Below are positions 1 to 34,157 of a DNA stretch of 34,157 nucleotides, piece after piece (positions within the stretch are counted from its first letter, which is position 1; each line of letters opens with the position of its first letter). Under the pieces are notes generated by a model. It was given only the letters and a program-made list of their open reading frames with translations. It was not told the DNA's origin and ran no database searches. Both the position numbers and the translations under genes were made by a program. Location of the stretch: assembly GCA_944376015.1 (NCBI GenBank), contig CALWBH010000074.1, positions 1 through 34,157 on the forward strand, written 5' to 3'. The stretch comes from an uncultured Clostridia bacterium (lineage in GTDB: Bacteria > Bacillota > Clostridia > Christensenellales > Pumilibacteraceae).

Positions 1-318
1 TGACAGGCGATATAATTATATCGTAACGACGGGAGCCGCTTAAGCGCGCGGACACGTCGGTCGGGTTACGCAGCGCTATCGGTTTAAAGTCGGTTTTGAA
101 AATATGACGAACGCGCTTTGCGATAACGATACTTCGAGATGTCCCGTAAAAAACGGATATCAAACTTCTTTACCCTGCAAGCGGCGTCGGCAGTGCGGCG
201 TCGTTTGTTTTTTCTTTCGAGAGGAAAAGAAATTTTAATCGTTCAAAAAAGACGGTGACTTGGTTTCGCGTGTAACGTCAGTTTACCGAACAGTATCGTC
301 GATAGGCGTTTATAACGC

Positions 319-347
319 TTGACAAGCGATTTTTTGCGTGGTAAAAT
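319..347 (+). promoter_or_regulatory. sigma-70-type promoter of the riboswitch-yhhQ transcript
   Basis: TTGACA (319-324), 17-nt spacer, TAAAAT (342-347) preceded by TGG (extended -10-like). Confidence 0.6.
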
Positions 348-366
348 CACGGTATGCTTAACGCAT

Positions 367-406
367 GGACAGTTCGTGACCATCCTGTCTGTAAACAAAA
401 CTACGG
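367..406 (+). promoter_or_regulatory. preQ1-I riboswitch aptamer
   Basis: GGACAG-UUCGUGACCAUC-CUGUC-UGUAAACAAAACUACGG is a 5-bp P1 stem with a C-containing loop and an A-rich tail ending CUACGG. It lines up with the remembered Tte/Bsu preQ1-I aptamers (CUGGGUCGCAGUAACCCCAGUUAACAAAACAAGG). It lies directly upstream of a yhhQ-type transporter, a known preQ1-I regulon member. Confidence 0.72.
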
Positions 407-414
407 GAAAGGAC

Positions 415-435
415 GGGCGCAATGCGCCCTTTTTC
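415..435 (+). terminator. intrinsic terminator (riboswitch expression platform)
   Basis: GGGCGC-AAT-GCGCCC hairpin followed by TTTTT, placed between the aptamer and the RBS/ATG at 475. Confidence 0.7.
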
Positions 436-474
436 AATGGGTCACACTCGAAAAGATATTTTCAGAGGTGATGT

Positions 475-1227
475 ATGAACAGAATTAAAAAAGAACTTGC
501 GGAGTTCGGGCTTTTGCTTAGAAGCGTGCCCGGCGCGCTCACCGCTTTTTTCGTGCTTTCGGTGTTCGCAATGAATCTGCTTGCGAACAAAAGCATAAAT
601 TTACCCGTCGACTGGCTTGCGCTCGATTGCGGGATACTCGTGTCCTGGTTCGCGTTTCTTGCGATGGACATAACGACAAAGCATTTCGGAGCGAAGGCGG
701 CAACCGAGTTATCGATATTCGCGATACTCGTCGAGCTTGCGTTCTGTCTTATATTCTTTTTTGCAAGTCTTATTGCGGGGACGTGGGGCGAATCGTACGT
801 CGAAGGCAGCGAAGAAACGATAAACAACGCGCTCGACGGCACGTTCGGCGGCACCTGGTACGTGCTTTTAGGAAGTACGGCGGCGTTCGTGGTTTCCGCG
901 TTCGTCAATAATTTTCTCAATGCGGGCATAGGCAGACTGTTCGTGAAAAGACCCGACGGGGCGGCGGCATACTTCTGCCGTTCGTACGTATCCACCGCGG
1001 TCGGTCAGTTTGTCGACAATATGGTATTCGCGTTGCTCGTGAGCCATTTCTTTTTCGGTTGGAGTTTTCTTCAATGCGTGACGTGTTCGCTTACGGGAAT
1101 GATTGTCGAATTGCTTTGCGAAGCGCTGTTTTCGGGAGCGGGTTTCGCCGTTTGCAGAAAGTGGAAAAGGGATAACGTGGGAGAACGCTATTTCGCGTTC
1201 AGAGAAGGCAGGGAGTGTGCGCAATGA
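475..1227 (+). CDS. yhhQ: queuosine precursor (preQ0/preQ1) transporter, YhhQ/VUT (DUF165) family
   Basis: 250-aa polytopic membrane protein. The N-terminal pattern (LLRSVPG..FFVLSVFAMNLLANK), YVSTAVGQFVDN and the overall layout resemble YhhQ. RBS AGAGGTGA lies upstream and the preQ1 riboswitch is in the leader. Confidence 0.8.
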   Translation: MNRIKKELAEFGLLLRSVPGALTAFFVLSVFAMNLLANKSINLPVDWLALDCGILVSWFAFLAMDITTKHFGAKAATELSIFAILVELAFCLIFFFASLIAGTWGESYVEGSEETINNALDGTFGGTWYVLLGSTAAFVVSAFVNNFLNAGIGRLFVKRPDGAAAYFCRSYVSTAVGQFVDNMVFALLVSHFFFGWSFLQCVTCSLTGMIVELLCEALFSGAGFAVCRKWKRDNVGERYFAFREGRECAQ

Positions 1228-1871
1228 AAATTCTTATAACCGGAACGAGTCGCGGCATAGGCAAGGCGATCGCGGAAAAATTTCTTTCGCTCGGTCACGA
1301 CGTGATCGGTCTGGACGTAAATTCGCCGACCATAAAGCATAATTCGTATGAACATTACTGTACGGACATACTGACGGGCGAGCTTCCCGACGTCAAAAGC
1401 GTTCAGGTGCTTATCAACAATGCGGGAGCGCAGGATTCGGGCAGGGATATAGACGTCAACCTTAAAGGCACCATACGGGTAACGGAGAAATACGCGTTCG
1501 GCGGCGGTATAAAAAGCGTGCTGTTTATTTCTTCCGCGAGCGCGCATAACGGCTCGGAATTCCCCGAATACGCCGCGAGCAAAGGCGGCGTGATCGCGTA
1601 TATGAAAAACGTCGCGCTCCGCGTGGCAAAATACGGCGCAACTTCCAACAGTCTTTCACCGGGCGGAGTTACAACCGAGCTTAACGCCCGCGTTATGAAC
1701 GACGAAAAAATGTGGCGCAGGATAATGGAGCAGACGCTGCTTCCCAAATGGGCGAGCGCGGAAGAGATCGCCGAGTGGGCGTATTTCGTGACCGTCGTCA
1801 ACAAGTCGATGACCGCGCAGGACATACTTATAGATAACGGAGAGATAGCCAAAGCGGAATTTGTCTGGTAA
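1224..1871 (+). CDS. short-chain dehydrogenase/reductase (classical SDR) family oxidoreductase
   Basis: Motifs TGTSRGIGKAIA (TGxxxGxG), NNAG and SSASA...YAASKGG (Ser/YxxxK). I take the start at ATG 1224 (MKILITG), which overlaps the yhhQ stop as ATGA; the track ORF starts at GTG 1215. Confidence 0.85.
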   Translation: MKILITGTSRGIGKAIAEKFLSLGHDVIGLDVNSPTIKHNSYEHYCTDILTGELPDVKSVQVLINNAGAQDSGRDIDVNLKGTIRVTEKYAFGGGIKSVLFISSASAHNGSEFPEYAASKGGVIAYMKNVALRVAKYGATSNSLSPGGVTTELNARVMNDEKMWRRIMEQTLLPKWASAEEIAEWAYFVTVVNKSMTAQDILIDNGEIAKAEFVW

Positions 1872-1893
1872 TGCGTCTTTTATGTAATATCCG

Positions 1894-1922
1894 TTTACAA
1901 TTTCCGCGATTTGCGGTATAAT
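1894..1922 (+). promoter_or_regulatory. sigma-70-type promoter
   Basis: TTTACA (1894-1899), 17-nt spacer, TATAAT (1917-1922). Confidence 0.6.
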
Positions 1923-1942
1923 GGCAAAAAGGCGGTGAAATC

Positions 1943-2245
1943 ATGAAAAAATGCAGGATCACGGTTGTAAGAAAGGCGCGGTATGACGATCTTATCGAAA
2001 AATACGAAAACCCGATAACGCACGCCTGCGATATGCGGGAGGGGGAGACCTTTTTGTCGACGGGCGCGGAACGCCCCGAAGGATTTTGCGAAAGCGCGTG
2101 GCAGAACCTTTATCCGTTCGTGTTCGCGCTTGCAAACGGCGCGGAAAACTTTTTCGACGGCTGGATGAAAAACCGACGTTCGGCGATGATATCGTGTAAC
2201 GACGGCTTCCGCCCCGTAAGCTTTTTGATCGAAGCCGAAGAATGA
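1943..2245 (+). CDS. small Cys-containing protein, TIGR04076-like family (function unknown)
   Basis: 100 aa. The pattern MKKCRITV...PEGFCESAW...WMK...ISCNDGFRPVSFLIE matches my memory of TIGR04076 family proteins. It has its own promoter and RBS. Confidence 0.6.
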   Translation: MKKCRITVVRKARYDDLIEKYENPITHACDMREGETFLSTGAERPEGFCESAWQNLYPFVFALANGAENFFDGWMKNRRSAMISCNDGFRPVSFLIEAEE

Positions 2246-2275
2246 TGTTTATGTGTAACGGCACCGCGTAACGCG

Positions 2276-2303
2276 AAAAAACGGACGTTTTCGTCCGTTT
2301 TTT
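2276..2303. terminator. bidirectional intrinsic terminator between convergent genes
   Basis: AAAAA-ACGGACG-TTTT-CGTCCGT-TTTTT: A-tract, perfect 7-bp stem, T-tract. Confidence 0.8.
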
Positions 2304-2328
2304 AAATGCTCTGTGTTTTTCGTAAGAT

Positions 2329-3120
2329 TTATATCATCACCGGACGGTCGTTGCCGTGGTTTTTGCGGAATTCGGTAGGCGTTTGATTTTTGAATCTGAA
2401 AAAATTACGGTTGAACACGCGCAGGGAGTTGTATCCGCAGATGGACGCTATTTCGGAAATGGTCTTGTCCGTGGAAATAAGAAGGCTGGAGGCGTAGCTT
2501 ACGCGGCACTCGTTCAACAGCGCCGAAAAGTTGGTTTTGAATATGCGGTTGAAAAGTCCGGAGAAATAGCTGTAAGTGTACCCCATTATTTTGGCGATGT
2601 CGTGCATCGTGACGTCTTCCGAGTAATGGTTTTCTATAAATCCGAGTACTTCGTGCACGAAACTGCGGTGGGAACCGTTTTGCTGCCGCACGAATTCGGT
2701 GGAAGAATAAAAAGTGGCGAGTATGCGGTAAAGCGTGCTTTTGAGCGCGAACATATTGGACGGTTGAAGCAGTTCGTTTACCGTGTTTTCCGCGTCTTCC
2801 AGGCGAAAAACTGAATCGAGCGCGCTCATATTTTCCGTTTTGTTGTAAAAGTCGGAAACGTAGTCGGTGGAAAACACGCAGAGATAAGATCTTGAAAAGA
2901 TATGCGTGCGGTAAGAATGAGCTTCGTTGGGAAGTATTATCGCGCATTCGCCTTTGTTCAGGGTATATTCTTTACCTTCGACGGTTATTATCAATTCACC
3001 GCCGAGTACCGCGATAAATTCAAAGCTGTTGTGCATGTGCACGGGAAAATTAAGGTCGTTATCGCGTTGATGGTATATATAATGATTCTTGTTGGATCTT
3101 TCCTTTTCGTAAATTATCAT
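2329..3120 (-). CDS. AraC family transcriptional regulator (cupin sensor + HTH)
   Basis: N-terminal cupin-like HxH region (FPVHMHNSFEFIAVLGGEL) and a C-terminal AraC HTH (ISEIASICGYNSLRVFNRNFFRFKNQTPTEFR). The start is chosen at MIIYEK (ATG 3120) because AAGGGG lies just upstream; the track ORF runs to 3198. Confidence 0.85.
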   Translation of the reverse strand: MIIYEKERSNKNHYIYHQRDNDLNFPVHMHNSFEFIAVLGGELIITVEGKEYTLNKGECAIILPNEAHSYRTHIFSRSYLCVFSTDYVSDFYNKTENMSALDSVFRLEDAENTVNELLQPSNMFALKSTLYRILATFYSSTEFVRQQNGSHRSFVHEVLGFIENHYSEDVTMHDIAKIMGYTYSYFSGLFNRIFKTNFSALLNECRVSYASSLLISTDKTISEIASICGYNSLRVFNRNFFRFKNQTPTEFRKNHGNDRPVMI

Positions 3121-3240
3121 AAAACGCCCCTTATGTCGTTTTTTATATGATATCATTTTTTTACGCGAATTGCAATATATTGTTCTCACATTTTTCATGG
3201 GGAATTATCCTGTTTGCGGCAAAAATTTCCGTAAAAACGG

Positions 3241-3269
3241 TTGAAAATCGCGGCGAAATGTTATATAAT
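3241..3269 (+). promoter_or_regulatory. sigma-70-type promoter of tRNA-Gly
   Basis: TTGAAA (3241-3246), 17-nt spacer, TATAAT (3264-3269), 19 nt before the tRNA 5' end. Confidence 0.6.
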
Positions 3270-3287
3270 CTATTTACGTAAAGTTTT

Positions 3288-3362
3288 GCGGATGTGGCCT
3301 AACGGTATGGCATCAGCTTCCCAAGCTGAGGGCTGCGGGTTCGAGCCCCGTCATCCGCTCCA
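3288..3362 (+). tRNA. tRNA-Gly (anticodon CCC), CCA encoded
   Basis: Cloverleaf read by eye. Acceptor GCGGATG/CATCCGC, anticodon stem TCAGC/GCTGA with loop TTCCCAA (anticodon CCC), T-arm GCGGG-TTCGAGC-CCCGT, then T-CCA. Confidence 0.9.
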
Positions 3363-3461
3363 TATACGAGCCGCGGCGCCGATATTCGATACGGGGTCGC
3401 GGTTATTTTATGTATTTAGCGATTTTACAAGTCATTTGTGCAAAAAAATCGAAATCGGGGA

Positions 3462-3490
3462 TTGACAAAATGCGAAAAATGAAATATGAT
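3462..3490 (+). promoter_or_regulatory. sigma-70-type promoter of the two-component operon
   Basis: TTGACA (3462-3467), 17-nt spacer, TATGAT (3485-3490). Confidence 0.55.
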
Positions 3491-3547
3491 ATATAAAATT
3501 CTTTACGTAAAAAAGGGGAAGCCGCGCAATGCGGTTCGGTGAAATAA

Positions 3548-4273
3548 ATGGTAAGGATAGCATTGATCGAAGACGAAAGCGACGCTATGAATACGGTAAA
3601 GGAATATCTCGGAAAGTATTCCGAAGAAACCGGCGTGGAATATCACATGCTGTGGTATACCGATCCGCGCGAGTTTCTTAACGGTTATGTCGCCAACAGT
3701 TTCGATCTTGTGTTTATGGATATAAAATTACCGGGAATGAACGGTATGAAGGCGGCGGAGAAGCTGCGCGAAATCGATCCGTCCGTCGTTCTCGTGTTTA
3801 TAACGAACATGGCGCAGTTTGCCATAAAGGGTTATGAAGTGGACGCGACGGATTTTATGGTAAAACCGCTTTCTTATCATGATTTCAGCCTTAAATTCGA
3901 GCGCGTTCTCAAAAAGATAAAAAACAACAGGGACGTGACGATAGCCGTTACCGGAAAAGGTACGGTCAAATACATTCCCGCAAAAGAAATAGTGTACGTC
4001 GAAGTTATCAAGCATCAGCTTTATTACCATACCAAAGACGATGTGTACGAAGTGCGCGGTACTATGAAAAAAGCGGAAGAGGATCTGGGCGGCATAGGCT
4101 TTGCGAGATGCAATAATTACTGCCTCGTGAATCTCAGATACGTAACGGGGGTAGTCGGCTTCGATCTTACCGTATCGCTCGGCGAGAATTCGCGCGAAAC
4201 CATTGTCATCAGTCACCCGCGCAAGAGAGAGTTCGTCAAAGCGCTCAACGAGTATCTCGGGGAGAATATGTAA
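3548..4273 (+). CDS. LytR/AlgR (LytTR) family response regulator
   Basis: REC domain (IALIEDE...FMDIKLPGMNGM...FITN...KP) followed by a LytTR DNA-binding domain (IVYVEV..HQLYYHT...Y..RGTMK..E..L....F.RCNNYCLVNLRYV). Confidence 0.9.
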   Translation: MVRIALIEDESDAMNTVKEYLGKYSEETGVEYHMLWYTDPREFLNGYVANSFDLVFMDIKLPGMNGMKAAEKLREIDPSVVLVFITNMAQFAIKGYEVDATDFMVKPLSYHDFSLKFERVLKKIKNNRDVTIAVTGKGTVKYIPAKEIVYVEVIKHQLYYHTKDDVYEVRGTMKKAEEDLGGIGFARCNNYCLVNLRYVTGVVGFDLTVSLGENSRETIVISHPRKREFVKALNEYLGENM

Positions 4274-5622
4274 TGACTCAGTTCGAATTTTACAAATCGT
4301 TTCAATTCGTGTTGGAGTTATTGCTTGCCGAGTTCATATTCACTTACCGTCTGCAACGCAGAAAATATTTTCCGTTACGGCTCATAGCGGGCATAGCGGC
4401 GACTTTTCTTTTCGCGTTTCTGTTCCCCGTGCCCTTCAGTAACGCGTTTTATTGTTCGTTTACCTTCCTGGCGATATTTCTTTTTACAGTACTCGTCGTC
4501 AAATTCTCGTTTAAAGTGACCTGGCTTACGGTCATATTCTGCTGTCTTGCGGGGTATACGACGCAGCACGTCGCGTACGAAACGTATACGCTGCTGCTCA
4601 ATCTGCTCGGGGTCAATTCGGGCTCGATGGGCTTTTACGGTACGGAATATGTCGGGCTGTTTTCCAATCTGTTTATTACCGCCGCATACTTTTTCGTTTA
4701 CGTGCTGTCGTACTTCGTGTGCTCGATATTTTTCGGAGAAAAACTGAGAAAGATAGAACAGGTGGAGCTTAAAGGTACCTTCATTTTTGTGTTCGTCATA
4801 TTCATTCTCATTATAGACATAATTCTCAACGCCGTGATCGTTTATTACGTGGCGTCGGACGGAAAACCGCTTTATCTGATAATAATGGGATTTTACAATA
4901 TTCTTTGCTGTTATACCGCGCTTTATCTGCAATTCGAAGTCGCGCTCAAAAAGCAGCTCGAAAGTACGCTCGCGACGGTAAAACAGCTTTGGCATCAGGC
5001 AAAAGAGCAGTACACGTTCAGTAAAGAAAATATCGAGATGATAAACGTAAAGTGTCACGATCTCAAACATCAGATAAGGCGGCTCGGAAAAGAAAACCTT
5101 ATTTGCGAATCGGTCGCAAAGGATCTCGAACAACGTATATCCATATACGACAGCGAGATAAAAACGGGCAACGTCGCGCTCGATATCATACTTACCGAAA
5201 AAAGCGTGCTTTGCGGCAAGTACGGTATAAAATTCAGCTGTATAGTGGACGGAGCGGCATTGTCTTTTATGAAAGAGGAAGACATATACGCGCTTTTCGG
5301 AAACATAGTCGACAACGCGATAGAAGCCGTCCGTAAAGTGGAACAGACAAAACGCGTTATAAGCTTGCAGGTCAAACGTACGGGCGATCTGCTTATGATA
5401 AAAGAAACGAATTATTACGACGACGAGATACAGTTCGAAGGCGGCATTCCGAAGACTACCAAGGACGATAAACAGTATCACGGTTTCGGGCTCAGAAGCA
5501 TTCAGTTTATTTGCGAAAACTACGGCGGAGATTTAATGCTTAAAGCGGAAGAGAAAACGTTTACGCTCAGTATTTTGTTCTTTATGGGCGAACGCGGAGA
5601 GAAAGTCAAAGGTAAAGCGTAA
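4273..5622 (+). CDS. AgrC-like GHKL sensor histidine kinase (about 6 TM helices + HATPase_c_5-type domain)
   Basis: Hydrophobic N-terminal half, H-box KCHDLKHQIRRL, and C-terminal N/G-box region (FGNIVDNAIEA...HGFGLRSI). The start overlaps the RR stop by 1 nt (TAATG). Confidence 0.85.
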   Translation: MTQFEFYKSFQFVLELLLAEFIFTYRLQRRKYFPLRLIAGIAATFLFAFLFPVPFSNAFYCSFTFLAIFLFTVLVVKFSFKVTWLTVIFCCLAGYTTQHVAYETYTLLLNLLGVNSGSMGFYGTEYVGLFSNLFITAAYFFVYVLSYFVCSIFFGEKLRKIEQVELKGTFIFVFVIFILIIDIILNAVIVYYVASDGKPLYLIIMGFYNILCCYTALYLQFEVALKKQLESTLATVKQLWHQAKEQYTFSKENIEMINVKCHDLKHQIRRLGKENLICESVAKDLEQRISIYDSEIKTGNVALDIILTEKSVLCGKYGIKFSCIVDGAALSFMKEEDIYALFGNIVDNAIEAVRKVEQTKRVISLQVKRTGDLLMIKETNYYDDEIQFEGGIPKTTKDDKQYHGFGLRSIQFICENYGGDLMLKAEEKTFTLSILFFMGERGEKVKGKA

Positions 5623-5657
5623 TGATTCGAGTGTATAACCGTTGAGACGTTTTTGTA

Positions 5658-5698
5658 ACGCCGCGCATGATTTTAATACCGTGCGGGGCGTTTTTTTT
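5658..5698 (+). terminator. intrinsic terminator after the TCS operon
   Basis: ACGCCGCGCA ... TGCGGGGCGT (9 of 10 bp) followed by T8. Confidence 0.7.
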
Positions 5699-5787
5699 GC
5701 GCTTTCAAATAATTTCGCCATGTAATGTTTCGATGTTTTCCGCTGCTAAGCGGCGAAAAGAACAGGGAAAACGGGCGGAAAAACGAA

Positions 5788-5822
5788 AGGGTGTGCCACA
5801 TCGGGGCAAGGCTGTGCCAAGT
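5788..5822 (+). promoter_or_regulatory. candidate LytTR operator: two direct repeats with 21-bp phasing
   Basis: AGGGTGTGCCACAT (5788-5801) and AGGCTGTGCCAAGT (5809-5822) share an identical TGTGCCA core exactly 21 bp apart. The second repeat abuts a TTTACA (5826-5831)/TG-n-TATTTG (5849-5854) promoter-like element. An alternative promoter is TTTACG 5856-5861, 18-nt spacer, GATAAT 5880-5885. Confidence 0.4.
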
Positions 5823-5988
5823 GTATTTACATTTTTTTGCGGTTGTGTTATTTGTTTTACGTAGAACGGGAAACGGCGGGATAATGTAATGTTCGCGGGC
5901 GCAAACTTAGATTGTCAAGTATCGGTTGTCGCCGCGGAAGCGGAGCGTTAGCCCATTGCCGATATCCCGAAAAAGTATAGGAGGAGAA

Positions 5989-7938
5989 ATGAAAACAAAA
6001 AGTAAAATCATCGCGTTGTTGCTTTGCGTTATTCTTGCTTTGTGTCTGATCCCGAGTTTTGCCGCTTGCGGCGAAGAACCCGTCGATCCGCCCTCGCCCG
6101 AATATAAGGTATATTCGGTCACGTTGCAGTATAACGGCAAGAATATCGACGGAAACGTGCTCAATGCCGACGTAAGCGCGGGTACGTTGCAGCTTACCGC
6201 GAAAGTTGTCAAAGACGACGGAGCGGACGGAGCCGTAACTTATGCAAGCAGCGTCGCGGAAGTCGCAACCGTGAGTAAGGACGGACTCGTTACGCTTGCG
6301 AGCAAGGGCGAAACCGTCATTACGGCAACGGCAGGCGACAAAAAACACGAAATAGTCCTTGTCGTCGCGGACGATTATTCCACAGCCGACAGCTATACGG
6401 TGACGGTCAACGGCGGTACGGCGAGCGTGACGAGCGCGGCCGAAGGAACGTACATTACTCTTACGGCGAATATTCCCGAACATCAGGATTTTATTGAATG
6501 GGAATTCAGCGAAAACGTGTCGTGGATAAACGGAAACGTGTTCAAAATGCCCGCAAGCGACGTGGAAGTGACCGCGAAGTTCGAAGCGATGAAATATACG
6601 CTTAACGTCGTGGGCGCTACCGTCGTCAAAGCCGACGAAATAGACGATCCTACGAGCTCCGACGGCGGTAATACCGAGGACGGCGAGCTTCCCGAATACG
6701 ATATGAACGTGTATCGGTTCGAGTACGGCACCGAAATCAGCGTGGAAGCGATCGAAGAACCCGCAGGGAAAATTTTCGTCGGTTGGGATTACGGCGTGGA
6801 AAACAACCGCGTCGGCGAAATGGGAATACCCGAGTACGGACCTTTCTCGATGCCGGATTCCACTCTCACCGTGTGGGCGGTATTTTCGGATCTGAACCCT
6901 AAACTTTTAACCGCAGCAAAAACTCGTAATTATTATGACACCAACAACGGATCGCTTACGATAGAAAACGGTGTGCCGAAGGGGGGAAGCGCGGATCCCG
7001 ATCTCGAAGGGCTGTCCGGTTACAGGCTTTGTTTCTCCGGCGGCGAATCGGCTCGTTCCGATTATCCCGAAAATATAACCGGTTCCGTGCTTAATTCGAC
7101 CGTAATGGGTACGCAGATAATAAAAGTCATACTTAAAAATCACAGCAATTATCCCGTATCTCTTGAGTTATATGCAAGTTTCCATGGTAATATGGCGACA
7201 AGCGGAGAAATGACAGTAGAAGCAAATTCCGTGCTCACCACATTCTTTACCGCCGGTATGGGAATATACAATCCTTATATGGGCGTTCGCCTTACGCAGA
7301 ACTTAGGCGGAGCAAGCTCGGAACGCTTTAATGTCGATATGGTGGCAGGCGTAGCGGATTATTATCCCAACGGAGACAAACAGCTTCAGGTGTCCGGAAA
7401 CGCGGAATATGTCGTGCTTAAAGACGAACAGCCCGATTCAAGCGGAGAGAATAGATTTATCTCCGGAAACGGATGGACGGATTACAAGCCTGCAACGAGA
7501 AATCCCGATATAGGTTCTTATTCAATGGCGACATGGTCGAATAATTTCCCGGCTTACAATGCCGACGCATTGCCTTATAAAGTCGCAACTATCGAAAATA
7601 TGCCCGAATACGATCCGGATTCGCCTAACGTAGATATATACGTTAAGACCATTAACAATGTAAATACGCTGGAAGAGCCCGTACTTAAACTGCGTTACGG
7701 TATAGCAAGAAGTACTTCGCCCGACCAGAACAATCTTATAGACTCTGTCGATGTGGAGCTCACAAGGACTGCTGAAACTTCGGTGGTCAAGTTGACTATA
7801 CCGCGTACTTCGGCTGATGAAACCTTCTGCTTAGTAGTTTATTATACCGAGTCTATAAGAGACGGTGCGCACGGTGTATGCTTTACTTTCCAGCTTACCT
7901 ATAATAACGTTATGGGTTATGTCGAAGGGGGTGAATGA
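5989..7938 (+). CDS. surface lipoprotein: Big_2 Ig-like domain + two Listeria-Bacteroides (InlB B-repeat-like) repeats + large uncharacterised C-terminal region
   Basis: Start at ATG 5989, with AGGAGG 5 nt upstream. Signal peptide with lipobox SFAA-C. Big_2-like segment (LQLTAKV...VTYASS...VATVSKDGLVTLASKGETVITAT). Two YT(V/L)xVxGG...F.GW-type repeats. I recognise no family in the last roughly 340 aa. Confidence 0.8.
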   Translation: MKTKSKIIALLLCVILALCLIPSFAACGEEPVDPPSPEYKVYSVTLQYNGKNIDGNVLNADVSAGTLQLTAKVVKDDGADGAVTYASSVAEVATVSKDGLVTLASKGETVITATAGDKKHEIVLVVADDYSTADSYTVTVNGGTASVTSAAEGTYITLTANIPEHQDFIEWEFSENVSWINGNVFKMPASDVEVTAKFEAMKYTLNVVGATVVKADEIDDPTSSDGGNTEDGELPEYDMNVYRFEYGTEISVEAIEEPAGKIFVGWDYGVENNRVGEMGIPEYGPFSMPDSTLTVWAVFSDLNPKLLTAAKTRNYYDTNNGSLTIENGVPKGGSADPDLEGLSGYRLCFSGGESARSDYPENITGSVLNSTVMGTQIIKVILKNHSNYPVSLELYASFHGNMATSGEMTVEANSVLTTFFTAGMGIYNPYMGVRLTQNLGGASSERFNVDMVAGVADYYPNGDKQLQVSGNAEYVVLKDEQPDSSGENRFISGNGWTDYKPATRNPDIGSYSMATWSNNFPAYNADALPYKVATIENMPEYDPDSPNVDIYVKTINNVNTLEEPVLKLRYGIARSTSPDQNNLIDSVDVELTRTAETSVVKLTIPRTSADETFCLVVYYTESIRDGAHGVCFTFQLTYNNVMGYVEGGE

Positions 7939-10900
7939 TGATGAAAAAAATTATGACTAAAAGCAGATTAATATTTGTATTGTTGCTTACTGCGGCAATA
8001 ATAATGTCTATCGTAGCAATAAGCGGAGTTAATAAATTCGCTTTTGCCGACGATGTAGATACTCCTCAAAACTATTTTGACTCGGATTTCGACACGAGAA
8101 ACGAAGTTCTCGATGACGCAAAAGAACTGAATGCCGAAATTTACGGAGAGGGCGTAACGCTTCTTAAAAACGAAGGTAACGCCTTGCCGCTCGGAACAGG
8201 CGCAAAGATCAGCATTTTCGGAAAGAATTCCGTAAACATGATCAACGGCGGTTCGGGCGCGGGCTCGGGCGGAGGCGGAGCGGTCGTTTCGCTTACCGAA
8301 GCGCTTACTTCGGCAGGATTTTCACTTAACCCGAGTTTGATAAATTTTTATAGCAATAATTCGCTTTCGGGCAGCGGGCGCGGCACCGCTCCTTCCAACG
8401 GTAACGTTACCCCGGGTTACAACACCGGAGAAACTCCGGTAAGTATGTATACCGAAGACGTGGAAAGCACTTATGCTCAATATAACGACGCGGCGATAGT
8501 GGTCATCTCGCGTATCAGCGGCGAAGGCTTCGATCTTCCGCGTACAATGAAATGGAACGGCAGCACTTACGGTTCCTGGGGAACGGACGCGACGCAGCTC
8601 GTGCCCGGTGCGCGCAGCGTCGACGACCATTATCTGCAGCTCGATCAGAACGAAAGCGATCTGATAAAATATTGCGGTGAAAATTTCGATAAAGTCATTG
8701 TGCTTCTCAATACCGGGTCGCAGTTCGAAACGGGCTTCCTTGACGATGCGGGGCATTACGGATATCACGAAAACACGAAAGCGGCGCTTTGGATCGGATA
8801 TCCCGGAAGCACGGGTCTCAATGCGCTTGCGAAGATCCTTAAAGGCGAAATAAATCCCAGCGGTAAGACCGTCGATACATGGGCGCGTGATTTCAAAGCG
8901 GATCCCGTTTGGAAAAATCATGCCAACAATATGATGGAAGGGGATGCATCGCTTAAAGGCAATCAGTATGAAAATCTTCCTGCGAGCGGCGGCAACGGCG
9001 GCGGTGGTTATCGTAACAATTACGTAACTTATAAAGAAGGCATTTACATGGGATACCGGTACTACGAAACCCGCGGTTACGAGGAAGGATTCGATACGCC
9101 TTATACGGGAAGTCTCGAATGCGGAACCGAAACCACCGAGTGGGACAGCTGGTATGACGCACACGTCGTTTATCCCTTCGGTCACGGATTGTCGTACACT
9201 TCGTTCAGTCAGGAATTGATAAGCTCCGAACCCGCCGACGCAAGCACTCTCGGCGAAAACGATACCGTAAAATTTACGGTAAAAGTCACTAACACGGGTG
9301 TCGTTGCGGGCAAGGACGTCGTTCAGGTTTATTACACCGCGCCCTACATATCGGGCGAAGTGGAAAAAGCGCACGTTGTGCTCGGCGGTTTTGAAAAGAC
9401 TAAATTGCTCGCTCCGGAAGAAAGCGAAACTGTAACCGTCGAAATTAAAGTGCGCGATATGGCTTCCTATGACTGGAACGACGACAATACAAACGATCAT
9501 AAGGGTTATGAGCTCGATGCGGGCGAGTATAAAGTTCGTCTTATGCGCAACGCTCACGACGAGATCGCAAGCGTAACGTACAACATAACAAACGATATAA
9601 AATACTCTACCGACGGCGCTACGGGAAATTCCGTCGAAAACCGCTTTGACGAAGTGAGCGAGTATATTCCTTCGTACTCGGAATATATGTCCCGTACCGA
9701 TTTCGAAGGCACTTTCCCCACAACGGACTATAAGCTTAACGCGCCCGAATGGGTGATCAACGGGCTTAAAGAATGGGATAACCGCGATGTTTCCAAAGAC
9801 GAGGAGCAGCCTTATTATACCGATGAAATGCCTACGATGGGGGTTGACAGCGGACTTGTTCTCGAAGATATGATAGGGGTTGCATACGATAATCCCAAAT
9901 GGGATACGTTTATGGATCAGCTCACCAAAGATCAGATGTTCGGTATCGTTCAGAACGGTTCTTATAATTCCGGTCAAAATATTCCTGCGCTCGGTATAAC
10001 CCGTGTTTGCAATGCGGACGGACCTGCAGGCTTTATATACGGAGCTCCGAGCGGATCTTATTCTTTCTGGTGCTGCGATACGGTGCTTGCTTCCACCTGG
10101 AATAAACAGCTTGCTTACGAAAAGGGACGTTCGATGGGTAACGAAGCGCTTTGGGGTAACGGTACCGCAGGTTCGCGTATTCCCGGCTGGTATGCCCCCG
10201 CCGTCAACATCCACAGATCTCCGTTCTCGGGCAGAAACTTCGAATATTACAGCGAAGACGGTTATCTTACGGGAATGATGAGCGCTAACGTCGTCATAGG
10301 CGCGCAGGATAAAGGTTTGTTCTGTTACGTCAAGCATTTCGGTATTAACGATCAGGAAACCAACAGATGCGGAGTTCTTACTTGGGCGGACGAACAGACG
10401 ATGAGAGAAATTTATTTCAAGCCCTTCGAGCTTTGCGTAAAAGTGGGAGAAACTCTCGGTATTATGAGCTCGCTCAATCGTATAGGTTATACCTGGACGG
10501 GCGGAAGTTATGAGCTTTTGACCGAGTTGCTTCGTAACGAGTGGGGCTTTAACGGCTGCGTCGTTACAGACTCTTATATAGGCGACGGTTCGGGATTGTC
10601 CAATATAGATCAGATGGTCAGAGCCGGCGGAAATCTCGCGCTCGGCGTAGGTACGCTTAGTTACAACAAAGACAGCGCGACCGCCGTTACCGCAGTTCGC
10701 AACGCGGTGCAAGGTTTGCTTTATGCGCATGCAAACAGTATGGCAATGAACGAGCTTTCTTATCCTACCGCGCCTAAGCCTTTGGCGTCTTTCGACGGGA
10801 AAACTTTGAAAGTGGCTGTCATGGGAGCGGCTTATAGCGAAAGCGTGGCTACCGCGTTAATAAACGACGAGCTTTATCCCGACGTACCCGACAGCGAAAT

Positions 10901-12014
10901 AGCATATTCCGTAGCGGTAGGAAGCACGCTTCCGAAAGGGCTTACGCTTTCGGCAGACGGAATTTTGTCGGGTGTGCCCGAAGAAGAACTTAATAATTAT
11001 CGGTTTACGTTAGCTGCAACCTATGCCGATTATACGAAAACAGCAGATTTCATCATTAGCGTCATAAACAGCTCGGGTTCGATAATCTACGAAGCGGAAA
11101 CCGATCTCGGAAACGTTACGATAGGCGAGACCTGCGAAGTTTCCGTGGCGTATGCGCGTATATATAAACCCGACGCTACGCAGGAAGAAATAGACAGATA
11201 TCCCGCCGTGACGTATTCGCTCAAAGACGCAAGTCTTCTTCCCGAAGGTCTTACGCTCGGCAGCGACGGCAAAATAACGGGAACGCCGACAAAGGAATGC
11301 GAAAATTACTCGTTTACCGTGCTTGCGAGCGCGCTCGGCTACAAAGATACCGAACTGACGTTCACGATAGACGTTTACAACTCGATGGAATTTACTTCCA
11401 AAACGTTGCAAACGGGTAAATTCGGCGTCGGCTATCTCGACCGAGTGAACGTAGCGGATACGGTAGGAGACGTAACGTATACGCTCAAAGAAGGAAGCGA
11501 GCTTCCCGACGGATTGTCGCTTACCGCGGACGGATATATAGTAGGTACGCCCAAAGAAACGGTCACCGATCATAAATTCACCGTAGTGGCAAGCACTCCT
11601 TTCGCTGAAGCGCAGGAAGCGGAATACAGCATTTCGATAGGGCTTGCTTTCAACAGCATCAAGCTTCCGGACGGCGAATCGGGCAAGGAGTATTCGGCGA
11701 GAGTGGATACCGCTCAAGGCGCGGGCAACGTCACATACGCGCTTAAAGACGGCAGCAGCCTTCCCGAACGGCTTACGCTTTCCGCCGACGGCGTCATAAG
11801 CGGCACAACCAAAGCCGGCGTATATGAAGTGACGGTGATCGCAAGCGCCGACGGCAAAGTGTCCGACGAAATAACGCTTACGCTTTATATCGCCAACAAG
11901 CAGGGCGGTTGCGGCAGCTCCGTGGAAACGACGGGAGCGTTTATCTCCGCATTCCTTACCCTGGCGGCGATTGCGGCGGTACTCGTCGTACGCAAACTTA
12001 CGGTCAAAAAATAA
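7935..12014 (+). CDS. glycoside hydrolase family 3, domain-permuted, with four C-terminal Ig-like modules and a C-terminal TM anchor
   Basis: Signal peptide (...KFAFA/DD). The GH3 C-domain motifs come first (VTLLKNEGNALPL, SGEGFDLPRT, INPSGKTVDT), then the Fn3-like domain (PFGHGLSYTSF...VVQVYY). The GH3 N-domain follows (VKHFGINDQE, WGFNGCVVTDS). Then come 4 x LP.GL(T/S)L(S/T)ADG.I.G(T/V)P modules and a hydrophobic tail plus KK. The ATGA overlaps the upstream stop. Confidence 0.9.
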   Translation: MMMKKIMTKSRLIFVLLLTAAIIMSIVAISGVNKFAFADDVDTPQNYFDSDFDTRNEVLDDAKELNAEIYGEGVTLLKNEGNALPLGTGAKISIFGKNSVNMINGGSGAGSGGGGAVVSLTEALTSAGFSLNPSLINFYSNNSLSGSGRGTAPSNGNVTPGYNTGETPVSMYTEDVESTYAQYNDAAIVVISRISGEGFDLPRTMKWNGSTYGSWGTDATQLVPGARSVDDHYLQLDQNESDLIKYCGENFDKVIVLLNTGSQFETGFLDDAGHYGYHENTKAALWIGYPGSTGLNALAKILKGEINPSGKTVDTWARDFKADPVWKNHANNMMEGDASLKGNQYENLPASGGNGGGGYRNNYVTYKEGIYMGYRYYETRGYEEGFDTPYTGSLECGTETTEWDSWYDAHVVYPFGHGLSYTSFSQELISSEPADASTLGENDTVKFTVKVTNTGVVAGKDVVQVYYTAPYISGEVEKAHVVLGGFEKTKLLAPEESETVTVEIKVRDMASYDWNDDNTNDHKGYELDAGEYKVRLMRNAHDEIASVTYNITNDIKYSTDGATGNSVENRFDEVSEYIPSYSEYMSRTDFEGTFPTTDYKLNAPEWVINGLKEWDNRDVSKDEEQPYYTDEMPTMGVDSGLVLEDMIGVAYDNPKWDTFMDQLTKDQMFGIVQNGSYNSGQNIPALGITRVCNADGPAGFIYGAPSGSYSFWCCDTVLASTWNKQLAYEKGRSMGNEALWGNGTAGSRIPGWYAPAVNIHRSPFSGRNFEYYSEDGYLTGMMSANVVIGAQDKGLFCYVKHFGINDQETNRCGVLTWADEQTMREIYFKPFELCVKVGETLGIMSSLNRIGYTWTGGSYELLTELLRNEWGFNGCVVTDSYIGDGSGLSNIDQMVRAGGNLALGVGTLSYNKDSATAVTAVRNAVQGLLYAHANSMAMNELSYPTAPKPLASFDGKTLKVAVMGAAYSESVATALINDELYPDVPDSEIAYSVAVGSTLPKGLTLSADGILSGVPEEELNNYRFTLAATYADYTKTADFIISVINSSGSIIYEAETDLGNVTIGETCEVSVAYARIYKPDATQEEIDRYPAVTYSLKDASLLPEGLTLGSDGKITGTPTKECENYSFTVLASALGYKDTELTFTIDVYNSMEFTSKTLQTGKFGVGYLDRVNVADTVGDVTYTLKEGSELPDGLSLTADGYIVGTPKETVTDHKFTVVASTPFAEAQEAEYSISIGLAFNSIKLPDGESGKEYSARVDTAQGAGNVTYALKDGSSLPERLTLSADGVISGTTKAGVYEVTVIASADGKVSDEITLTLYIANKQGGCGSSVETTGAFISAFLTLAAIAAVLVVRKLTVKK
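10780..11890 (+). repeat. four tandem ~85-100-aa Ig-like (He_PIG / 'putative Ig'-type) modules inside the GH3 CDS
   Basis: Recurring peptide core: YSVAVGSTLPKGLTLSADGILSGVP, YSLKDASLLPEGLTLGSDGKITGTP, YTLKEGSELPDGLSLTADGYIVGTP, YALKDGSSLPERLTLSADGVISGTT. Module boundaries are approximate. Confidence 0.7.
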
Positions 12015-12029
12015 AGGAGAAACGAAAAG

Positions 12030-14987
12030 ATGGTCGGTAAACGTAAAGTACTTCGAGTGTGGGCAATAATTATCGGCGCGCTTCTCGGATTAATATTCGT
12101 TCTGACGATGATAATGACGCAGAACAAGTTTATCTACAATACGATAAACTCTATGCTCGGCGGCGAACGGCGGTATCTTAAAAGCGGAGATCCCGCGGAG
12201 TATCAGTATTATTCGACTGAATACAAATCTAAAAAAGACGTGCTCAACGCCGCGGCGGAGCTTAACGAGCGTATAAGCGGAGAAGGTATCGTGCTTCTGA
12301 AAAACGAAAACGATACTCTCCCGCTTGACGCGGGATCGAAAATCACCGTGTTCGGCAGAAACTCGGTCGACGCCGTACTCGGAGGGTCCGGTTCCAATCA
12401 GGGCGATACCTCCAATGCCGTTAACGATGTGAATTTGAGTCTGCAAAAAGCGGGTTTCTATTACAACGACAAGATAAGAGAGCATTATAAATCGGTAAAA
12501 CTGACGCGTCCGGAAGTAGCGATGGGTTCGGTATTGACGGGTTACCCGATATGCGAAGCGCCCCTGCCTTATCCGCAGACGGTGACCGACAGCTATGCGT
12601 CGTACGGTGACGCCGCGATAGTGTTCATATCCCGCGAGGGCGGCGAAGGCTTCGACCTTCCGCGCACTATGTTCTGGGACGGCAGCGGTTACAGAAACTG
12701 GAATCCGAAAGAGAAAATAGCGGTCAGCGGAGCGAGAAGCGTCGACGATCATTATCTGCAACTCGACAAGAACGAAACGGACATGATAAATGAAGCGTGC
12801 GCCAACTTCGACGAAGTCATACTCGTCGTAAACAGCGCTTCGCCCGTGGAACTCGGTTTTCTCGACGATCCTACGCATTACGCGTACAGCGACAAGATAA
12901 AAGCCGCTTTGTGGCTCGGACATCCCGGTTCGAACGGTATAGACGCTCTCGGTAAAGTGCTCAGCGGGGAAATAAACCCTTCGGGCAGAACGGTGGACAC
13001 TCTTGTACGCGACTTTAAAAAAGATCCCGCATGGGAGAATTTCGGCAATTATCTCTCCGAAAAAGGCAACCGTTATACTTTCGAAGGCGCGGACAGAAAC
13101 GCGTATTTCATAGAATACCGCGAAGGCATTTATGTGGGCTATCGTTATTGGGAGACCATGGCGGAGGAGCTTAATAGCAAAGACGGTTCGGGCGAGACGT
13201 GGTATAAAGACAACGTCGTTTACCCCTTCGGTTACGGTATGTCTTATTCGGATTTCGAATGGACGGTGAATCCCGTTACCCCCGTCGATACGCCGCTTGC
13301 CGAAGACGGCAGGATAGAAATAGAAGTTACGGTTAAAAACAACGGACCCTATGACGGTAAAGACGTCGTTCAGCTCTACTACACCGCGCCGTACACGCCC
13401 GGCGAAATAGAAAAAGCCCACGTCGTACTCGGCGATTTTGTCAAGACGGACGAACTCGTCGTGGGCGAAAGCAAAACTTACACGCTTTCCGTTGACGTAC
13501 GCGATATGGCTTCCTACGATTATGCGGGCAAAAACGATAACGACTACAAGGGTTACGAGCTTGACGCGGGCATATATACCGTCGGTATAATGAAGAACGC
13601 GCACGAGACGGTACAGACATTCGATTATCTGCTGTCCGACGACGTTTATTACGAGTACTCGGACGTTAACGAAAAGCAGAAGGTGGAAAACCTTTTCGAC
13701 GACGTGAGCGGACATATCGAAGAATATCTTTCCCGTGAGAACGCGTTTGCGAATTACGATTGTATCAAAGGCGCGGACAGTGCGGAAAACCGCGAAGTAA
13801 CCAACGAGTTTATAAAGAGCTGGACTTATGTGCTCGACGATGACGAAAACGATCCGTGGTACGCGAAAACCGCTCCCAATCAGAGTAAGAGCGAATTGTC
13901 TTATAAAAAAGCCGAGATCAAATTACACGACCTTATAGGCAAAGAATACGATAATCCGCTTTGGGACGAACTGCTCGATCAGCTTACCGTCGATCAGATG
14001 ATTCCCGTTATATCGACGGGCAACTACCGTACTTTGCAGATAGAAAATATCGGTAAGCCTATGACGATAGACTCCGACGGTCCCATGGGCTTCGCAAGCT
14101 ATATGGGCGACGGCGCCGTTTACGATACCTATTACTACGCTTCCGAAGCGGTACTCGGCGCGACGTGGAACACGGAGCTTGCGGAAGAATTCGGCGTAAT
14201 GATAGGCAACGAAAGTCTCGTGGGCAATCTGGACGGAGACGGCAGGACGTATTCCGGGTGGTACGCGCCCGCAATGAATTTGCACCGCAGTCAGTTCGGC
14301 GGACGCAACTTCGAGTATTACAGCGAAGACTCTCTTATATCGGGCAAAATGGCGGCTGCCGTCGTTAAAGGCGCGAAGAGCAAAGGCGTTTACACTTATG
14401 CCAAGCATTTCGCGCTCAACGATCAGGAGACTAAGCGCGACGAAACGGGATTGCTTACCTGGGCGAACGAGCAGGCGATGCGCGAGCTTTATTTCCGTCC
14501 TTTCGAAATATGCGTGAAAGAAGGTAAAACCACGGCGATGATGAGTTCGTTCAACCGTATAGGCGTCGAATGGGCGGGCGGAAGCTACAGATTGCTCACT
14601 ACCGTACTGCGCGACGAATGGGGATTCGAAGGCATGGTAATAACCGACTTCAATCTTAAAACGTATATGAACGTCGATCAGATGCTCAGAGCGGGCGGAG
14701 ACATAAATCTGAGTCCCAGCGGCAAACCTTCGTCTACGAAGACGGCAACCGATATTTCCGTGATGAGACGGGCGGTGAAAAACATACTTTTCACGGTCGC
14801 GAACAGTAACGCCATGAACGGCAGCGGTCCCAACGTTGTGTGGGGGTATGCGCTTCCTTATTGGGTGATATGGGTAATATTGGCGAACGTATTCCTGCTT
14901 TTACTCACCGGAACGCTTGTAACATTGGCATTCTTAAGCAATCGCAAATATAAAAAATCAATCGGAAAACAAATAACGGAGGAATAA
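12030..14987 (+). CDS. glycoside hydrolase family 3, domain-permuted paralogue with N- and C-terminal TM segments
   Basis: Same motif order as the preceding gene: IVLLKNENDTLPL, GGEGFDLPRT, INPSGRTVDT, PFGYGMSYSDF, AKHFALNDQE, WGFEGMVITDF. N-terminal signal-anchor and C-terminal helix (PYWVIWVILANVFLLLLTGTLVTLAFL) followed by NRKYKK. RBS AAGGAG. Confidence 0.9.
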   Translation: MVGKRKVLRVWAIIIGALLGLIFVLTMIMTQNKFIYNTINSMLGGERRYLKSGDPAEYQYYSTEYKSKKDVLNAAAELNERISGEGIVLLKNENDTLPLDAGSKITVFGRNSVDAVLGGSGSNQGDTSNAVNDVNLSLQKAGFYYNDKIREHYKSVKLTRPEVAMGSVLTGYPICEAPLPYPQTVTDSYASYGDAAIVFISREGGEGFDLPRTMFWDGSGYRNWNPKEKIAVSGARSVDDHYLQLDKNETDMINEACANFDEVILVVNSASPVELGFLDDPTHYAYSDKIKAALWLGHPGSNGIDALGKVLSGEINPSGRTVDTLVRDFKKDPAWENFGNYLSEKGNRYTFEGADRNAYFIEYREGIYVGYRYWETMAEELNSKDGSGETWYKDNVVYPFGYGMSYSDFEWTVNPVTPVDTPLAEDGRIEIEVTVKNNGPYDGKDVVQLYYTAPYTPGEIEKAHVVLGDFVKTDELVVGESKTYTLSVDVRDMASYDYAGKNDNDYKGYELDAGIYTVGIMKNAHETVQTFDYLLSDDVYYEYSDVNEKQKVENLFDDVSGHIEEYLSRENAFANYDCIKGADSAENREVTNEFIKSWTYVLDDDENDPWYAKTAPNQSKSELSYKKAEIKLHDLIGKEYDNPLWDELLDQLTVDQMIPVISTGNYRTLQIENIGKPMTIDSDGPMGFASYMGDGAVYDTYYYASEAVLGATWNTELAEEFGVMIGNESLVGNLDGDGRTYSGWYAPAMNLHRSQFGGRNFEYYSEDSLISGKMAAAVVKGAKSKGVYTYAKHFALNDQETKRDETGLLTWANEQAMRELYFRPFEICVKEGKTTAMMSSFNRIGVEWAGGSYRLLTTVLRDEWGFEGMVITDFNLKTYMNVDQMLRAGGDINLSPSGKPSSTKTATDISVMRRAVKNILFTVANSNAMNGSGPNVVWGYALPYWVIWVILANVFLLLLTGTLVTLAFLSNRKYKKSIGKQITEE

Positions 14988-14989
14988 AA

Positions 14990-15631
14990 ATGAAAATCAA
15001 AAAATTTATTTGTATCGCGTTATGCGTTGCGGCAATCGCGGCAATGTTCGCTTTCATCGCGTGCGGAGAAGAGAGCGGCGGCAAGAACACTCTCGTGATC
15101 GAAGCGGAATACGTGAATCTTGACGACGTCAAGGGATCCGGACTCTCCAACGATCAGTCCGGCGTGAATATGATATACGGCAAGGGAACGCAGGAAGAAA
15201 AGGATAAAGGTTGGAGCAACGGATATTACGTAGGCTATACCTATACTTCGGAATGCTCCATAGATTTCGAATTTACTTCCGATTCGGCGGCAACCGCGTC
15301 GATGATCGTTCGTTTCGGCTCGGAGCTCGGCAACCTGACGATAACGCCCGACGATGTTCAAATTTCACTTAACGGCAAAGTCATAAATTACGGAAGCATT
15401 TATGTGGAAGGCTCTGACGGAATGGATAACATGAAGTTTTCGGACAAAACGGTTTCTTCTTCCGAAACGCTCGTTGCAGGCAAAAACGTGGTAAATATAA
15501 AAATATTGCCTAACGATCTGCGCGGTAGCAGTACGGGCGGACCTACCATAGATTACGTCAAGATCGAATCGGACGCAAAGCTGTCCTACGAGCCTAAAAC
15601 GGATAACCCTTCGCGAGTAGGAGAAATGTAA
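14990..15631 (+). CDS. lipoprotein with CBM6/CBM35-like carbohydrate-binding module
   Basis: Lipobox FIA-C and RBS GGAGGA. The pattern LVIEAEYV...GYYVGY...FEFTS...ISLNGK...LVAGKNVVNIK...PTIDYVKIE is typical of CBM6/35-type beta-sandwiches. Confidence 0.7.
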   Translation: MKIKKFICIALCVAAIAAMFAFIACGEESGGKNTLVIEAEYVNLDDVKGSGLSNDQSGVNMIYGKGTQEEKDKGWSNGYYVGYTYTSECSIDFEFTSDSAATASMIVRFGSELGNLTITPDDVQISLNGKVINYGSIYVEGSDGMDNMKFSDKTVSSSETLVAGKNVVNIKILPNDLRGSSTGGPTIDYVKIESDAKLSYEPKTDNPSRVGEM

Positions 15632-15678
15632 CCGTAGTCGGATCGAATCTTACTCGGTTATACCGGAATCAAGTAAAG

Positions 15679-15711
15679 GAGAAAAACCGCTTTTCGCGGT
15701 TTTTCTCTTTT
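15679..15711 (+). terminator. intrinsic terminator of the GH3 operon
   Basis: GAGAAAAACCGC-TTTTC-GCGGTTTTTCTC followed by TTTT. Confidence 0.8.
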
Positions 15712-15738
15712 GTGCGCTTTTCGGTGATGTATATTCCG

Positions 15739-15767
15739 TTGACAAAAAATCAAATAAGTATTACAAT
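15739..15767 (+). promoter_or_regulatory. sigma-70-type promoter of the alcohol dehydrogenase gene
   Basis: TTGACA (15739-15744), 17-nt spacer, TACAAT (15762-15767). It leaves a leader of about 145 nt. Confidence 0.55.
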
Positions 15768-15918
15768 ATCTATATATTCGGGCGGCGGACGCGCTTTCCC
15801 GATTGCGGCGGGTCGCTTTTATATATTATATACATTATATATTATATTTAAGGTTATGACCGCGCGGCGGGGGAAAGTCCGTTGAACGGATAAATAGTAA
15901 AATACAGGGAGAAGTTTT

Positions 15919-17130
15919 ATGGGACGTTTTACACTGCCCCGTGATCTGTATCACGGCAAAGGAGCTCTTGCGGAGCTCAAAAATCTCAAAGGTAAAAGAG
16001 CTATTCTCGTTCTCGGCGGCGGAAGCATGAAAAGAGCGGGATTCGTCGACCGCGCCGTCGGCTATCTGAAAGAAGCCGGAATGGAAGTCAAGCTTTTCGA
16101 GAATGTCGAACCCGATCCTTCGGTCGAGACCGTTATGAAGGGCGCCGCTATGATGCGCGAATTCCAGCCCGACTGGATAGTTTCCATGGGCGGCGGTTCG
16201 CCTATCGACGCGGCGAAAGCCATGTGGGTGTTCTACGAATATCCCGATACGAGTTTCGAGGCTATAATTCAGCCGTTCTCGTTCCCCGAGCTCCGTCAGA
16301 AAGCGAAGTTCTGCGCGATCCCGTCCACTTCGGGAACCGCTACCGAGGTCACCGCGTTCTCGGTCATCACCGATTATGCAAAGGGTATCAAATATCCGCT
16401 CGCCGATTTCAACATCACCCCCGACGTGGCTATCGTCGATCCCGAGCTTGCGGAAACCATGCCTGCCAAGCTCACCGCTCACACGGGTATGGACGCCATG
16501 ACGCACGCTATCGAAGCGTACGTTTCCACCGTTCATTGCAACTATACCGACCCGCTTGCGCTCCACGCCATCAAGATGATCCACGAAAATCTCAAGAAGT
16601 CTTACGACGGAGACATGGCGGCGCGCGACGCTATGCACGACGCTCAGTGCCTTGCCGGTATGGCGTTCTCCAACGCTCTGCTCGGTATCGTTCACTCTAT
16701 GGCGCATAAGACGGGCGCGGCGTTCAGCGGCGGTCATATAATCCACGGCGCGGCAAACGCTATGTACCTTCCCAAAGTCATCAAATACAATTCCAAGAAC
16801 GCGGAAGCTGCGGAACGTTACGCATACATCGCTAAGTTCATCGGACTCGAAGGCAAAACCACCGCGGAGCTCGTCGACGCGCTCATCAAGGAGCTTCGTC
16901 ACATGAACGATATGCTCAACATTCCTCAGTCCATTAAGAATTACGGCGAAGGCGGCGTAAAGGCGGACAAGAGTATTATCGACGAAAAAGAATTCAACGA
17001 TAAGCTCTCCACCGTCGCAACGCTCGCTATCGGCGACGCCTGCACGGGTTCCAATCCCCGTCAGCCTTCTCAGGAAGATATGGAAAGACTTCTCCTTGCC
17101 GTATATTACGATAAGGACATCGATTTCTGA
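15919..17130 (+). CDS. iron-containing (group III) alcohol dehydrogenase
   Basis: 403 aa with GGGSPIDAAKAMW, the metal-ligand His region (AHTGMDAMTHAIEAY; HSMAHKTG) and a typical Fe-ADH N-terminus. RBS GGGAGAAG. Confidence 0.9.
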   Translation: MGRFTLPRDLYHGKGALAELKNLKGKRAILVLGGGSMKRAGFVDRAVGYLKEAGMEVKLFENVEPDPSVETVMKGAAMMREFQPDWIVSMGGGSPIDAAKAMWVFYEYPDTSFEAIIQPFSFPELRQKAKFCAIPSTSGTATEVTAFSVITDYAKGIKYPLADFNITPDVAIVDPELAETMPAKLTAHTGMDAMTHAIEAYVSTVHCNYTDPLALHAIKMIHENLKKSYDGDMAARDAMHDAQCLAGMAFSNALLGIVHSMAHKTGAAFSGGHIIHGAANAMYLPKVIKYNSKNAEAAERYAYIAKFIGLEGKTTAELVDALIKELRHMNDMLNIPQSIKNYGEGGVKADKSIIDEKEFNDKLSTVATLAIGDACTGSNPRQPSQEDMERLLLAVYYDKDIDF

Positions 17131-17153
17131 GTTTTTCGGTAAAACAAACAATC

Positions 17154-17189
17154 AAAAACTCCTTTTCCCGTCGGGAAAAGGAGTTTTTT
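17154..17189 (+). terminator. intrinsic terminator
   Basis: AAAAACTCCTTTTCCC-GTC-GGGAAAAGGAGTTTTT: a 16-bp stem that includes the A/T tracts. Confidence 0.85.
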
Positions 17190-17200
17190 CTTTTTAGGTA

Positions 17201-17229
17201 TTGATTTTTTCATGCGGATATGTTATATA
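17201..17229 (+). promoter_or_regulatory. sigma-70-type promoter
   Basis: TTGATT (17201-17206), 17-nt spacer, TATATA (17224-17229). Confidence 0.5.
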
Positions 17230-17273
17230 TAAACGGTAAACTTTGATTTTCCAAAACAAGGAGGAGCCGGATA

Positions 17274-17978
17274 ATGTCGAAACTTAACGAAAATTATTTT
17301 AAGACGGAAGAGGGCGGGAAAGAACCGGCGGATATAGCGTCGGTTATAGGTGCCGACGAAAAAATACTCTGGCGGGGGAAGCCCAAAAAATCCGTTTATA
17401 TAGCGGGCAGAGTGTTGAGTATGTTGCCGTTCGCTCTGTTGTGGCTGGCGTTCGACGGGACGTTTATTGCGATGCTGTGTATATTCGGCTCGTCCATGCC
17501 GCTTCCTTTCATTATAGGTATCTGCGTGTTTTTCGCTTTCCATCTTGCTCCGGTGTGGATATGGATAGCGAATGTCGTCACGGCAAACAGACAGCATAAG
17601 AATCTCGAATATGCCTTTACCGACAGGCGCATAATCGTAAAGTCGGGAATAATAGGGATCGACTTCAAAAATATTTTTTACGCGGATATCGGTTCGGTAA
17701 ACCTTCGCGTGGGCATCATAGACAAAATATGCAAGACGGGCGATATTTATATAAAAAGCCGCGAAGGCGCGACGGTGCTTTACGATCTCGAAAATCCCTA
17801 TTTTCTTGTCGAACGTTTGCAGAAGATAACGCTCGACCTTAAAATGGACGCGTCTTATCCCAACGAACTCAGACCCAAAACAAACAGCGGATTCGGCACC
17901 GAGTACACCGCGGGCGAAGCCGAACAGGTCGGAAACGCCGTCTCTGCGGATAACGGCAAGGGGAAAGACGAAAAGTGA
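17274..17978 (+). CDS. membrane protein with bacterial PH (bPH_2/YdbS-like) domain
   Basis: EKILWRGKPKK, then two TM helices, then YAFTDRRIIVKSGIIG...I.Y..I..V, the usual bPH_2 architecture. RBS AAGGAGGAG. Confidence 0.7.
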   Translation: MSKLNENYFKTEEGGKEPADIASVIGADEKILWRGKPKKSVYIAGRVLSMLPFALLWLAFDGTFIAMLCIFGSSMPLPFIIGICVFFAFHLAPVWIWIANVVTANRQHKNLEYAFTDRRIIVKSGIIGIDFKNIFYADIGSVNLRVGIIDKICKTGDIYIKSREGATVLYDLENPYFLVERLQKITLDLKMDASYPNELRPKTNSGFGTEYTAGEAEQVGNAVSADNGKGKDEK

Positions 17979-17986
17979 TTTGCATA

Positions 17987-18027
17987 AAAAGACGGCTGCC
18001 GTGTAAGTCGGAAACGCCGTCTTTTTT
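17987..18027 (+). terminator. intrinsic terminator
   Basis: AAAAGACGGC ... GCCGTCTTTT followed by TT. The loop is long (19 nt). Confidence 0.6.
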
Positions 18028-18201
18028 GTTTGTACGCCGACATAAAACGTGTTTCGGCTTTCGTTGCAATGGAGAGTAAAAATAATTGCAATTCTTGTTT
18101 TTATGGCGTTTTTTTCGCGAAAACAGATTGCAATTATTATTTTTTTGAGTGTAATAAAGCTGTAAAATTTTGATTTATTTGCTTCGGGGCGGGTAATTTA
18201 C

Positions 18202-18230
18202 TTTGCATTTCGGCAAGTATGTGTTATAAT
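18202..18230 (+). promoter_or_regulatory. sigma-70-type promoter (extended -10) of ldh-malic enzyme operon
   Basis: TTTGCA (18202-18207), 17-nt spacer ending TGT, TATAAT (18225-18230). Confidence 0.6.
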
Positions 18231-18373
18231 GTTCGGGATATCGGGGAAAGGACTTATCGCTTTTTTTGGCGGTGGTCCTTATCTTGCGGCCAAAAAGGGG
18301 GAAATTGTCGCGCGGCGGCGTCAGCCGCAATATTACTGTGTAAAAAAATTTTATATAAACGGAAAAAAGGACC

Positions 18374-19312
18374 ATGATCAGAAAACACTCGAAAATCAGT
18401 ATCATCGGAGCGGGATCGGTAGGCGCGTCCATAGCGTTTTCCATCGCCACTCAGAAACTTGTGTCCGAGATAGTAATTATCGACGTCAACAAGAACAAAG
18501 CCGAAGGCGAAGCAATGGATATAAGCCACGGGCTTGTGACCATGAGCGCAATGGACGTTCACAGCGGCGAATATTCGGAGATCGTCGACAGCGACGTTAT
18601 CGTTATCACCGCAGGGCTCGGACGCAAACCGGGCGAGAGCCGTCTCGATCTTGCCGCAAAGAACGTCGGCATAGCGAAAGACATTTCCGCCAATATCATG
18701 AAGTATTACAACGGCGGCGTGATTATGGTGGTAGCCAATCCCGTGGACGTATTCACATACGTTGTGCAGAAAGAAACGGGCTTGCCCGCCAATATGGTCA
18801 TCGGTACGGGTACGTCGCTTGACAGCGCGCGTTTCCGTTACCTGCTCAGCGAAAAGATGGGCATCGACATCAGAAACATACACGGTTTCATCGCCGGCGA
18901 GCACGGAGACAGCCAGTTCGCGGTATGGAGCAGCGTGCACGTTGCCGGAATGTCGCTCAATTCCTATTGTGCGAAGAGCGGTATCGTCATCGACAGGAAC
19001 GAGATCGAAAAACAGGTCATCACTTCCGGTTCGCAGGTAATACAGCTCAAGGGCGCGACCTTCTACGGCATAGCGTCCATAACCGCTCAGCTTTGCAATA
19101 CCATTCTTAAAGACAAGCGCAGTATTTACAACATCAGCACGTTGCTCGACGATTATTGCGGCATAAGCGGCGTTTGCGTCAGCGTGCCTACCGTACTCGG
19201 ACTCGAAGGCGCGATTAAACGCATTCCTTTCGATTTCACGGGCGAAGAAATGGATAAACTCGCAGGTTCCGCAAGAAAACTGCGCGAGTTCCTTGACAGT
19301 CTTAATATCTGA
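18374..19312 (+). CDS. ldh: L-lactate dehydrogenase
   Basis: KISIIGAGSVGAS (Rossmann fold), VITAG..RKPGESRLDL, GEHGDSQFAVWS. Length is 312 aa. Confidence 0.9.
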   Translation: MIRKHSKISIIGAGSVGASIAFSIATQKLVSEIVIIDVNKNKAEGEAMDISHGLVTMSAMDVHSGEYSEIVDSDVIVITAGLGRKPGESRLDLAAKNVGIAKDISANIMKYYNGGVIMVVANPVDVFTYVVQKETGLPANMVIGTGTSLDSARFRYLLSEKMGIDIRNIHGFIAGEHGDSQFAVWSSVHVAGMSLNSYCAKSGIVIDRNEIEKQVITSGSQVIQLKGATFYGIASITAQLCNTILKDKRSIYNISTLLDDYCGISGVCVSVPTVLGLEGAIKRIPFDFTGEEMDKLAGSARKLREFLDSLNI

Positions 19313-19344
19313 AAATCATCCTTTAATTACAGGAGAAAGTAAAA

Positions 19345-20517
19345 ATGGATAAGAAACAGTTTGCACTCGAAAAGCATAAAGAGTGGGCGGGCAAGATAGA
19401 AGTCGTTACGCGCGCCCCCATAACCAACCGCGAAGAACTTTCCGTCGCATATACGCCCGGAGTCGCGGAACCCTGCCTTGAAATATCCAAGGACGTCGAT
19501 CTCAGCTACGTTTATACCCGTCGCGCCAATCTTGTCGCGGTAGTTACCGACGGTACGGCGGTGCTCGGGCTCGGCGACATAGGCCCCGAAGCGGGTATGC
19601 CCGTTATGGAAGGCAAATGCGCGCTCTTCAAGACGTTCGGCGACGTCGACGCGTTCCCGCTCTGCGTGCGCAGCAAGGAAGTCGACGACATAGTTAAGAC
19701 CGTACAGCTGCTCGCAGGCAGCTTCGGCGGAATCAATCTCGAAGATATCAGCGCTCCCCGCTGCTTCGAAATAGAGAAGAAACTCAAAGAAGTCTGCGAT
19801 ATACCCGTTTTCCACGACGACCAGCACGGTACGGCGGTCGTTACCATGGCGGCTATGATAAACGCGCTCAAACTCGTCGGTAAGAAGATAGAGGATATCT
19901 CCGTCGTAGTCAACGGTAGCGGCGCGGCAGGTATAGCCATTACCCGCCTGCTTATGAGCAGAGGACTTAAAAAAGTCATTCTCTGCGACCGTAAAGGCGC
20001 TGTTTACGAGGGCAGAGACGGTCTCAATTCCATCAAAGAGGAGATGGCTAAGATATCCAATCTCGAAAAGAAAAAGGGCGGACTTAAAGACGTTATCGTC
20101 GGCGCGGACGTGTTTATCGGCGTTTCCGCTCCTGGCAGTCTGACCGCCGAAATGGTCGCTACCATGAATAAAAATCCCATTGTGTTCGCAATGGCAAACC
20201 CCGTACCCGAGATCATGCCCGACGAAGCCAAGAAAGCGGGCGTTGCGATAATGGGAACGGGCAGAAGCGATTTCCCCAACCAGATAAACAACGTGCTTGC
20301 ATTCCCCGGTATCTTCCGCGGCGCGCTTGACGTCCGCGCAAGCGACATCAACGACGAGATGAAGATAGCGGCGGCGGAAGCCATCGCTTCGGTAATTCCC
20401 GACAGCGAGCTCAGACCCGACTACATCATACCCGATTCCTTCCACCCTGCGGTCAAAGACGCGGTTGCCGAAGCGGTAAAAGCGGCGGCAAGAAGAACGG
20501 GCGTCGCAAGGATTTGA
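19345..20517 (+). CDS. NAD(P)-dependent malic enzyme (short form, no PTA domain)
   Basis: LSVAYTPGVAEPC, VVTDGTAVLGLGDIGPEAGMPVMEGKCALFK, FGGINLEDI, NGSGAAGIA, NQINNVLAFPGIFRGALD. RBS AGGAGA lies 32 nt after the ldh stop, so the two genes are probably co-transcribed. Confidence 0.9.
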   Translation: MDKKQFALEKHKEWAGKIEVVTRAPITNREELSVAYTPGVAEPCLEISKDVDLSYVYTRRANLVAVVTDGTAVLGLGDIGPEAGMPVMEGKCALFKTFGDVDAFPLCVRSKEVDDIVKTVQLLAGSFGGINLEDISAPRCFEIEKKLKEVCDIPVFHDDQHGTAVVTMAAMINALKLVGKKIEDISVVVNGSGAAGIAITRLLMSRGLKKVILCDRKGAVYEGRDGLNSIKEEMAKISNLEKKKGGLKDVIVGADVFIGVSAPGSLTAEMVATMNKNPIVFAMANPVPEIMPDEAKKAGVAIMGTGRSDFPNQINNVLAFPGIFRGALDVRASDINDEMKIAAAEAIASVIPDSELRPDYIIPDSFHPAVKDAVAEAVKAAARRTGVARI

Positions 20518-20587
20518 AAGTAAATCGTTCTGCGTATCATGTAGACAACGGAACGTCGCGAAGGTAAGCGCGCAAATAATTAAAATC

Positions 20588-20625
20588 AAAGGGGCTGTCA
20601 CATTTAATTATGCGACAGCCCCTTT
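20588..20625. terminator. bidirectional intrinsic terminator (convergent malic enzyme / AraC genes)
   Basis: AAAGGGGCTGTC-(14 nt)-GACAGCCCCTTT. Confidence 0.75.
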
Positions 20626-20721
20626 GCATAAGGCGGGAATGTATTGAATTATATAAATCAACTCTATTACTTAATGCGGCTATGCGTTCCTTTGAACTTC
20701 CGCGTAGTAGATTTAAGTTTT

Positions 20722-21510
20722 TTACGGAGCGTCCGAAAGCTTTCGGCAGGGCGGTCTGCCCATGATTTTCGTATACGCGCGGTAGAAGGTGGAGTAATCG
20801 TAATAGCCGTATTCTTCCGCGGCTTTGGTCGGACGTTCGCCGAAGGATATCATTCTGTGCGCGGCGAGTATCTTTTTTATGCGCACGTACTGTATCAGCG
20901 ATACTTTCATATAATTACTGAATTTGTTACTGACGTAGGACGGGGAAAGTCCGAGCGCGTCGCAGACGTCGGACAGCGTTATGGTCTTTTTAAGATTGGC
21001 GTTTATAAACCCGACGATTTCCGCAATGGTTTTGTTTCGGACAAGCGTTTTTTCGCTTTCCCTGGCATGACAAAGCAGTAACAACAGTTCGAGCAGTCGG
21101 CAATGCGAAAGCGTACCGCGCTCGTCTTTGTCGTTTTTTGCGGCTATCGCGTCTACGTCCGAAAACAGTTTTTTCATTTCGTCCGTAACCGTATAAAAAG
21201 GCTGTTTGTCCGATAATCGCGAGATGATGAAAGCCGGCACCGCCGTTTCGTCGAACTTGAAAGAATAATGCTCGTAAGGCGGCGCGTTTTTCGCGAATCT
21301 GAGAAAGTGATGTTCGCCGGGCAGTATAAAAATTATGTCGCCGGCGCCCAGCCTGCAACCCGTTTCTTCCATGACGAAATCACATTCCCCGCGCACGAAA
21401 TAAAGCAGCTCATAAAAATCGTGGTAATGCTGTGCAAAATCGGGCTTGGTTATCGGCGACGCTTCGTATCTGTGCGCCAGTTCTATGCCGTTGTAAGCGA
21501 ATTCGAACAT
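20722..21510 (-). CDS. AraC family transcriptional regulator (cupin + HTH)
   Basis: N-terminal cupin-like HYHDFYELLYFVRGE...PGEHH and a C-terminal AraC HTH (LSDVCDALGLSPSYVSNKFSNYMKVSLIQYVRIKKI...YGYYDYSTFYRAYTKIMGRPP). RBS G-rich (GGGGGGGAG). Confidence 0.85.
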   Translation of the reverse strand: MFEFAYNGIELAHRYEASPITKPDFAQHYHDFYELLYFVRGECDFVMEETGCRLGAGDIIFILPGEHHFLRFAKNAPPYEHYSFKFDETAVPAFIISRLSDKQPFYTVTDEMKKLFSDVDAIAAKNDKDERGTLSHCRLLELLLLLCHARESEKTLVRNKTIAEIVGFINANLKKTITLSDVCDALGLSPSYVSNKFSNYMKVSLIQYVRIKKILAAHRMISFGERPTKAAEEYGYYDYSTFYRAYTKIMGRPPCRKLSDAP

Positions 21511-21770
21511 GACATAGCTCCCCCCCCTTGACTGTTGCGCCGCATACTCGGGCGCGTTGTTTTTTTGCCTTCATGATCCTTTCGGTTTTTTCATTATATC
21601 ATGTTTATAGTAAAAATTGCAATATTTTCATAATTTTTCACAAAAAATTCACGCATTTTATTTTGCGGTGCGCAAAATATAAAAGATCGTAAGTTTTCAT
21701 GGCAATTTTCATAAAACTCAGAGTATTTTAATTTAGTGATAAAGATTTTAAGTTTCTTGGAAGGGGGAAC

Positions 21771-21804
21771 GGGGGTGACCTTCTTTGAAAAGAAGGTCAC
21801 CCCC
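21771..21804 (-). terminator. strong hairpin 22 nt after the suf stop (probable terminator, no clear U-tract)
   Basis: GGGGGTGACCTTCTT-TGAA-AAGAAGGTCACCCCC is a perfect 15-bp stem. Neither strand has a canonical T-run immediately after it. Confidence 0.45.
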
Positions 21805-21825
21805 GCAAAAAATTCGATACAAAAA

Positions 21826-22746
21826 TCAGTTCAAGAAACCTTTGATTATGGTGTCTTCGGCTTCCTTTTCGCTGAGACCGAGCGTCATCAGTTTTATGAG
21901 CTGATCTCCCGCTATCTTGCCGACGGCGGCTTCGTGGACGAGCGAGGCTTCGGGACTCTTTGCGTCTATCTTGGGCGTGGAGAGTATGCGCGCGTTGTCG
22001 AGCAGTATGCCGTCGCATTCGACGTGTCCGAAACAGCGGTTTTTACCGATTACGTCGGAAATGAACGACTGGTAGGAATTGTCGCGCGCTACGCTGCGGC
22101 TGACGACGTCCACGCTGCTGCCTTCGCCTGCGAGCGTTACTCTGAAACGCGTTATCGCGCGTTCGGTGCCCGAAGTGAGTATTTTTTCCTTGACGATAAG
22201 CCGCGCGTTTTTGTAAAGGGTGGCGGTCATGGCGCGGTCGGTGTCGGTTACGCCGCCGAGCTGAGTCGCTTCCATATACAGCGTCGCACCATTCTTGACA
22301 AACGCGCGGGTGACGGGGTTAAACGCCTTTTTGCCTTCCGCGTTGCCTTCGGCGTAGTGCCGCTCGATGTAGCGCACGCTGCTGCCTTCTTCGAGGTGGA
22401 AGGTATGCACGCCGTCGTGACGGCTTTCGCCGCAGGTGTCGTTGTGTATACCGCAGCCCGCGATTATAGTCACTTCCGCGCCCTTGCCGATATAGAAATC
22501 GTTGTAAACGGTGTCGAGCAAACCGCCTTTGGTGAGAATGACGGGGATATGCACGCTTTTGTTTTTAATGCCCGCCTTGACGAAAATGTCGATGCCTTCC
22601 TTGCCGTCGGTGCGGGGGAGTATTTCCACGTCGCTGTCGGAGGAGCGGGCAAGGCTTTTGCCGTCCTTGCGGATATTGTACGAGCCTTCGGGTATGCCGT
22701 GAAGCTCGGCGATCTTAAATAAAAGTTCGGTGTCGAGTTTATCCAT
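21826..22746 (-). CDS. SufB/SufD-family Fe-S cluster assembly scaffold protein (short form)
   Basis: Beta-helix-type repeats with ...RFRVTLAGEGSSVDVVSRSVA...GHVECDGILLD...ILSTPKIDA....ASLVHEAAVGKIAGDQLIKLMTLGLSEKEAEDTIIKGF, the characteristic SufBD C-terminus. Start at MDKLD (ATG 22746, RBS AAGGAGA), overlapping the upstream gene by 8 nt. Confidence 0.8.
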   Translation of the reverse strand: MDKLDTELLFKIAELHGIPEGSYNIRKDGKSLARSSDSDVEILPRTDGKEGIDIFVKAGIKNKSVHIPVILTKGGLLDTVYNDFYIGKGAEVTIIAGCGIHNDTCGESRHDGVHTFHLEEGSSVRYIERHYAEGNAEGKKAFNPVTRAFVKNGATLYMEATQLGGVTDTDRAMTATLYKNARLIVKEKILTSGTERAITRFRVTLAGEGSSVDVVSRSVARDNSYQSFISDVIGKNRCFGHVECDGILLDNARILSTPKIDAKSPEASLVHEAAVGKIAGDQLIKLMTLGLSEKEAEDTIIKGFLN

Positions 22747-23464
22747 TGTCGGTCTCCTTGATAGCCGAGCAGACGTTGGCACTGCTGCTGATGTGCGGCA
22801 ACATTTTCTCGCGCGCGCCGAAAAGCGGTTTCGATTCTTTGTCGAGCAGTACGACGTAGTCCGCGATGTCGATAATCTTGCTCTGGTGCGAAACGATAAC
22901 GACGGTTTTGCCTTTGAGCCCTTTGAACAAGCCCGTCAGACTGTCGAAGCTCCACAGGTCGATACCCGCTTCGGGTTCGTCGAGCAGGAATACTTCGCCG
23001 CCTTTGGCAAGCGCCATGGCGAGTTCCACGCGTTTAAGCTCGCCGCCCGAAAGACTGTCGCTCATTTCGCGGTCGATATAGTCGCGCGCGCACAGCCCCA
23101 CGACGGACAGCTTGTCGCAAAGCTCGCCGAGCGAGTTTTTCTGCCCGCTGGCAATGTCGAGCAGTCTGCGCACGGTAATGCCCTTGAAACGCACGGGTTG
23201 CTGGAAAGCGGTGGTAAATCCAAGGTTAGCGCGCGCGGTAATGCTTTCGTCGGTAATGTCCGCGCCGTTATAGTAAATCCGCCCGCCCGTAGGCTTTTCG
23301 ATACCCGCGAGCAGTTTTATCAGCGTGCTTTTTCCGCTGCCGTTATGTCCGGTAATGACGGTCACCGCGTGGTCGGGGAGCGTAATGTTTATATCCGAAA
23401 GAATGGTTTTGCGTTTCCCGTCCGCACCGCTTACCGTATAGTTTATGTTTTTCAGTTCGATCAT
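22739..23464 (-). CDS. ABC-type ATPase, SufC-like
   Basis: Walker A GHNGSGKST, signature LSGGELKR, Walker B FLLDEPEAGID, and a SufC-like ARANLGFTTAFQQPV segment. Start at MIELKN (ATG 23464, RBS GGAG). Confidence 0.8.
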   Translation of the reverse strand: MIELKNINYTVSGADGKRKTILSDINITLPDHAVTVITGHNGSGKSTLIKLLAGIEKPTGGRIYYNGADITDESITARANLGFTTAFQQPVRFKGITVRRLLDIASGQKNSLGELCDKLSVVGLCARDYIDREMSDSLSGGELKRVELAMALAKGGEVFLLDEPEAGIDLWSFDSLTGLFKGLKGKTVVIVSHQSKIIDIADYVVLLDKESKPLFGAREKMLPHISSSANVCSAIKETDNG

Positions 23465-23564
23465 GTGCAGTCTCCGTGTATTGTTTCTCGCGCTTTGTCT
23501 TATGCTTAGCCGCGTATGCCGAGCGCCGTGTCTGCCTGCGTAACTCGCGCCGCGGGTATTGTTT

Positions 23565-23593
23565 ATTATATAACCGATAACGATTCTTGTCAA
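23565..23593 (-). promoter_or_regulatory. consensus sigma-70 promoter of the suf pair
   Basis: On the minus strand: TTGACA (23593-23588), 17-nt spacer, TATAAT (23570-23565). Confidence 0.65.
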
Positions 23594-23695
23594 GAAATTA
23601 CGCGCAGGGCAATGCGCAAAGCCCGTTATCGGGAGCGGATAACATAAGGATAGGTGAAAAATATCGAAAAATATACAAAGAATTTTATGACATAC

Positions 23696-23724
23696 TTGTT
23701 TTTGCCGCTTTAATTTGTTATAAT
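23696..23724 (+). promoter_or_regulatory. sigma-70-type promoter (extended -10) of the Type I R-M operon
   Basis: TTGTTT (23696-23701), 17-nt spacer ending TGT, TATAAT (23719-23724). Confidence 0.55.
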
Positions 23725-23777
23725 CGTATTAAGGGCGTTTTATCGTGAAAGCGCAAGCCCTTGTAAGGAGCTTAAAA

Positions 23778-25553
23778 ATGGAAGAACTTATGACGAAATA
23801 TCAGAAACAGACCACGGTCAACGTCAGGGAAAAAGCGGATTTGATCTGGTCGATCGCGGACAAGCTGCGCGGATTGTACAAACCGCACGAGTACGGCAAC
23901 GCGATATTGCCGCTTTGCGTCATAAAAAGATTTTCCGATACGCTCAAACCCACAAGGGAAGCGGTGCTTGCGAAGAACAAAGAGCTTGACGAAAGACAGA
24001 TAAAAGTCAAGGAAGTTTTCCTGCGCCGCGCGGCGAACGCGCTGTTTTACAACATAAGCCCGATGTCGTTCGAAGACCTGCTCAAAGACCCCGACAATGT
24101 GGACGTGAACCTGAAAAAGTATTTGCAGGGTTTTTCGATGAACGTCATCGACATAATAGCGAAATTCGATTTCGAGAACGAGATAGACAAAATGTCGAAC
24201 GGCAACGTGCTGTATGTCGTGCTTCGCGAGTTCTGCTCGCAGAAAGCGTATCTCGGCGCGGATAAAGTGTCGGCGCAGGATATGGGTTATATCTTCGAGG
24301 AGCTCGTCAGGAAATTCTCCGAAAGCTACAACGAAGAAGCGGGGGCGCATTTCACCGCCCGCGACATTATATATCTGATGACCGACCTGCTCATCGGCGA
24401 CGACGCGGAGGAGCTTAAACGCGACGGTATCACGAAAACGGTCTACGACATGACGATGGGCACTTCGCAAATGCTCGCGTGCATGACCGAGCGCCTTGAA
24501 AGCATAGACGAAAACGCCGTCATAACCTGTTACGGTCAGGAATTCAACCCGCAGACTTACGCCATTGCCAAAGCCGATATGCTGATAAAAGGCGGCAGCG
24601 CGGATAATATGAAACTGGGCGACACCCTTTCGGACGACGCGTTCAAAGGCTATCATTTCGATTACATAATTTCCAACCCGCCTTTCGGCATAGAGTGGAA
24701 GCGCGAGCAGAAAGCCGTCGAAAAGGAGCACGAGGAAGGCGAAGCGGGGCGGTTCGGCGCGGGACTTCCGCCTGTGTCCGACGGTCAGATGCTCTTTATG
24801 CTCAACGGCGTGAGCAAACTCAAAGAAAACGGCGGCAGAATGGCTATCATTCAGAACGGCTCTCCGCTGTTCTCGGGCGACGCGGGCAGCGGCCAGAGCA
24901 ATATCCGCGGGTACCTGCTCGAAAACGACTGGCTGGAAGCGATCGTCCAGCTTCCCAACGACTTGTTTTACAATACGGGCATAGCGACTTATGTGTGGCT
25001 CGTGTGCAAGGGCAAAAAGGAAAACAGACAAGGCAAAGTACAGCTTATCGACGCAAGCAAGTGTTTCGAAAAACGCCGTAAAAGCCTGGGCAACAAGCGC
25101 AACGAGCTTTCGGGCGAGTGCGTGCGCCTTATACTCCGCGCCTATCTCGACTTTACCGACGGCGTTTACGAAGAAAACGGAAAGACGGTGGAAAGCAAGG
25201 TTTTTTCAAACGAGTTTTTCAAGTACAGAAAAGTCACCGTCGAACGTCCTTTACTGGGCGATAACGGCGGCATAGTAATGAAAAAAGGCAAGCCCGTGCC
25301 CGATCCCAAACTGCGCGATACCGAAATTATCCCTTGGGGAACGGATACCGACGAATATATGCGCAAAAACGTCCTGCCTTTCGCCCCCGACGCATGGGTC
25401 GACGAATCCAAAACAAAGACGGGTTATGAAATACCGTTCACGCGGCAGTTTTACAAGTACGTCGCGCCCCGTCGCAGCGAGGATATTTTTGCCGAGCTTA
25501 AAACGCTCGAAACGGAAGAAACCGAAATAATGAAGGAGCTTTTCGGGGAATGA
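23778..25553 (+). CDS. hsdM: Type I restriction-modification system, DNA methyltransferase subunit M (N6-adenine)
   Basis: HsdM_N-like N-terminus (DLIWSIADKLRG...), NPPF motif IV (IISNPPFGIEW), and operon context with hsdS and hsdR. Start at ATG 23778, 7 nt after AAGGAG; the track ORF starts at GTG 23745. Confidence 0.9.
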   Translation: MEELMTKYQKQTTVNVREKADLIWSIADKLRGLYKPHEYGNAILPLCVIKRFSDTLKPTREAVLAKNKELDERQIKVKEVFLRRAANALFYNISPMSFEDLLKDPDNVDVNLKKYLQGFSMNVIDIIAKFDFENEIDKMSNGNVLYVVLREFCSQKAYLGADKVSAQDMGYIFEELVRKFSESYNEEAGAHFTARDIIYLMTDLLIGDDAEELKRDGITKTVYDMTMGTSQMLACMTERLESIDENAVITCYGQEFNPQTYAIAKADMLIKGGSADNMKLGDTLSDDAFKGYHFDYIISNPPFGIEWKREQKAVEKEHEEGEAGRFGAGLPPVSDGQMLFMLNGVSKLKENGGRMAIIQNGSPLFSGDAGSGQSNIRGYLLENDWLEAIVQLPNDLFYNTGIATYVWLVCKGKKENRQGKVQLIDASKCFEKRRKSLGNKRNELSGECVRLILRAYLDFTDGVYEENGKTVESKVFSNEFFKYRKVTVERPLLGDNGGIVMKKGKPVPDPKLRDTEIIPWGTDTDEYMRKNVLPFAPDAWVDESKTKTGYEIPFTRQFYKYVAPRRSEDIFAELKTLETEETEIMKELFGE

Positions 25554-25557
25554 ATGA
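25449..25557 (+). repeat. direct repeat copy 1 (authentic hsdM 3' end + RBS + ATGA junction)
   Basis: 109 bp. Positions 25473-25557 are identical to 26635-26719 (85 of 85). The first 24 bp carry 5 mismatches. Confidence 0.95.
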
Positions 25558-26587
25558 GAAGTTGAATAAAGATTCGGAAAAAACAGGGAATATCGTCATT
25601 TACCAATTAGACGACGGCGAAACTCAAATCGACGTTAAATTCGAAGACGAAACCGTGTGGCTTACGCAAGCACAACTTTGCGAACTTTATCAGACGAGCA
25701 AAGCCAATGTAAGCGAACATATAAAAAATATTTTGGACGAAAAGGAGTTGGATGAAAATTCAGTTGTTCGGAAATTCCGAACAACTGCTTCCGACGGCAA
25801 ATCATATTCCGTATTGCATTATAATCTCGATATGATAATTTCTCTCGGATATAGAGTCAAATCGAGAATAGCGACTAATTTTCGCCGTTGGGCAACGGAA
25901 CGATTGAAAGAATATATGATCAAGGGCTTTGCGCTTGACGATAAGCGTTTGAAAGAACTTGGCGGGGGCGATTATTGGAAAGAACTGTTAGATCGTATAC
26001 GCGATATTCGATCTTCGGAAAAAGTAATGTACAGACAGGTTCTTGACTTGTACGCCACAAGCGTTGACTACGACCCAAAAAGTAACGAATCGATTGCTTT
26101 TTTCAAAACGGTTCAGAATAAATTACATTATGCGGCGCACGGTCATACTGCGGCGGAAGTAATATATCAGCGGGCAGATTCCGACGCGCCTTTTATGGGA
26201 TTAACCTCTTTTAGCGGCGATATGCCCGCAATGCAGGACATAACTGTAGCAAAAAATTACCTAACCGAAAAAGAACTGAAAATTTTGAATAATCTTGTAT
26301 CAGGATATTTCGATTTCGCGGAAGTGCAGGCGATTAAACACAACCCTATGTATATGAGCGATTATGTTAAATGTCTTGACAATATTTTGTCATCTACCGG
26401 TGAAAAGGTATTGGAAGGAGCAGGGAACGTAAGTCATATTCAGGCTATAGAAAAAGCCAAAGCCGAGTATAAAAAATATCAGGTAAAAACATTGACGTCG
26501 GTAGAAAAGGAATATTTGCATACTATCAAGGGTTTGGAAAAACAAGCGAAGCTAAAAGCCAAGGACGGCGGGCGAGAAAAGTCGTAA
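25550..26587 (+). CDS. rhuM: RhuM family protein (function unknown; recurrent passenger of Type I R-M loci)
   Basis: IVIYQLDDGETQIDVKFEDETVWLTQAQLCELYQTSKANVSEHIKNI...SVVRKFRTTASDGKSY.V..YNLDMIISLGYRVKS..ATNFRRWATERLKEY matches my memory of the RhuM (Virulence_RhuM) N-terminal signature. The ATGA overlaps the hsdM stop. Confidence 0.8.
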   Translation: MNEKLNKDSEKTGNIVIYQLDDGETQIDVKFEDETVWLTQAQLCELYQTSKANVSEHIKNILDEKELDENSVVRKFRTTASDGKSYSVLHYNLDMIISLGYRVKSRIATNFRRWATERLKEYMIKGFALDDKRLKELGGGDYWKELLDRIRDIRSSEKVMYRQVLDLYATSVDYDPKSNESIAFFKTVQNKLHYAAHGHTAAEVIYQRADSDAPFMGLTSFSGDMPAMQDITVAKNYLTEKELKILNNLVSGYFDFAEVQAIKHNPMYMSDYVKCLDNILSSTGEKVLEGAGNVSHIQAIEKAKAEYKKYQVKTLTSVEKEYLHTIKGLEKQAKLKAKDGGREKS

Positions 26588-26610
26588 TAACGAAATTAAC
26601 GATTCGTCGG

Positions 26611-26715
26611 TTTTACGATTGCGTCGCGCCTCGCCGCAGCGAGGATATTTTTGCCGAGCTTAAAACGCTCGAAACGGAAGAAACCGAAATAATGAAGGAG
26701 CTTTTCGGGGAATGA
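26611..26715 (+). pseudogene. hsdM 3'-terminal remnant (34 codons + stop, no start)
   Basis: In frame it reads FYDCVAPRRSEDIFAELKTLETEETEIMKELFGE*, against authentic FYKYVAPRRSEDIFAELKTLETEETEIMKELFGE*. There is no upstream start, and the frame differs from rhuM. Confidence 0.85.
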
Positions 26716-26719
26716 ATGA
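26611..26719 (+). repeat. direct repeat copy 2 (displaced hsdM 3' end)
   Basis: See copy 1. It includes AAGGAG, the TGA and the overlapping ATG-AAT-GA that starts the next gene. Confidence 0.95.
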
Positions 26720-27701
26720 AGAGAAAAAATGTTTGCCTTTGCATTATAGGGGCGGGTTCAGTGATAGAAACAATATTGATAAACTGAACACAGAAATGCA
26801 AATAACGCAATTTAGTGAAAGGACTCGTGTAATTTTTATTAACAAATTACAGGAGATATTAAATAAAATTACAGATAATGTTTCAATGTATAGTGGAGAA
26901 GATTTATTCAAAAACCTTTTTAATTATATTTGTATTGAAGTATATAATCTTGAAATGGATATAAACTGTAATTTTCCGAAAAAATTTATTTATAAGTATG
27001 ACGAATATGACCCTTATTTGTCCAAAAAAACAGTTTTTTTCAATATTGTTGAAAATACCATAAAAAACGATTCTTATGATAAAGTTTTAACAATTATTGA
27101 AGCAATTTTACTATGGACAAAACAAAATATAATTTATAGAATGCCTCAGATAAAATATCTTGAAAATGGTCAAGTGAAACAAACTGAATTTGATGAGATG
27201 AAAATCTTCAATCAGGTTTTCGAAAAAGAATTTGTCGGGTATCGTTTTATTGGTAATATTATAACACCGATTACAGATGAAATAGAAGTTAGTGAAATTA
27301 AAATCGGATTGGAAGTTGAATTTAATGGTTGTCGGTCGCACATTCAAAAAGCTCTTGGTTTTTTATCCGACAGGGAAAACCCCGATTATAAAAACAGTAT
27401 TAAAGAGAGTATTAGTGCGGTTGAGTCTATTTGTACGATTATTGTAAATGAACCGAAAAAAACTCTTGGTGATGCTATAAAGGCATTTGAAAAAAAAGGT
27501 TTGAAAATTCATCCATCGCTTAAAAAGGCATTTTTGGCTTTATATGGGTATGCCTCGGATCAAGGCGGGATACGTCATTCGGAAAGCTTATTCGAAAGTA
27601 ATGTAACATTTGAAGAAGCAAAATATATGCTCGTCAGTTGTTGTGCTTTTGTGAATTATTTGATTGCGGAATATGGAAAAATTAACGGTGAATCAAAATG
27701 A
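26712..27701 (+). CDS. AbiJ-like abortive-infection-type protein (AbiJ-NTD-like N-terminus + HEPN-like C-terminal domain)
   Basis: N-terminal ..FSERTRV..NKLQEIL resembles AbiJ N-terminal domains. The C-terminal NSIKESISAVESIC..I......TLGDAIKAFEKKG.KIHPSLKKAFLALYGYASDQGGIRH resembles the conserved helical AbiJ/HEPN-type module. This is from memory and no HMM was run. The start is ambiguous: ATG 26712 is coupled through the repeat junction, and ATG 26796 (MQITQFSER) is the alternative. Confidence 0.55.
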   Translation: MNEEKKCLPLHYRGGFSDRNNIDKLNTEMQITQFSERTRVIFINKLQEILNKITDNVSMYSGEDLFKNLFNYICIEVYNLEMDINCNFPKKFIYKYDEYDPYLSKKTVFFNIVENTIKNDSYDKVLTIIEAILLWTKQNIIYRMPQIKYLENGQVKQTEFDEMKIFNQVFEKEFVGYRFIGNIITPITDEIEVSEIKIGLEVEFNGCRSHIQKALGFLSDRENPDYKNSIKESISAVESICTIIVNEPKKTLGDAIKAFEKKGLKIHPSLKKAFLALYGYASDQGGIRHSESLFESNVTFEEAKYMLVSCCAFVNYLIAEYGKINGESK

Positions 27702-28972
27702 AAAATAGCGGTATAGAATGGATAGGCGAAATCCCTGAAAATTGGGAAGTAGTTAAATTAAAAAATATTTCTATAAAAATTAAAAGCGGCGGAACGCCTG
27801 AATCTAGTAATGATAAATATTATAATGGAAATATTCCATGGACAGTTATTGCAGATATGTCTAATGCGGATACGGTTTTATGCACTAAAAAATGTATAAC
27901 AGAAGAAGCTATAAAAAGTAAAAATTTAGAAATATTCAAAAAAGGTGCTTTACTTTATGCTATTTATGCTTCTGTTGGTAAAGTTTCTGAACTTGGTATT
28001 GATTCTACTATAAATCAAGCAATATTAGCGATATGTTTGAACAATAATTTGGCATATAAACAATATGCAAAGTTAATATTGAAATGCTATGAGATTTATG
28101 TTATTGCTGAGTCAAACGGAAACACTCAATTTAATTTAAATGCAGAAAAAGTTGCAAACTTTTCACTTCCTTATCCCCCTATTGACGAGCAACAGAAGAT
28201 AGCGGATTATCTGGACAAGCGGTGCGAGAATATCGACGGGCTTGTTGAGTTGCAAAACCGTATGATCGAAAAATTAAAGGAATACAAACAATCGGTCATT
28301 ACGGAAGCGGTCACAAAAGGTCTTGACCCCGCCGCAAAAATGAAAAACAGCGGCGTGGAATGGATAGGCGAAATCCCCGAAAATTGGGAAGTAAAAAGAT
28401 TAAAGAATATTTGTAAAATTAGAACAGGTAGTACATTATCAAAATCAAGTAATGAAAATTATTATTCTGACGAAGGGTTATTATGGGTAAAGCCTGATAA
28501 TTTAAGTGCATTTAGCTCGATAGAAAAAACTGCAGAATATATAAACGAAAAAGGTCAACAGCAAATAATAGAATTTCCGCCTTATACAGTTTTTGTTTGT
28601 TGTATAGGAACAATAGGAAAGATTGGTTATTCAAAATATCCTGCGTATTGTAATCAACAAATAAACGGGTTGATTTTTTATGAATCCATTTTGAAAAGAT
28701 TTGGACTATATATGATTTTTGCACAAGAAGAGCAACATTGGATTTTTTCTAATGGCAATGTTATTAAAATAATTAATGCGGTAAATCAAGGGAAAATAAA
28801 TGTTCCGATTCCCCCTATTGACGAGCAACAGAAGATAGCGGATTATCTGGACGCGAAGTGCGCGGAGATAGACAGACTTATTGAGATTAAACAAAAGAAA
28901 ATAGAAAAATTACAGGACTATAAAAAATCTTTGATATACGAATGTGTAACGGGTAAGCGGGAAATAAGTTGA
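27698..28972 (+). CDS. hsdS: Type I restriction-modification system specificity subunit S (two TRDs)
   Basis: Duplicated architecture. MKNSG(I/V)EWIGEIPENWEV opens each half, and PIDEQQKIADYLD...I(D/E)..I......IEKL(K/Q).YK(Q/K)S is the central or distal conserved helix. The ATGA overlaps the upstream stop. Confidence 0.92.
   Translation: MKNSGIEWIGEIPENWEVVKLKNISIKIKSGGTPESSNDKYYNGNIPWTVIADMSNADTVLCTKKCITEEAIKSKNLEIFKKGALLYAIYASVGKVSELGIDSTINQAILAICLNNNLAYKQYAKLILKCYEIYVIAESNGNTQFNLNAEKVANFSLPYPPIDEQQKIADYLDKRCENIDGLVELQNRMIEKLKEYKQSVITEAVTKGLDPAAKMKNSGVEWIGEIPENWEVKRLKNICKIRTGSTLSKSSNENYYSDEGLLWVKPDNLSAFSSIEKTAEYINEKGQQQIIEFPPYTVFVCCIGTIGKIGYSKYPAYCNQQINGLIFYESILKRFGLYMIFAQEEQHWIFSNGNVIKIINAVNQGKINVPIPPIDEQQKIADYLDAKCAEIDRLIEIKQKKIEKLQDYKKSLIYECVTGKREIS
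28174..28216 (+). repeat. hsdS conserved-region repeat, copy 1
   Basis: TCCCCCTATTGACGAGCAACAGAAGATAGCGGATTATCTGGAC is identical to 28810-28852 (43 of 43). A second, imperfect pair is 27698-27751 versus 28340-28393 (54 nt, 5 mismatches). Confidence 0.95.
28810..28852 (+). repeat. hsdS conserved-region repeat, copy 2
   Basis: Identical to 28174-28216. Confidence 0.95.
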
Positions 28973-29628
28973 AAAACAGAACTAAAAAAACAATTATAAT
29001 TGCAGTGATACTGCTTTTAGTGACGGCGGGCATAATAACGGGGATATATTTTATACCCGACGAAAAATTGTCCGATATTTTGCTTGCGGTTTTTGCCGCG
29101 GTTTCGGGCGGCGCGCTTACGCTTGCCGGCGTTGCCTGGACGATAAAACGACAGGACGAACTAAAACGGGAAGAAGAACGTAAAAAAGCCAAACCGAATT
29201 TTACGTTCAGAATGGTAAACGATCCGAATTACAATGTAGCCGAAGAACTCGTTTGCTTTGACGATAATTTCGGAAAATTCAAGTGTCGCGCATCTGCTTT
29301 TATAGTAAATTCGGACGGTTCGACATTTTCACTCGAACGCATTTACCATGACAACAAGTGGTATGATTTTGTTTGCAATAAAATCGTATTGCCGAAAGCG
29401 CAGGTTTACATAGACTTCAATTTCAATTATTTTGAACCTTTGATACTTGAAGTAAAAGACGTTTTGGGCAACAAATATCATTATGAGTTAAAAGTTTTAA
29501 TCCTAATGAAAGAAAAAAATTTAGATCCGAAAAATCAAGTAGTAGCGCATACTTTGCGTGAAATTCGCGAACTTACGGCGGAAGAATATGCCGCGCTTAA
29601 AATAGACGACGACAAGGGGGAAGAATGA
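28969..29628 (+). CDS. hypothetical two-TM membrane protein with ~140-aa cytoplasmic beta-rich domain (no family recognised)
   Basis: The only long ORF between hsdS and hsdR. TTG start in a TTGA overlap with the hsdS stop, and its stop is in an ATGA overlap with the hsdR start. TM1 IIIAVILLLVTAGIITGIYFI, TM2 ILLAVFAAVSGGALTLAGVAWTI, followed by KRQDELKREEERKKAK (positive-inside). The start codon is uncertain because no ATG is available before the TM helices. Confidence 0.6.
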   Translation: MKNRTKKTIIIAVILLLVTAGIITGIYFIPDEKLSDILLAVFAAVSGGALTLAGVAWTIKRQDELKREEERKKAKPNFTFRMVNDPNYNVAEELVCFDDNFGKFKCRASAFIVNSDGSTFSLERIYHDNKWYDFVCNKIVLPKAQVYIDFNFNYFEPLILEVKDVLGNKYHYELKVLILMKEKNLDPKNQVVAHTLREIRELTAEEYAALKIDDDKGEE

Positions 29629-32600
29629 TAGACCGTAGCGAAAAACGCTTTGAAAGCGACATAGAAGAATATCTGCTGACCGAAGGCGGGTACACGAAAG
29701 CGGACTGGAAGTATTTTAACAAGCGGTATGCCCTGGATCTGACGCGCATGACGGCGTTTATAAGCAATACGCAGCCGAAAATATGGAAGGTGTTTTCGGA
29801 GCGGTACGGCGCGCAAGCGGAAGAGGCGTTATACAAGCGGTTTCAGTCCGAAGTCGGAGCGCGGGGGCTGATAAGCGTACTCCGCGACGGTTTGCCCGAC
29901 GTGTCTTTGCGCGGGGCGCGGATAAAGCTGGCATACTTCAAGCCTTCGTCCGCGCTGAACGACGAGTTGAACGAGCTTTACGAGAAAAACTTTCTCGATT
30001 GCGGACGGCAGTTTTATTACAGCGAGCAGAACAGGAAGTCGGTGGACATGGTGCTTATGCTCAACGGTATACCCGTTGTCGCGCTCGAACTCAAAAACCA
30101 ACAGACGGGGCAGAGCGTAAACGACGGCGTGCGGCAATGGCAGTACGACCGCGATCCGCGCGAGCTTGTTTTCAGGTTCGACAGCCGCGTGCTGGTATAT
30201 TTCGCGGTTGACCTTTACGAAGTCCGAATGGCTACCGAGCTGAAAGGGGAAAACACGTTTTTCATGCCGTTCAATCAGGGTTCGTGCGGCGCGGGTAACG
30301 TCGGCGGCGCGGGCAACCCGCCGAGCAACGACGGCTATGCCACCGAATATCTGTGGAAAAAATTTCTTTGCCGCGAAGGGTTGCTCGGACTTTTGCAGAA
30401 ATACATAAGCCGTCAGAAAGAAACGCAGTTCTACCTCGAAAATGGCAGAATGAAGGAGCGGACGAGCGAAAAAATTATTTTCCCGCGGTATCATCAATAT
30501 GACGTCGTGGAAAAAGCGATAAGCGACGTGCGCGACAACGGCACGGGCAGAAACTATCTGATACAGCACAGCGCGGGCAGCGGCAAGTCCAACTCCATTG
30601 CGTGGCTGGTGTATCGGCTTTCCACGCTTTACGACCGCGCCGACCGCGGTATATTCGATTCGGTAATAGTCGTTACCGACAGGCGGTTGCTGAATGCGCA
30701 ATTACAGGACACGATACAGAGTTTTACGCACAAGGCGGGGCAGATTCGCACCATAAAGGACAGCGATCCGAGCGGTGATCTCGCTCAGGCTATCGCCGAC
30801 GGCGTGCCTATCATCGTGTGTACGCTTTTCCGCTTCTCGGTCATTTTCAAAGCGGGCAAAGTGCTCAACATGAAGGGCAAAAGATTCGCCGTCGTCATCG
30901 ACGAAGCGCACTCGTCGCAGAACGGCGAAAGCGCGCAAAATCTGAAATCGGTGCTTGCGGACACTACGGGCGCGGAAGAAGAGTACGACGACGATTCGGA
31001 CGGGTTCGATACCCTCGACGAAGAAATGCTCAGACACGGCATGCACGACAATCAGTCGTTTTTCGCATTCACCGCTACGCCCAAACCCAAGACTTTGCAG
31101 AAGTTCGGGCAACGGCAGGCGGACGGGACTTACAGACCTTTCCATGTATACAGCATGAAACAGGCTATCGAAGAGGGGTTTATCCTCGACGTTCTCCGCT
31201 TTTACAGCACGATAAAAAACAGTTTCGAGATCGTCAACAATACTTCGGAAAACCCCGAGCTGCTCGAGCTTCCCACCATTAAGGCGATAAGGGATTTTCA
31301 GCGCGGGTATTCGGGCACTATCGAGATGAAGACCGCCGTTATCGTCGAGCAGTTCAGGCAGATAACGCTGTCTAAAATGATAAGCGGCGGCGTTTCCCAC
31401 GCAAAAGCCATGGTCGTCACGTCGTCGCGCAAAAGCGCCGTGCAGTATTATTTCGCGATACGCAGGTATATCCGCGAGCATGGTTATACCGACGTTATGC
31501 CGCTTGTAGCGTTCTCGGGAAAGGTGAACATCGACGGCGAAGAGTACACCGAACCCGCGCTCAACAAACTGTCGGGGGTCAATATCTCGGAAGAGCAGCT
31601 CAGGTATTACTTTGCGTCAACTATGTTCAATATGCTCATAGTCGCGGACAAGTACCAGACGGGTTTCGACGAACCGCAGCTCCATACCATGTTCGTCGAC
31701 AAAAAGCTGAAAGGCGTCAAAGCCGTGCAGACTTTGTCAAGGCTCAACCGTACTTGCAAAAAGTATGATAAAACCGATACATACGTTCTCGATTTCGTCA
31801 ATACCGCAGAGGATATTCAAAAGGCGTTCGAGCCGTTCTATACGGACACTTTGCTCGAAAGCGAGATAGACCCGAACAAGCTCTACGAGATGAAACGCGA
31901 TATCGAAGGATTCGGGTTTATCGACGCCGAATCCGTGGAGAAATTCGCGGCGGCTTACGACGAGATCAGCCGTACGGCGCAAAAGAAAAGCAGTCAGGGG
32001 CTGCTCACTTCCGTTATAAAACCGACGGTGGAGCGTTATAACGCGGCGGCGACGGATACGCGCGCGTCTTTCCGCAAACTGCTCAAAGGCTTTACTCGGT
32101 TCTACGCTTTCGTAACGCAGATCATACGCATTTTCGATAAACAGTTGCATAAATTCTATTTGTTTTGCGACTGGGCGCTCAGACAGCTGCCGAAAAATCC
32201 CGTGCTTAAATGGGAAATCGATATTTCGGTAATCAACAATACGCTTACCGAAACATTTAACGGCTCCGTCTCTCTCAGCGGCAAGGATAACGTTTTCAAA
32301 CCTACCGACGACCGCGGCGGAAAAGCCGTTAAGCAGACAGAACTGCTCAATGTTATAATCGACCATATCAACGACGCGTACGGCGATAATTTCACGGACG
32401 AGGGCAAAAATATGGTTCGTTCGATCTATGCGCGGATGACGAGCGATCAGAGCGGGAAACTCGTTAAAATGGTGCGCAACAGCGACGAAGAAATGTTCGT
32501 AAAAAGCATTTTTCCCGATTATTTCGCTCTGAAATCCGAAGAATGTTATAATTCGCAATCGGACGCTTATGCGTTGCTATTTCGAGACAGCGATTATTAC

Positions 32601-32654
32601 CGTATCGTAATGGAAGAAATGGCGCGGGCGATATACAGGAAATTCAAAAAATAA
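29625..32654 (+). CDS. hsdR: Type I restriction-modification system endonuclease/translocase subunit R
   Basis: N-terminal PD-(D/E)xK nuclease (VDMVLMLNGIPVVALELKNQ), helicase motif I (QHSAGSGKSNSIAW), DEAH box (VVIDEAHSSQ), motifs III-VI (FAFTATP...QTLSRLNRT). 1009 aa. Confidence 0.92.
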   Translation: MIDRSEKRFESDIEEYLLTEGGYTKADWKYFNKRYALDLTRMTAFISNTQPKIWKVFSERYGAQAEEALYKRFQSEVGARGLISVLRDGLPDVSLRGARIKLAYFKPSSALNDELNELYEKNFLDCGRQFYYSEQNRKSVDMVLMLNGIPVVALELKNQQTGQSVNDGVRQWQYDRDPRELVFRFDSRVLVYFAVDLYEVRMATELKGENTFFMPFNQGSCGAGNVGGAGNPPSNDGYATEYLWKKFLCREGLLGLLQKYISRQKETQFYLENGRMKERTSEKIIFPRYHQYDVVEKAISDVRDNGTGRNYLIQHSAGSGKSNSIAWLVYRLSTLYDRADRGIFDSVIVVTDRRLLNAQLQDTIQSFTHKAGQIRTIKDSDPSGDLAQAIADGVPIIVCTLFRFSVIFKAGKVLNMKGKRFAVVIDEAHSSQNGESAQNLKSVLADTTGAEEEYDDDSDGFDTLDEEMLRHGMHDNQSFFAFTATPKPKTLQKFGQRQADGTYRPFHVYSMKQAIEEGFILDVLRFYSTIKNSFEIVNNTSENPELLELPTIKAIRDFQRGYSGTIEMKTAVIVEQFRQITLSKMISGGVSHAKAMVVTSSRKSAVQYYFAIRRYIREHGYTDVMPLVAFSGKVNIDGEEYTEPALNKLSGVNISEEQLRYYFASTMFNMLIVADKYQTGFDEPQLHTMFVDKKLKGVKAVQTLSRLNRTCKKYDKTDTYVLDFVNTAEDIQKAFEPFYTDTLLESEIDPNKLYEMKRDIEGFGFIDAESVEKFAAAYDEISRTAQKKSSQGLLTSVIKPTVERYNAAATDTRASFRKLLKGFTRFYAFVTQIIRIFDKQLHKFYLFCDWALRQLPKNPVLKWEIDISVINNTLTETFNGSVSLSGKDNVFKPTDDRGGKAVKQTELLNVIIDHINDAYGDNFTDEGKNMVRSIYARMTSDQSGKLVKMVRNSDEEMFVKSIFPDYFALKSEECYNSQSDAYALLFRDSDYYRIVMEEMARAIYRKFKK

Positions 32655-32727
32655 ACTTTTGCGGAAAAAATCCGCGAAAATCGCAGAGATTTATTAACGA
32701 GAACCCCGCGCGATCTGCGGAGTGTGG

Positions 32728-32754
32728 AAAAGCCGCCTTTTAAGACGGCTTTTT
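32728..32754. terminator. hairpin/terminator between convergent hsdR and collagen-like genes
   Basis: AAAAGCCG-(10 nt)-CGGCTTTT followed by T. A/T tracts on both sides make it usable in either direction. Confidence 0.5.
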
Positions 32755-32859
32755 CGTTTGCGCTTTCACGTTTCGCGGTAATGCGAACCGCGCGGAAATA
32801 TTTACGGAATATGCCGCCCGTGGCGATACCTTTCGGAATCAGCGCCGTCAGGGCAACGT

Positions 32860-33837
32860 TTACCTTTGATCGCTCACGGTGGCGTCGCTGTTGCTTGCTT
32901 GAAGCGCGGTAAGCGGGTCGTACGGCGCGCCCGATACCGTTCCCGCAAGCAGCGCGATGTCTACGGCGTTTTCGGGAATACCCCACGAATTGCCCGAAAA
33001 CACGAATACAGCCCGATCCACGACATATCCGCGCGTGTCGTACGCCACGTTATATATAATGTCGCCAGAAGAATCGGGGTTAAGGTATGCGGGTTGACGT
33101 AAAGAATAAAAGATATTGTTGCGCACGAGCAGGTCGGATATGCCGTTCTGCGTAACGAACGCGCGGTTTACCACCCATGTCGAAGAATCTCCCGATTGCG
33201 CGGGTCCGTAAATTTTGCAATTAACGATTTCGTCGCCGTTGCCGCCCACCTGTATGAATTCTACGGGGTAGGGCGCGTCGCTCGTCATCGTCAGTCCGTC
33301 TATCGTCACGTCGTCCGCGCTGAGCAGAAACGGCACGATCGGCGCTTCGAGCAGTATTTCCGCGCCTGCATTGCCCTTTATCGTCAGCCCGGGTATGTTT
33401 ATCCCGAGCTGCTGCGTCACAGGGTATGTGCCGCTCAGCACGTTTATCACACCGTTGGGAAGAGATGCGTCCAGCGCCTCCCTCAGGGTCTGAAACGGTG
33501 CCAACCGACTTCCGTCGCCGCCCGCCGCCGCGTCCGCCTGTACGTACAGATCGAACGGATCGGTCTGGACGGGACCCGTCGCGCCCGTCGGACCTGTGGG
33601 ACCTGTAGCGCCGTTACTTCCGTTCGCGCCTGTCGCTCCCGTCGCTCCCGTCGGACCGGTCGGACCCGTGCCGCCGCCCGAGCTTGACGGACCCGTCGGA
33701 CCCATGGGACCTGTTGCGCCCGTCGGACCGGGCGGACCCGTAGGACCGGGCGGACCGGGAATGCCCGCGGGACCCGTTACAAAACATAAATATCGGCAAG
33801 GCGGACAACCGCCGCACCCGTTGTTATCGAAAAACAT
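32860..33837 (-). CDS. collagen-like triple-helix-repeat protein with C-terminal right-handed beta-helix (DUF1565/pectin-lyase-fold-like) domain
   Basis: Cys-rich N-terminus (5 Cys in the first 18 aa), 23 G-X-Y triplets, then [31 protein letters not shown]...GLTIKG, a DUF1565-type beta-helix start. RBS GGAGGG lies 6 nt before the ATG. Confidence 0.85.
33571..33774 (-). repeat. GXY (mostly GPT/GAT) collagen-like triplet tract
   Basis: [30 protein letters not shown] [SSG] [36 protein letters not shown]. One triplet lacks Gly at position 1. The DNA is a degenerate 9-bp repeat (GGACCCGTCGG-like on the plus strand). Confidence 0.9.
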
Positions 33838-33864
33838 AAAATTCCCTCCGCGTAAGGTCTGTTA

Positions 33865-33892
33865 TATTTTATGACGTTCGGCGTATCTTGGT
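33865..33892 (-). promoter_or_regulatory. sigma-K-like sporulation promoter candidate
   Basis: On the minus strand, AC (33892-33891), 17 nt, then CATAAAATA (33873-33865) matches AC-N17-CATAnnnTA. The -10 ends about 27 nt before the ATG. Confidence 0.35.
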
Positions 33893-33946
33893 TATTTATT
33901 GATCTTTCTTCCGTATATCGCCGCAAATGCACATGGCTCGTAAGGT

Positions 33947-33971
33947 GAACCGGTTACTGAAGTAACGGTTC
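33947..33971. other. stable hairpin of unknown function
   Basis: GAACCGGTTAC-TGAA-GTAACGGTTC: 10 bp with one bulged G. Confidence 0.5.
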
Positions 33972-33990
33972 TCAGCCTCCGTCTCAGCAT

Positions 33991-34022
33991 AAAAACAGAC
34001 ACCCGAAAGGGTGTCTGTTTTT
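33991..34022. terminator. bidirectional intrinsic terminator with no adjacent CDS to terminate
   Basis: AAAAACAGACACCC-GAAA-GGGTGTCTGTTTTT is a perfect 14-bp stem including the A/T tracts, with a GAAA tetraloop. Confidence 0.8.
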
Positions 34023-34137
34023 ATGGCGGCGGGTGAATTATACTATTAAGTGCAACAGGAAAAGAAAGAAAAGAAGTTCATACAAATCTGTGGTAAAATA
34101 GAGTTGCAAAACAAAATTTACACAAGAGGAGATCTGT

Positions 34138-34157
34138 ATGAACTACAAACATTTTAC
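34138..34157 (+). CDS. 5' end of an unidentified CDS running off the window
   Basis: AAGAGGAG lies 6 nt before ATG 34138 (MNYKHF...). TG-n-TAAAAT is at about 34092-34100. Only 20 nt are visible. Confidence 0.3.

Follow-up and report, generated by a model that had tools for sequence, protein, structure and literature searches.

A Type I restriction-modification operon whose inter-subunit junctions probably serve as docking slots for defence cassettes

Do the three non-R-M genes that lie between the subunit genes of a Type I restriction-modification (R-M) operon form one machine with the R-M subunits, or are they separate defence genes sharing a locus? The question is raised by the window analysed here (the whole 34,157-nt stretch of DNA), for which an earlier note had described a composite unit with passengers stoichiometrically tied to the R-M subunits. 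That defence genes lie within Type I R-M operons is in itself well known and frequently seen. A 'guilt-by-embedding' survey has covered those nested in Type I R-M, BREX, DISARM and Hma loci (Payne et al., 2024, bioRxiv 10.1101/2024.01.29.577857), and a 'multilevel defence' in which R-M, HEPN and DOC/RhuM proteins attack DNA, RNA and protein in turn was proposed over a decade earlier (Anantharaman et al., 2013, PMC3710099). The suggestion that the combination is not a described system is therefore not supported, and a claim to a new composite defence system would come as no surprise to a specialist.

The gene order, hsdM - rhuM - AbiJ_NTD4/HEPN-like - hsdS - 2-TM - hsdR on the plus strand, was confirmed by open reading frames and domain matches. 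Searches with Pfam and PADLOC profiles confirmed the identities proposed for hsdM, rhuM, the AbiJ-like gene, hsdS and hsdR. The features of the locus are:

23696..23724, + strand: putative sigma-70 promoter, TTGTTT, 17 nt, extended -10 TGtTATAAT (read from sequence)
23778..25553, + strand: hsdM, Type I methyltransferase subunit (Pfam N6_Mtase, HsdM_N; PADLOC MTase_I)
25443..25557, + strand: direct repeat copy 1 (repeat family D2), the true hsdM 3' end with Shine-Dalgarno sequence and ATGA junction
25550..26587, + strand: rhuM, RhuM family, PADLOC candidate PDC-S05 (Pfam Virulence_RhuM, PDC-S05)
26605..26719, + strand: direct repeat copy 2, non-coding hsdM 3' remnant (repeat search and alignment)
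26712..27701, + strand: AbiJ_NTD4/HEPN-like gene, PADLOC candidate PDC-S32 (Pfam AbiJ_NTD4, PDC-S32)
27698..28972, + strand: hsdS, specificity subunit with two target-recognition domains (Pfam Methylase_S in two stretches)
28969..29628, + strand: 2-TM protein gene, TTG start, 219 aa, C-terminal beta-sandwich (ORF and predicted structure)
29625..32654, + strand: hsdR, restriction/translocase subunit (Pfam HSDR_N, ResIII, SWI2_SNF2, T1R_D3-like)
32730..32759, + strand: terminator-like hairpin (AAGCCG, 10-nt loop, CGGCTT) followed by a T-tract (read from sequence)

The core hsdM-hsdS-hsdR is a chromosomal Type I R-M operon, predicted to methylate and restrict DNA. HsdM matches Pfam N6_Mtase (3.1e-54) and HsdM_N (3e-22) and PADLOC MTase_I (4e-231). 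Its likely start is the ATG at 23778 behind an AAGGAG Shine-Dalgarno sequence, the GTG at 23745 that opens the longest ORF being less likely; the hsdM gene calls in two related loci, L001 and L172, are 591 aa. HsdS matches PADLOC Specificity_I (1e-126) and, in two stretches, Pfam Methylase_S, and its gene carries internal direct repeats (D1, D3) at 27695-27776 / 28337-28418 and 28167-28293 / 28803-28929. HsdR combines an N-terminal nuclease domain (HSDR_N, 1e-10) with an SF2 translocase (ResIII, SWI2_SNF2, T1R_D3-like); its match to TIGR00348 (2e-56) falls under the NCBI cut-off of 284 bits, and the protein is therefore a divergent member.

The single promoter read earlier at 23696-23724 is present. 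In L001 and L172 both it and the 5'UTR are almost unchanged, but the spacer upstream of it has diverged. It was missing from the scan list because its -35 element matches at only 3 of 6 positions. The reading of an operon free of internal terminators is close to correct: a single weak hairpin of terminator-like form lies at 26629-26644 in the hsdM remnant. Intergenic RNA folds no better than shuffled sequence (z = -0.02). Across the operon, promoter-like matches (23, versus 16.8 ± 4.6 expected by chance) and terminator-like matches (19, versus 15.0 ± 3.9) are near chance level. The hairpin at 32730..32759, which escaped the scan because its 10-nt loop exceeds the 8-nt limit, is the probable transcript end as judged from the sequence alone. 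The six genes are most likely carried on one transcript from the conserved promoter. Four of the junctions are 4-nt start/stop overlaps, as first read (ATGA at 25550, 27698 and 29625; TTGA at 28969), and the fifth (ATGA at 26712) indeed lies within a 115-nt duplicate of the hsdM 3' end. Translation of the six genes is most likely coupled; such 4-nt overlaps, common in tight operons, indicate co-translation and not stoichiometry. With one conserved promoter and coupled translation, restriction of DNA would be backed in the cell by as many as three further layers. The earlier picture of a Type I R-M operon with three tightly coupled, same-strand non-R-M genes is supported. Two of the three passengers, rhuM and the AbiJ-like gene, belong to defence-associated families, and the extension to layered R-M plus abortive infection is reasonable.

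Base composition sets the cargo apart. GC3 is 0.68 in hsdM and 0.67 in hsdR versus 0.24-0.41 in the four central genes (AbiJ-like gene, 0.24; rhuM, 0.41), so that the cargo region is foreign in composition. The entry of one cassette can be followed in the alignment with L172, a sister locus at the same Suf-flanked chromosomal site. L172 has no rhuM: positions 25562-26603 of the window have no counterpart there, and its hsdM is coupled directly, through an ATGA overlap, to an AbiJ-like gene (89% amino acid identity). The limits of the insertion are exactly those of the 115-nt repeat D2, whose copies are 94% identical (repeat search and five-way alignment) and whose final ~85 nt are the same in both. 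From copy 2 the AbiJ-like gene takes its Shine-Dalgarno sequence and the ATGA context of its start; the only start codon in the frame of the hsdM remnant, ATG 26692, falls within the Shine-Dalgarno region, and the repeat boundary TTTTAC is also present in L001. We conclude that copy 2 is the scar of the rhuM insertion and that the duplication records the entry route of this cassette. The cassette may have entered by single-crossover (Campbell-type) insertion, for which a flanking direct repeat such as the 115-nt one is expected. RhuM itself is an almost full-length family member (Virulence_RhuM: 2.4e-107, 358 bits, cut-off 33.7, profile positions 1-248 of 252; PDC-S05: 6.6e-163, profile positions 4-327 of 330), and would act as a toxin or protein-modifying effector, as has been proposed. 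One RhuM/PDC-S05 gene alone protected E. coli B, lowering the efficiency of plating ~1000-fold (PMC12881386).

Other parts of the operon have been exchanged as well. L172 carries a different hsdS, with other target-recognition domains, and a different passenger gene after it. The six-gene order recurs in L001 and L002 and, at far greater divergence, in L132; between L001/L002 and the window, identity drops to 57% for the AbiJ-like protein, 71% for HsdS (target-recognition domain 1 differs from that of L001) and 82% for the 2-TM protein, versus 98% for HsdM and 92% for HsdR. Between near-identical operons the AbiJ-like N-terminal domain has no nucleotide match across 26729-27207, yet the C-terminal part is 95% identical. 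One and the same AbiJ-like protein (P0123) was found in operons whose hsdS-hsdR slot is in three different states, and hsdS has been swapped beside an unchanged AbiJ-like protein. Among three related strains, at one site, rhuM has been gained or lost, another gene has taken the place before hsdR, and the hsdS target-recognition domains and the AbiJ N-terminal domain have been swapped.

The claim of a composite, stoichiometrically tied unit is not supported by these comparisons: L172 lacks rhuM and has another gene after hsdS, P0123 occurs with three slot states, and the identities of 2-TM proteins and their adjacent HsdR are uncorrelated (Spearman -0.09 over 91 pairs). Such comparisons speak against a composite system that is obligate. 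We consider it probable that this is a Type I R-M operon whose two inter-subunit junctions are docking slots for autonomous defence cassettes, three of which are present. The passengers would be independent cassettes rather than parts of a single machine, and recombination would add, remove and replace them by way of the hsdM 3' end and the hsdS regions that are conserved, and of the hsdR 5' end. PDC-S05 and PDC-S32 came from the 2024 embedding survey, and the window resembles the loci described there in its same-strand genes between hsd genes, in RhuM (PDC-S05) and AbiJ_NTD4 (PDC-S32), and in the diverse defence-type cargo of the slots; it differs in its 2-TM passenger, which matches no PADLOC 2.0 model, and shows directly, at one chromosomal site, that cassettes have been exchanged, with a duplication as a scar (bioRxiv 10.1101/2024.01.29.577857).

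The AbiJ-like protein matches Pfam AbiJ_NTD4 (2e-13, 51.4 bits, cut-off 34) and PDC-S32 (2.7e-82). Its C-terminal domain, in an AlphaFold2 model, has HEPN folds as best PDB matches by Foldseek (2hsb, 1ufb and 1wol; 2hsb with prob 1.00 and a target-normalised TM-score of 0.62), at E-values of 0.07-0.8 and in a region of pLDDT 46-80. Many of its 5381 database homologues have a precomputed Abi_C match, faint where the strength is given; the window protein scores 14.7 bits against Abi_C (cut-off 24). The catalytic R-x(4-6)-H motif of HEPN RNases occurs nowhere in the protein; a GG[IV]-R288-H289 dyad is invariant in 40/40 homologues. RNase activity is not assured, because the motif is missing and the Abi_C score is under the cut-off. 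The protein is presumed to be an RNA-targeting abortive-infection protein, its N-terminal domain being the likely sensor.

The textbook case of R-M with an abortive back-up is EcoprrI-PrrC, an anticodon nuclease encoded in a Type IC hsd operon, and the earlier note had taken it as the mechanistic model. The window shares with it a passenger gene nested within an hsd operon, here for a HEPN-like protein. By this analogy at least one passenger, the AbiJ_NTD4/HEPN-like protein being the most plausible, would be held inactive on the Hsd complex and fire upon phage anti-restriction. In all close relatives examined, the AbiJ-like gene shares an overlap of 4-8 nt with hsdM or hsdS, and the N-terminal domain of its product, which differs sharply between near-identical operons, resembles a sensor under an arms race. 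Moreover, AbiJ-like proteins of at least 48% identity were found only in the hsdM-hsdS slot, tightly coupled to hsdM (some six contexts, drawn from several identity levels), as would also be expected if they were functionally tied to HsdM/S in a specific way. We nevertheless regard such a guard as unlikely. The ABC-ATPase domain of PrrC is absent from all passengers, relatives of all three occur outside hsd operons, and more distant AbiJ_NTD4 homologues stand alone on plasmids without hsd genes. In lactococci, the AbiJ first described confers abortive infection as a single gene, and a RhuM member, too, works alone. Finally, the swap of hsdS while the AbiJ-like protein stayed unchanged speaks against a tight interface co-adapted with HsdS. 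The PrrC precedent is therefore not supported as a mechanism. The multilevel loci of 2013 likewise combine HEPN-family and RhuM-like proteins in an R-M operon; RhuM is accompanied there by a PrrC-like ABC-HEPN protein, and here by an AbiJ_NTD4 HEPN-like protein without ATPase plus a membrane protein (PMC3710099).

The new element at the locus is the 2-TM protein, an uncatalogued candidate defence family. No significant match was found in Pfam, PADLOC 2.0, NCBIfam or PHROGs: the sole PADLOC match is HORMA (E = 0.0086, with no stretch passing by itself), and Pfam gives nothing at E <= 0.01 and only Claudin_2 at a limit of 10 (E = 0.037, 14.2 bits, cut-off 29.1). Long members of the family have no Pfam domain either. 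The AlphaFold2 model (pLDDT 78) starts with two helices, followed by a charged stalk and, at residues 78-201, an all-beta domain, a beta-sandwich predicted to be cytoplasmic; a PDB structure search with this model returned no convincing match. The database gene call (P0001, 207 aa) begins at a GTG 12 codons downstream, and the overlapping TTG/ATG start is kept in relatives. The protein had been called an orphan, which is incorrect: 923 clusters at 50% identity match the family profile, and counts of 923/524/105 clusters put the family at about 500-900 clusters at 50% identity. A motif in the second transmembrane helix, GGxLTLxGVAWTIK, is conserved.

The immediate downstream neighbor of the 2-TM gene is hsdR in 16/34 non-redundant contexts, with overlaps of -4 to -17 nt, and a restriction subunit adjoins it in ~20/34 when other HsdR families, ResIII proteins and varied relative positions are included; these loci were chosen for having the gene, and the counts do not give its frequency within a given hsdR clade. 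Among the additional partners are HsdR proteins of the T1RH-like_C family (L094 group) and ResIII proteins of 866-870 aa (L104, L169). This adjacency could mean more than slot occupancy, and the 2-TM protein might then be an accessory of the restriction subunit, either tethering HsdR to the membrane where DNA enters or regulating its activity. The predicted cytoplasmic beta-sandwich would suit such a role, and phages, viral contigs and plasmids yielded no member. Still, we think this rather improbable. Most HsdR proteins of the family work without it, the gene being absent from all 80 of 80 hsdR-related genome loci, and the hsdS-hsdR slot of L172 holds a different gene. Nor does its sequence track HsdR: near-identical HsdR proteins have 2-TM partners of only 30-48% identity, as in L132 versus L136 (HsdR 98% identical, 2-TM protein 48%). 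Outside the position upstream of hsdR, members lie mostly beside other restriction or defence genes, among them GmrSD, ResIII, DNA methylase, KAP NTPase and TIR genes. Homologues also occur without hsd genes, and some adjoin GmrSD, a KAP NTPase, a kinase or TIR with no helicase-type restriction subunit.

Returning to the reading of the 2-TM protein as an autonomous cassette, it may be a membrane-acting abortive effector or sensor. CBASS Cap15 is a small abortive-infection membrane effector with two transmembrane helices and a beta-rich domain. The likeness is one of design only, two N-terminal transmembrane helices and a ~125-aa beta-rich soluble domain in 219 aa; in contrast to Cap15, the protein has no PADLOC sequence match, no PDB structural match and no cyclase or signal generator nearby. 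It could be a stand-alone membrane-disrupting abortive-infection effector or a membrane partner working with restriction subunits, and its conserved motif combined with very fast turnover beside near-identical HsdR would fit direct engagement with phage factors. We tentatively propose, as a possibility somewhat short of even, that it represents an undescribed family of membrane-anchored anti-phage proteins with a preference for the hsdS-hsdR slot of Type I R-M operons. As a practical lead it is attractive: it is small, missing from current catalogues, and arrived at by the same embedding logic that gave validated systems.

Foreign composition and rapid turnover among close relatives are also what one would expect of hitch-hikers, selfish or neutral genes without a defence role in the host that accumulate in a recombination-tolerant locus, the 'genomic sink' discussed by Payne et al. 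(bioRxiv 10.1101/2024.01.29.577857). This we consider very improbable. All three passenger ORFs are intact with Shine-Dalgarno sequences or overlaps preserved, the passenger families are strongly enriched beside defence genes, and the 2-TM and AbiJ-like genes hold the same slots across deep divergence; anti-phage activity has been measured for a RhuM member. Each passenger probably has a defence role in the host. The docking-slot reading makes the operon a clean natural example of Type I R-M loci as platforms for other defence genes, useful for understanding how a defence repertoire can be reshuffled without disrupting the essential methylase/restriction pair. Among the 80 hsdR-related genome loci surveyed, the gap between the hsdM and hsdS matches exceeds 300 nt in 19/64, and that between hsdS and hsdR in 39/69, the latter an upper bound because ~11 gaps have no plus-strand ORF of at least 80 aa. 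The cargo of these slots is very diverse, and includes Fic/DOC, ApeA-HEPN, GmrSD, RhuM, YhcG/DUF1016, AbiH, Schlafen and DUF5677 proteins.

The operon comprises six co-directional genes, and the ORF listing together with profile searches bore out the gene order proposed in the earlier note:

hsdM: longest ORF 23745-25553, + strand; the likely start is the ATG at 23778, preceded by AAGGAG, giving 591 aa, as called in relatives
rhuM: 25550-26587, + strand; Pfam Virulence_RhuM, 2.4e-107
AbiJ_NTD4 protein gene (AbiJ-like): 26712-27701, + strand
hsdS: 27698-28972, + strand; two Methylase_S stretches
2-TM protein gene: 28969-29628, + strand; an ORF of 219 aa
hsdR: 29625-32654, + strand; HSDR_N, ResIII/SWI2_SNF2 and T1R_D3-like domains

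The four claimed junctions (ATGA at 25550, 27698 and 29625; TTGA at 28969) were verified in the sequence. The remaining gap, 124 nt between rhuM and the AbiJ-like gene, holds a 115-nt copy (26605-26719) of the hsdM 3' end (25443-25557), 94% identical to it and carrying a Shine-Dalgarno sequence and ATGA; the repeat that the note had described is thus also present. The claimed promoter was found at 23696-23724 (TTGTTT, 17 nt, TGtTATAAT). Promoter, 5'UTR, Shine-Dalgarno sequence and the ATG at 23778 are near-identical in two related loci, in which the spacer directly upstream has diverged. Consensus scans across the operon gave 23 promoter-like matches (16.8 ± 4.6 by chance) and 19 terminator-like matches (15.0 ± 3.9 by chance). 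Both counts are near chance. The statement that there is no internal terminator nearly holds; the one notable + strand terminator-like site, a weak one, lies at 26629-26644, in the hsdM remnant. Folding of the rhuM/AbiJ intergenic region, examined for RNA structure or a terminator, was no better than that of shuffled sequence (z = -0.02), and a hairpin with a T-tract follows hsdR at about 32730-32759. Together, the retained promoter, the near-chance scans, the null result of intergenic folding and the 3' hairpin make a single, translationally coupled transcript plausible.

An inverted repeat (AAGGGC ... GCCCTT) in the conserved hsdM 5'UTR (23733-23775) ends directly before the AAGGAG Shine-Dalgarno sequence; the sole substitution among relatives falls in its loop, and the repeat could form a regulatory hairpin. 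On the - strand, a perfect consensus sigma-70 promoter (23565-23593; TTGACA, 17 nt, TATAAT; 12/12) is directed away from the hsd operon and faces genes for a SufC-like ABC ATPase (22739-23593) and SufB/D (21826-22782), both on the - strand. Together with it, the hsd promoter makes up a divergent promoter region.

With the exception of the 2-TM protein, the passengers are of known types. RhuM matches the PADLOC candidate model PDC-S05 (6.6e-163) and the AbiJ_NTD4 protein matches PDC-S32 (2.7e-82). Both models originate in a survey of genes embedded in Type I R-M, BREX, DISARM and Hma loci, in which 96.7% of embedded genes were co-oriented with the host system and 145 candidates were put forward (Payne et al., 2024; bioRxiv 10.1101/2024.01.29.577857). 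In the supplement of that survey RhuM is listed as FAM_00003; a search of it for PDC-S32 statistics turned up RhuM entries only. When expressed alone in E. coli B, one PDC-S05 gene reduces the EOP of T7 and T5 about 1000-fold and that of T4 about 10-fold (PMC12881386). HEPN proteins embedded in R-M operons had also been described, and a multilevel defence made up of R-M, a HEPN protein and a toxin (DOC or RhuM-like) was proposed (Anantharaman et al., 2013; PMC3710099). The view that the locus is not a described system could not be upheld, since this logic appears in both reports and the combination recurs beyond the window, in the related database loci L001, L002 and L132. We conclude that the locus is of a known sort: defence candidates embedded in a Type I R-M operon.

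A phmmer search of PDB sequences with RhuM gave no match. Database homologues of the AbiJ-like protein number 5381; a precomputed Abi_C match accompanies many of them and is faint wherever its strength is given. On the window's protein Pfam Abi_C falls under the cut-off. For an AlphaFold2 model of the C-terminal domain the best PDB matches are HEPN domains (2hsb, 1ufb and 1wol) with weak E-values; 2hsb matches with probability 1.00 and a target-normalised TM-score of 0.62, its E-value likewise weak. The canonical Rx4-6H motif was not found in the protein, and an R288-H289 dyad is invariant in 40/40 homologues. Given this mixed evidence we call the protein HEPN-like, and its catalytic mechanism is putative.

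Alternative alleles of the operon stand at one chromosomal site, downstream of the divergent Suf genes, in the window and in three loci, L001, L002 and L172. L001 and L002 have the same six genes, with HsdM 98%, RhuM 97% and HsdR 92% identical to the window; identity is lower for the AbiJ-like protein (57%), HsdS (71%) and the 2-TM protein (82%). Nucleotide identity between the window and L001 breaks off over precisely two stretches, the AbiJ N-terminal domain (26729-27207) and hsdS TRD1 (27765-28177). The two operons are otherwise 90-95% identical, and the C-terminal HEPN-like half of the AbiJ-like gene (27208-27764) is 95% identical, while the AbiJ_NTD4 half (26729-27207) has no detectable nucleotide similarity. 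This pattern points to domain-level replacement, or very rapid divergence, of a presumed sensor domain.

In L172, hsdM overlaps an AbiJ-like gene 89% identical to the window's, rhuM is absent, the hsdS target-recognition domains differ, and an unrelated gene follows hsdS. What L172 lacks is precisely rhuM and 17 nt, and the 115-nt repeat bounds this segment. This scar is the signature expected of a single crossover by a circular or donor fragment bearing an hsdM 3' end, and we infer a Campbell-type insertion. The repeat boundary is identical in L001, so rhuM was inserted before the window and L001 diverged. The final 161 nt of hsdS (28810-28970) are 100% identical to L172:5899-6059, with the flanking hsdM at 91.5% and the next gene unrelated, a pattern suggestive of recent recombination that broke precisely at the hsdS stop and passenger start. 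The hsdS-hsdR slot of L172 (6061-6390) holds a member of a second uncatalogued family, of about 185 aa, which also occurs at L173:9155-9712 and L174:9224-9781 and is present in loci with P0123, an AbiJ-like protein found in identical form in several loci. The family is a further embedded candidate; its N-terminal motif is CYM[AS]ALTxAxTLPDICGKAxYP, and Pfam, even at E <= 10, gave nothing that matches.

The earlier note had interpreted the operon as one composite, PrrC-like unit. The R-M operon with embedded defence candidates stands; the single composite machine is not supported, and several independent lines favour modular cargo over it. Besides the allele swaps, third-position GC content marks the passengers and hsdS as compositionally foreign (GC3: hsdM 0.68, hsdR 0.67; rhuM 0.41, AbiJ-like 0.24, hsdS 0.27, 2-TM 0.40). 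In 80 genome loci whose HsdR is 45-52% identical to that of the window, M-S-R order is constant and the slot cargo highly varied, including Fic/DOC (with or without Bro-N), ApeA-HEPN, GmrSD, RhuM, YhcG/DUF1016, AbiH, Schlafen/AlbA_2, DUF5677 and DUF4411; neither the 2-TM nor the AbiJ-like family occurs in any of the 80. The hsdM-hsdS distance exceeds 300 nt in 19/64 loci, and that between hsdS and hsdR matches in 39/69, the latter an upper bound because about 11 gaps lack a + strand ORF of at least 80 aa and are probably incomplete hsdS matches. P0123 occurs in four loci with differing hsdS genes and three states of the hsdS-hsdR slot; in another relative DUF2971 occupies that slot. Identity of the 2-TM protein is uncorrelated with that of the adjacent HsdR (Spearman -0.09, 91 pairs from 14 non-redundant loci), and L132 and L136, two loci with 98% identical HsdR, have 2-TM proteins just 48% identical. 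Finally, RhuM, AbiJ-like and 2-TM families are each also found outside hsd operons.

A closer tie is suggested by the order hsdM, AbiJ-like, hsdS, 2-TM-family, hsdR, repeated in many metagenome loci, and by L132, whose six genes follow the window's order at just 45% identity for HsdR and 80% for RhuM. All examined AbiJ-like proteins at >=48% identity are coupled to hsdM; some restriction subunit adjoins the 2-TM family gene in about 20/34 contexts, in a sample chosen for that gene. We therefore retain two minority alternatives to modular cargo: a PrrC-like guard, which concerns chiefly the AbiJ-like protein, and an HsdR accessory, which concerns the 2-TM protein. Strict co-occurrence of the AbiJ-like and 2-TM genes was rejected: roughly one in two 2-TM clusters with a visible hsdM-hsdS slot contains the former, and AbiJ-bearing loci have other cargo or none ahead of hsdR.

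The picture with the best support is a layered defence expressed from one transcript. The R-M enzyme would restrict unmodified DNA, and RhuM, AbiJ-like and 2-TM proteins would act as autonomous second-line modules, their presumed targets, judged by family and architecture, being proteins, RNA and the membrane, respectively. The conserved subunit genes would also serve as homology arms for cargo exchange. The most valuable products of the analysis are the uncatalogued 2-TM/beta-sandwich candidate family and a clear natural record of how cassettes turn over.

The 2-TM protein has no match in PADLOC, NCBIfam or PHROGs, nor in Pfam at E <= 0.01; at a limit of 10, Pfam gave a sub-threshold Claudin_2 match only. 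A k-mer-indexed search found only nine relatives, in keeping with its description as an orphan, which a full profile search and a metagenome scan overturned. The family is rare, yet profile search of 1.84 billion representatives yielded 923 clusters at E <= 1e-3, 524 at E <= 1e-10 and 105 at E <= 1e-30. In the AlphaFold2 model (pLDDT 78) a positively charged N terminus leads into two TM helices, which are followed by a charged helical stalk and an all-beta domain (residues 78-201), predicted to be cytoplasmic. Foldseek against the PDB returned weak beta-sandwich look-alikes only (TRAP-beta, actinoporins and PCuAC; query-normalised TM-scores 0.24-0.28), none convincing. Sequence conservation is highest where TM2 ends, at GGxLTLxGVAWTIK, after which comes AKPxF. 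Longer relatives have extra N-terminal TM helices; a Pfam scan of the longest for domain fusions gave no known domain, only noise-level membrane-protein matches. Against plasmids, phages and IMG/VR viral contigs, tblastn gave no match.

Context look-ups and the metagenome scan provided 92 instances, which fall into 40 clusters at >=80% identity; neighbours were counted with one locus per cluster; samples were picked for having the 2-TM gene and give no clade-wide frequencies. HsdR lies directly downstream in 16/34 and HsdS directly upstream in 12/33, and start and stop mostly overlap or abut the neighbours. Other neighbours are an HsdR of a different family, upstream (L094 group), ResIII proteins of 866-870 aa (L104, L169), DNA methylases, T5orf172, KAP NTPase, Ser/Thr kinase, TIR, HicB and GmrSD. 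We conclude that the 2-TM family is defence-associated and missing from current catalogues. The family HMM found no distant relatives in hsdS-hsdR gaps of about 500-640 nt in several Clostridia genome loci; these gaps have no + strand ORF of at least 80 aa, so they are probably incomplete hsdS matches.

A compact defence island without hsd genes (L004:967-9815; also L005 and L006) contains, in order, an HTH protein, a 2-TM-family protein of 337 aa, GmrSD+DUF4357, HicB, two MethyltransfD12 (Dam-like) methylases, a 304-aa unknown and a second GmrSD. A further hsd operon of the window's lineage, with a 2-TM homologue (L010:3026-5457) has two more unknown genes, of 288 aa between hsdM and hsdS and of 106 aa after hsdS; its hsdR is in two ORFs (549 + 492 aa), which suggests frameshift or decay.

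A location of the window's operon inside a defence island was ruled out, the flanks being Suf, LDH, ADH, GH3 and two-component genes. Directly downstream, on the - strand (32860-33837), is a gene for a collagen-like triple-helix repeat protein (Pfam Collagen; GPT/GAT repeats), only about 81% identical in nucleotides to its L001 counterpart, with repeats that align in several registers. The window's single tRNA gene (3288-3359, + strand; Rfam RF00005, 66.5 bits), its sole Rfam match, lies apart from the hsd operon. Very large glycoside hydrolases of family 3, 1359 and 985 aa long, are encoded by two neighbouring genes at 7935-14987 (+ strand), downstream of a gene for a 670-aa Big_2/InlB-repeat protein; in both the GH3 C-terminal domain precedes the N-terminal domain, and Fn3-like and He_PIG Ig domains are present.

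Follow-up and report, generated by a model that had tools for sequence, protein, structure and literature searches.

Type I restriction-modification (R-M) operons are known to harbour embedded defence genes, including PrrC in EcoprrI, TgvAB in VPI-2 of V. cholerae and the 'guilt-by-embedding' PDC candidates of Payne et al. 2024, in whose text the word 'recombination' is absent. Genes embedded in R-M, BREX and similar operons now guide the discovery of immune systems, and how such genes enter, move and stack has barely been addressed. The operon studied here and its alleles resemble the known embedded systems in that genes of PDC-S05, PDC-S32 and PDC-S20 lie among hsdM, hsdS and hsdR, share their strand and are translationally coupled. 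Whereas papers on embedded systems cover what is embedded and its possible use, this locus preserves a footprint of stacking or exchange, namely a duplicated end of the host gene around a passenger.

The window, that is, the whole 34,157-nt stretch of DNA analysed, belongs to an uncultured gut bacterium of the Bacillota and carries a chromosomal type I R-M operon with the order hsdM - slot 1 - hsdS - slot 2 - hsdR, all three hsd genes being recognized by Pfam in one locus (Table 1). Gene callers place the hsdM start at 23778 (591 aa) or 23790 (587 aa). The PF13310 match in RhuM, which is encoded between hsdM and hsdS, spans 248 of 252 model positions, and a different PDC-S05 representative guards E. 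coli against T7, T5 and T4 (PMC12881386). On their profile matches, RhuM (PDC-S05), the AbiJ-like protein (PDC-S32) and a KAP NTPase of related alleles (PDC-S20) are candidate defence passengers. GC content steps from ~0.54 in hsdM and hsdR to ~0.41 in rhuM and ~0.30 in the AbiJ-like gene and hsdS, which marks the passengers as foreign. The 219-aa protein of slot 2 is 96% identical to a 207-aa protein of one related locus (L165) and unrelated to the 226-aa protein of two others (L161 and L164).

Table 1 Features of the type I R-M operon in the window
Feature	Position	Strand	Description	Profile matches
hsdM	23745-25553	+	Type I R-M methyltransferase	Pfam N6_Mtase 3e-54, HsdM_N 3e-22
Repeat copy A	25443-25557	+	Last ~110 nt of hsdM and first 8 nt of rhuM; contains AAGGAG ribosome-binding site	
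rhuM	25550-26587	+	Embedded defence gene (candidate), 345 aa	Pfam Virulence_RhuM (PF13310) 2.4e-107; PADLOC PDC-S05 6.6e-163
Spacer	26588-26604	+	Sequence of the rhuM module itself; ends at the left (putatively illegitimate) boundary of copy B	
Repeat copy B	26605-26719	+	hsdM C-terminal fragment; also right end of the L161-like tract	
AbiJ_NTD4-domain gene	26712-27701	+	Second embedded passenger, 329 aa	Pfam AbiJ_NTD4 2.1e-13; PADLOC PDC-S32 2.7e-82
hsdS	27698-28972	+	Internal half-repeats D1, D3	Pfam Methylase_S
Membrane protein gene (predicted)	28969-29628	+	219 aa; second cargo slot (hsdS/hsdR)	No Pfam or PADLOC match
hsdR	29625-32654	+	Mosaic	Pfam HSDR_N, ResIII, SWI2_SNF2

The duplicated hsdM end around rhuM

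The original prediction described rhuM as bracketed by a 109-bp direct repeat of the hsdM 3′ end, in which five mismatches are followed by 85 of 85 identical positions, and both base-by-base comparison and self-blastn of the window bear this out. The 109-nt core occupies 25449-25557 (copy A) and 26611-26719 (copy B). The copies are mismatched only at 25455, 25457, 25459, 25469 and 25472, all within the first 24 nt, and are without mismatch over the 3′ 85 nt (25473-25557 and 26635-26719). Self-blastn returns the repeat as 110 nt at 95.5% (E = 5.6e-46), and a wider repeat search as 115 nt at 94% identity (25443-25557 versus 26605-26719) with a spacing of 1162. Directly 3′ of ...GGGGAATGAATGA the copies part ways.

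In copy A, the hsdM stop TGA (25551-25553) overlaps the rhuM ATG (25550), and copy B carries the ribosome-binding site, the ATG (26712) and the first 8 nt of the AbiJ_NTD4 gene. The two passengers were predicted to share an MNE start, and both indeed begin with ATGAATGA (MNE...). Copy B is, as also proposed, an in-frame and start-less piece of hsdM: its reading frame is that of HsdM (...RFYDCVAPRRSEDIFAELKTLETEETEIMKELFGE followed by the stop), and an ORF check found in it no start codon giving an ORF of at least 20 aa.

Copy B begins 17-23 nt 3′ of the rhuM stop (26585-26587) in the window, with hsdM homology dwindling around 26602-26610. By inspection, at most ~6 more nt (4 of 6 matching) of hsdM homology extend to its left, the rhuM stop being 17 nt away, and a longer ancestral hsdM fragment on this side is neither supported nor excluded. 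Compared with the window, the spacer of L161 has 1 nt changed and that of L169 is a diverged version; the spacer is decaying, as is the 5′ edge of copy B. The repeat shows no attC-like fold (folding z-scores -0.5 to +1.4) and matches no Rfam family. A 6-bp hairpin with a T-run in the window's copy B is missing in L161 and L169, terminator-like matches in the region show no excess over the shuffled expectation, and inverted repeats in the window are weak only (at most 30 nt long and at most 81% complementary). Within a genome, copies A and B have GAGGAT or GAAGAT in common, a hint of gene conversion with too few sites for more.

Alleles, mosaic ancestry and distribution

Close alleles, obtained through a protein database and contig look-ups, come from different samples or lineages and are 2-10% divergent. 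The duplication recurs with an identical left edge in two independent assemblies, L161 (NCBI GCA_964309515.1) and L169 (ENA ERZ28582641), and a 1.1-kb Logan contig (L170) ends inside both repeat copies. The original prediction saw the hsdM terminus as a docking site for swapping defence passengers, and named rhuM-less or differently loaded single-copy alleles as the thing to look for; both kinds exist, and the duplication is not an invariant of related loci. Slot 1 takes six states at orthologous loci linked to sufBD/ABC. Alleles with a single repeat copy hold only a 36-aa in-frame remnant of the AbiJ gene (L162), the AbiJ_NTD4 gene alone with a direct hsdM-AbiJ junction (L165), the KAP NTPase (PDC-S20; L164, L167 and L179) or a 215-aa gene (L168). 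In L161 and L169, rhuM, the spacer and the hsdM-3′ fragment are followed by a 215-aa gene and a 313-aa AbiJ variant, respectively, and in the window rhuM and copy B are followed by the 329-aa AbiJ-like gene, so that three different genes come next after rhuM and its hsdM-3′ arm. Relative to L165, L169 has exactly one unit more: both of its repeat copies align to L165 3662-3770, and identity in the flanks of the repeat is 97.6% and 97.0%. The variety of slot-1 genes, together with breakpoints that coincide with the repeat, upholds the docking-site proposal.

Compared across these alleles, the operon is a recombination mosaic in this species group. Window positions 23676-26725 match L161 9893-12949 at 97.8% identity, and the likeness ends at the tip of copy B. 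At the nucleotide level hsdM is 98.0% identical to that of L161 and rhuM 99.4% (96.0% to L169), though the core flank of the window (sufBD/ABC) is nearer L165, L164, L168 and L169 than L161. An L165-like stretch runs from the second half of the AbiJ-like gene, whose protein is 97% identical to that of L165 in its C-terminal half and divergent in its N-terminal half, to about hsdR nt 700. The first ~700 nt of hsdR are like L165, L169 and L164 (sliding mismatch counts), nt ~800-2600 (~30.4-32.2 kb) are like L161 with 9 mismatches in 1800 nt, and the last ~450 nt, after a switch at about nt 2600, are like L162. The hsdM of L169 is L165-like over nt 1-1554 and shares L161 states at 7 of 8 sites in its last ~220 nt (max-chi2 permutation p = 0.0008 for the breakpoint). 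The extreme 3′ tip of each copy B fits the junction type of the gene behind it, with very few variant sites in the 110-nt repeat.

Conserved blocks comprise hsdM up to the stop/start overlap ATGAATGA, three hsdS blocks and hsdR from position -11, and the content between them varies; within hsdS, the 5′ start, central and 3′ regions are conserved in all alleles and the target-recognition domains are variable. Different passengers at one junction, and mosaic breakpoints at or in conserved blocks, are what cassette exchange by homologous recombination would leave.

In a wider survey, the duplication structure is lineage-specific. Among 177 hsd loci, 40 of them with slot-1 cargo, only the window, L161 and L169 have the hsdM-3′ duplication. 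The 37 other loci in which hsdM and hsdS lie more than 600 nt apart have no such repeat, and neither does the one plasmid locus inspected, the hsdM-rhuM locus of Aliarcobacter pCNAC48, where a small ORF follows rhuM; the repeat is thus not a general route of embedding. Among other cargo sites, only L171-174 show a short junction duplication (weak 24-nt similarity, p about 0.012). Two Treponema MAGs (L038 and L068) have a mirror-image hsdS-5′ duplication; in L038 a YhcG/PDC-S02 gene is flanked by duplicate hsdS 5′ starts, beside a truncated older copy, in a topology identical to that of the window. Searches with HsdM through GTDB species genomes and JGI metagenomes returned relatives of at most 66% identity, which gave the family-wide architecture and no alleles, and the rhuM module has no exact match in IMG/VR.

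Proposed origin and exchange of the rhuM module

We propose that the duplicated hsdM end probably acts as a homology arm and ribosome-binding region, through which embedded defence genes are exchanged and stacked without a recombinase. As judged from sequence, the travelling unit is a 1,162-bp module in which the rhuM ORF is followed by a 14-17-nt spacer and the ~110-nt hsdM 3′ copy. This module most likely arose once. A fragment starting inside an hsdM 3′ end would have been attached by an illegitimate join immediately 3′ of a rhuM already in place, with homologous recombination at its other end, further to the right; since plain homologous recombination cannot produce the founding duplication, one illegitimate or unequal join is needed. 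No pre-duplication ancestor of the window's rhuM was found, the nearest being L171 (RhuM 88% identical at the amino-acid level), a different locus with the order hsdM-rhuM-hsdS and without a long repeat. The original reading of the repeat as the scar of an insertion by homologous recombination holds in part, as rhuM is bracketed by the repeated hsdM end and breakpoints coincide with it. However, the repeat was inherited with the module, its left boundary being the same in three alleles, and was not made in this genome; the founding join would be illegitimate or unequal, and the window is better read as a downstream replacement.

With hsdM as the left arm and copy B as the right, a RecA-type double crossover would set rhuM ahead of the recipient's slot-1 gene. 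Conversely, the hsdM end of rhuM-less DNA could pair with copy B, so that all sequence beyond copy B is replaced and rhuM is kept. We infer this enzymology and the direction of each event from the alleles. For the window, the most parsimonious reading appears to be a downstream replacement with rhuM retained, copy B and hsdR serving as arms, and a fresh insertion of rhuM is less parsimonious. Copy B would also give the displaced downstream gene its native ribosome-binding site and start context, from which that gene is presumably expressed. Because any scenario of homologous recombination puts breakpoints at the edge of homology, arm function is inseparable from passive presence.

Copies A and B would likewise be a substrate for precise RecA-dependent deletion of rhuM, restoring the L165-type hsdM-AbiJ junction, and we regard such excision as a sound prediction; the analysis turned up no direct sign of excision or of a circular intermediate. 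Direct repeats of ~110 nt lying 1.16 kb apart are a classic deletion substrate, and L165 and L168 have exactly one copy with the same downstream genes as L169 and L161. Both points would suit an explanation by loss only, in which an ancestral hsdM-rhuM-B-cargo operon repeatedly shed rhuM by A x B recombination and the rhuM-less alleles are excision products. We consider this possible though unlikely: simple A x B recombination in an L169-like parent would not yield L165, as L165 and L169 differ in hsdM upstream of the repeat at nt 1602, 1662 and 1665, the KAP-NTPase alleles require gene replacement anyway, and rhuM-plus alleles are not monophyletic in hsdM.

It is distinctly unlikely that copy B has no special part at all, one illegitimate or unequal recombination having stacked rhuM and left a neutral hsdM fragment, with the long bodies of hsdM and hsdR as the sites of homologous recombination behind all later diversity. 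Such a passive scar would fit the rarity of the repeat (3 of 40 cargo-bearing loci, in one lineage), the decay of the copy B 5′ edge and spacer, and the lack of any structure or motif found in copy B. Yet the L161-like tract of the window stops exactly at the copy B tip and not in the hsdM body, each copy B tip has the junction type of the gene behind it, copy B agrees with copy A over all of the 3′ 85 nt in the window genome, and one module stands ahead of three different genes.

That the repeat is the integron-like or att-like site of a dedicated recombinase is very improbable. Stacking does look cassette-like, every unit ending in the same sequence, and serine recombinases occur beyond hsdR in L162 and, together with Rep, on the element that carries the unrelated rhuM locus L171-174. 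No recombinase domain, however, was found among the Pfam-scanned ORFs of the window (smaller ORFs fell outside the scan), the repeat is plain hsdM coding sequence with neither an attC-like fold (z about 0) nor an Rfam match, its left boundary is ragged, and other breakpoints in the locus are intragenic, as homologous recombination would give. An assembly artefact, meaning a duplicated or collapsed contig join of the sort to which repeats longer than k are prone in metagenome-assembled genomes, from one of which the window apparently comes, can be dismissed because L161 and L169 carry the same duplication; in addition, each copy has flanks of its own, there are 5 positions of difference between the two, and the architecture recurs in an NCBI assembly, an ENA assembly (and 3 similar places) and Logan contigs from 5 samples.

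Meaning and comparison with known systems

If the duplicated hsdM end is the homology arm that we propose, the locus is a natural allele series with readable breakpoints, in which a passenger can carry a copy of its host gene's end. The copied end would provide homology for recombinase-free insertion, retention or loss and an intact translation start for the next gene, suggesting a design rule for stackable defence cassettes; for annotators, start-less hsdM fragments behind embedded genes may be meaningful and not noise. A bolder reading, to which we give little credence, takes the duplicated end as the hallmark of a recombinase-free, integron-like platform whose passengers are self-sufficient cassettes, each with a private junction copy comprising the ribosome-binding site, the stop/start overlap and about 100 nt of homology. 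Were it true, general recombination would stack cassettes in order, swap them between strains and excise them precisely, type I R-M operons would serve as programmable racks on which defence genes are mounted, and the hsdS-5′ duplication around PDC-S02 in L038 and L068 and the short junction repeat of L171 would be further cases.

Capsule and O-antigen loci, which are swapped via conserved flanking genes, are analogous. In the S. aureus lpl cluster (PMC2568036), a conserved '3′ ORF - intergenic - 5′ ORF' junction is the recombination unit in tandem genes, and our locus is similar in that variable gene bodies are swapped via short junctions spanning a gene end and the next start. Unlike in the lpl cluster, the variable bodies here are unrelated defence genes and not paralogues, and the junction is copied into the passenger module. 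Homology-facilitated illegitimate recombination, in which one end is homologous and one illegitimate (PMC3240628), offers another likeness: the left edge of copy B is ragged 14-17 nt after the rhuM stop and homology is unbroken rightward, and the hsdS-5′ duplication of L038 has the same layout. Unlike in the studied cases, we infer the event here from its product alone, with no donor, recipient or microhomology identifiable.

As in integron cassettes, the passengers are promoterless, lie in one orientation and form units that each end in a copy of the docking sequence, whereas the Pfam-scanned ORFs of the window include no integrase, attC/attI and a structured site are lacking here, and exchange resembles general homologous recombination. 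Phase-variable type I hsdS shufflons, which use inverted repeats and an invertase (PMC7672463, PMC9881135), are also type I loci diversified by recombination at repeated hsd sequence. In contrast to these, the repeats here are direct, no invertase domain was found among the Pfam-scanned ORFs of the window, and there are no silent hsdS copies. The outcome at this locus would be gain, loss or swap of genes between strains, whereas that of shufflons is reversible switching.

The hsdM-end repeat around rhuM

The original prediction held that rhuM is bracketed by a duplication of the hsdM 3' end, an observation that our comparisons confirmed. Base by base, the direct repeats before (copy A) and after (copy B) rhuM have a 109-nt core, with mismatches confined to 25455, 25457, 25459, 25469 and 25472 and the following 85 nt identical. 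The same repeat was recovered by a repeat search (25443-25557 versus 26605-26719; 115 nt, 94% identity, spacing 1162) and by self-blastn of the window (110 nt, 95.5%, E = 5.6e-46). Copy A is the hsdM terminus, with the hsdM stop overlapping the rhuM ATG, and copy B translates, as predicted, to an in-frame hsdM C-terminal fragment, without a start codon giving an ORF of at least 20 aa. The AAGGAG box and ATG of the AbiJ-like gene are situated within copy B, and the copies part directly past GGGGAATGAATGA. Folding gave no RNA structure in the repeat, which had no match in Rfam and no exact match in IMG/VR. Copy B of the window also contains a terminator-like element (26629-26653), in which CCTCGC-CGCA-GCGAGG forms a 6-bp hairpin without mismatches and ATATTTTTG comes after it. 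The hairpin depends on two bases, 26631, which is T where copy A and comparison loci L161 and L169 have C, and 26634, which is C where copy A has T. Copy A, L161 and L169 have no such hairpin, and terminator-like matches in a scan were no more numerous than expected by chance.

hsdM and hsdR have a GC content of ~0.54, against 0.41 for rhuM and ~0.30 for both the AbiJ-like gene and hsdS. Elsewhere the window carries ordinary chromosomal genes (GH3 glycosidases, Fe-ADH, malic enzyme, AraC regulators, SufBD/ABC and tRNA-Gly), including very large surface glycosidases upstream and a collagen-repeat protein directly past hsdR; no recombinase was found among the larger window ORFs, which were scanned against Pfam. 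The protein cluster of the malic enzyme indicates an uncultured Bacillota MAG. L161 differs in the DNA past hsdR, where it has a GH3 gene, which makes the hsd locus variable on its right flank too.

Features of the window and gene orders of the comparison loci
Locus	Feature	Position	Strand	Match or remark
Window	Surface glycosidases (Big_2/He_PIG/GH3)	5926-14987	+	
Window	hsdM	23745-25553	+	Pfam
Window	Copy A, core	25449-25557		
Window	rhuM	25550-26587	+	PF13310 2e-107; PADLOC PDC-S05
Window	Copy B, core	26611-26719		
Window	AbiJ_NTD4 gene	26712-27701	+	Pfam AbiJ_NTD4; PDC-S32
Window	hsdS	27698-28972	+	Pfam
Window	219-aa protein gene, slot 2	28969-29628	+	No family match in Pfam or PADLOC
Window	hsdR	29625-32654	+	Pfam
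Window	Collagen-triple-helix repeat protein	32860-33837	-	
Window	MNE starts	25550, 26712		
L161 (NCBI GCA_964309515.1)	hsdM-rhuM-215aa-hsdS-226aa-hsdR			
L161	Slot 2	14923-15603		
L162	hsdM-36aa-hsdS-hsdR			
L162	Slot 2	5354-5391		
L164, L167, L179	hsdM-KAP NTPase-hsdS			
L164	MNE start	3773		
L167	MNE start	3864		
L165	hsdM-AbiJ(313 aa)-hsdS-207aa-hsdR			
L166	hsdM-KAP NTPase-hsdS-393aa-hsdR			HsdM 86% identity; left flank unlike other loci
L166	Slot 2	5389-6570		
L168	hsdM-215aa-hsdS			
L169 (ENA)	hsdM-rhuM-AbiJ(313)-hsdS-220aa-hsdR			

Alleles at orthologous loci

HsdM scans of species-representative genomes and JGI metagenomes returned only relatives of at most 66% identity, in which the usual layout is hsdM-[0-4 kb]-hsdS-[0-5 kb]-hsdR and rhuM occurs in either gap (hsdM|hsdS, slot 1; hsdS|hsdR, slot 2). 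A large protein collection contained HsdM proteins 97-100% identical to that of the window, and contig look-ups from these close matches yielded orthologous loci adjoining the same sufBD/ABC genes. They include both a rhuM-less, single-copy allele (L165) and differently loaded ones, including KAP NTPases that match PDC-S20; the duplication is thus not common to all related loci, as L165, L168, L164/L167/L179 and L162 have a single copy.

In both L161 and L169 an hsdM-3' fragment lies behind rhuM with a left edge identical to that of the window; the spacer after rhuM matches the window save for one substitution in L161 and has diverged in L169. L169 minus L165 is exactly one unit, with flanks 97.6% and 97.0% identical, and L165 3662-3770 aligns with both L169 copies. 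An assembly artefact is ruled out, as the same architecture recurs in L161, L169 and a 1.1-kb Logan contig (L170, five samples) that begins and terminates within the two copies, as expected of a true repeat. These comparisons indicate that the duplication is inherited together with rhuM. The bracketing repeat is real, but it is not a cassette-insertion scar made in this genome.

In L162 the 36-aa ORF (3943-4053) is what an in-frame internal deletion left of the AbiJ-like gene: codons 1-12 are fused to the last 24 at a 2-nt TA microhomology, and the stop/start overlaps with hsdM and with hsdS are intact. In L161, hsdS (13615-14923) is called as 74 aa plus 348 aa, the hsdS 5' start sequence opening the 74-aa ORF, and may be frameshifted, interrupted or affected by sequencing error. 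Slot 2 is either empty or occupied by a gene for a protein of 207-220 aa, an unrelated one of 226 aa or one of 393 aa; none of these proteins had a convincing match in Pfam or PADLOC, and the 219- and 220-aa proteins have a hydrophobic N-terminus resembling a membrane anchor.

RhuM, the AbiJ-like protein and the KAP NTPase, three unrelated families, share the start ATGAATGA(A/G), or MNE, at this locus, and in L171, from a separate hsd locus, RhuM and hsdS both start MKD. The first codons seem to be part of the junction, not of the passenger. The extreme 3' tip of copy B agrees with the junction of the gene next downstream, being of 215-aa type in L161 (GGGAAATGAAGGAAGGAG..., like L168) and of AbiJ type in the window and L169.

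Recombination tracts and a proposed mechanism

The core flank of the window (21.8-23.5 kb) is nearer to L165, L164, L168 and L169 than to L161, yet hsdM and rhuM are 98.0% and 99.4% identical to L161, and the 97.8%-identity tract shared with L161 (23676-26725) stops at the copy B tip. To its right, L165-like sequence makes up the second half of the AbiJ gene, hsdS at its start and in its 3' half, the 219-aa gene, and hsdR up to nt ~700. The window hsdR is a three-part mosaic: nt ~1-700 resemble L165/L169/L164, nt 800-2600 are almost L161 (9 mismatches in 1800 nt) and nt 2600-3030 (the last ~450 nt) are L162-like. On the simplest reading, an L161-like operon, hsdM-rhuM-B-...-hsdR, had its middle swapped for the AbiJ-type middle of another allele, with crossovers in copy B (left) and near hsdR nt 700-800 (right). 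The same structure would result if an AbiJ-type operon had received two separate L161-like patches.

A single swapped middle remains the simpler reading, and L169 has a switch of its own. Its hsdM is L165-like over nt 1-1554 and shares L161 states at 7/8 sites in the last ~220 nt (breakpoint permutation p = 0.0008), the trace expected of a double crossover importing copy A-rhuM-copy B. Comparison of hsdM sequences ruled out L165 as a simple A x B excision product of L169, and no excision product was seen among the allele loci compared. GAGGAT is common to both copies in the window and L161, and GAAGAT to both in L169; such within-genome sharing, at one or two sites, hints at co-transfer or gene conversion.

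Two passengers are themselves composite, rhuM being mosaic and the AbiJ_NTD4 protein modular. Between the window and L169 rhuM (4315-5355), 38/42 differences belong to the second (3') half of the alignment, the final few being in the spacer past the stop. The AbiJ_NTD4 protein is 64% identical overall to that of L165 (3763-4704), with an N-terminal ~165 aa highly divergent from L165/L169, a C-terminal ~160 aa ~97% identical and DNA similarity to L165 beginning abruptly at 27208; it looks like an exchangeable sensor domain joined to an effector half that is conserved.

Across the alleles, the hsdM end with its stop/start overlap is conserved and the passengers behind it differ, the rhuM module bears its own copy of that end, and recombination tracts terminate in the repeat. 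The unlike slot-1 genes and these tract ends support the idea of the hsdM terminus as a docking site for passenger swaps. We propose a single origin, in which a fragment beginning inside hsdM would have been joined illegitimately just past a resident rhuM, with homologous resolution farther right, the topology of homology-facilitated illegitimate recombination (PMC3240628). The ancestor was likely hsdM-rhuM-hsdS, as in L171-174, Treponema loci and Aliarcobacter pCNAC48. In later RecA-type recombination, copy B would act as the right arm for rhuM insertion and as the left arm when downstream genes are replaced, and would leave the displaced gene with its own RBS and start context; A x B recombination is predicted to remove rhuM precisely. 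The original interpretation is thus supported with refinements: homologous recombination of a module fits exchange at the hsdM end, as the allele series and breakpoints attest, but not the founding join, which would be illegitimate.

Other loci and known systems

An hsdM-3' duplication was found in 0/37 other loci with slot-1 cargo and is not a general signature of embedding. In a finer junction test L171-174 alone stood out, weakly. This separate locus (HTH-hsdM-rhuM-hsdS, 7960-9060; RhuM 88% identical) lies beside genes for a serine recombinase and Rep, and its hsdM-to-rhuM and rhuM-to-hsdS junctions have AGGAGAT.T...GAGAATGAAAGA in common (20/24), so that rhuM and hsdS both start MKD. Treponema MAGs show the duplication in mirror image (L038 11812-13336; L068 4447-5650, repeat coordinates only): the RBS and first ~36 nt of hsdS recur at a distance of 1.15 kb on either side of a complete YhcG/DUF1016 gene (PDC-S02), and L038 also has a truncated older DUF1016_N copy (107 aa) just upstream.

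Exchange across conserved junctions is familiar from capsule and O-antigen loci. Defence genes embedded in type I R-M operons are likewise established, as PrrC/EcoprrI, TgvAB and the PDC candidates of Payne et al., whose text does not discuss recombination; anti-phage activity has been measured for one PDC-S05 RhuM-domain protein, different from that of the window (PMC12881386). What is new is the specific footprint, a passenger with a captured copy of the host gene 3' end, of which we found no description in the literature searched, and a natural allele series in which the crossovers that stack and swap passengers appear to fall at that captured hsdM end. A precedent for the exchange of variable genes via conserved junctions is the S. 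aureus lpl cluster (PMC2568036).

Follow-up and report, generated by a model that had tools for sequence, protein, structure and literature searches.

An AbiJ-like gene within a Type I R-M operon

The window, i.e. the whole 34,157-nt stretch of DNA analysed here, carries an AbiJ-like gene whose flanking genes encode a Type I restriction-modification (R-M) system: HsdM (N6_Mtase and HsdM_N domains), HsdS (Methylase_S) and HsdR (HSDR_N, ResIII and SWI2_SNF2). The operon and its cargo comprise the following features.

23745..25553, + strand: hsdM (Pfam N6_Mtase, HsdM_N)
25550..26587, + strand: rhuM-family cargo gene, PADLOC PDC-S05 (Virulence_RhuM E 2e-107, PDC-S05 E 7e-163)
26605..26719, + strand: duplicated hsdM 3′ end, 115 nt (repeat family D2, 94% identical to 25443-25557)
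26712..27701, + strand: AbiJ-NTD4 / PDC-S32 family gene (ORF of 329 aa with ATG start, Pfam and PADLOC matches)
27698..28972, + strand: hsdS, ATGA-coupled to the AbiJ-like gene (Pfam Methylase_S, two TRDs, internal repeats D1 and D3)
28969..29628, + strand: gene for a 219-aa protein whose N-terminus has two TM segments; it fills the second variable slot for cargo, between hsdS and hsdR (hydropathy, slot comparison)
29625..32654, + strand: hsdR (Pfam HSDR_N, ResIII, SWI2_SNF2, T1R_D3-like)

The open reading frame at 26712-27701 described in the initial annotation is present, and its translation contains all of the peptides quoted there, namely QFSERTR (residues 32-38), SISAVESIC, TLGDAIKAF, IHPSLKKAF and ALYGYASDQGGIRHSE. 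Its coupling to hsdS at 27698 is likewise seen in the sequence: the ATGA junction is real, because the TGA stop codon (27699-27701) overlaps the ATG start codon of hsdS (27698-27700). The placement of the gene between hsdM and hsdS holds for the Type I R-M context, but the rhuM gene and the 115-nt hsdM duplicate intervene upstream.

This hsdM 3′ remnant is the sole intergenic DNA at the AbiJ-like gene, to which it supplies both an AAGGAG Shine-Dalgarno sequence (26695-26700) and the ATGA junction. Positions 3669-3788 of a syntenic sister contig (L090) align to both copies of the hsdM 3′ end. The rhuM gene, missing from the same contig, is evidently a recent insertion, and the TRDs of hsdS differ between the two contigs. 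The true start of hsdM is probably the ATG at 23778, the L090 orthologue beginning MEELMTKYQ.

GC content is 0.30-0.40 in the central block (rhuM, the AbiJ-like gene, hsdS and the 219-aa TM protein) versus 0.51 in hsdM and hsdR, and near-identical strains swap the contents of their cargo slots. In related operons, the occupants of the hsdS-hsdR slot are non-homologous to the 219-aa TM protein, which has no family match in Pfam, PADLOC or NCBIfam. The locus illustrates how Type I R-M operons carry cargo genes in set positions: when such a gene enters, a short duplication of the hsdM 3′ end maintains translational coupling. Promoter and terminator scans gave results at chance level. A type III toxin-antitoxin (TA) system of the AbiV/AbiF/ToxIN-like kind was rejected, because 23000-33000 holds neither tandem repeats nor an Rfam family.

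Membership in the AbiJ-NTD4 / PDC-S32 family

The AbiJ abortive-infection system is encoded by a single gene and confers phage resistance with an abortive phenotype. The AbiJ-like identity first proposed for the window protein is borne out by a match to Pfam AbiJ_NTD4 (PF18863) at 51.4 bits (E 2.1e-13), well over the gathering cut-off of 34 bits, that spans residues 16-197 and profile positions 3-147 of 152. The same profile matches 40/40 aligned homologues, and plasmid relatives carry the concordant RefSeq name ‘AbiJ-NTD4 domain-containing protein’. PADLOC PDC-S32 profiles match over the full length (PDLC04997, E 2.7e-82; PDLC04996, E 5.2e-77; residues ~15-321), the best of these placing residues 15-321 on profile positions 9-281 of 285. 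Similarity to AbiJ_NTD4 and PDC-S32 is far above chance. Judged by sequence, the protein is a two-domain single polypeptide of the AbiJ-NTD4 / PDC-S32 family, and its gene a further member of a catalogued, uncharacterised family of predicted phage-defence RNases. The one unusual feature of the gene, a rearranged catalytic motif, is common to the whole family.

The family is large and common in gut Clostridia. Homologues of the AbiJ-like protein number 5,381 at E<=1e-3, and the family amounts to >5,000 clusters at 90% identity, with >580 matches among species-representative genomes. Its function is so far only predicted: PDC-S32 is mentioned in no paper found, and a literature search retrieved neither a report on AbiJ-NTD4 function nor an experiment on this clade. 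The protein has no match in PHROGs, and searches of PDB-chain sequences with either the protein or a CTD profile returned nothing meaningful; the best match, EscO (E 0.012), was discarded as a short helical match.

N-terminal domain and linker

Three segments can be distinguished ahead of the C-terminal domain (CTD).

26748..26843, + strand: invariant N-terminal signature R13-G-G-F-S-D-R19...Q30...R37-T-R39...N44 (invariant alignment columns)
26844..27206, + strand: variable, helical stretch of the N-terminal domain (NTD), residues ~45-165, putative sensor region (low identity, indels, dN)
27228..27287, + strand: conserved beta-hairpin linker E173-x-V-G-Y-R-F...I187-T-D189..E192 (invariant or near-invariant columns)

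The N-terminal F-S-E-R segment that had suggested an AbiJ-type protein is present at residues 33-36, but it corresponds to the family's second motif, D-x-R-T-R; the AbiJ-typical FSxRxG is GGFSDRNNI at residues 14-22. The extended pattern FSxRxG...Q...D.xLR..N recurs in relatives from distant phyla. Identity among operon-embedded relatives, calculated from the multiple sequence alignment, is 26-34% in the NTD versus 50-72% in the CTD. The variable region has many indels in the 40-sequence alignment, and its dN in the comparison with L090 is 5-fold that of the CTD. The corresponding dN/dS ratios, 0.41 for the variable region and 0.30 for the CTD, give no sign of positive selection and back a rate difference only.

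The linker forms two strands (177-180 and 183-186) in the AF2 model, and tblastn matches to distant relatives begin there. The protein thus consists of a fast-diverging alpha+beta NTD with an invariant RGGFSDR...RTR...N signature, fused by a hairpin to a highly conserved four-helix HEPN-fold domain.

The C-terminal HEPN-like domain

HEPN RNases are metal-independent endoribonucleases and usually dimeric. Two features of the window protein belong here.

27309..27686, + strand: C-terminal HEPN-like domain, residues 200-325 (AF2 models, Foldseek, weak Abi_C match)
27402..27425, + strand: invariant helix-2 segment K231-E232-S-I-S-A-V-E238 with a candidate HEPN active-site acidic residue (invariant columns)

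The CTD-only AF2 model (pLDDT 80, pTM 0.76), built on an alignment (A5) less diverse than CTD alignment A4, has helices at residues 205-219, 226-245, 268-283 and 300-328 and an insert at 252-261. This is the arrangement expected of HEPN domains, four helices in an up-down bundle with the insert following helix 2, and it agrees with the HEPN-like core originally proposed for the C-terminal module. In Foldseek, the three best PDB matches to the full model are HEPN proteins, as are 13 of the top 17 for the CTD-only model. They include 2hsb, 1ufb, 1wol, 8xeh, 8xdj, 1o3u, 3o10, 4nqf and AbiV 9bj5, the best being AF0298 (2hsb), and reach TM scores of 0.5-0.67 and probabilities of 0.8-1.0, but E-values of only 0.04-1. 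The models are consistent with a HEPN fold for the CTD, the individual E-values being weak.

Profiles of HEPN families give a fainter signal. Abi_C (PF14355), with a gathering cut-off of 24 bits, finds no match in the full-length protein at E<=1; the CTD on its own reaches a sub-threshold 14.6 bits, and the CTD of its best relative 20.7 bits. Sub-threshold Abi_C matches occur in 32/40 homologues and DUF4145 matches in 6/40, and no canonical Abi_C protein turned up when the ORFs of ~90 loci were all scanned by regular expression.

HEPN families typically conserve an acidic residue in their second helix (PMC3710099). In the window protein, E232 and E238 are both invariant within helix 226-245. 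D225 and Y278 are likewise invariant in the 40-sequence alignment, and mean column identity of the CTD across phyla is 53%.

A variant catalytic motif

HEPN motifs sit where helix 3 ends (PMC3710099), and in the CTD model this helix ends at D283, within the following feature.

27555..27578, + strand: variant motif S282-D283-Q-G-G-I-R288-H289 (TCG GAT CAA GGC GGG ATA CGT CAT; invariance, HMM probing)

The loop that carries this motif is modelled poorly, with pLDDT <50 at residues 283-294 in the full model and a dip in the CTD model. The adjacency of R and H in place of a canonical Rx4-6H, pointed out in the initial annotation, is real and family-wide. R288 and H289 are invariant in the 40-sequence alignment and in ~80 species-level relatives. 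RH is also kept in relatives from many phyla and in plasmid proteins of 27-34% identity, and in none of >100 relatives does an Arg lie 5-7 residues ahead of H289 or a His 5-7 residues beyond R288. The family motif takes the form [S/T]-D-x2-G-[I/V]-R-H, and the R-[polar]-x3-5-H motif of Abi_C and AbiJ is missing from the S282-D-Q-G-G-I-R288-H289 sequence.

The register of the motif was derived from point variants scored against the Pfam Abi_C HMM. The match is lost in both His variants, H289A and H289N; R288A gains 1.7 bits, and R-N introduced at -7/-6 (S282/D283) gains 2.3 to 5.7 bits. This probing places H289 on the catalytic-His state of Abi_C and S282/D283 on the R/N slots. The His and the polar residue are kept, and every relative has S, T, N or C in place of the canonical Arg. 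Because S282 occupies the canonical Arg slot, R288 looks like a relocated arginine and not the R of Rx4-6H; the two residues are indeed adjacent, but to describe them as a collapsed R...H pair would treat R288 as the canonical Arg. The reading of R288-H289 as the start of an R-[polar] motif with a lost distal His was rejected, because the Abi_C match disappears with H289N or H289A and gains strength with R288A.

Genomic context among relatives

Coupling to hsdS had invited an analogy with PrrC-EcoprrI, according to which the protein would be bound in latent form to HsdM2S1(R2) and its RNase unleashed when a phage anti-restriction protein of the Ocr, ArdA or Stp type disables R-M. Payne et al. 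list R-M-embedded genes as defence candidates, cite the PrrC precedent and discuss the selfish benefit of embedding. The ATGA junction with hsdS speaks for such a guard, as does the ancestral arrangement (L090, L091 and L006), in which the AbiJ-like gene is ATGA-coupled to hsdM as well as to hsdS, but in two further loci (L059 and L075) the gene sits in another slot of the operon. Within the close clade, hsdM lies directly upstream in 19/49 loci and hsdS directly downstream in 18/49; the hsdM-hsdS slot is used in 18-19 of 49 species (~39%). Against this, adjacent hsd genes are lacking in ~60% of the close relatives and in almost all distant ones. In the distant clade, hsdS accounts for 2/43 neighbouring genes. 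Many relatives lie outside R-M operons, whether on plasmids with TA or TIR genes beside them, within prophages or within phages, and some stand alone on plasmids and in phages.

CTD clade and HsdM class are correlated at a deep level (Mantel r 0.76, p 0.0005), which would suit a guard of R-M, but CTD and HsdM show no co-divergence within the long-HsdM class (r -0.01). Nor does the protein have a PrrC-like N-terminal NTPase, since no NTPase family was found in Pfam, NCBIfam or PADLOC and the NTD is AbiJ_NTD4. Near-exclusive embedding in Type I R-M operons, as seen for PrrC, does not apply to the PDC-S32 family. With ~39% of close relatives embedded and the remainder, like nearly all distant relatives, standing alone or lying on plasmids or in prophages, a PrrC-type dependence on R-M is therefore not supported; the analogy fails on these counts, and a guard of the R-M complex is an unlikely role for this protein.

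Proposed function and alternatives

The gene probably encodes an autonomous abortive-infection RNase and travels in a shuffled R-M operon as cargo, linked to it by translational coupling. The HEPN domain would be a metal-independent RNase, probably dimeric when active, that in the resting cell is kept inactive either by the NTD or in combination with it. Recognition of a phage-derived cue by the variable NTD region would then release the HEPN domain, and the ensuing RNA cleavage would stop translation and abort the infection, in line with the AbiJ proposal and with the RNase-dependent defence of SadR. Embedding in the hsd operon would ensure co-expression and co-transfer and thereby layered defence, while being dispensable for activity. 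Besides the domain assignment, the HEPN fold, the invariant candidate residues, the motif register and the precedents of AbiJ and SadR, two observations support this prediction: the contrast in divergence between NTD and CTD resembles a sensor/effector pattern, and occurrence outside R-M operons points to autonomy. Other observations count against it. The full-length protein lacks an Abi_C match, Foldseek E-values are weak, the motif loop is of low confidence and no Arg occupies the canonical slot. That the CTD is so extremely conserved throughout is odd for a toxin domain and could reflect a partner-binding role, and the tracking of HsdM class by CTD clade would also fit functional coupling to R-M.

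A narrower version of RNase action is rather improbable. It holds that the ‘GIRH’ clade is a distinct HEPN RNase variant with its Arg moved beside the His, whose near-invariant surface (DRxNPDYxNSIKESISAVE...) reads one conserved cellular RNA (a tRNA loop or rRNA site) and does not cleave non-specifically; in hsd operons, the protein would also serve as a PrrC-like backup firing upon R-M neutralisation.

It is doubtful that the HEPN domain has lost RNase activity and instead binds a nucleotide, RNA or protein partner that modulates R-M or another effector. The canonical Rx4-6H is indeed missing, many motif-less HEPN domains are not RNases (PMC3710099), and conservation over the entire CTD surface (the 53% given above) suggests a conserved partner. 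Yet invariance over thousands of sequences extends to the His on the catalytic position, the Arg beside it, the polar-position Asp and both helix-2 Glu residues, and RNase activity is predicted or demonstrated for families that have lost R or H but retain other basic or His residues (Parep1/8, AbiV). The non-catalytic reading is also at odds with the lack of a second effector domain and of a constant partner gene.

That the gene is a selfish addiction or hitch-hiking cassette (NTD antitoxin, CTD toxin) spreading with the mobile hsdS-containing operon centre and having little or no antiphage role is very improbable: the low GC of the central block, the swapping of cargo slots between near-identical strains and the selfish benefit discussed by Payne et al. 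would fit, but the NTD diversifies far beyond the CTD, which fits recognition of changing phage targets, the family occurs in prophages and phages, as expected of exclusion genes, and its relatives AbiJ and SadR do protect against phage.

The result for the window gene itself, the predicted abortive-infection RNase, is largely confirmatory. If a HEPN domain with a relocated Arg proved to be an active phage-triggered RNase, the Rx4-6H rule for calling active HEPN nucleases would be widened and one ‘guilt-by-embedding’ candidate validated.

Comparison with known systems

AbiJ (Lactococcus Abi-859) and SadR (S. aureus) are single-gene systems that share with the window protein an FSxRxG-type AbiJ NTD and a C-terminal HEPN domain, and H289 aligns to the catalytic His of their Abi_C profile. 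They differ in that Abi_C is only sub-threshold here (14.6-20.7 bits vs 24) and in the motif itself, R-N-x5-H (RNEYGDAH) in SadR versus S-D-x2-G-I-R-H in the window protein. SadR, an Abi_C protein, is an RNase that requires the R/N/H residues of its motif both to cleave RNA and to provide defence (PMC13590631). In the SadR census, 3/2,815 Abi_C proteins carry AbiJ-NTD4 and none of these is PADLOC-matched; the PDC-S32 clade therefore lies essentially outside that census, its HEPN domain being too divergent for the Pfam model. Anantharaman et al. (2013) proposed that AbiJ NTDs are sensors or antitoxins and the HEPN domain a suicide RNase, and some AbiJ-type genes occur in R-M operons.

The STM4504/CBY_0614 family (NCBIfam NF046078), from which Anantharaman et al. 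(2013) took CBY_0614 as their AbiJ-NTD4 prototype, has the NTD4 domain in common with the window protein and matches it weakly over residues ~100-247. Membership in this subfamily was rejected, because scores are 16-24 bits where the cut-off is 150 and the match does not run through the catalytic part of the CTD; the window protein therefore belongs to a different subfamily.

PrrC and RloC, anticodon nucleases of Type I R-M operons (EcoprrI), share a C-terminal HEPN-type nuclease domain inside an hsd operon and the logic of layered defence. PrrC combines an N-terminal ABC-type NTPase with a canonical Rx4-6H, whereas the window protein combines an AbiJ NTD with a variant motif. PrrC is encoded between hsdS and hsdR and the window gene between hsdM and hsdS; the former is almost exclusively embedded, while the PDC-S32 family mostly is not, outside one clade.

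Families with displaced HEPN residues (Parep1/8, AbiV and AF0298-type HEPN-T) have lost one residue of Rx4-6H, for which another conserved basic or His residue has been proposed to compensate (PMC3710099). AbiV, which cleaves rRNA, and AF0298 have lost the His and use an alternative His from the insert between helices 2 and 3, whereas the window protein has kept the His and moved the Arg beside it.

The closest counterpart is PDC-S32 itself, the RefSeq ‘AbiJ-NTD4 domain-containing protein’, a defence candidate from the guilt-by-embedding set of Payne et al. The window gene shares its two-domain architecture and its habit of Type I R-M embedding, with no structural difference between the two: the protein belongs to PDC-S32.

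Operon layout and recent shuffling of the locus

The open reading frame at 26712-27701, initially annotated as an AbiJ-like or HEPN-like gene inserted between hsdM and hsdS, is real, and all peptides quoted for it are present in its translation. By their Pfam matches, the genes around it are those of a Type I restriction-modification (R-M) system.

Features of the operon
23745-25553: hsdM, from the ORF listing (Pfam N6_Mtase, HsdM_N)
25550-26587: rhuM, a RhuM-family gene between hsdM and the AbiJ-like gene (Pfam)
26605-26719: 115-nt copy of the hsdM 3′ end, between rhuM and the AbiJ-like gene (repeat search)
26712-27701, + strand: AbiJ-like gene, 329 aa, ATG start (ORF listing)
27698-28972: hsdS (Pfam Methylase_S), with two target-recognition domains (TRDs)
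28969-29628, + strand: gene for a 219-aa protein at the hsdS-hsdR junction; the protein has two TM segments in its N-terminal part and matches no family
29625-32654: hsdR (Pfam HSDR_N, ResIII, SWI2_SNF2)

All junctions overlap or abut, and this seven-part block is therefore read as a single operon. As first proposed, the stop of the AbiJ-like gene overlaps the start of hsdS in an ATGA junction (27698-27701). The R-M flanks were also correctly recognized, but rhuM and the 115-nt copy separate the gene from hsdM. The latter is listed from GTG 23745; its orthologue in L090, a syntenic sister contig, begins at an ATG equivalent to 23778 (MEELMTKYQ...), probably the real start of hsdM here as well. 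Searches of the operon turned up neither an RNA family nor tandem repeats, and this speaks against a type III antitoxin. Beyond hsdR, an ORF at 32860-33837 on the - strand (325 aa) comprises a long N-terminal collagen-like G-X-Y / GPTGP repeat region and a beta-helix-like C-terminal part, with a local GC of 0.62-0.67.

The window and L090 have a common sufBD/sufC flank with 91-93% nucleotide identity. The order in L090 is hsdM - AbiJ-like (89% amino acid identity) - hsdS, with ATGA on both sides and rhuM absent. In the window, a 94% identical 115-nt direct repeat of the hsdM 3′ end (25443-25557 and 26605-26719) lies on either side of rhuM, and the single hsdM 3′ end of L090 aligns to both copies; rhuM, together with one repeat copy, was thus inserted recently as a cassette of 1,162 bp. 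The repeat contains the AAGGAG Shine-Dalgarno sequence (26695-26700) plus the ATGA junction, so that both downstream genes retain their translation signals and coupling. Between hsdS of the window (27698-28972) and of L090 (4772-6061), the conserved regions are 97-100% identical and the TRDs do not align, which indicates that TRDs were recently exchanged and hence predicts that the two near-identical backgrounds differ in R-M specificity.

The two contigs also carry unrelated genes after hsdS. Related operons have non-homologous genes in the hsdS-hsdR slot, coding for 130 to 491 aa and including other TM proteins, and weak relatives of the 219-aa TM protein occur only in three loci (L030, L043, L044); with such varied occupants, the slot behaves like a second one for cargo. 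A 184-aa phrog_18591 protein with an Rx4H-like ...SLRCxxLH... stretch occupies it in L001 (10214-10768) and L090 (6061-6390), in the sister strain standing in place of the window's TM protein, and possibly represents a further small cargo gene of HEPN type in the same operon family. Across 23400-32800, hsdM and hsdR have a GC of 0.51, like the flanks; rhuM has 0.40, the AbiJ-like gene 0.30, hsdS 0.33 and the TM gene 0.39. From this sharp mosaic, the operon centre looks to have been exchanged horizontally as one block.

Family assignment and conservation

The suggested similarity to AbiJ was borne out by profile searches. Pfam AbiJ_NTD4 covers residues 16-197 with 51.4 bits (cut-off 34; E 2e-13), and PDC-S32, a PADLOC phage-defence candidate family, covers residues 15-321 (E 2.7e-82). 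In NCBIfam, the match to STM4504/CBY_0614, the prototype AbiJ-NTD4 subfamily, is weak and only partial. A database search returned 5,381 homologues at E<=1e-3; precomputed PF18863 and PF14355 (Abi_C) annotations are present on many of them. A scan of species-representative genomes gave at least 582 confirmed relatives, among 600 matches listed. RefSeq names the plasmid relatives 'AbiJ-NTD4 domain-containing protein'.

Conservation zones of the AbiJ-like protein, from alignments of 40 sequences and of ~80 species
Zone 1: invariant N-terminal signature R13-G-G-F-S-D-R19...Q30...R37-T-R39...N44
Zone 2: residues ~45-165, variable helical region with many indels
Zone 3: conserved beta-hairpin E173-x-V-G-Y-R-F...T-D189
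Zone 4: residues 200-325, the C-terminal domain (CTD), with extreme conservation

This domain architecture combines a variable N-terminal part (NTD) with a conserved CTD: operon-embedded relatives are 26-34% identical to the window protein in the former versus 50-72% in the latter.

The HEPN fold and a proposed displacement of its arginine

AlphaFold models of the full-length protein (pLDDT 77) and of the CTD (pLDDT 80, pTM 0.76) agree on a four-helix bundle (205-219, 226-245, 268-283 and 300-328), with a short extra helix (252-261) inserted between helices 2 and 3. In Foldseek searches against the PDB, HEPN proteins rank at the top for both models (2hsb, 1ufb, 1wol, 8xeh, 8xdj, 1o3u, sacsin 3o10, 4nqf and AbiV 9bj5). 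They make up 13 of the 17 top matches of the CTD model (TM 0.5-0.67, probability 0.8-1.0); each E-value is weak (0.04-1), and it is the agreement across the list, not any one match, that lends support. The predicted structure thus supports the HEPN fold proposed initially. Abi_C is matched below threshold in 32/40 homologues and DUF4145 in 6/40; the isolated window CTD scores 14.6 bits (cut-off 24), which places it outside formal Pfam Abi_C membership.

The candidate catalytic residues R288 and H289 do not vary among the relatives inspected, including those of Planctomycetota, Chloroflexota, Pseudomonas and Nostoc, and are kept in 27-34% identical plasmid proteins of P. aeruginosa, Enterobacter and Yersinia. 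None of the relatives inspected has a His 4-7 residues downstream of R288. In SadR, an experimentally proven Abi_C RNase of S. aureus, the motif is R225-N-E-Y-G-D-A-H232, and its three key residues are all essential (PMC13590631). For the motif register, point changes were made in silico in two CTDs and their scores with the Abi_C HMM compared.

Abi_C scores of CTD variants
Best-scoring relative, wild type: 20.7 bits
Best-scoring relative, H289A: no match
Best-scoring relative, H289N: no match
Best-scoring relative, R288A: 22.4 bits
Best-scoring relative, R-N at positions -7/-6: 23.0 bits
Window CTD, wild type: 14.6 bits
Window CTD, S282R/D283N: 20.3 bits
Window CTD, alternative register (H289N plus His at +7): 15.5 bits

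The profile therefore puts H289 on its conserved His and S282 on the lost Arg; G286 corresponds to SadR G229 and D283 to the polar position. In the CTD model, D283 ends helix 3 and the G-G-I-R-H stretch begins the loop toward helix 4, the site at which Anantharaman et al. (PMC3710099) place the Rx4-6H motif. The initial annotation rightly saw adjacent R and H, but its reading of them is refined here: the better reading is that the canonical His is kept and the Arg has probably moved to the adjoining position, giving [S/T]-D-x2-G-[I/V]-R-H. HEPN families with one motif residue lost and a compensating one kept have been described (Parep1/8, AbiV and AF0298; Anantharaman et al., PMC3710099), and AbiV has since been demonstrated to be an rRNA-cleaving RNase. 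Two invariant glutamates of helix 2, E232 and E238, would suit the role of the usual active-site acidic partner.

Genomic context across the family

A 49% identical homologue is found on several contigs in the order hsdM - AbiJ-like - hsdS - small ORF - hsdR. Immediate neighbours were scored at 49 species-level loci of the close clade, whose members match over the full length. An N6 methylase lies directly upstream in 19 (with HsdM_N in 18) and hsdS directly downstream in 18; the contexts of the other loci include TA modules, unrelated genes and, in 3 loci, prophage tail regions. In the distant clade, from other phyla and matching only from residue ~150 on, hsdS accounts for only 2 of 43 neighbouring genes at 25 loci. 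Plasmid copies stand alone or adjoin TA and TIR genes, and phage genomes carry relatives too. In 21 embedded pairs, the identity of HsdM is correlated with that of the AbiJ-like CTD (Mantel r 0.76, p 0.0005). The signal reflects two deep operon classes and is gone within the long-HsdM class (r -0.01). Embedding is thus common and old in one clade and facultative family-wide, and placement in hsd operons is recurrent and translationally coupled.

In three Lachnospiraceae/Clostridia genomes (L045, L048, L067 8930-11908), the gene directly downstream of the AbiJ-like gene is a tape-measure-like phage minor-tail gene, and these copies are therefore prophage-borne. At two distant-clade loci (L059, L075) it follows a probable hsdS (hsdM - ~390-400-aa gene - AbiJ-like - ... 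- hsdR-like), so its Type I operon slot varies across the family.

Proposed mechanism and relation to known systems

The AbiJ-like protein is probably a self-contained abortive-infection-type RNase, triggered by a phage cue via its NTD and dependent on His289. The variable NTD would sense the cue and otherwise hold the HEPN domain back; activation, probably as a dimer, would lead to His289-dependent RNA cleavage and a stop of translation. The same model was proposed for AbiJ-type proteins by Anantharaman et al. (PMC3710099). It agrees with the RNase-dependent defence of SadR (PMC13590631) and with lactococcal AbiJ escape mutants, which map to phage recombination proteins.

From the coupling to hsdS, co-assembly with the R-M complex or control by it had initially been suggested, as for PrrC. 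A guard role of the PrrC type is unlikely: PrrC has an NTPase domain and is almost exclusively embedded, whereas the AbiJ-like protein lacks that domain and its family is embedded facultatively (18-19/49 and 2/43). A non-catalytic HEPN module appears more doubtful still, and a chiefly selfish addiction cassette is the least probable reading.

As a member of PDC-S32 that also bears AbiJ_NTD4, the protein that we regard as a probable phage-triggered RNase belongs to a family already known and functionally uncharacterised. Computational work defined the AbiJ-NTD4 / PDC-S32 family in 2013, and 'guilt by embedding' later made it a defence candidate; in the literature, PDC-S32 is unmentioned and no study of AbiJ-NTD4 function was found, nor any description of the relocated-arginine motif or of the HEPN domain's unusually high conservation along its entire length. 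A 2026 census of Abi_C included three NTD4 proteins only and reported no PADLOC match, so the GIRH-motif clade was essentially missed there. Compared with AbiJ and SadR, the AbiJ-like protein misses both the Abi_C threshold and their canonical motif, but appears alike in architecture and probable chemistry.

Follow-up and report, generated by a model that had tools for sequence, protein, structure and literature searches.

Type I systems of restriction-modification (R-M) are textbook three-subunit enzymes. In an uncultured Clostridia bacterium of the Pumilibacteraceae, a further reading frame, termed here X, is wedged between the genes for the specificity and restriction subunits, hsdS and hsdR, which raises the question of whether X is a gene at all and, if so, what a membrane protein might be doing in this position. 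We addressed this question in contig CALWBH010000074.1 (assembly GCA_944376015.1; the whole stretch of 34,157 nucleotides is referred to as the window) and among the homologues of X in other genomes. The answer bears on more than one locus: dozens of gut Clostridia species carry a fourth gene, for a membrane-embedded product, whose codons overlap those of hsdR.

The operon and the reading frame of X

The operon lies on the forward strand throughout and opens with hsdM, which encodes the methylase subunit (positions 23745 to 25553; Pfam HsdM_N and N6_Mtase). Its true start is likely the ATG at 23778, where the Shine-Dalgarno (SD) energy is −7.4 kcal/mol, as against −4.3 at 23745; the hsdM orthologue at locus L001 encodes 591 amino acids. 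Two embedded genes recognized by both Pfam and PADLOC come next, one of the RhuM family (25550 to 26587; PADLOC candidate PDC-S05) and one of the AbiJ_NTD4 family (26712 to 27701; PADLOC candidate PDC-S32), followed by hsdS (27698 to 28972; PF01420), X and hsdR (29625 to 32654; Pfam HSDR_N, ResIII, SWI2_SNF2 and T1R_D3-like). The hsdR gene after X is full-length (1009 amino acids). Scans of the operon for promoters and terminators performed no better than on shuffled sequence.

A sequence-only reading of this DNA had placed X in the hsdS-hsdR slot as a 219-aa reading frame interlocked with both neighbors, and this is what we find. The frame, present in the ORF list and supported by family profile searches and a structure model, spans positions 28969 to 29628 and is flanked by the Pfam domains of HsdS (PF01420) and HsdR: its TTG start (28969-28971) overlaps the hsdS stop TGA (28970-28972) in a TTGA junction, and its own stop TGA (29626-29628) shares bases with the hsdR ATG (29625-29627) in an ATGA junction. 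The public gene call (P0001) begins instead at the GTG at 29005, yielding a protein of 207 amino acids. The TTG at 28969 is the better call for the start, because the GTG lacks an SD (anti-SD duplex energy of +2.0 kcal/mol, versus −4.3 for the TTG) and because the basic residues preceding the first transmembrane segment (TM1) align with K/N-K in long homologues.

That this stretch is a mis-called frame or a non-coding spacer, as the sequence-only reading had allowed and as a TTG start with so weak an SD might suggest, is vanishingly improbable and effectively refuted by conservation: X has hundreds of homologues, which share an invariant motif and whose fold is predicted with confidence, and conservation extends to ~27% identity. 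Comparison with an orthologue that is 84% identical gives a dN/dS of 0.50, and the frame is intact at 71 of 72 genome loci. In this operon hsdS, too, has an overlap of this kind and an SD that is just as weak. X is a real gene.

The overlap of the X and hsdR reading frames implies that the two are co-expressed. The further proposal, that translation of hsdR is likely to depend on that of X, fares poorly: hsdR has its own strong SD, AAGGGGGAAG (29614 to 29623, within the last codons of X), with an anti-SD duplex energy of −10.3 kcal/mol. The same arrangement, with the SD of hsdR inside X, occurs at loci L004, L010 and L012, and at L075, L021 and L064 hsdR directly follows hsdS with the X homologue situated elsewhere. 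Given this SD and these hsdS-hsdR loci, translation of hsdR is not strictly dependent on X.

Architecture of X and the extent of its family

Two transmembrane helices followed by a beta-rich domain had been proposed for X, and both parts are upheld by hydropathy and structure prediction. Kyte-Doolittle maxima fall at residues 8-28 and 36-58, and the AlphaFold2 model consists of helices at residues 2-27 and 31-74 and then nine strands within residues 78-201 (pLDDT 85-92). TM1 (28990 to 29052; residues 8-28 by Kyte-Doolittle) follows the basic N-terminus MKNRTKK and is poorly conserved in the family. TM2 (29074 to 29148; residues 36-60) carries in its cytoplasmic half a signature, GGxLTLxGVAWTIK, that was delineated from alignments. 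Continuing TM2, as judged from the AlphaFold2 helix and the alignments, is a charged helical stalk, KRQDELKREEERKKA, and then a KAKPxF hinge (29149 to 29199). The stalk had been described as a strongly basic juxtamembrane stretch; the basic residues are present, but the segment is of mixed charge (8 K/R and 5 D/E) and helical. The helix running from TM2 into the stalk is unbroken both in X (residues 31-74) and in the model of a long-form family member (residues 123-165), and stalks in the family fall into length classes of 16, 27 and 52-54 residues. The remainder is a nine-strand beta-sandwich (29200 to 29571; residues 78-201).

The sandwich is predicted to be cytoplasmic. Because the program that counted transmembrane segments split helices too often, its counts were dropped and only the flanking-charge figures were retained: across the family, the 20 residues after the conserved TM contain a mean of 6.1 K+R, versus 0.6 in the preceding loop, an asymmetry that, by the positive-inside rule, would place the beta domain in the cytoplasm, as the sequence-only reading had it.

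Conservation is concentrated in TM2. Among 106 sequences, mean column conservation is 0.37 for TM1 versus 0.81 for residues 47-60 of TM2, and this cytoplasmic half (GGxLTLxGVAWTI) is the best-conserved part of X and is conserved on all helix faces, with V55 invariant in all 106. Since TM2 is conserved on every face of a two-TM hairpin and TM1 is not, the pattern suggests TM2-TM2 packing in an oligomer. Outside the membrane, P76 is invariant within the conserved KAKPxF hinge, and the conserved residues of the beta domain are N114, S115, D164 and Y172.

X had been considered an orphan, which is wrong. A profile search recovered 882 cluster representatives at E≤1e-3, of which 94 were at E≤1e-30, and a set of 5.8 billion proteins contains 224 clusters of the family, all of them, like the representatives, unnamed. 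Members range from 219 to 557 amino acids (median 339) and have two or more TMs. The family, large and as yet undescribed, consists of inner-membrane proteins of Clostridia and Bacilli, and X is its minimal two-TM form. The combination of this 219-aa minimal form with the invariant GGxLTLxGVAWTI makes the family easily testable. Most members derive from genomes assembled out of gut metagenomes, and the family exposes a gap in surveys built on the genomes of cultured organisms.

No recognizable motif had been noted in X, and the searches bear this out. Against Pfam, NCBIfam, PHROGs and PADLOC, X alone produced only chance-level matches (Claudin_2, MFS, a tail assembly protein and, in PADLOC at E 0.0086, HORMA), and no common family emerged when 106 diverse members were searched against Pfam and PADLOC. 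X is absent from PADLOC-DB v2.0.0, and none of the 106 members matches a candidate (PDC/HEC) family in it. A sequence-profile search of the PDB with X returned no match at E≤5, and Foldseek searches of the PDB with two models (X and a long form) returned none at E≤1e-3, the best, at 5e-3, being archaeal pilins and generic Ig-like folds. Against BFVD, a fold search recovered a pair of viral proteins, both uncharacterised, with E 5e-6 and 4e-5 and a TM-score of ~0.35, matches that were not borne out in sequence. No relatives of X were found in IMG/VR viral contigs, INPHARED phages or PLSDB plasmids.

The resemblance to archaeal type IV pilins (8fk7 and 6w8u) lies in a hydrophobic helix that runs into a long helix packed on an Ig-like beta-sandwich, and the matches are not significant (E ~5e-3, TM-score 0.2-0.35). 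We reject a pilin-like identity for X in view of its two or more TMs, the lack of a class III signal peptide, and a positive-inside pattern that puts the sandwich in the cytoplasm. A holin is rejected as well: weak matches to Phage_holin_3_6 occur in only 2 of the 106 members, IMG/VR, INPHARED and PLSDB hold no relatives, and there is no endolysin neighbor. One of the 106 members matches the PADLOC model for HsdS, which might mean an HsdS-X fusion.

Genomic neighborhoods and divergence

Genome loci were collected by a single peptide pattern, TL[ATV]GVAWTI, and because only this pattern was used, the sample is biased toward the closer subfamily. Within it, X lies immediately 5' of hsdR in 31 of 71 Clostridia and Bacilli loci, and in every one of the 31 the two genes either overlap, by 4, 8 or 14 nt, or are separated by at most 3 nt. 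Two genes separate X from hsdR at one locus, and X is downstream of hsdR at three. Where X is embedded in a type I system, its slot is the one just before hsdR, and RhuM, AbiJ-like and other embedded genes sit between hsdM and hsdS. The HsdR clades with an abutting X are only ~40% identical to each other. In metagenomic data, an X homologue neighbors hsdR in eight of the nine clusters examined, and the abundant clusters P0030, P0161 and P0191 share the order hsdM-(AbiJ_NTD4)-hsdS-X-hsdR.

About 45% of the loci are type I-embedded, and more than half have no type I system adjoining X. Most of those away from hsdR adjoin other restriction or defense genes: ResIII (7 loci), GmrSD (3-4), one type ISP enzyme and one SLFN helicase, as well as AbiTii, ABC-3C CTD6, AAA_21, methyltransferases and PDC-S01/S11. 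A minority have non-defense neighbors, including genes for PPDK, YfhO, peptide deformylase and NUDIX proteins. Homologues scattered over unrelated contexts had been named as an outcome that would count against a tie to restriction, and the survey turned out favorably, with hsdR beside X at 31 of 71 loci and in eight of nine clusters and restriction or defense genes beside most of the others. A small tail-anchored protein is encoded upstream of X in 14 loci. We considered that the long members with N-terminal coiled coils might be fusions with this protein and rejected the idea when its HMM matched no member of the family.

In composition, X resembles hsdS more than hsdR. The window's hsdS is low in GC like X (GC 32.5%, GC3 0.27), and GC3 is 0.40 in X versus 0.665 in hsdR; over 25 loci, X and hsdS lie 0.14-0.17 below hsdR in GC3, while hsdM matches hsdR. 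Nor does X diverge in step with HsdR: the correlation of divergence is rho 0.14 and 0.07 for X versus 0.83 for HsdM, and where HsdR proteins share more than 80% identity, the corresponding HsdM proteins share 92% and the C-domains of X only 45%. The dN/dS given above for X compares with 0.04-0.09 for hsdM and hsdR, and its substitutions cluster in two surface segments, residues 84-113 and 177-193. With a GC3 that tracks hsdS and no co-divergence with HsdR, X thus behaves as swappable cargo in restriction and defense loci.

Known systems and possible functions

The sequence-only reading had regarded a membrane protein interleaved with R-M subunits as unusual, which is overstated, as RonA of the Ronin system of E. 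coli ECOR55 provides a precedent: it is an hsdMS-linked toxin of 61 amino acids with one TM, triggered by anti-restriction proteins (bioRxiv 10.1101/2023.04.06.535777). RonA resembles X in its small size, its membrane location and its genetic linkage to type I R-M subunits, and it has been proposed as a programmed-cell-death effector that disrupts the inner membrane. Unlike X, with its 219 amino acids, two TMs and 125-aa beta domain, RonA has a single TM and lacks a soluble domain; hsdR is missing from Ronin loci but follows X directly, at full length; and RonA occurs in Proteobacteria, X in Clostridia and Bacilli. Homology between the two is not expected. In our literature search, no publication reported a membrane protein encoded between hsdS and hsdR.

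Embedding in a type I hsd operon is also a feature of PrrC/RloC, a backup to restriction that is switched on by phage inhibition of the R-M enzyme; PrrC is almost exclusively embedded in type I R-M (bioRxiv 10.1101/2024.01.29.577857), in contrast to the ~45% of X loci that are so. PrrC is a soluble ABC-ATPase and tRNA nuclease, whereas X is a membrane protein with no ATPase or nuclease signature in Pfam or NCBIfam. We reject X as an anticodon nuclease of this type, as it has no Pfam, NCBIfam or PADLOC match and its model consists of TM helices and a beta-sandwich. Uncharacterised genes nested in type I R-M operons, as X is, include phage-defense candidates that came from guilt-by-embedding, namely the PADLOC PDC families and TgvAB (Vibrio VPI-2), and the operon of X itself carries two of the former, PDC-S05 and PDC-S32. 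X is likewise found embedded in a known defense system, but differs from the candidates in being missing from their database and in the positional rule, directly before hsdR, that it follows in embedded loci.

CBASS Cap15 and Pycsar PycTM combine an N-terminal TM hairpin with a small cytoplasmic beta-rich domain, and ligand binding leads to membrane disruption. In overall size and architecture they are close to X, but they have no sequence similarity to it, and the operon of X (hsdM, RhuM, AbiJ_NTD4-like, hsdS, X, hsdR) contains no cyclase or signal-generating gene; no cyclase was found among the neighbor families at other X loci. Nucleotide-binding beta-barrels and cNMP folds, Cap15 included, are not among the top 50 PDB matches for either model, all of which are weak and were obtained with ligand-free models.

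As an anti-phage accessory or effector of a new kind, X is a good candidate. We tentatively favor, at somewhat less than even chances, a membrane effector of the abortive-infection type that would sense through its cytoplasmic domain; abortive infection had been raised in the sequence-only reading, and the idea is plausible by analogy to RonA. The variable beta-sandwich, held on a rigid charged helix, would sense an infection cue, perhaps a protein of the phage or a restriction complex that has been perturbed; through the helix the signal would reach the cytoplasmic half of TM2, which is glycine-rich and invariant; and TM2 would self-associate and compromise the membrane, stopping the infected cell. 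The overlapping frames would co-express X with hsdR, which could also initiate from its own SD. Consistent with such an effector are the breadth of the family (882 representatives) and its repeated occurrence in defense contexts, the conservation of the TM2 half (0.81) while the sensor-like surface changes fast, the cargo-like GC3 and divergence of X, and the precedents of RonA (bioRxiv 10.1101/2023.04.06.535777) and of guilt-by-embedding (bioRxiv 10.1101/2024.01.29.577857). On the other side, the sandwich resembles no known ligand-binding or sensor domain (best PDB E 5e-3), some members reside among the PPDK, YfhO, peptide deformylase and NUDIX genes, and TM2 may be conserved instead through contact with a partner, be it the tail-anchored upstream protein or the extra N-terminal helices of long forms. 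A fully autonomous effector would, moreover, leave the strict placement before hsdR unexplained.

In a possible, if less probable, alternative, the family would couple ATP-dependent restriction nucleases (HsdR foremost, but also GmrSD, Res and type ISP) to the membrane, either as a guard or as a stalked tether. If true, type I R-M loci of gut Clostridia would have a widespread fourth component, not seen before, that links restriction to the membrane. The guard form, unlikely when taken singly, would make X a latent membrane toxin that HsdR or HsdM2S keeps inactive via the beta-sandwich, until a phage anti-restriction protein, for instance a DNA mimic of the Ocr or ArdA type, puts the complex out of action or remodels it, freeing X, whose TM2 would oligomerise and kill or arrest the cell. 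X occupies the slot that PrrC holds in the prr locus, it comes last before hsdR in all 31 abutting loci with junctions tight enough to fit a need for co-expression, and other ATP-dependent restriction nucleases (GmrSD, ResIII and type ISP) adjoin it too; RonA, a small TM toxin, is kept in check by HsdMS and set off by Ocr or ArdA. A guard is hard to reconcile with the lack of co-divergence with HsdR, with the loci (more than half) that have no adjoining type I system, and with a GC3 that is foreign relative to hsdR. Were it correct, failure or inhibition of restriction would be converted into depolarisation, in a Gram-positive counterpart of Ronin and PrrC beside an intact R-M system. Either the favored effector or the guard would add a new family to the short list of restriction backup systems (PrrC, Ronin and PARIS), and it would be the first of them whose cytoplasmic sensor is structured and mounted on a membrane stalk.

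In the tether form, which we consider improbable, a non-toxic X would bind HsdR or other nucleases and gather them at the membrane where DNA enters, sparing the nucleoid. EcoKI is reportedly associated with the cytoplasmic membrane; Zorya and Kiwa, both anchored in the membrane, act on incoming DNA. The discrete lengths of the rigid stalk (16, 27 and 52-54 residues) would suit a scaffold that holds a protein-binding-type sandwich off the membrane, and in type I loci it is the gene for the nuclease, and not that for the methylase or for specificity, that lies next to X, with GmrSD or ResIII taking that place elsewhere. A passive anchor, however, would not require a near-invariant TM segment, a single adaptor domain would need to bind unrelated nucleases, certain members have no nuclease neighbor, and X and HsdR do not co-diverge. 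A tether of this kind would station the nuclease at the point of DNA entry and give a molecular basis for membrane-organised restriction.

It is similarly doubtful that X has an autonomous, non-abortive role at the membrane, whether blocking DNA entry to exclude superinfection or serving outside defense altogether, and owes its place in the operon to an accident of recombination on the variable hsdS side. Its cargo-like composition and shuffling and the non-defense surroundings of some members would agree with this, and an hsdS-hsdR junction could persist by descent together with homologous exchange through the conserved 3' end of hsdS and 5' end of hsdR. For an unrelated gene, however, a position beside hsdR in 31 of 71 loci, across HsdR clades as distant as those described above, would be extreme; viral contigs, phage genomes and plasmids, the usual homes of exclusion genes, carry no relatives; and the extracellular exposure of X consists of a single loop of seven residues.

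The hsd operon and the reading frame of X

Because the remaining genes of the window are of a housekeeping kind (a LytTR two-component system, GH3 glycosidases, ADH, LDH, malic enzyme and Suf, the last assigned from the orthologous locus), the hsd operon is an isolated chromosomal defence locus. On the forward strand it comprises hsdM (23745/23778-25553; HsdM_N, N6_Mtase), a RhuM-family gene (25550-26587; PADLOC PDC-S05), an AbiJ_NTD4-family gene (26712-27701; PADLOC PDC-S32), hsdS (27698-28972; PF01420), the membrane-protein gene X (28969-29628; no match) and hsdR (29625-32654; HSDR_N, ResIII, SWI2_SNF2, T1R_D3-like). The longest hsdM ORF starts at GTG 23745 (SD -4.3 kcal/mol); ATG 23778 has a better SD (-7.4 kcal/mol) and yields 591 aa, the length called in the orthologous locus.

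The 219-aa ORF of X is present as the sequence-only reading had described it, with a TTG start overlapping the hsdS stop (aagTTGAaa) and a TGA stop overlapping the hsdR ATG (gaaATGAta). A public protein collection holds X as a 207-aa protein (cluster P0001) starting from GTG 29005, which would remove the basic N-terminus and part of the first membrane helix (TM1). We accept TTG 28969 as the start because the SD is weak there (-4.3 kcal/mol) and absent at GTG 29005 (+2.0 kcal/mol), the TTG and the identical overlap are kept in an 83-84%-identical orthologue, and the basic residues N-terminal to TM1 align with K/N-K of long homologues. This TTG is probably reached by termination-reinitiation; the SD of hsdS is likewise weak (-3.0 kcal/mol), and its start also lies in an ATGA overlap. 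Translation of hsdR had been thought to depend on that of X, which is not required: hsdR has its own strong SD (AAGGGGGAAG, -10.3 kcal/mol) within the final codons of X, and occurs without a preceding X in loci L075, L021 and L064. Distant loci share the placement of this SD within X, with the hsdR ATG 14 nt inside X, and translational coupling of the two genes is plausible.

A large family that often abuts hsdR

Far from being the orphan it was taken for, X belongs to a large family. A word-indexed search with its single sequence returned 9 clusters, and a full HMM search of 1.84 billion representatives returned 882 at E<=1e-3 (495 at E<=1e-10 and 94 at E<=1e-30). A profile search of a 5.8-billion-protein set gave 224 clusters, for which the sole name is "hypothetical protein" and among which there are no precomputed Pfam domains. 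When 106 diverse members were scanned, neither Pfam nor PADLOC revealed a common family; X is absent from PADLOC-DB v2.0.0, no relatives were found in IMG/VR, INPHARED phages or PLSDB plasmids, and a PDB sequence-profile search gave no match at E<=5. The hosts are Clostridia (Christensenellales, Eubacteriales) and some Bacilli, nearly all from gut-metagenome assemblies. Most members have 300-450 aa (median 339 aa) and additional N-terminal TM helices; X in the window is the minimal form. One of the 106 hits PADLOC's model of the type I specificity subunit (E 1.4e-17); it may represent a fusion of HsdS with X or a gene call that reads through.

Hydropathy bears out the pair of TM segments (residues 8-28 and 36-58). 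An AlphaFold2 model (9-sequence alignment) has helices at residues 2-27 and 31-74, the second unbroken, so that TM2 extends directly into the charged region; this is followed by nine beta strands (residues 78-201, pLDDT 85-92) and a short C-terminal helix. The model of P0030, an abundant 318-aa homologue (93-sequence alignment, mean pLDDT 84), shares this C-terminal half and has four additional helices N-terminal to it. Foldseek found nothing in the PDB at E<=1e-3 for either model, the top fold matches there being archaeal type IV pilins and generic Ig-like sandwiches. The sole fold matches below 1e-3 are two uncharacterised viral proteins of ~250 aa in BFVD (A0A8S5R7G4 and A0A6G5Y3T4; E 4.6e-6 and 3.5e-5, TM-score ~0.35), which may be homologues or may merely have the same helix-plus-sandwich layout.

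Homologues often neighbour hsdR. In metagenomic assemblies, X lies directly 5' of hsdR in 8 of 9 clusters looked up; in the ninth, P0004, it is flanked by an HTH gene on one side and a GmrSD gene on the other, and two methyltransferases and another GmrSD belong to the same gene cluster. Genome loci fetched with the pattern TL[ATV]GVAWTI numbered 72, and the X proteins of the 71 with an intact ORF form one BLAST cluster. X is immediately 5' of hsdR in 31 of these 71: the two genes overlap by 1, 4, 8 or 14 nt (by 38 nt in one locus if the longest ORF is taken) or stand 0-7 nt apart, in nearly all cases <=3 nt. Two genes intervene in one locus, and X is downstream of hsdR in three. Within type I loci X is always the last gene 5' of hsdR, other embedded genes (RhuM, AbiJ-like and more) occupying the hsdM-hsdS or hsdS-X interval. 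In the 39 remaining loci, surveyed for two genes either side of X, the neighbours are mixed: restriction and defence genes (ResIII, 7; further HsdR, 3; GmrSD, 3; type III enzymes; a type ISP enzyme with ResIII and Eco57I; SLFN-like helicase; AbiTii; ABC-3C CTD6; AAA_21; YobI ATPase; methyltransferases; PDC-S01/S11), regulatory and mobility genes (HTH regulators, integrases), and plainly non-defence genes (PPDK, YfhO, peptide deformylase, NUDIX).

A gene for a small protein (~100-128 aa) lies directly 5' of X in 14 loci, of which two lack a type I system (L008:5137-5457, L012:9-335, L015:7344-7649, L026:6988-7302, L039:7335-7649, L041:7128-7484, L045:6902-7258, L047:7038-7334, L078:5411-5797, L079:6921-7271 and others). 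The protein combines a coiled coil with a TM anchor at its C-terminus (…FSWISFAVSTLIA…). It belongs to no Pfam family, is missing from the window and may be a membrane partner of X. The hsdS-X interval also holds unannotated genes of 294-417 aa (L044:1674-2558, L080:5929-7176, L084:5955-7208), one with the TIR-like motif DVFISHANKD…, and a second family of 175-188 aa (L052:1898-2425, L057:6934-7494); both groups are further candidates for embedded genes.

Exchange, conservation and possible function

The operon is a compositional mosaic, in which the outer genes have a GC3 near 0.67 (hsdM 0.67, hsdR 0.665) and the four inner genes 0.24-0.41 (RhuM-family 0.41, AbiJ_NTD4-like 0.24, hsdS 0.27, X 0.40). 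Across 25 loci, mean GC3 differs by 0.008 between hsdM and hsdR, whereas X and hsdS lie 0.17 and 0.14 under hsdR; low hsdS and X beside host-like hsdM and hsdR recur in the majority of them, namely where the host is not AT-rich. Pairwise identities over 22 complete loci correlate with those of HsdR at a Spearman rho of 0.83 for HsdM, 0.42 for HsdS, 0.14 for the X C-domain and 0.07 for the X TM region, and where HsdR pairs are >80% identical, HsdM is 92% identical and the X C-domain just 45%. This GC3 split and the low correlation with HsdR indicate that X, as hsdS, is swapped independently of the enzyme core. Such divergence argues against a co-evolving X-HsdR interface, and binding to a conserved surface would remain compatible with it.

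Conservation within X (column means over 106 sequences) peaks in the cytoplasmic half of TM2 (G47 G48 x L T51 L52 x G54 V55 A56 W57 T58 I59; 0.81 over residues 47-60); it is 0.73 in the KAKPxF hinge (P76 invariant), 0.37 in TM1, 0.31 in the beta domain at residues 80-113 and 0.17 in residues 177-193. In the sandwich, N114 and D164 never vary, and S115 and Y172 hardly do. The charged stalk falls into length classes of 16 (173 of 255 sequences), 27 (49/255) and 52-54 residues (23/255). Against the orthologue in L001, dN/dS is 0.50 for X, 0.04 for hsdM and 0.09 for hsdR, with nearly all X replacements within residues 84-113 and 177-193. The alignments thus picture a conserved element at the membrane interface, joined by a rigid connector to a soluble domain whose surface evolves fast; because TM2, in a hairpin of two TM helices, is conserved on every face, they also suggest TM2-TM2 packing in an oligomer.

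From this anatomy, the context and precedent, we tentatively propose that X is an abortive-infection-type effector-sensor, whose variable cytoplasmic sandwich would sense an infection cue and whose glycine-rich TM2 would then self-associate and damage the membrane. The sequence-only reading stands in what it observed and in part of its interpretation, the abortive role still being one that we infer. X would less probably be a dedicated guard of the R-M complex: its strict position before hsdR fits, but X does not co-diverge with HsdR and the majority of its loci are non-type-I. That X tethers restriction nucleases to the membrane is unlikely; its stalk and its adjoining nuclease genes are consistent with such a role, which the invariant TM segment speaks against. 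We hold it equally doubtful that X is an autonomous membrane protein of a non-abortive or non-defence kind, and that it is not a gene at all is scarcely credible.

PrrC is the classic example of an embedded system that backs up restriction, and Cap15 and PycTM combine a TM hairpin with a small sensor domain, a layout common to X, but the X operon has no cyclase. X does not belong to the PrrC, RonA, Cap15/PycTM, holin or pilin families, at least one defining feature of each having been checked and found lacking. RonA, a TM toxin of 61 aa that is linked to hsdMS, is toxic by itself; HsdMS neutralises it, and Ocr or ArdA act as its triggers (bioRxiv 10.1101/2023.04.06.535777). Many defence genes have been found by guilt-by-embedding within type I, BREX and Hma loci (bioRxiv 10.1101/2024.01.29.577857), TgvAB being another precedent (PMC11411939). 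X is such a gene embedded in a defence system, and we rate it an uncharacterised accessory or effector gene embedded in type I R-M. The concept has precedents; X is unusual as a multi-domain membrane protein, in its positional rule of abutting hsdR, and in defining a family whose hundreds of clusters occur only in gut Firmicutes that are poorly cultured. The family and its hsdR association are solid, and both are new to the databases searched.

Other features of the operon and window

The RhuM-family gene is flanked by a 115-nt direct repeat (25443-25557 and 26605-26719, 94% identical), each copy of which contains the hsdM 3' end (or a duplicate thereof), an SD and an ATGA junction, so that the RhuM-family and AbiJ-like genes have identical start contexts; the repeat looks like the footprint of a recombinational cassette insertion. 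The AbiJ_NTD4-family gene (PDC-S32) also lies between hsdM and hsdS in the X-bearing loci L001, L047, L067, L083, L086 and L090, and is the fastest-evolving gene between the window and L001 (63% aa identity, dN/dS 0.73). Downstream of hsdR, a 325-aa ORF on the reverse strand (32860-33837) has long collagen-like repeats resembling BclA-type exosporium/surface proteins, and is conserved in L001 (72-81% nucleotide identity). A bacterial PH-domain protein of 234 aa (bPH_2; 17274-17978, forward strand), bearing no sequence relation to X, is also built of a membrane hairpin and a small beta domain.
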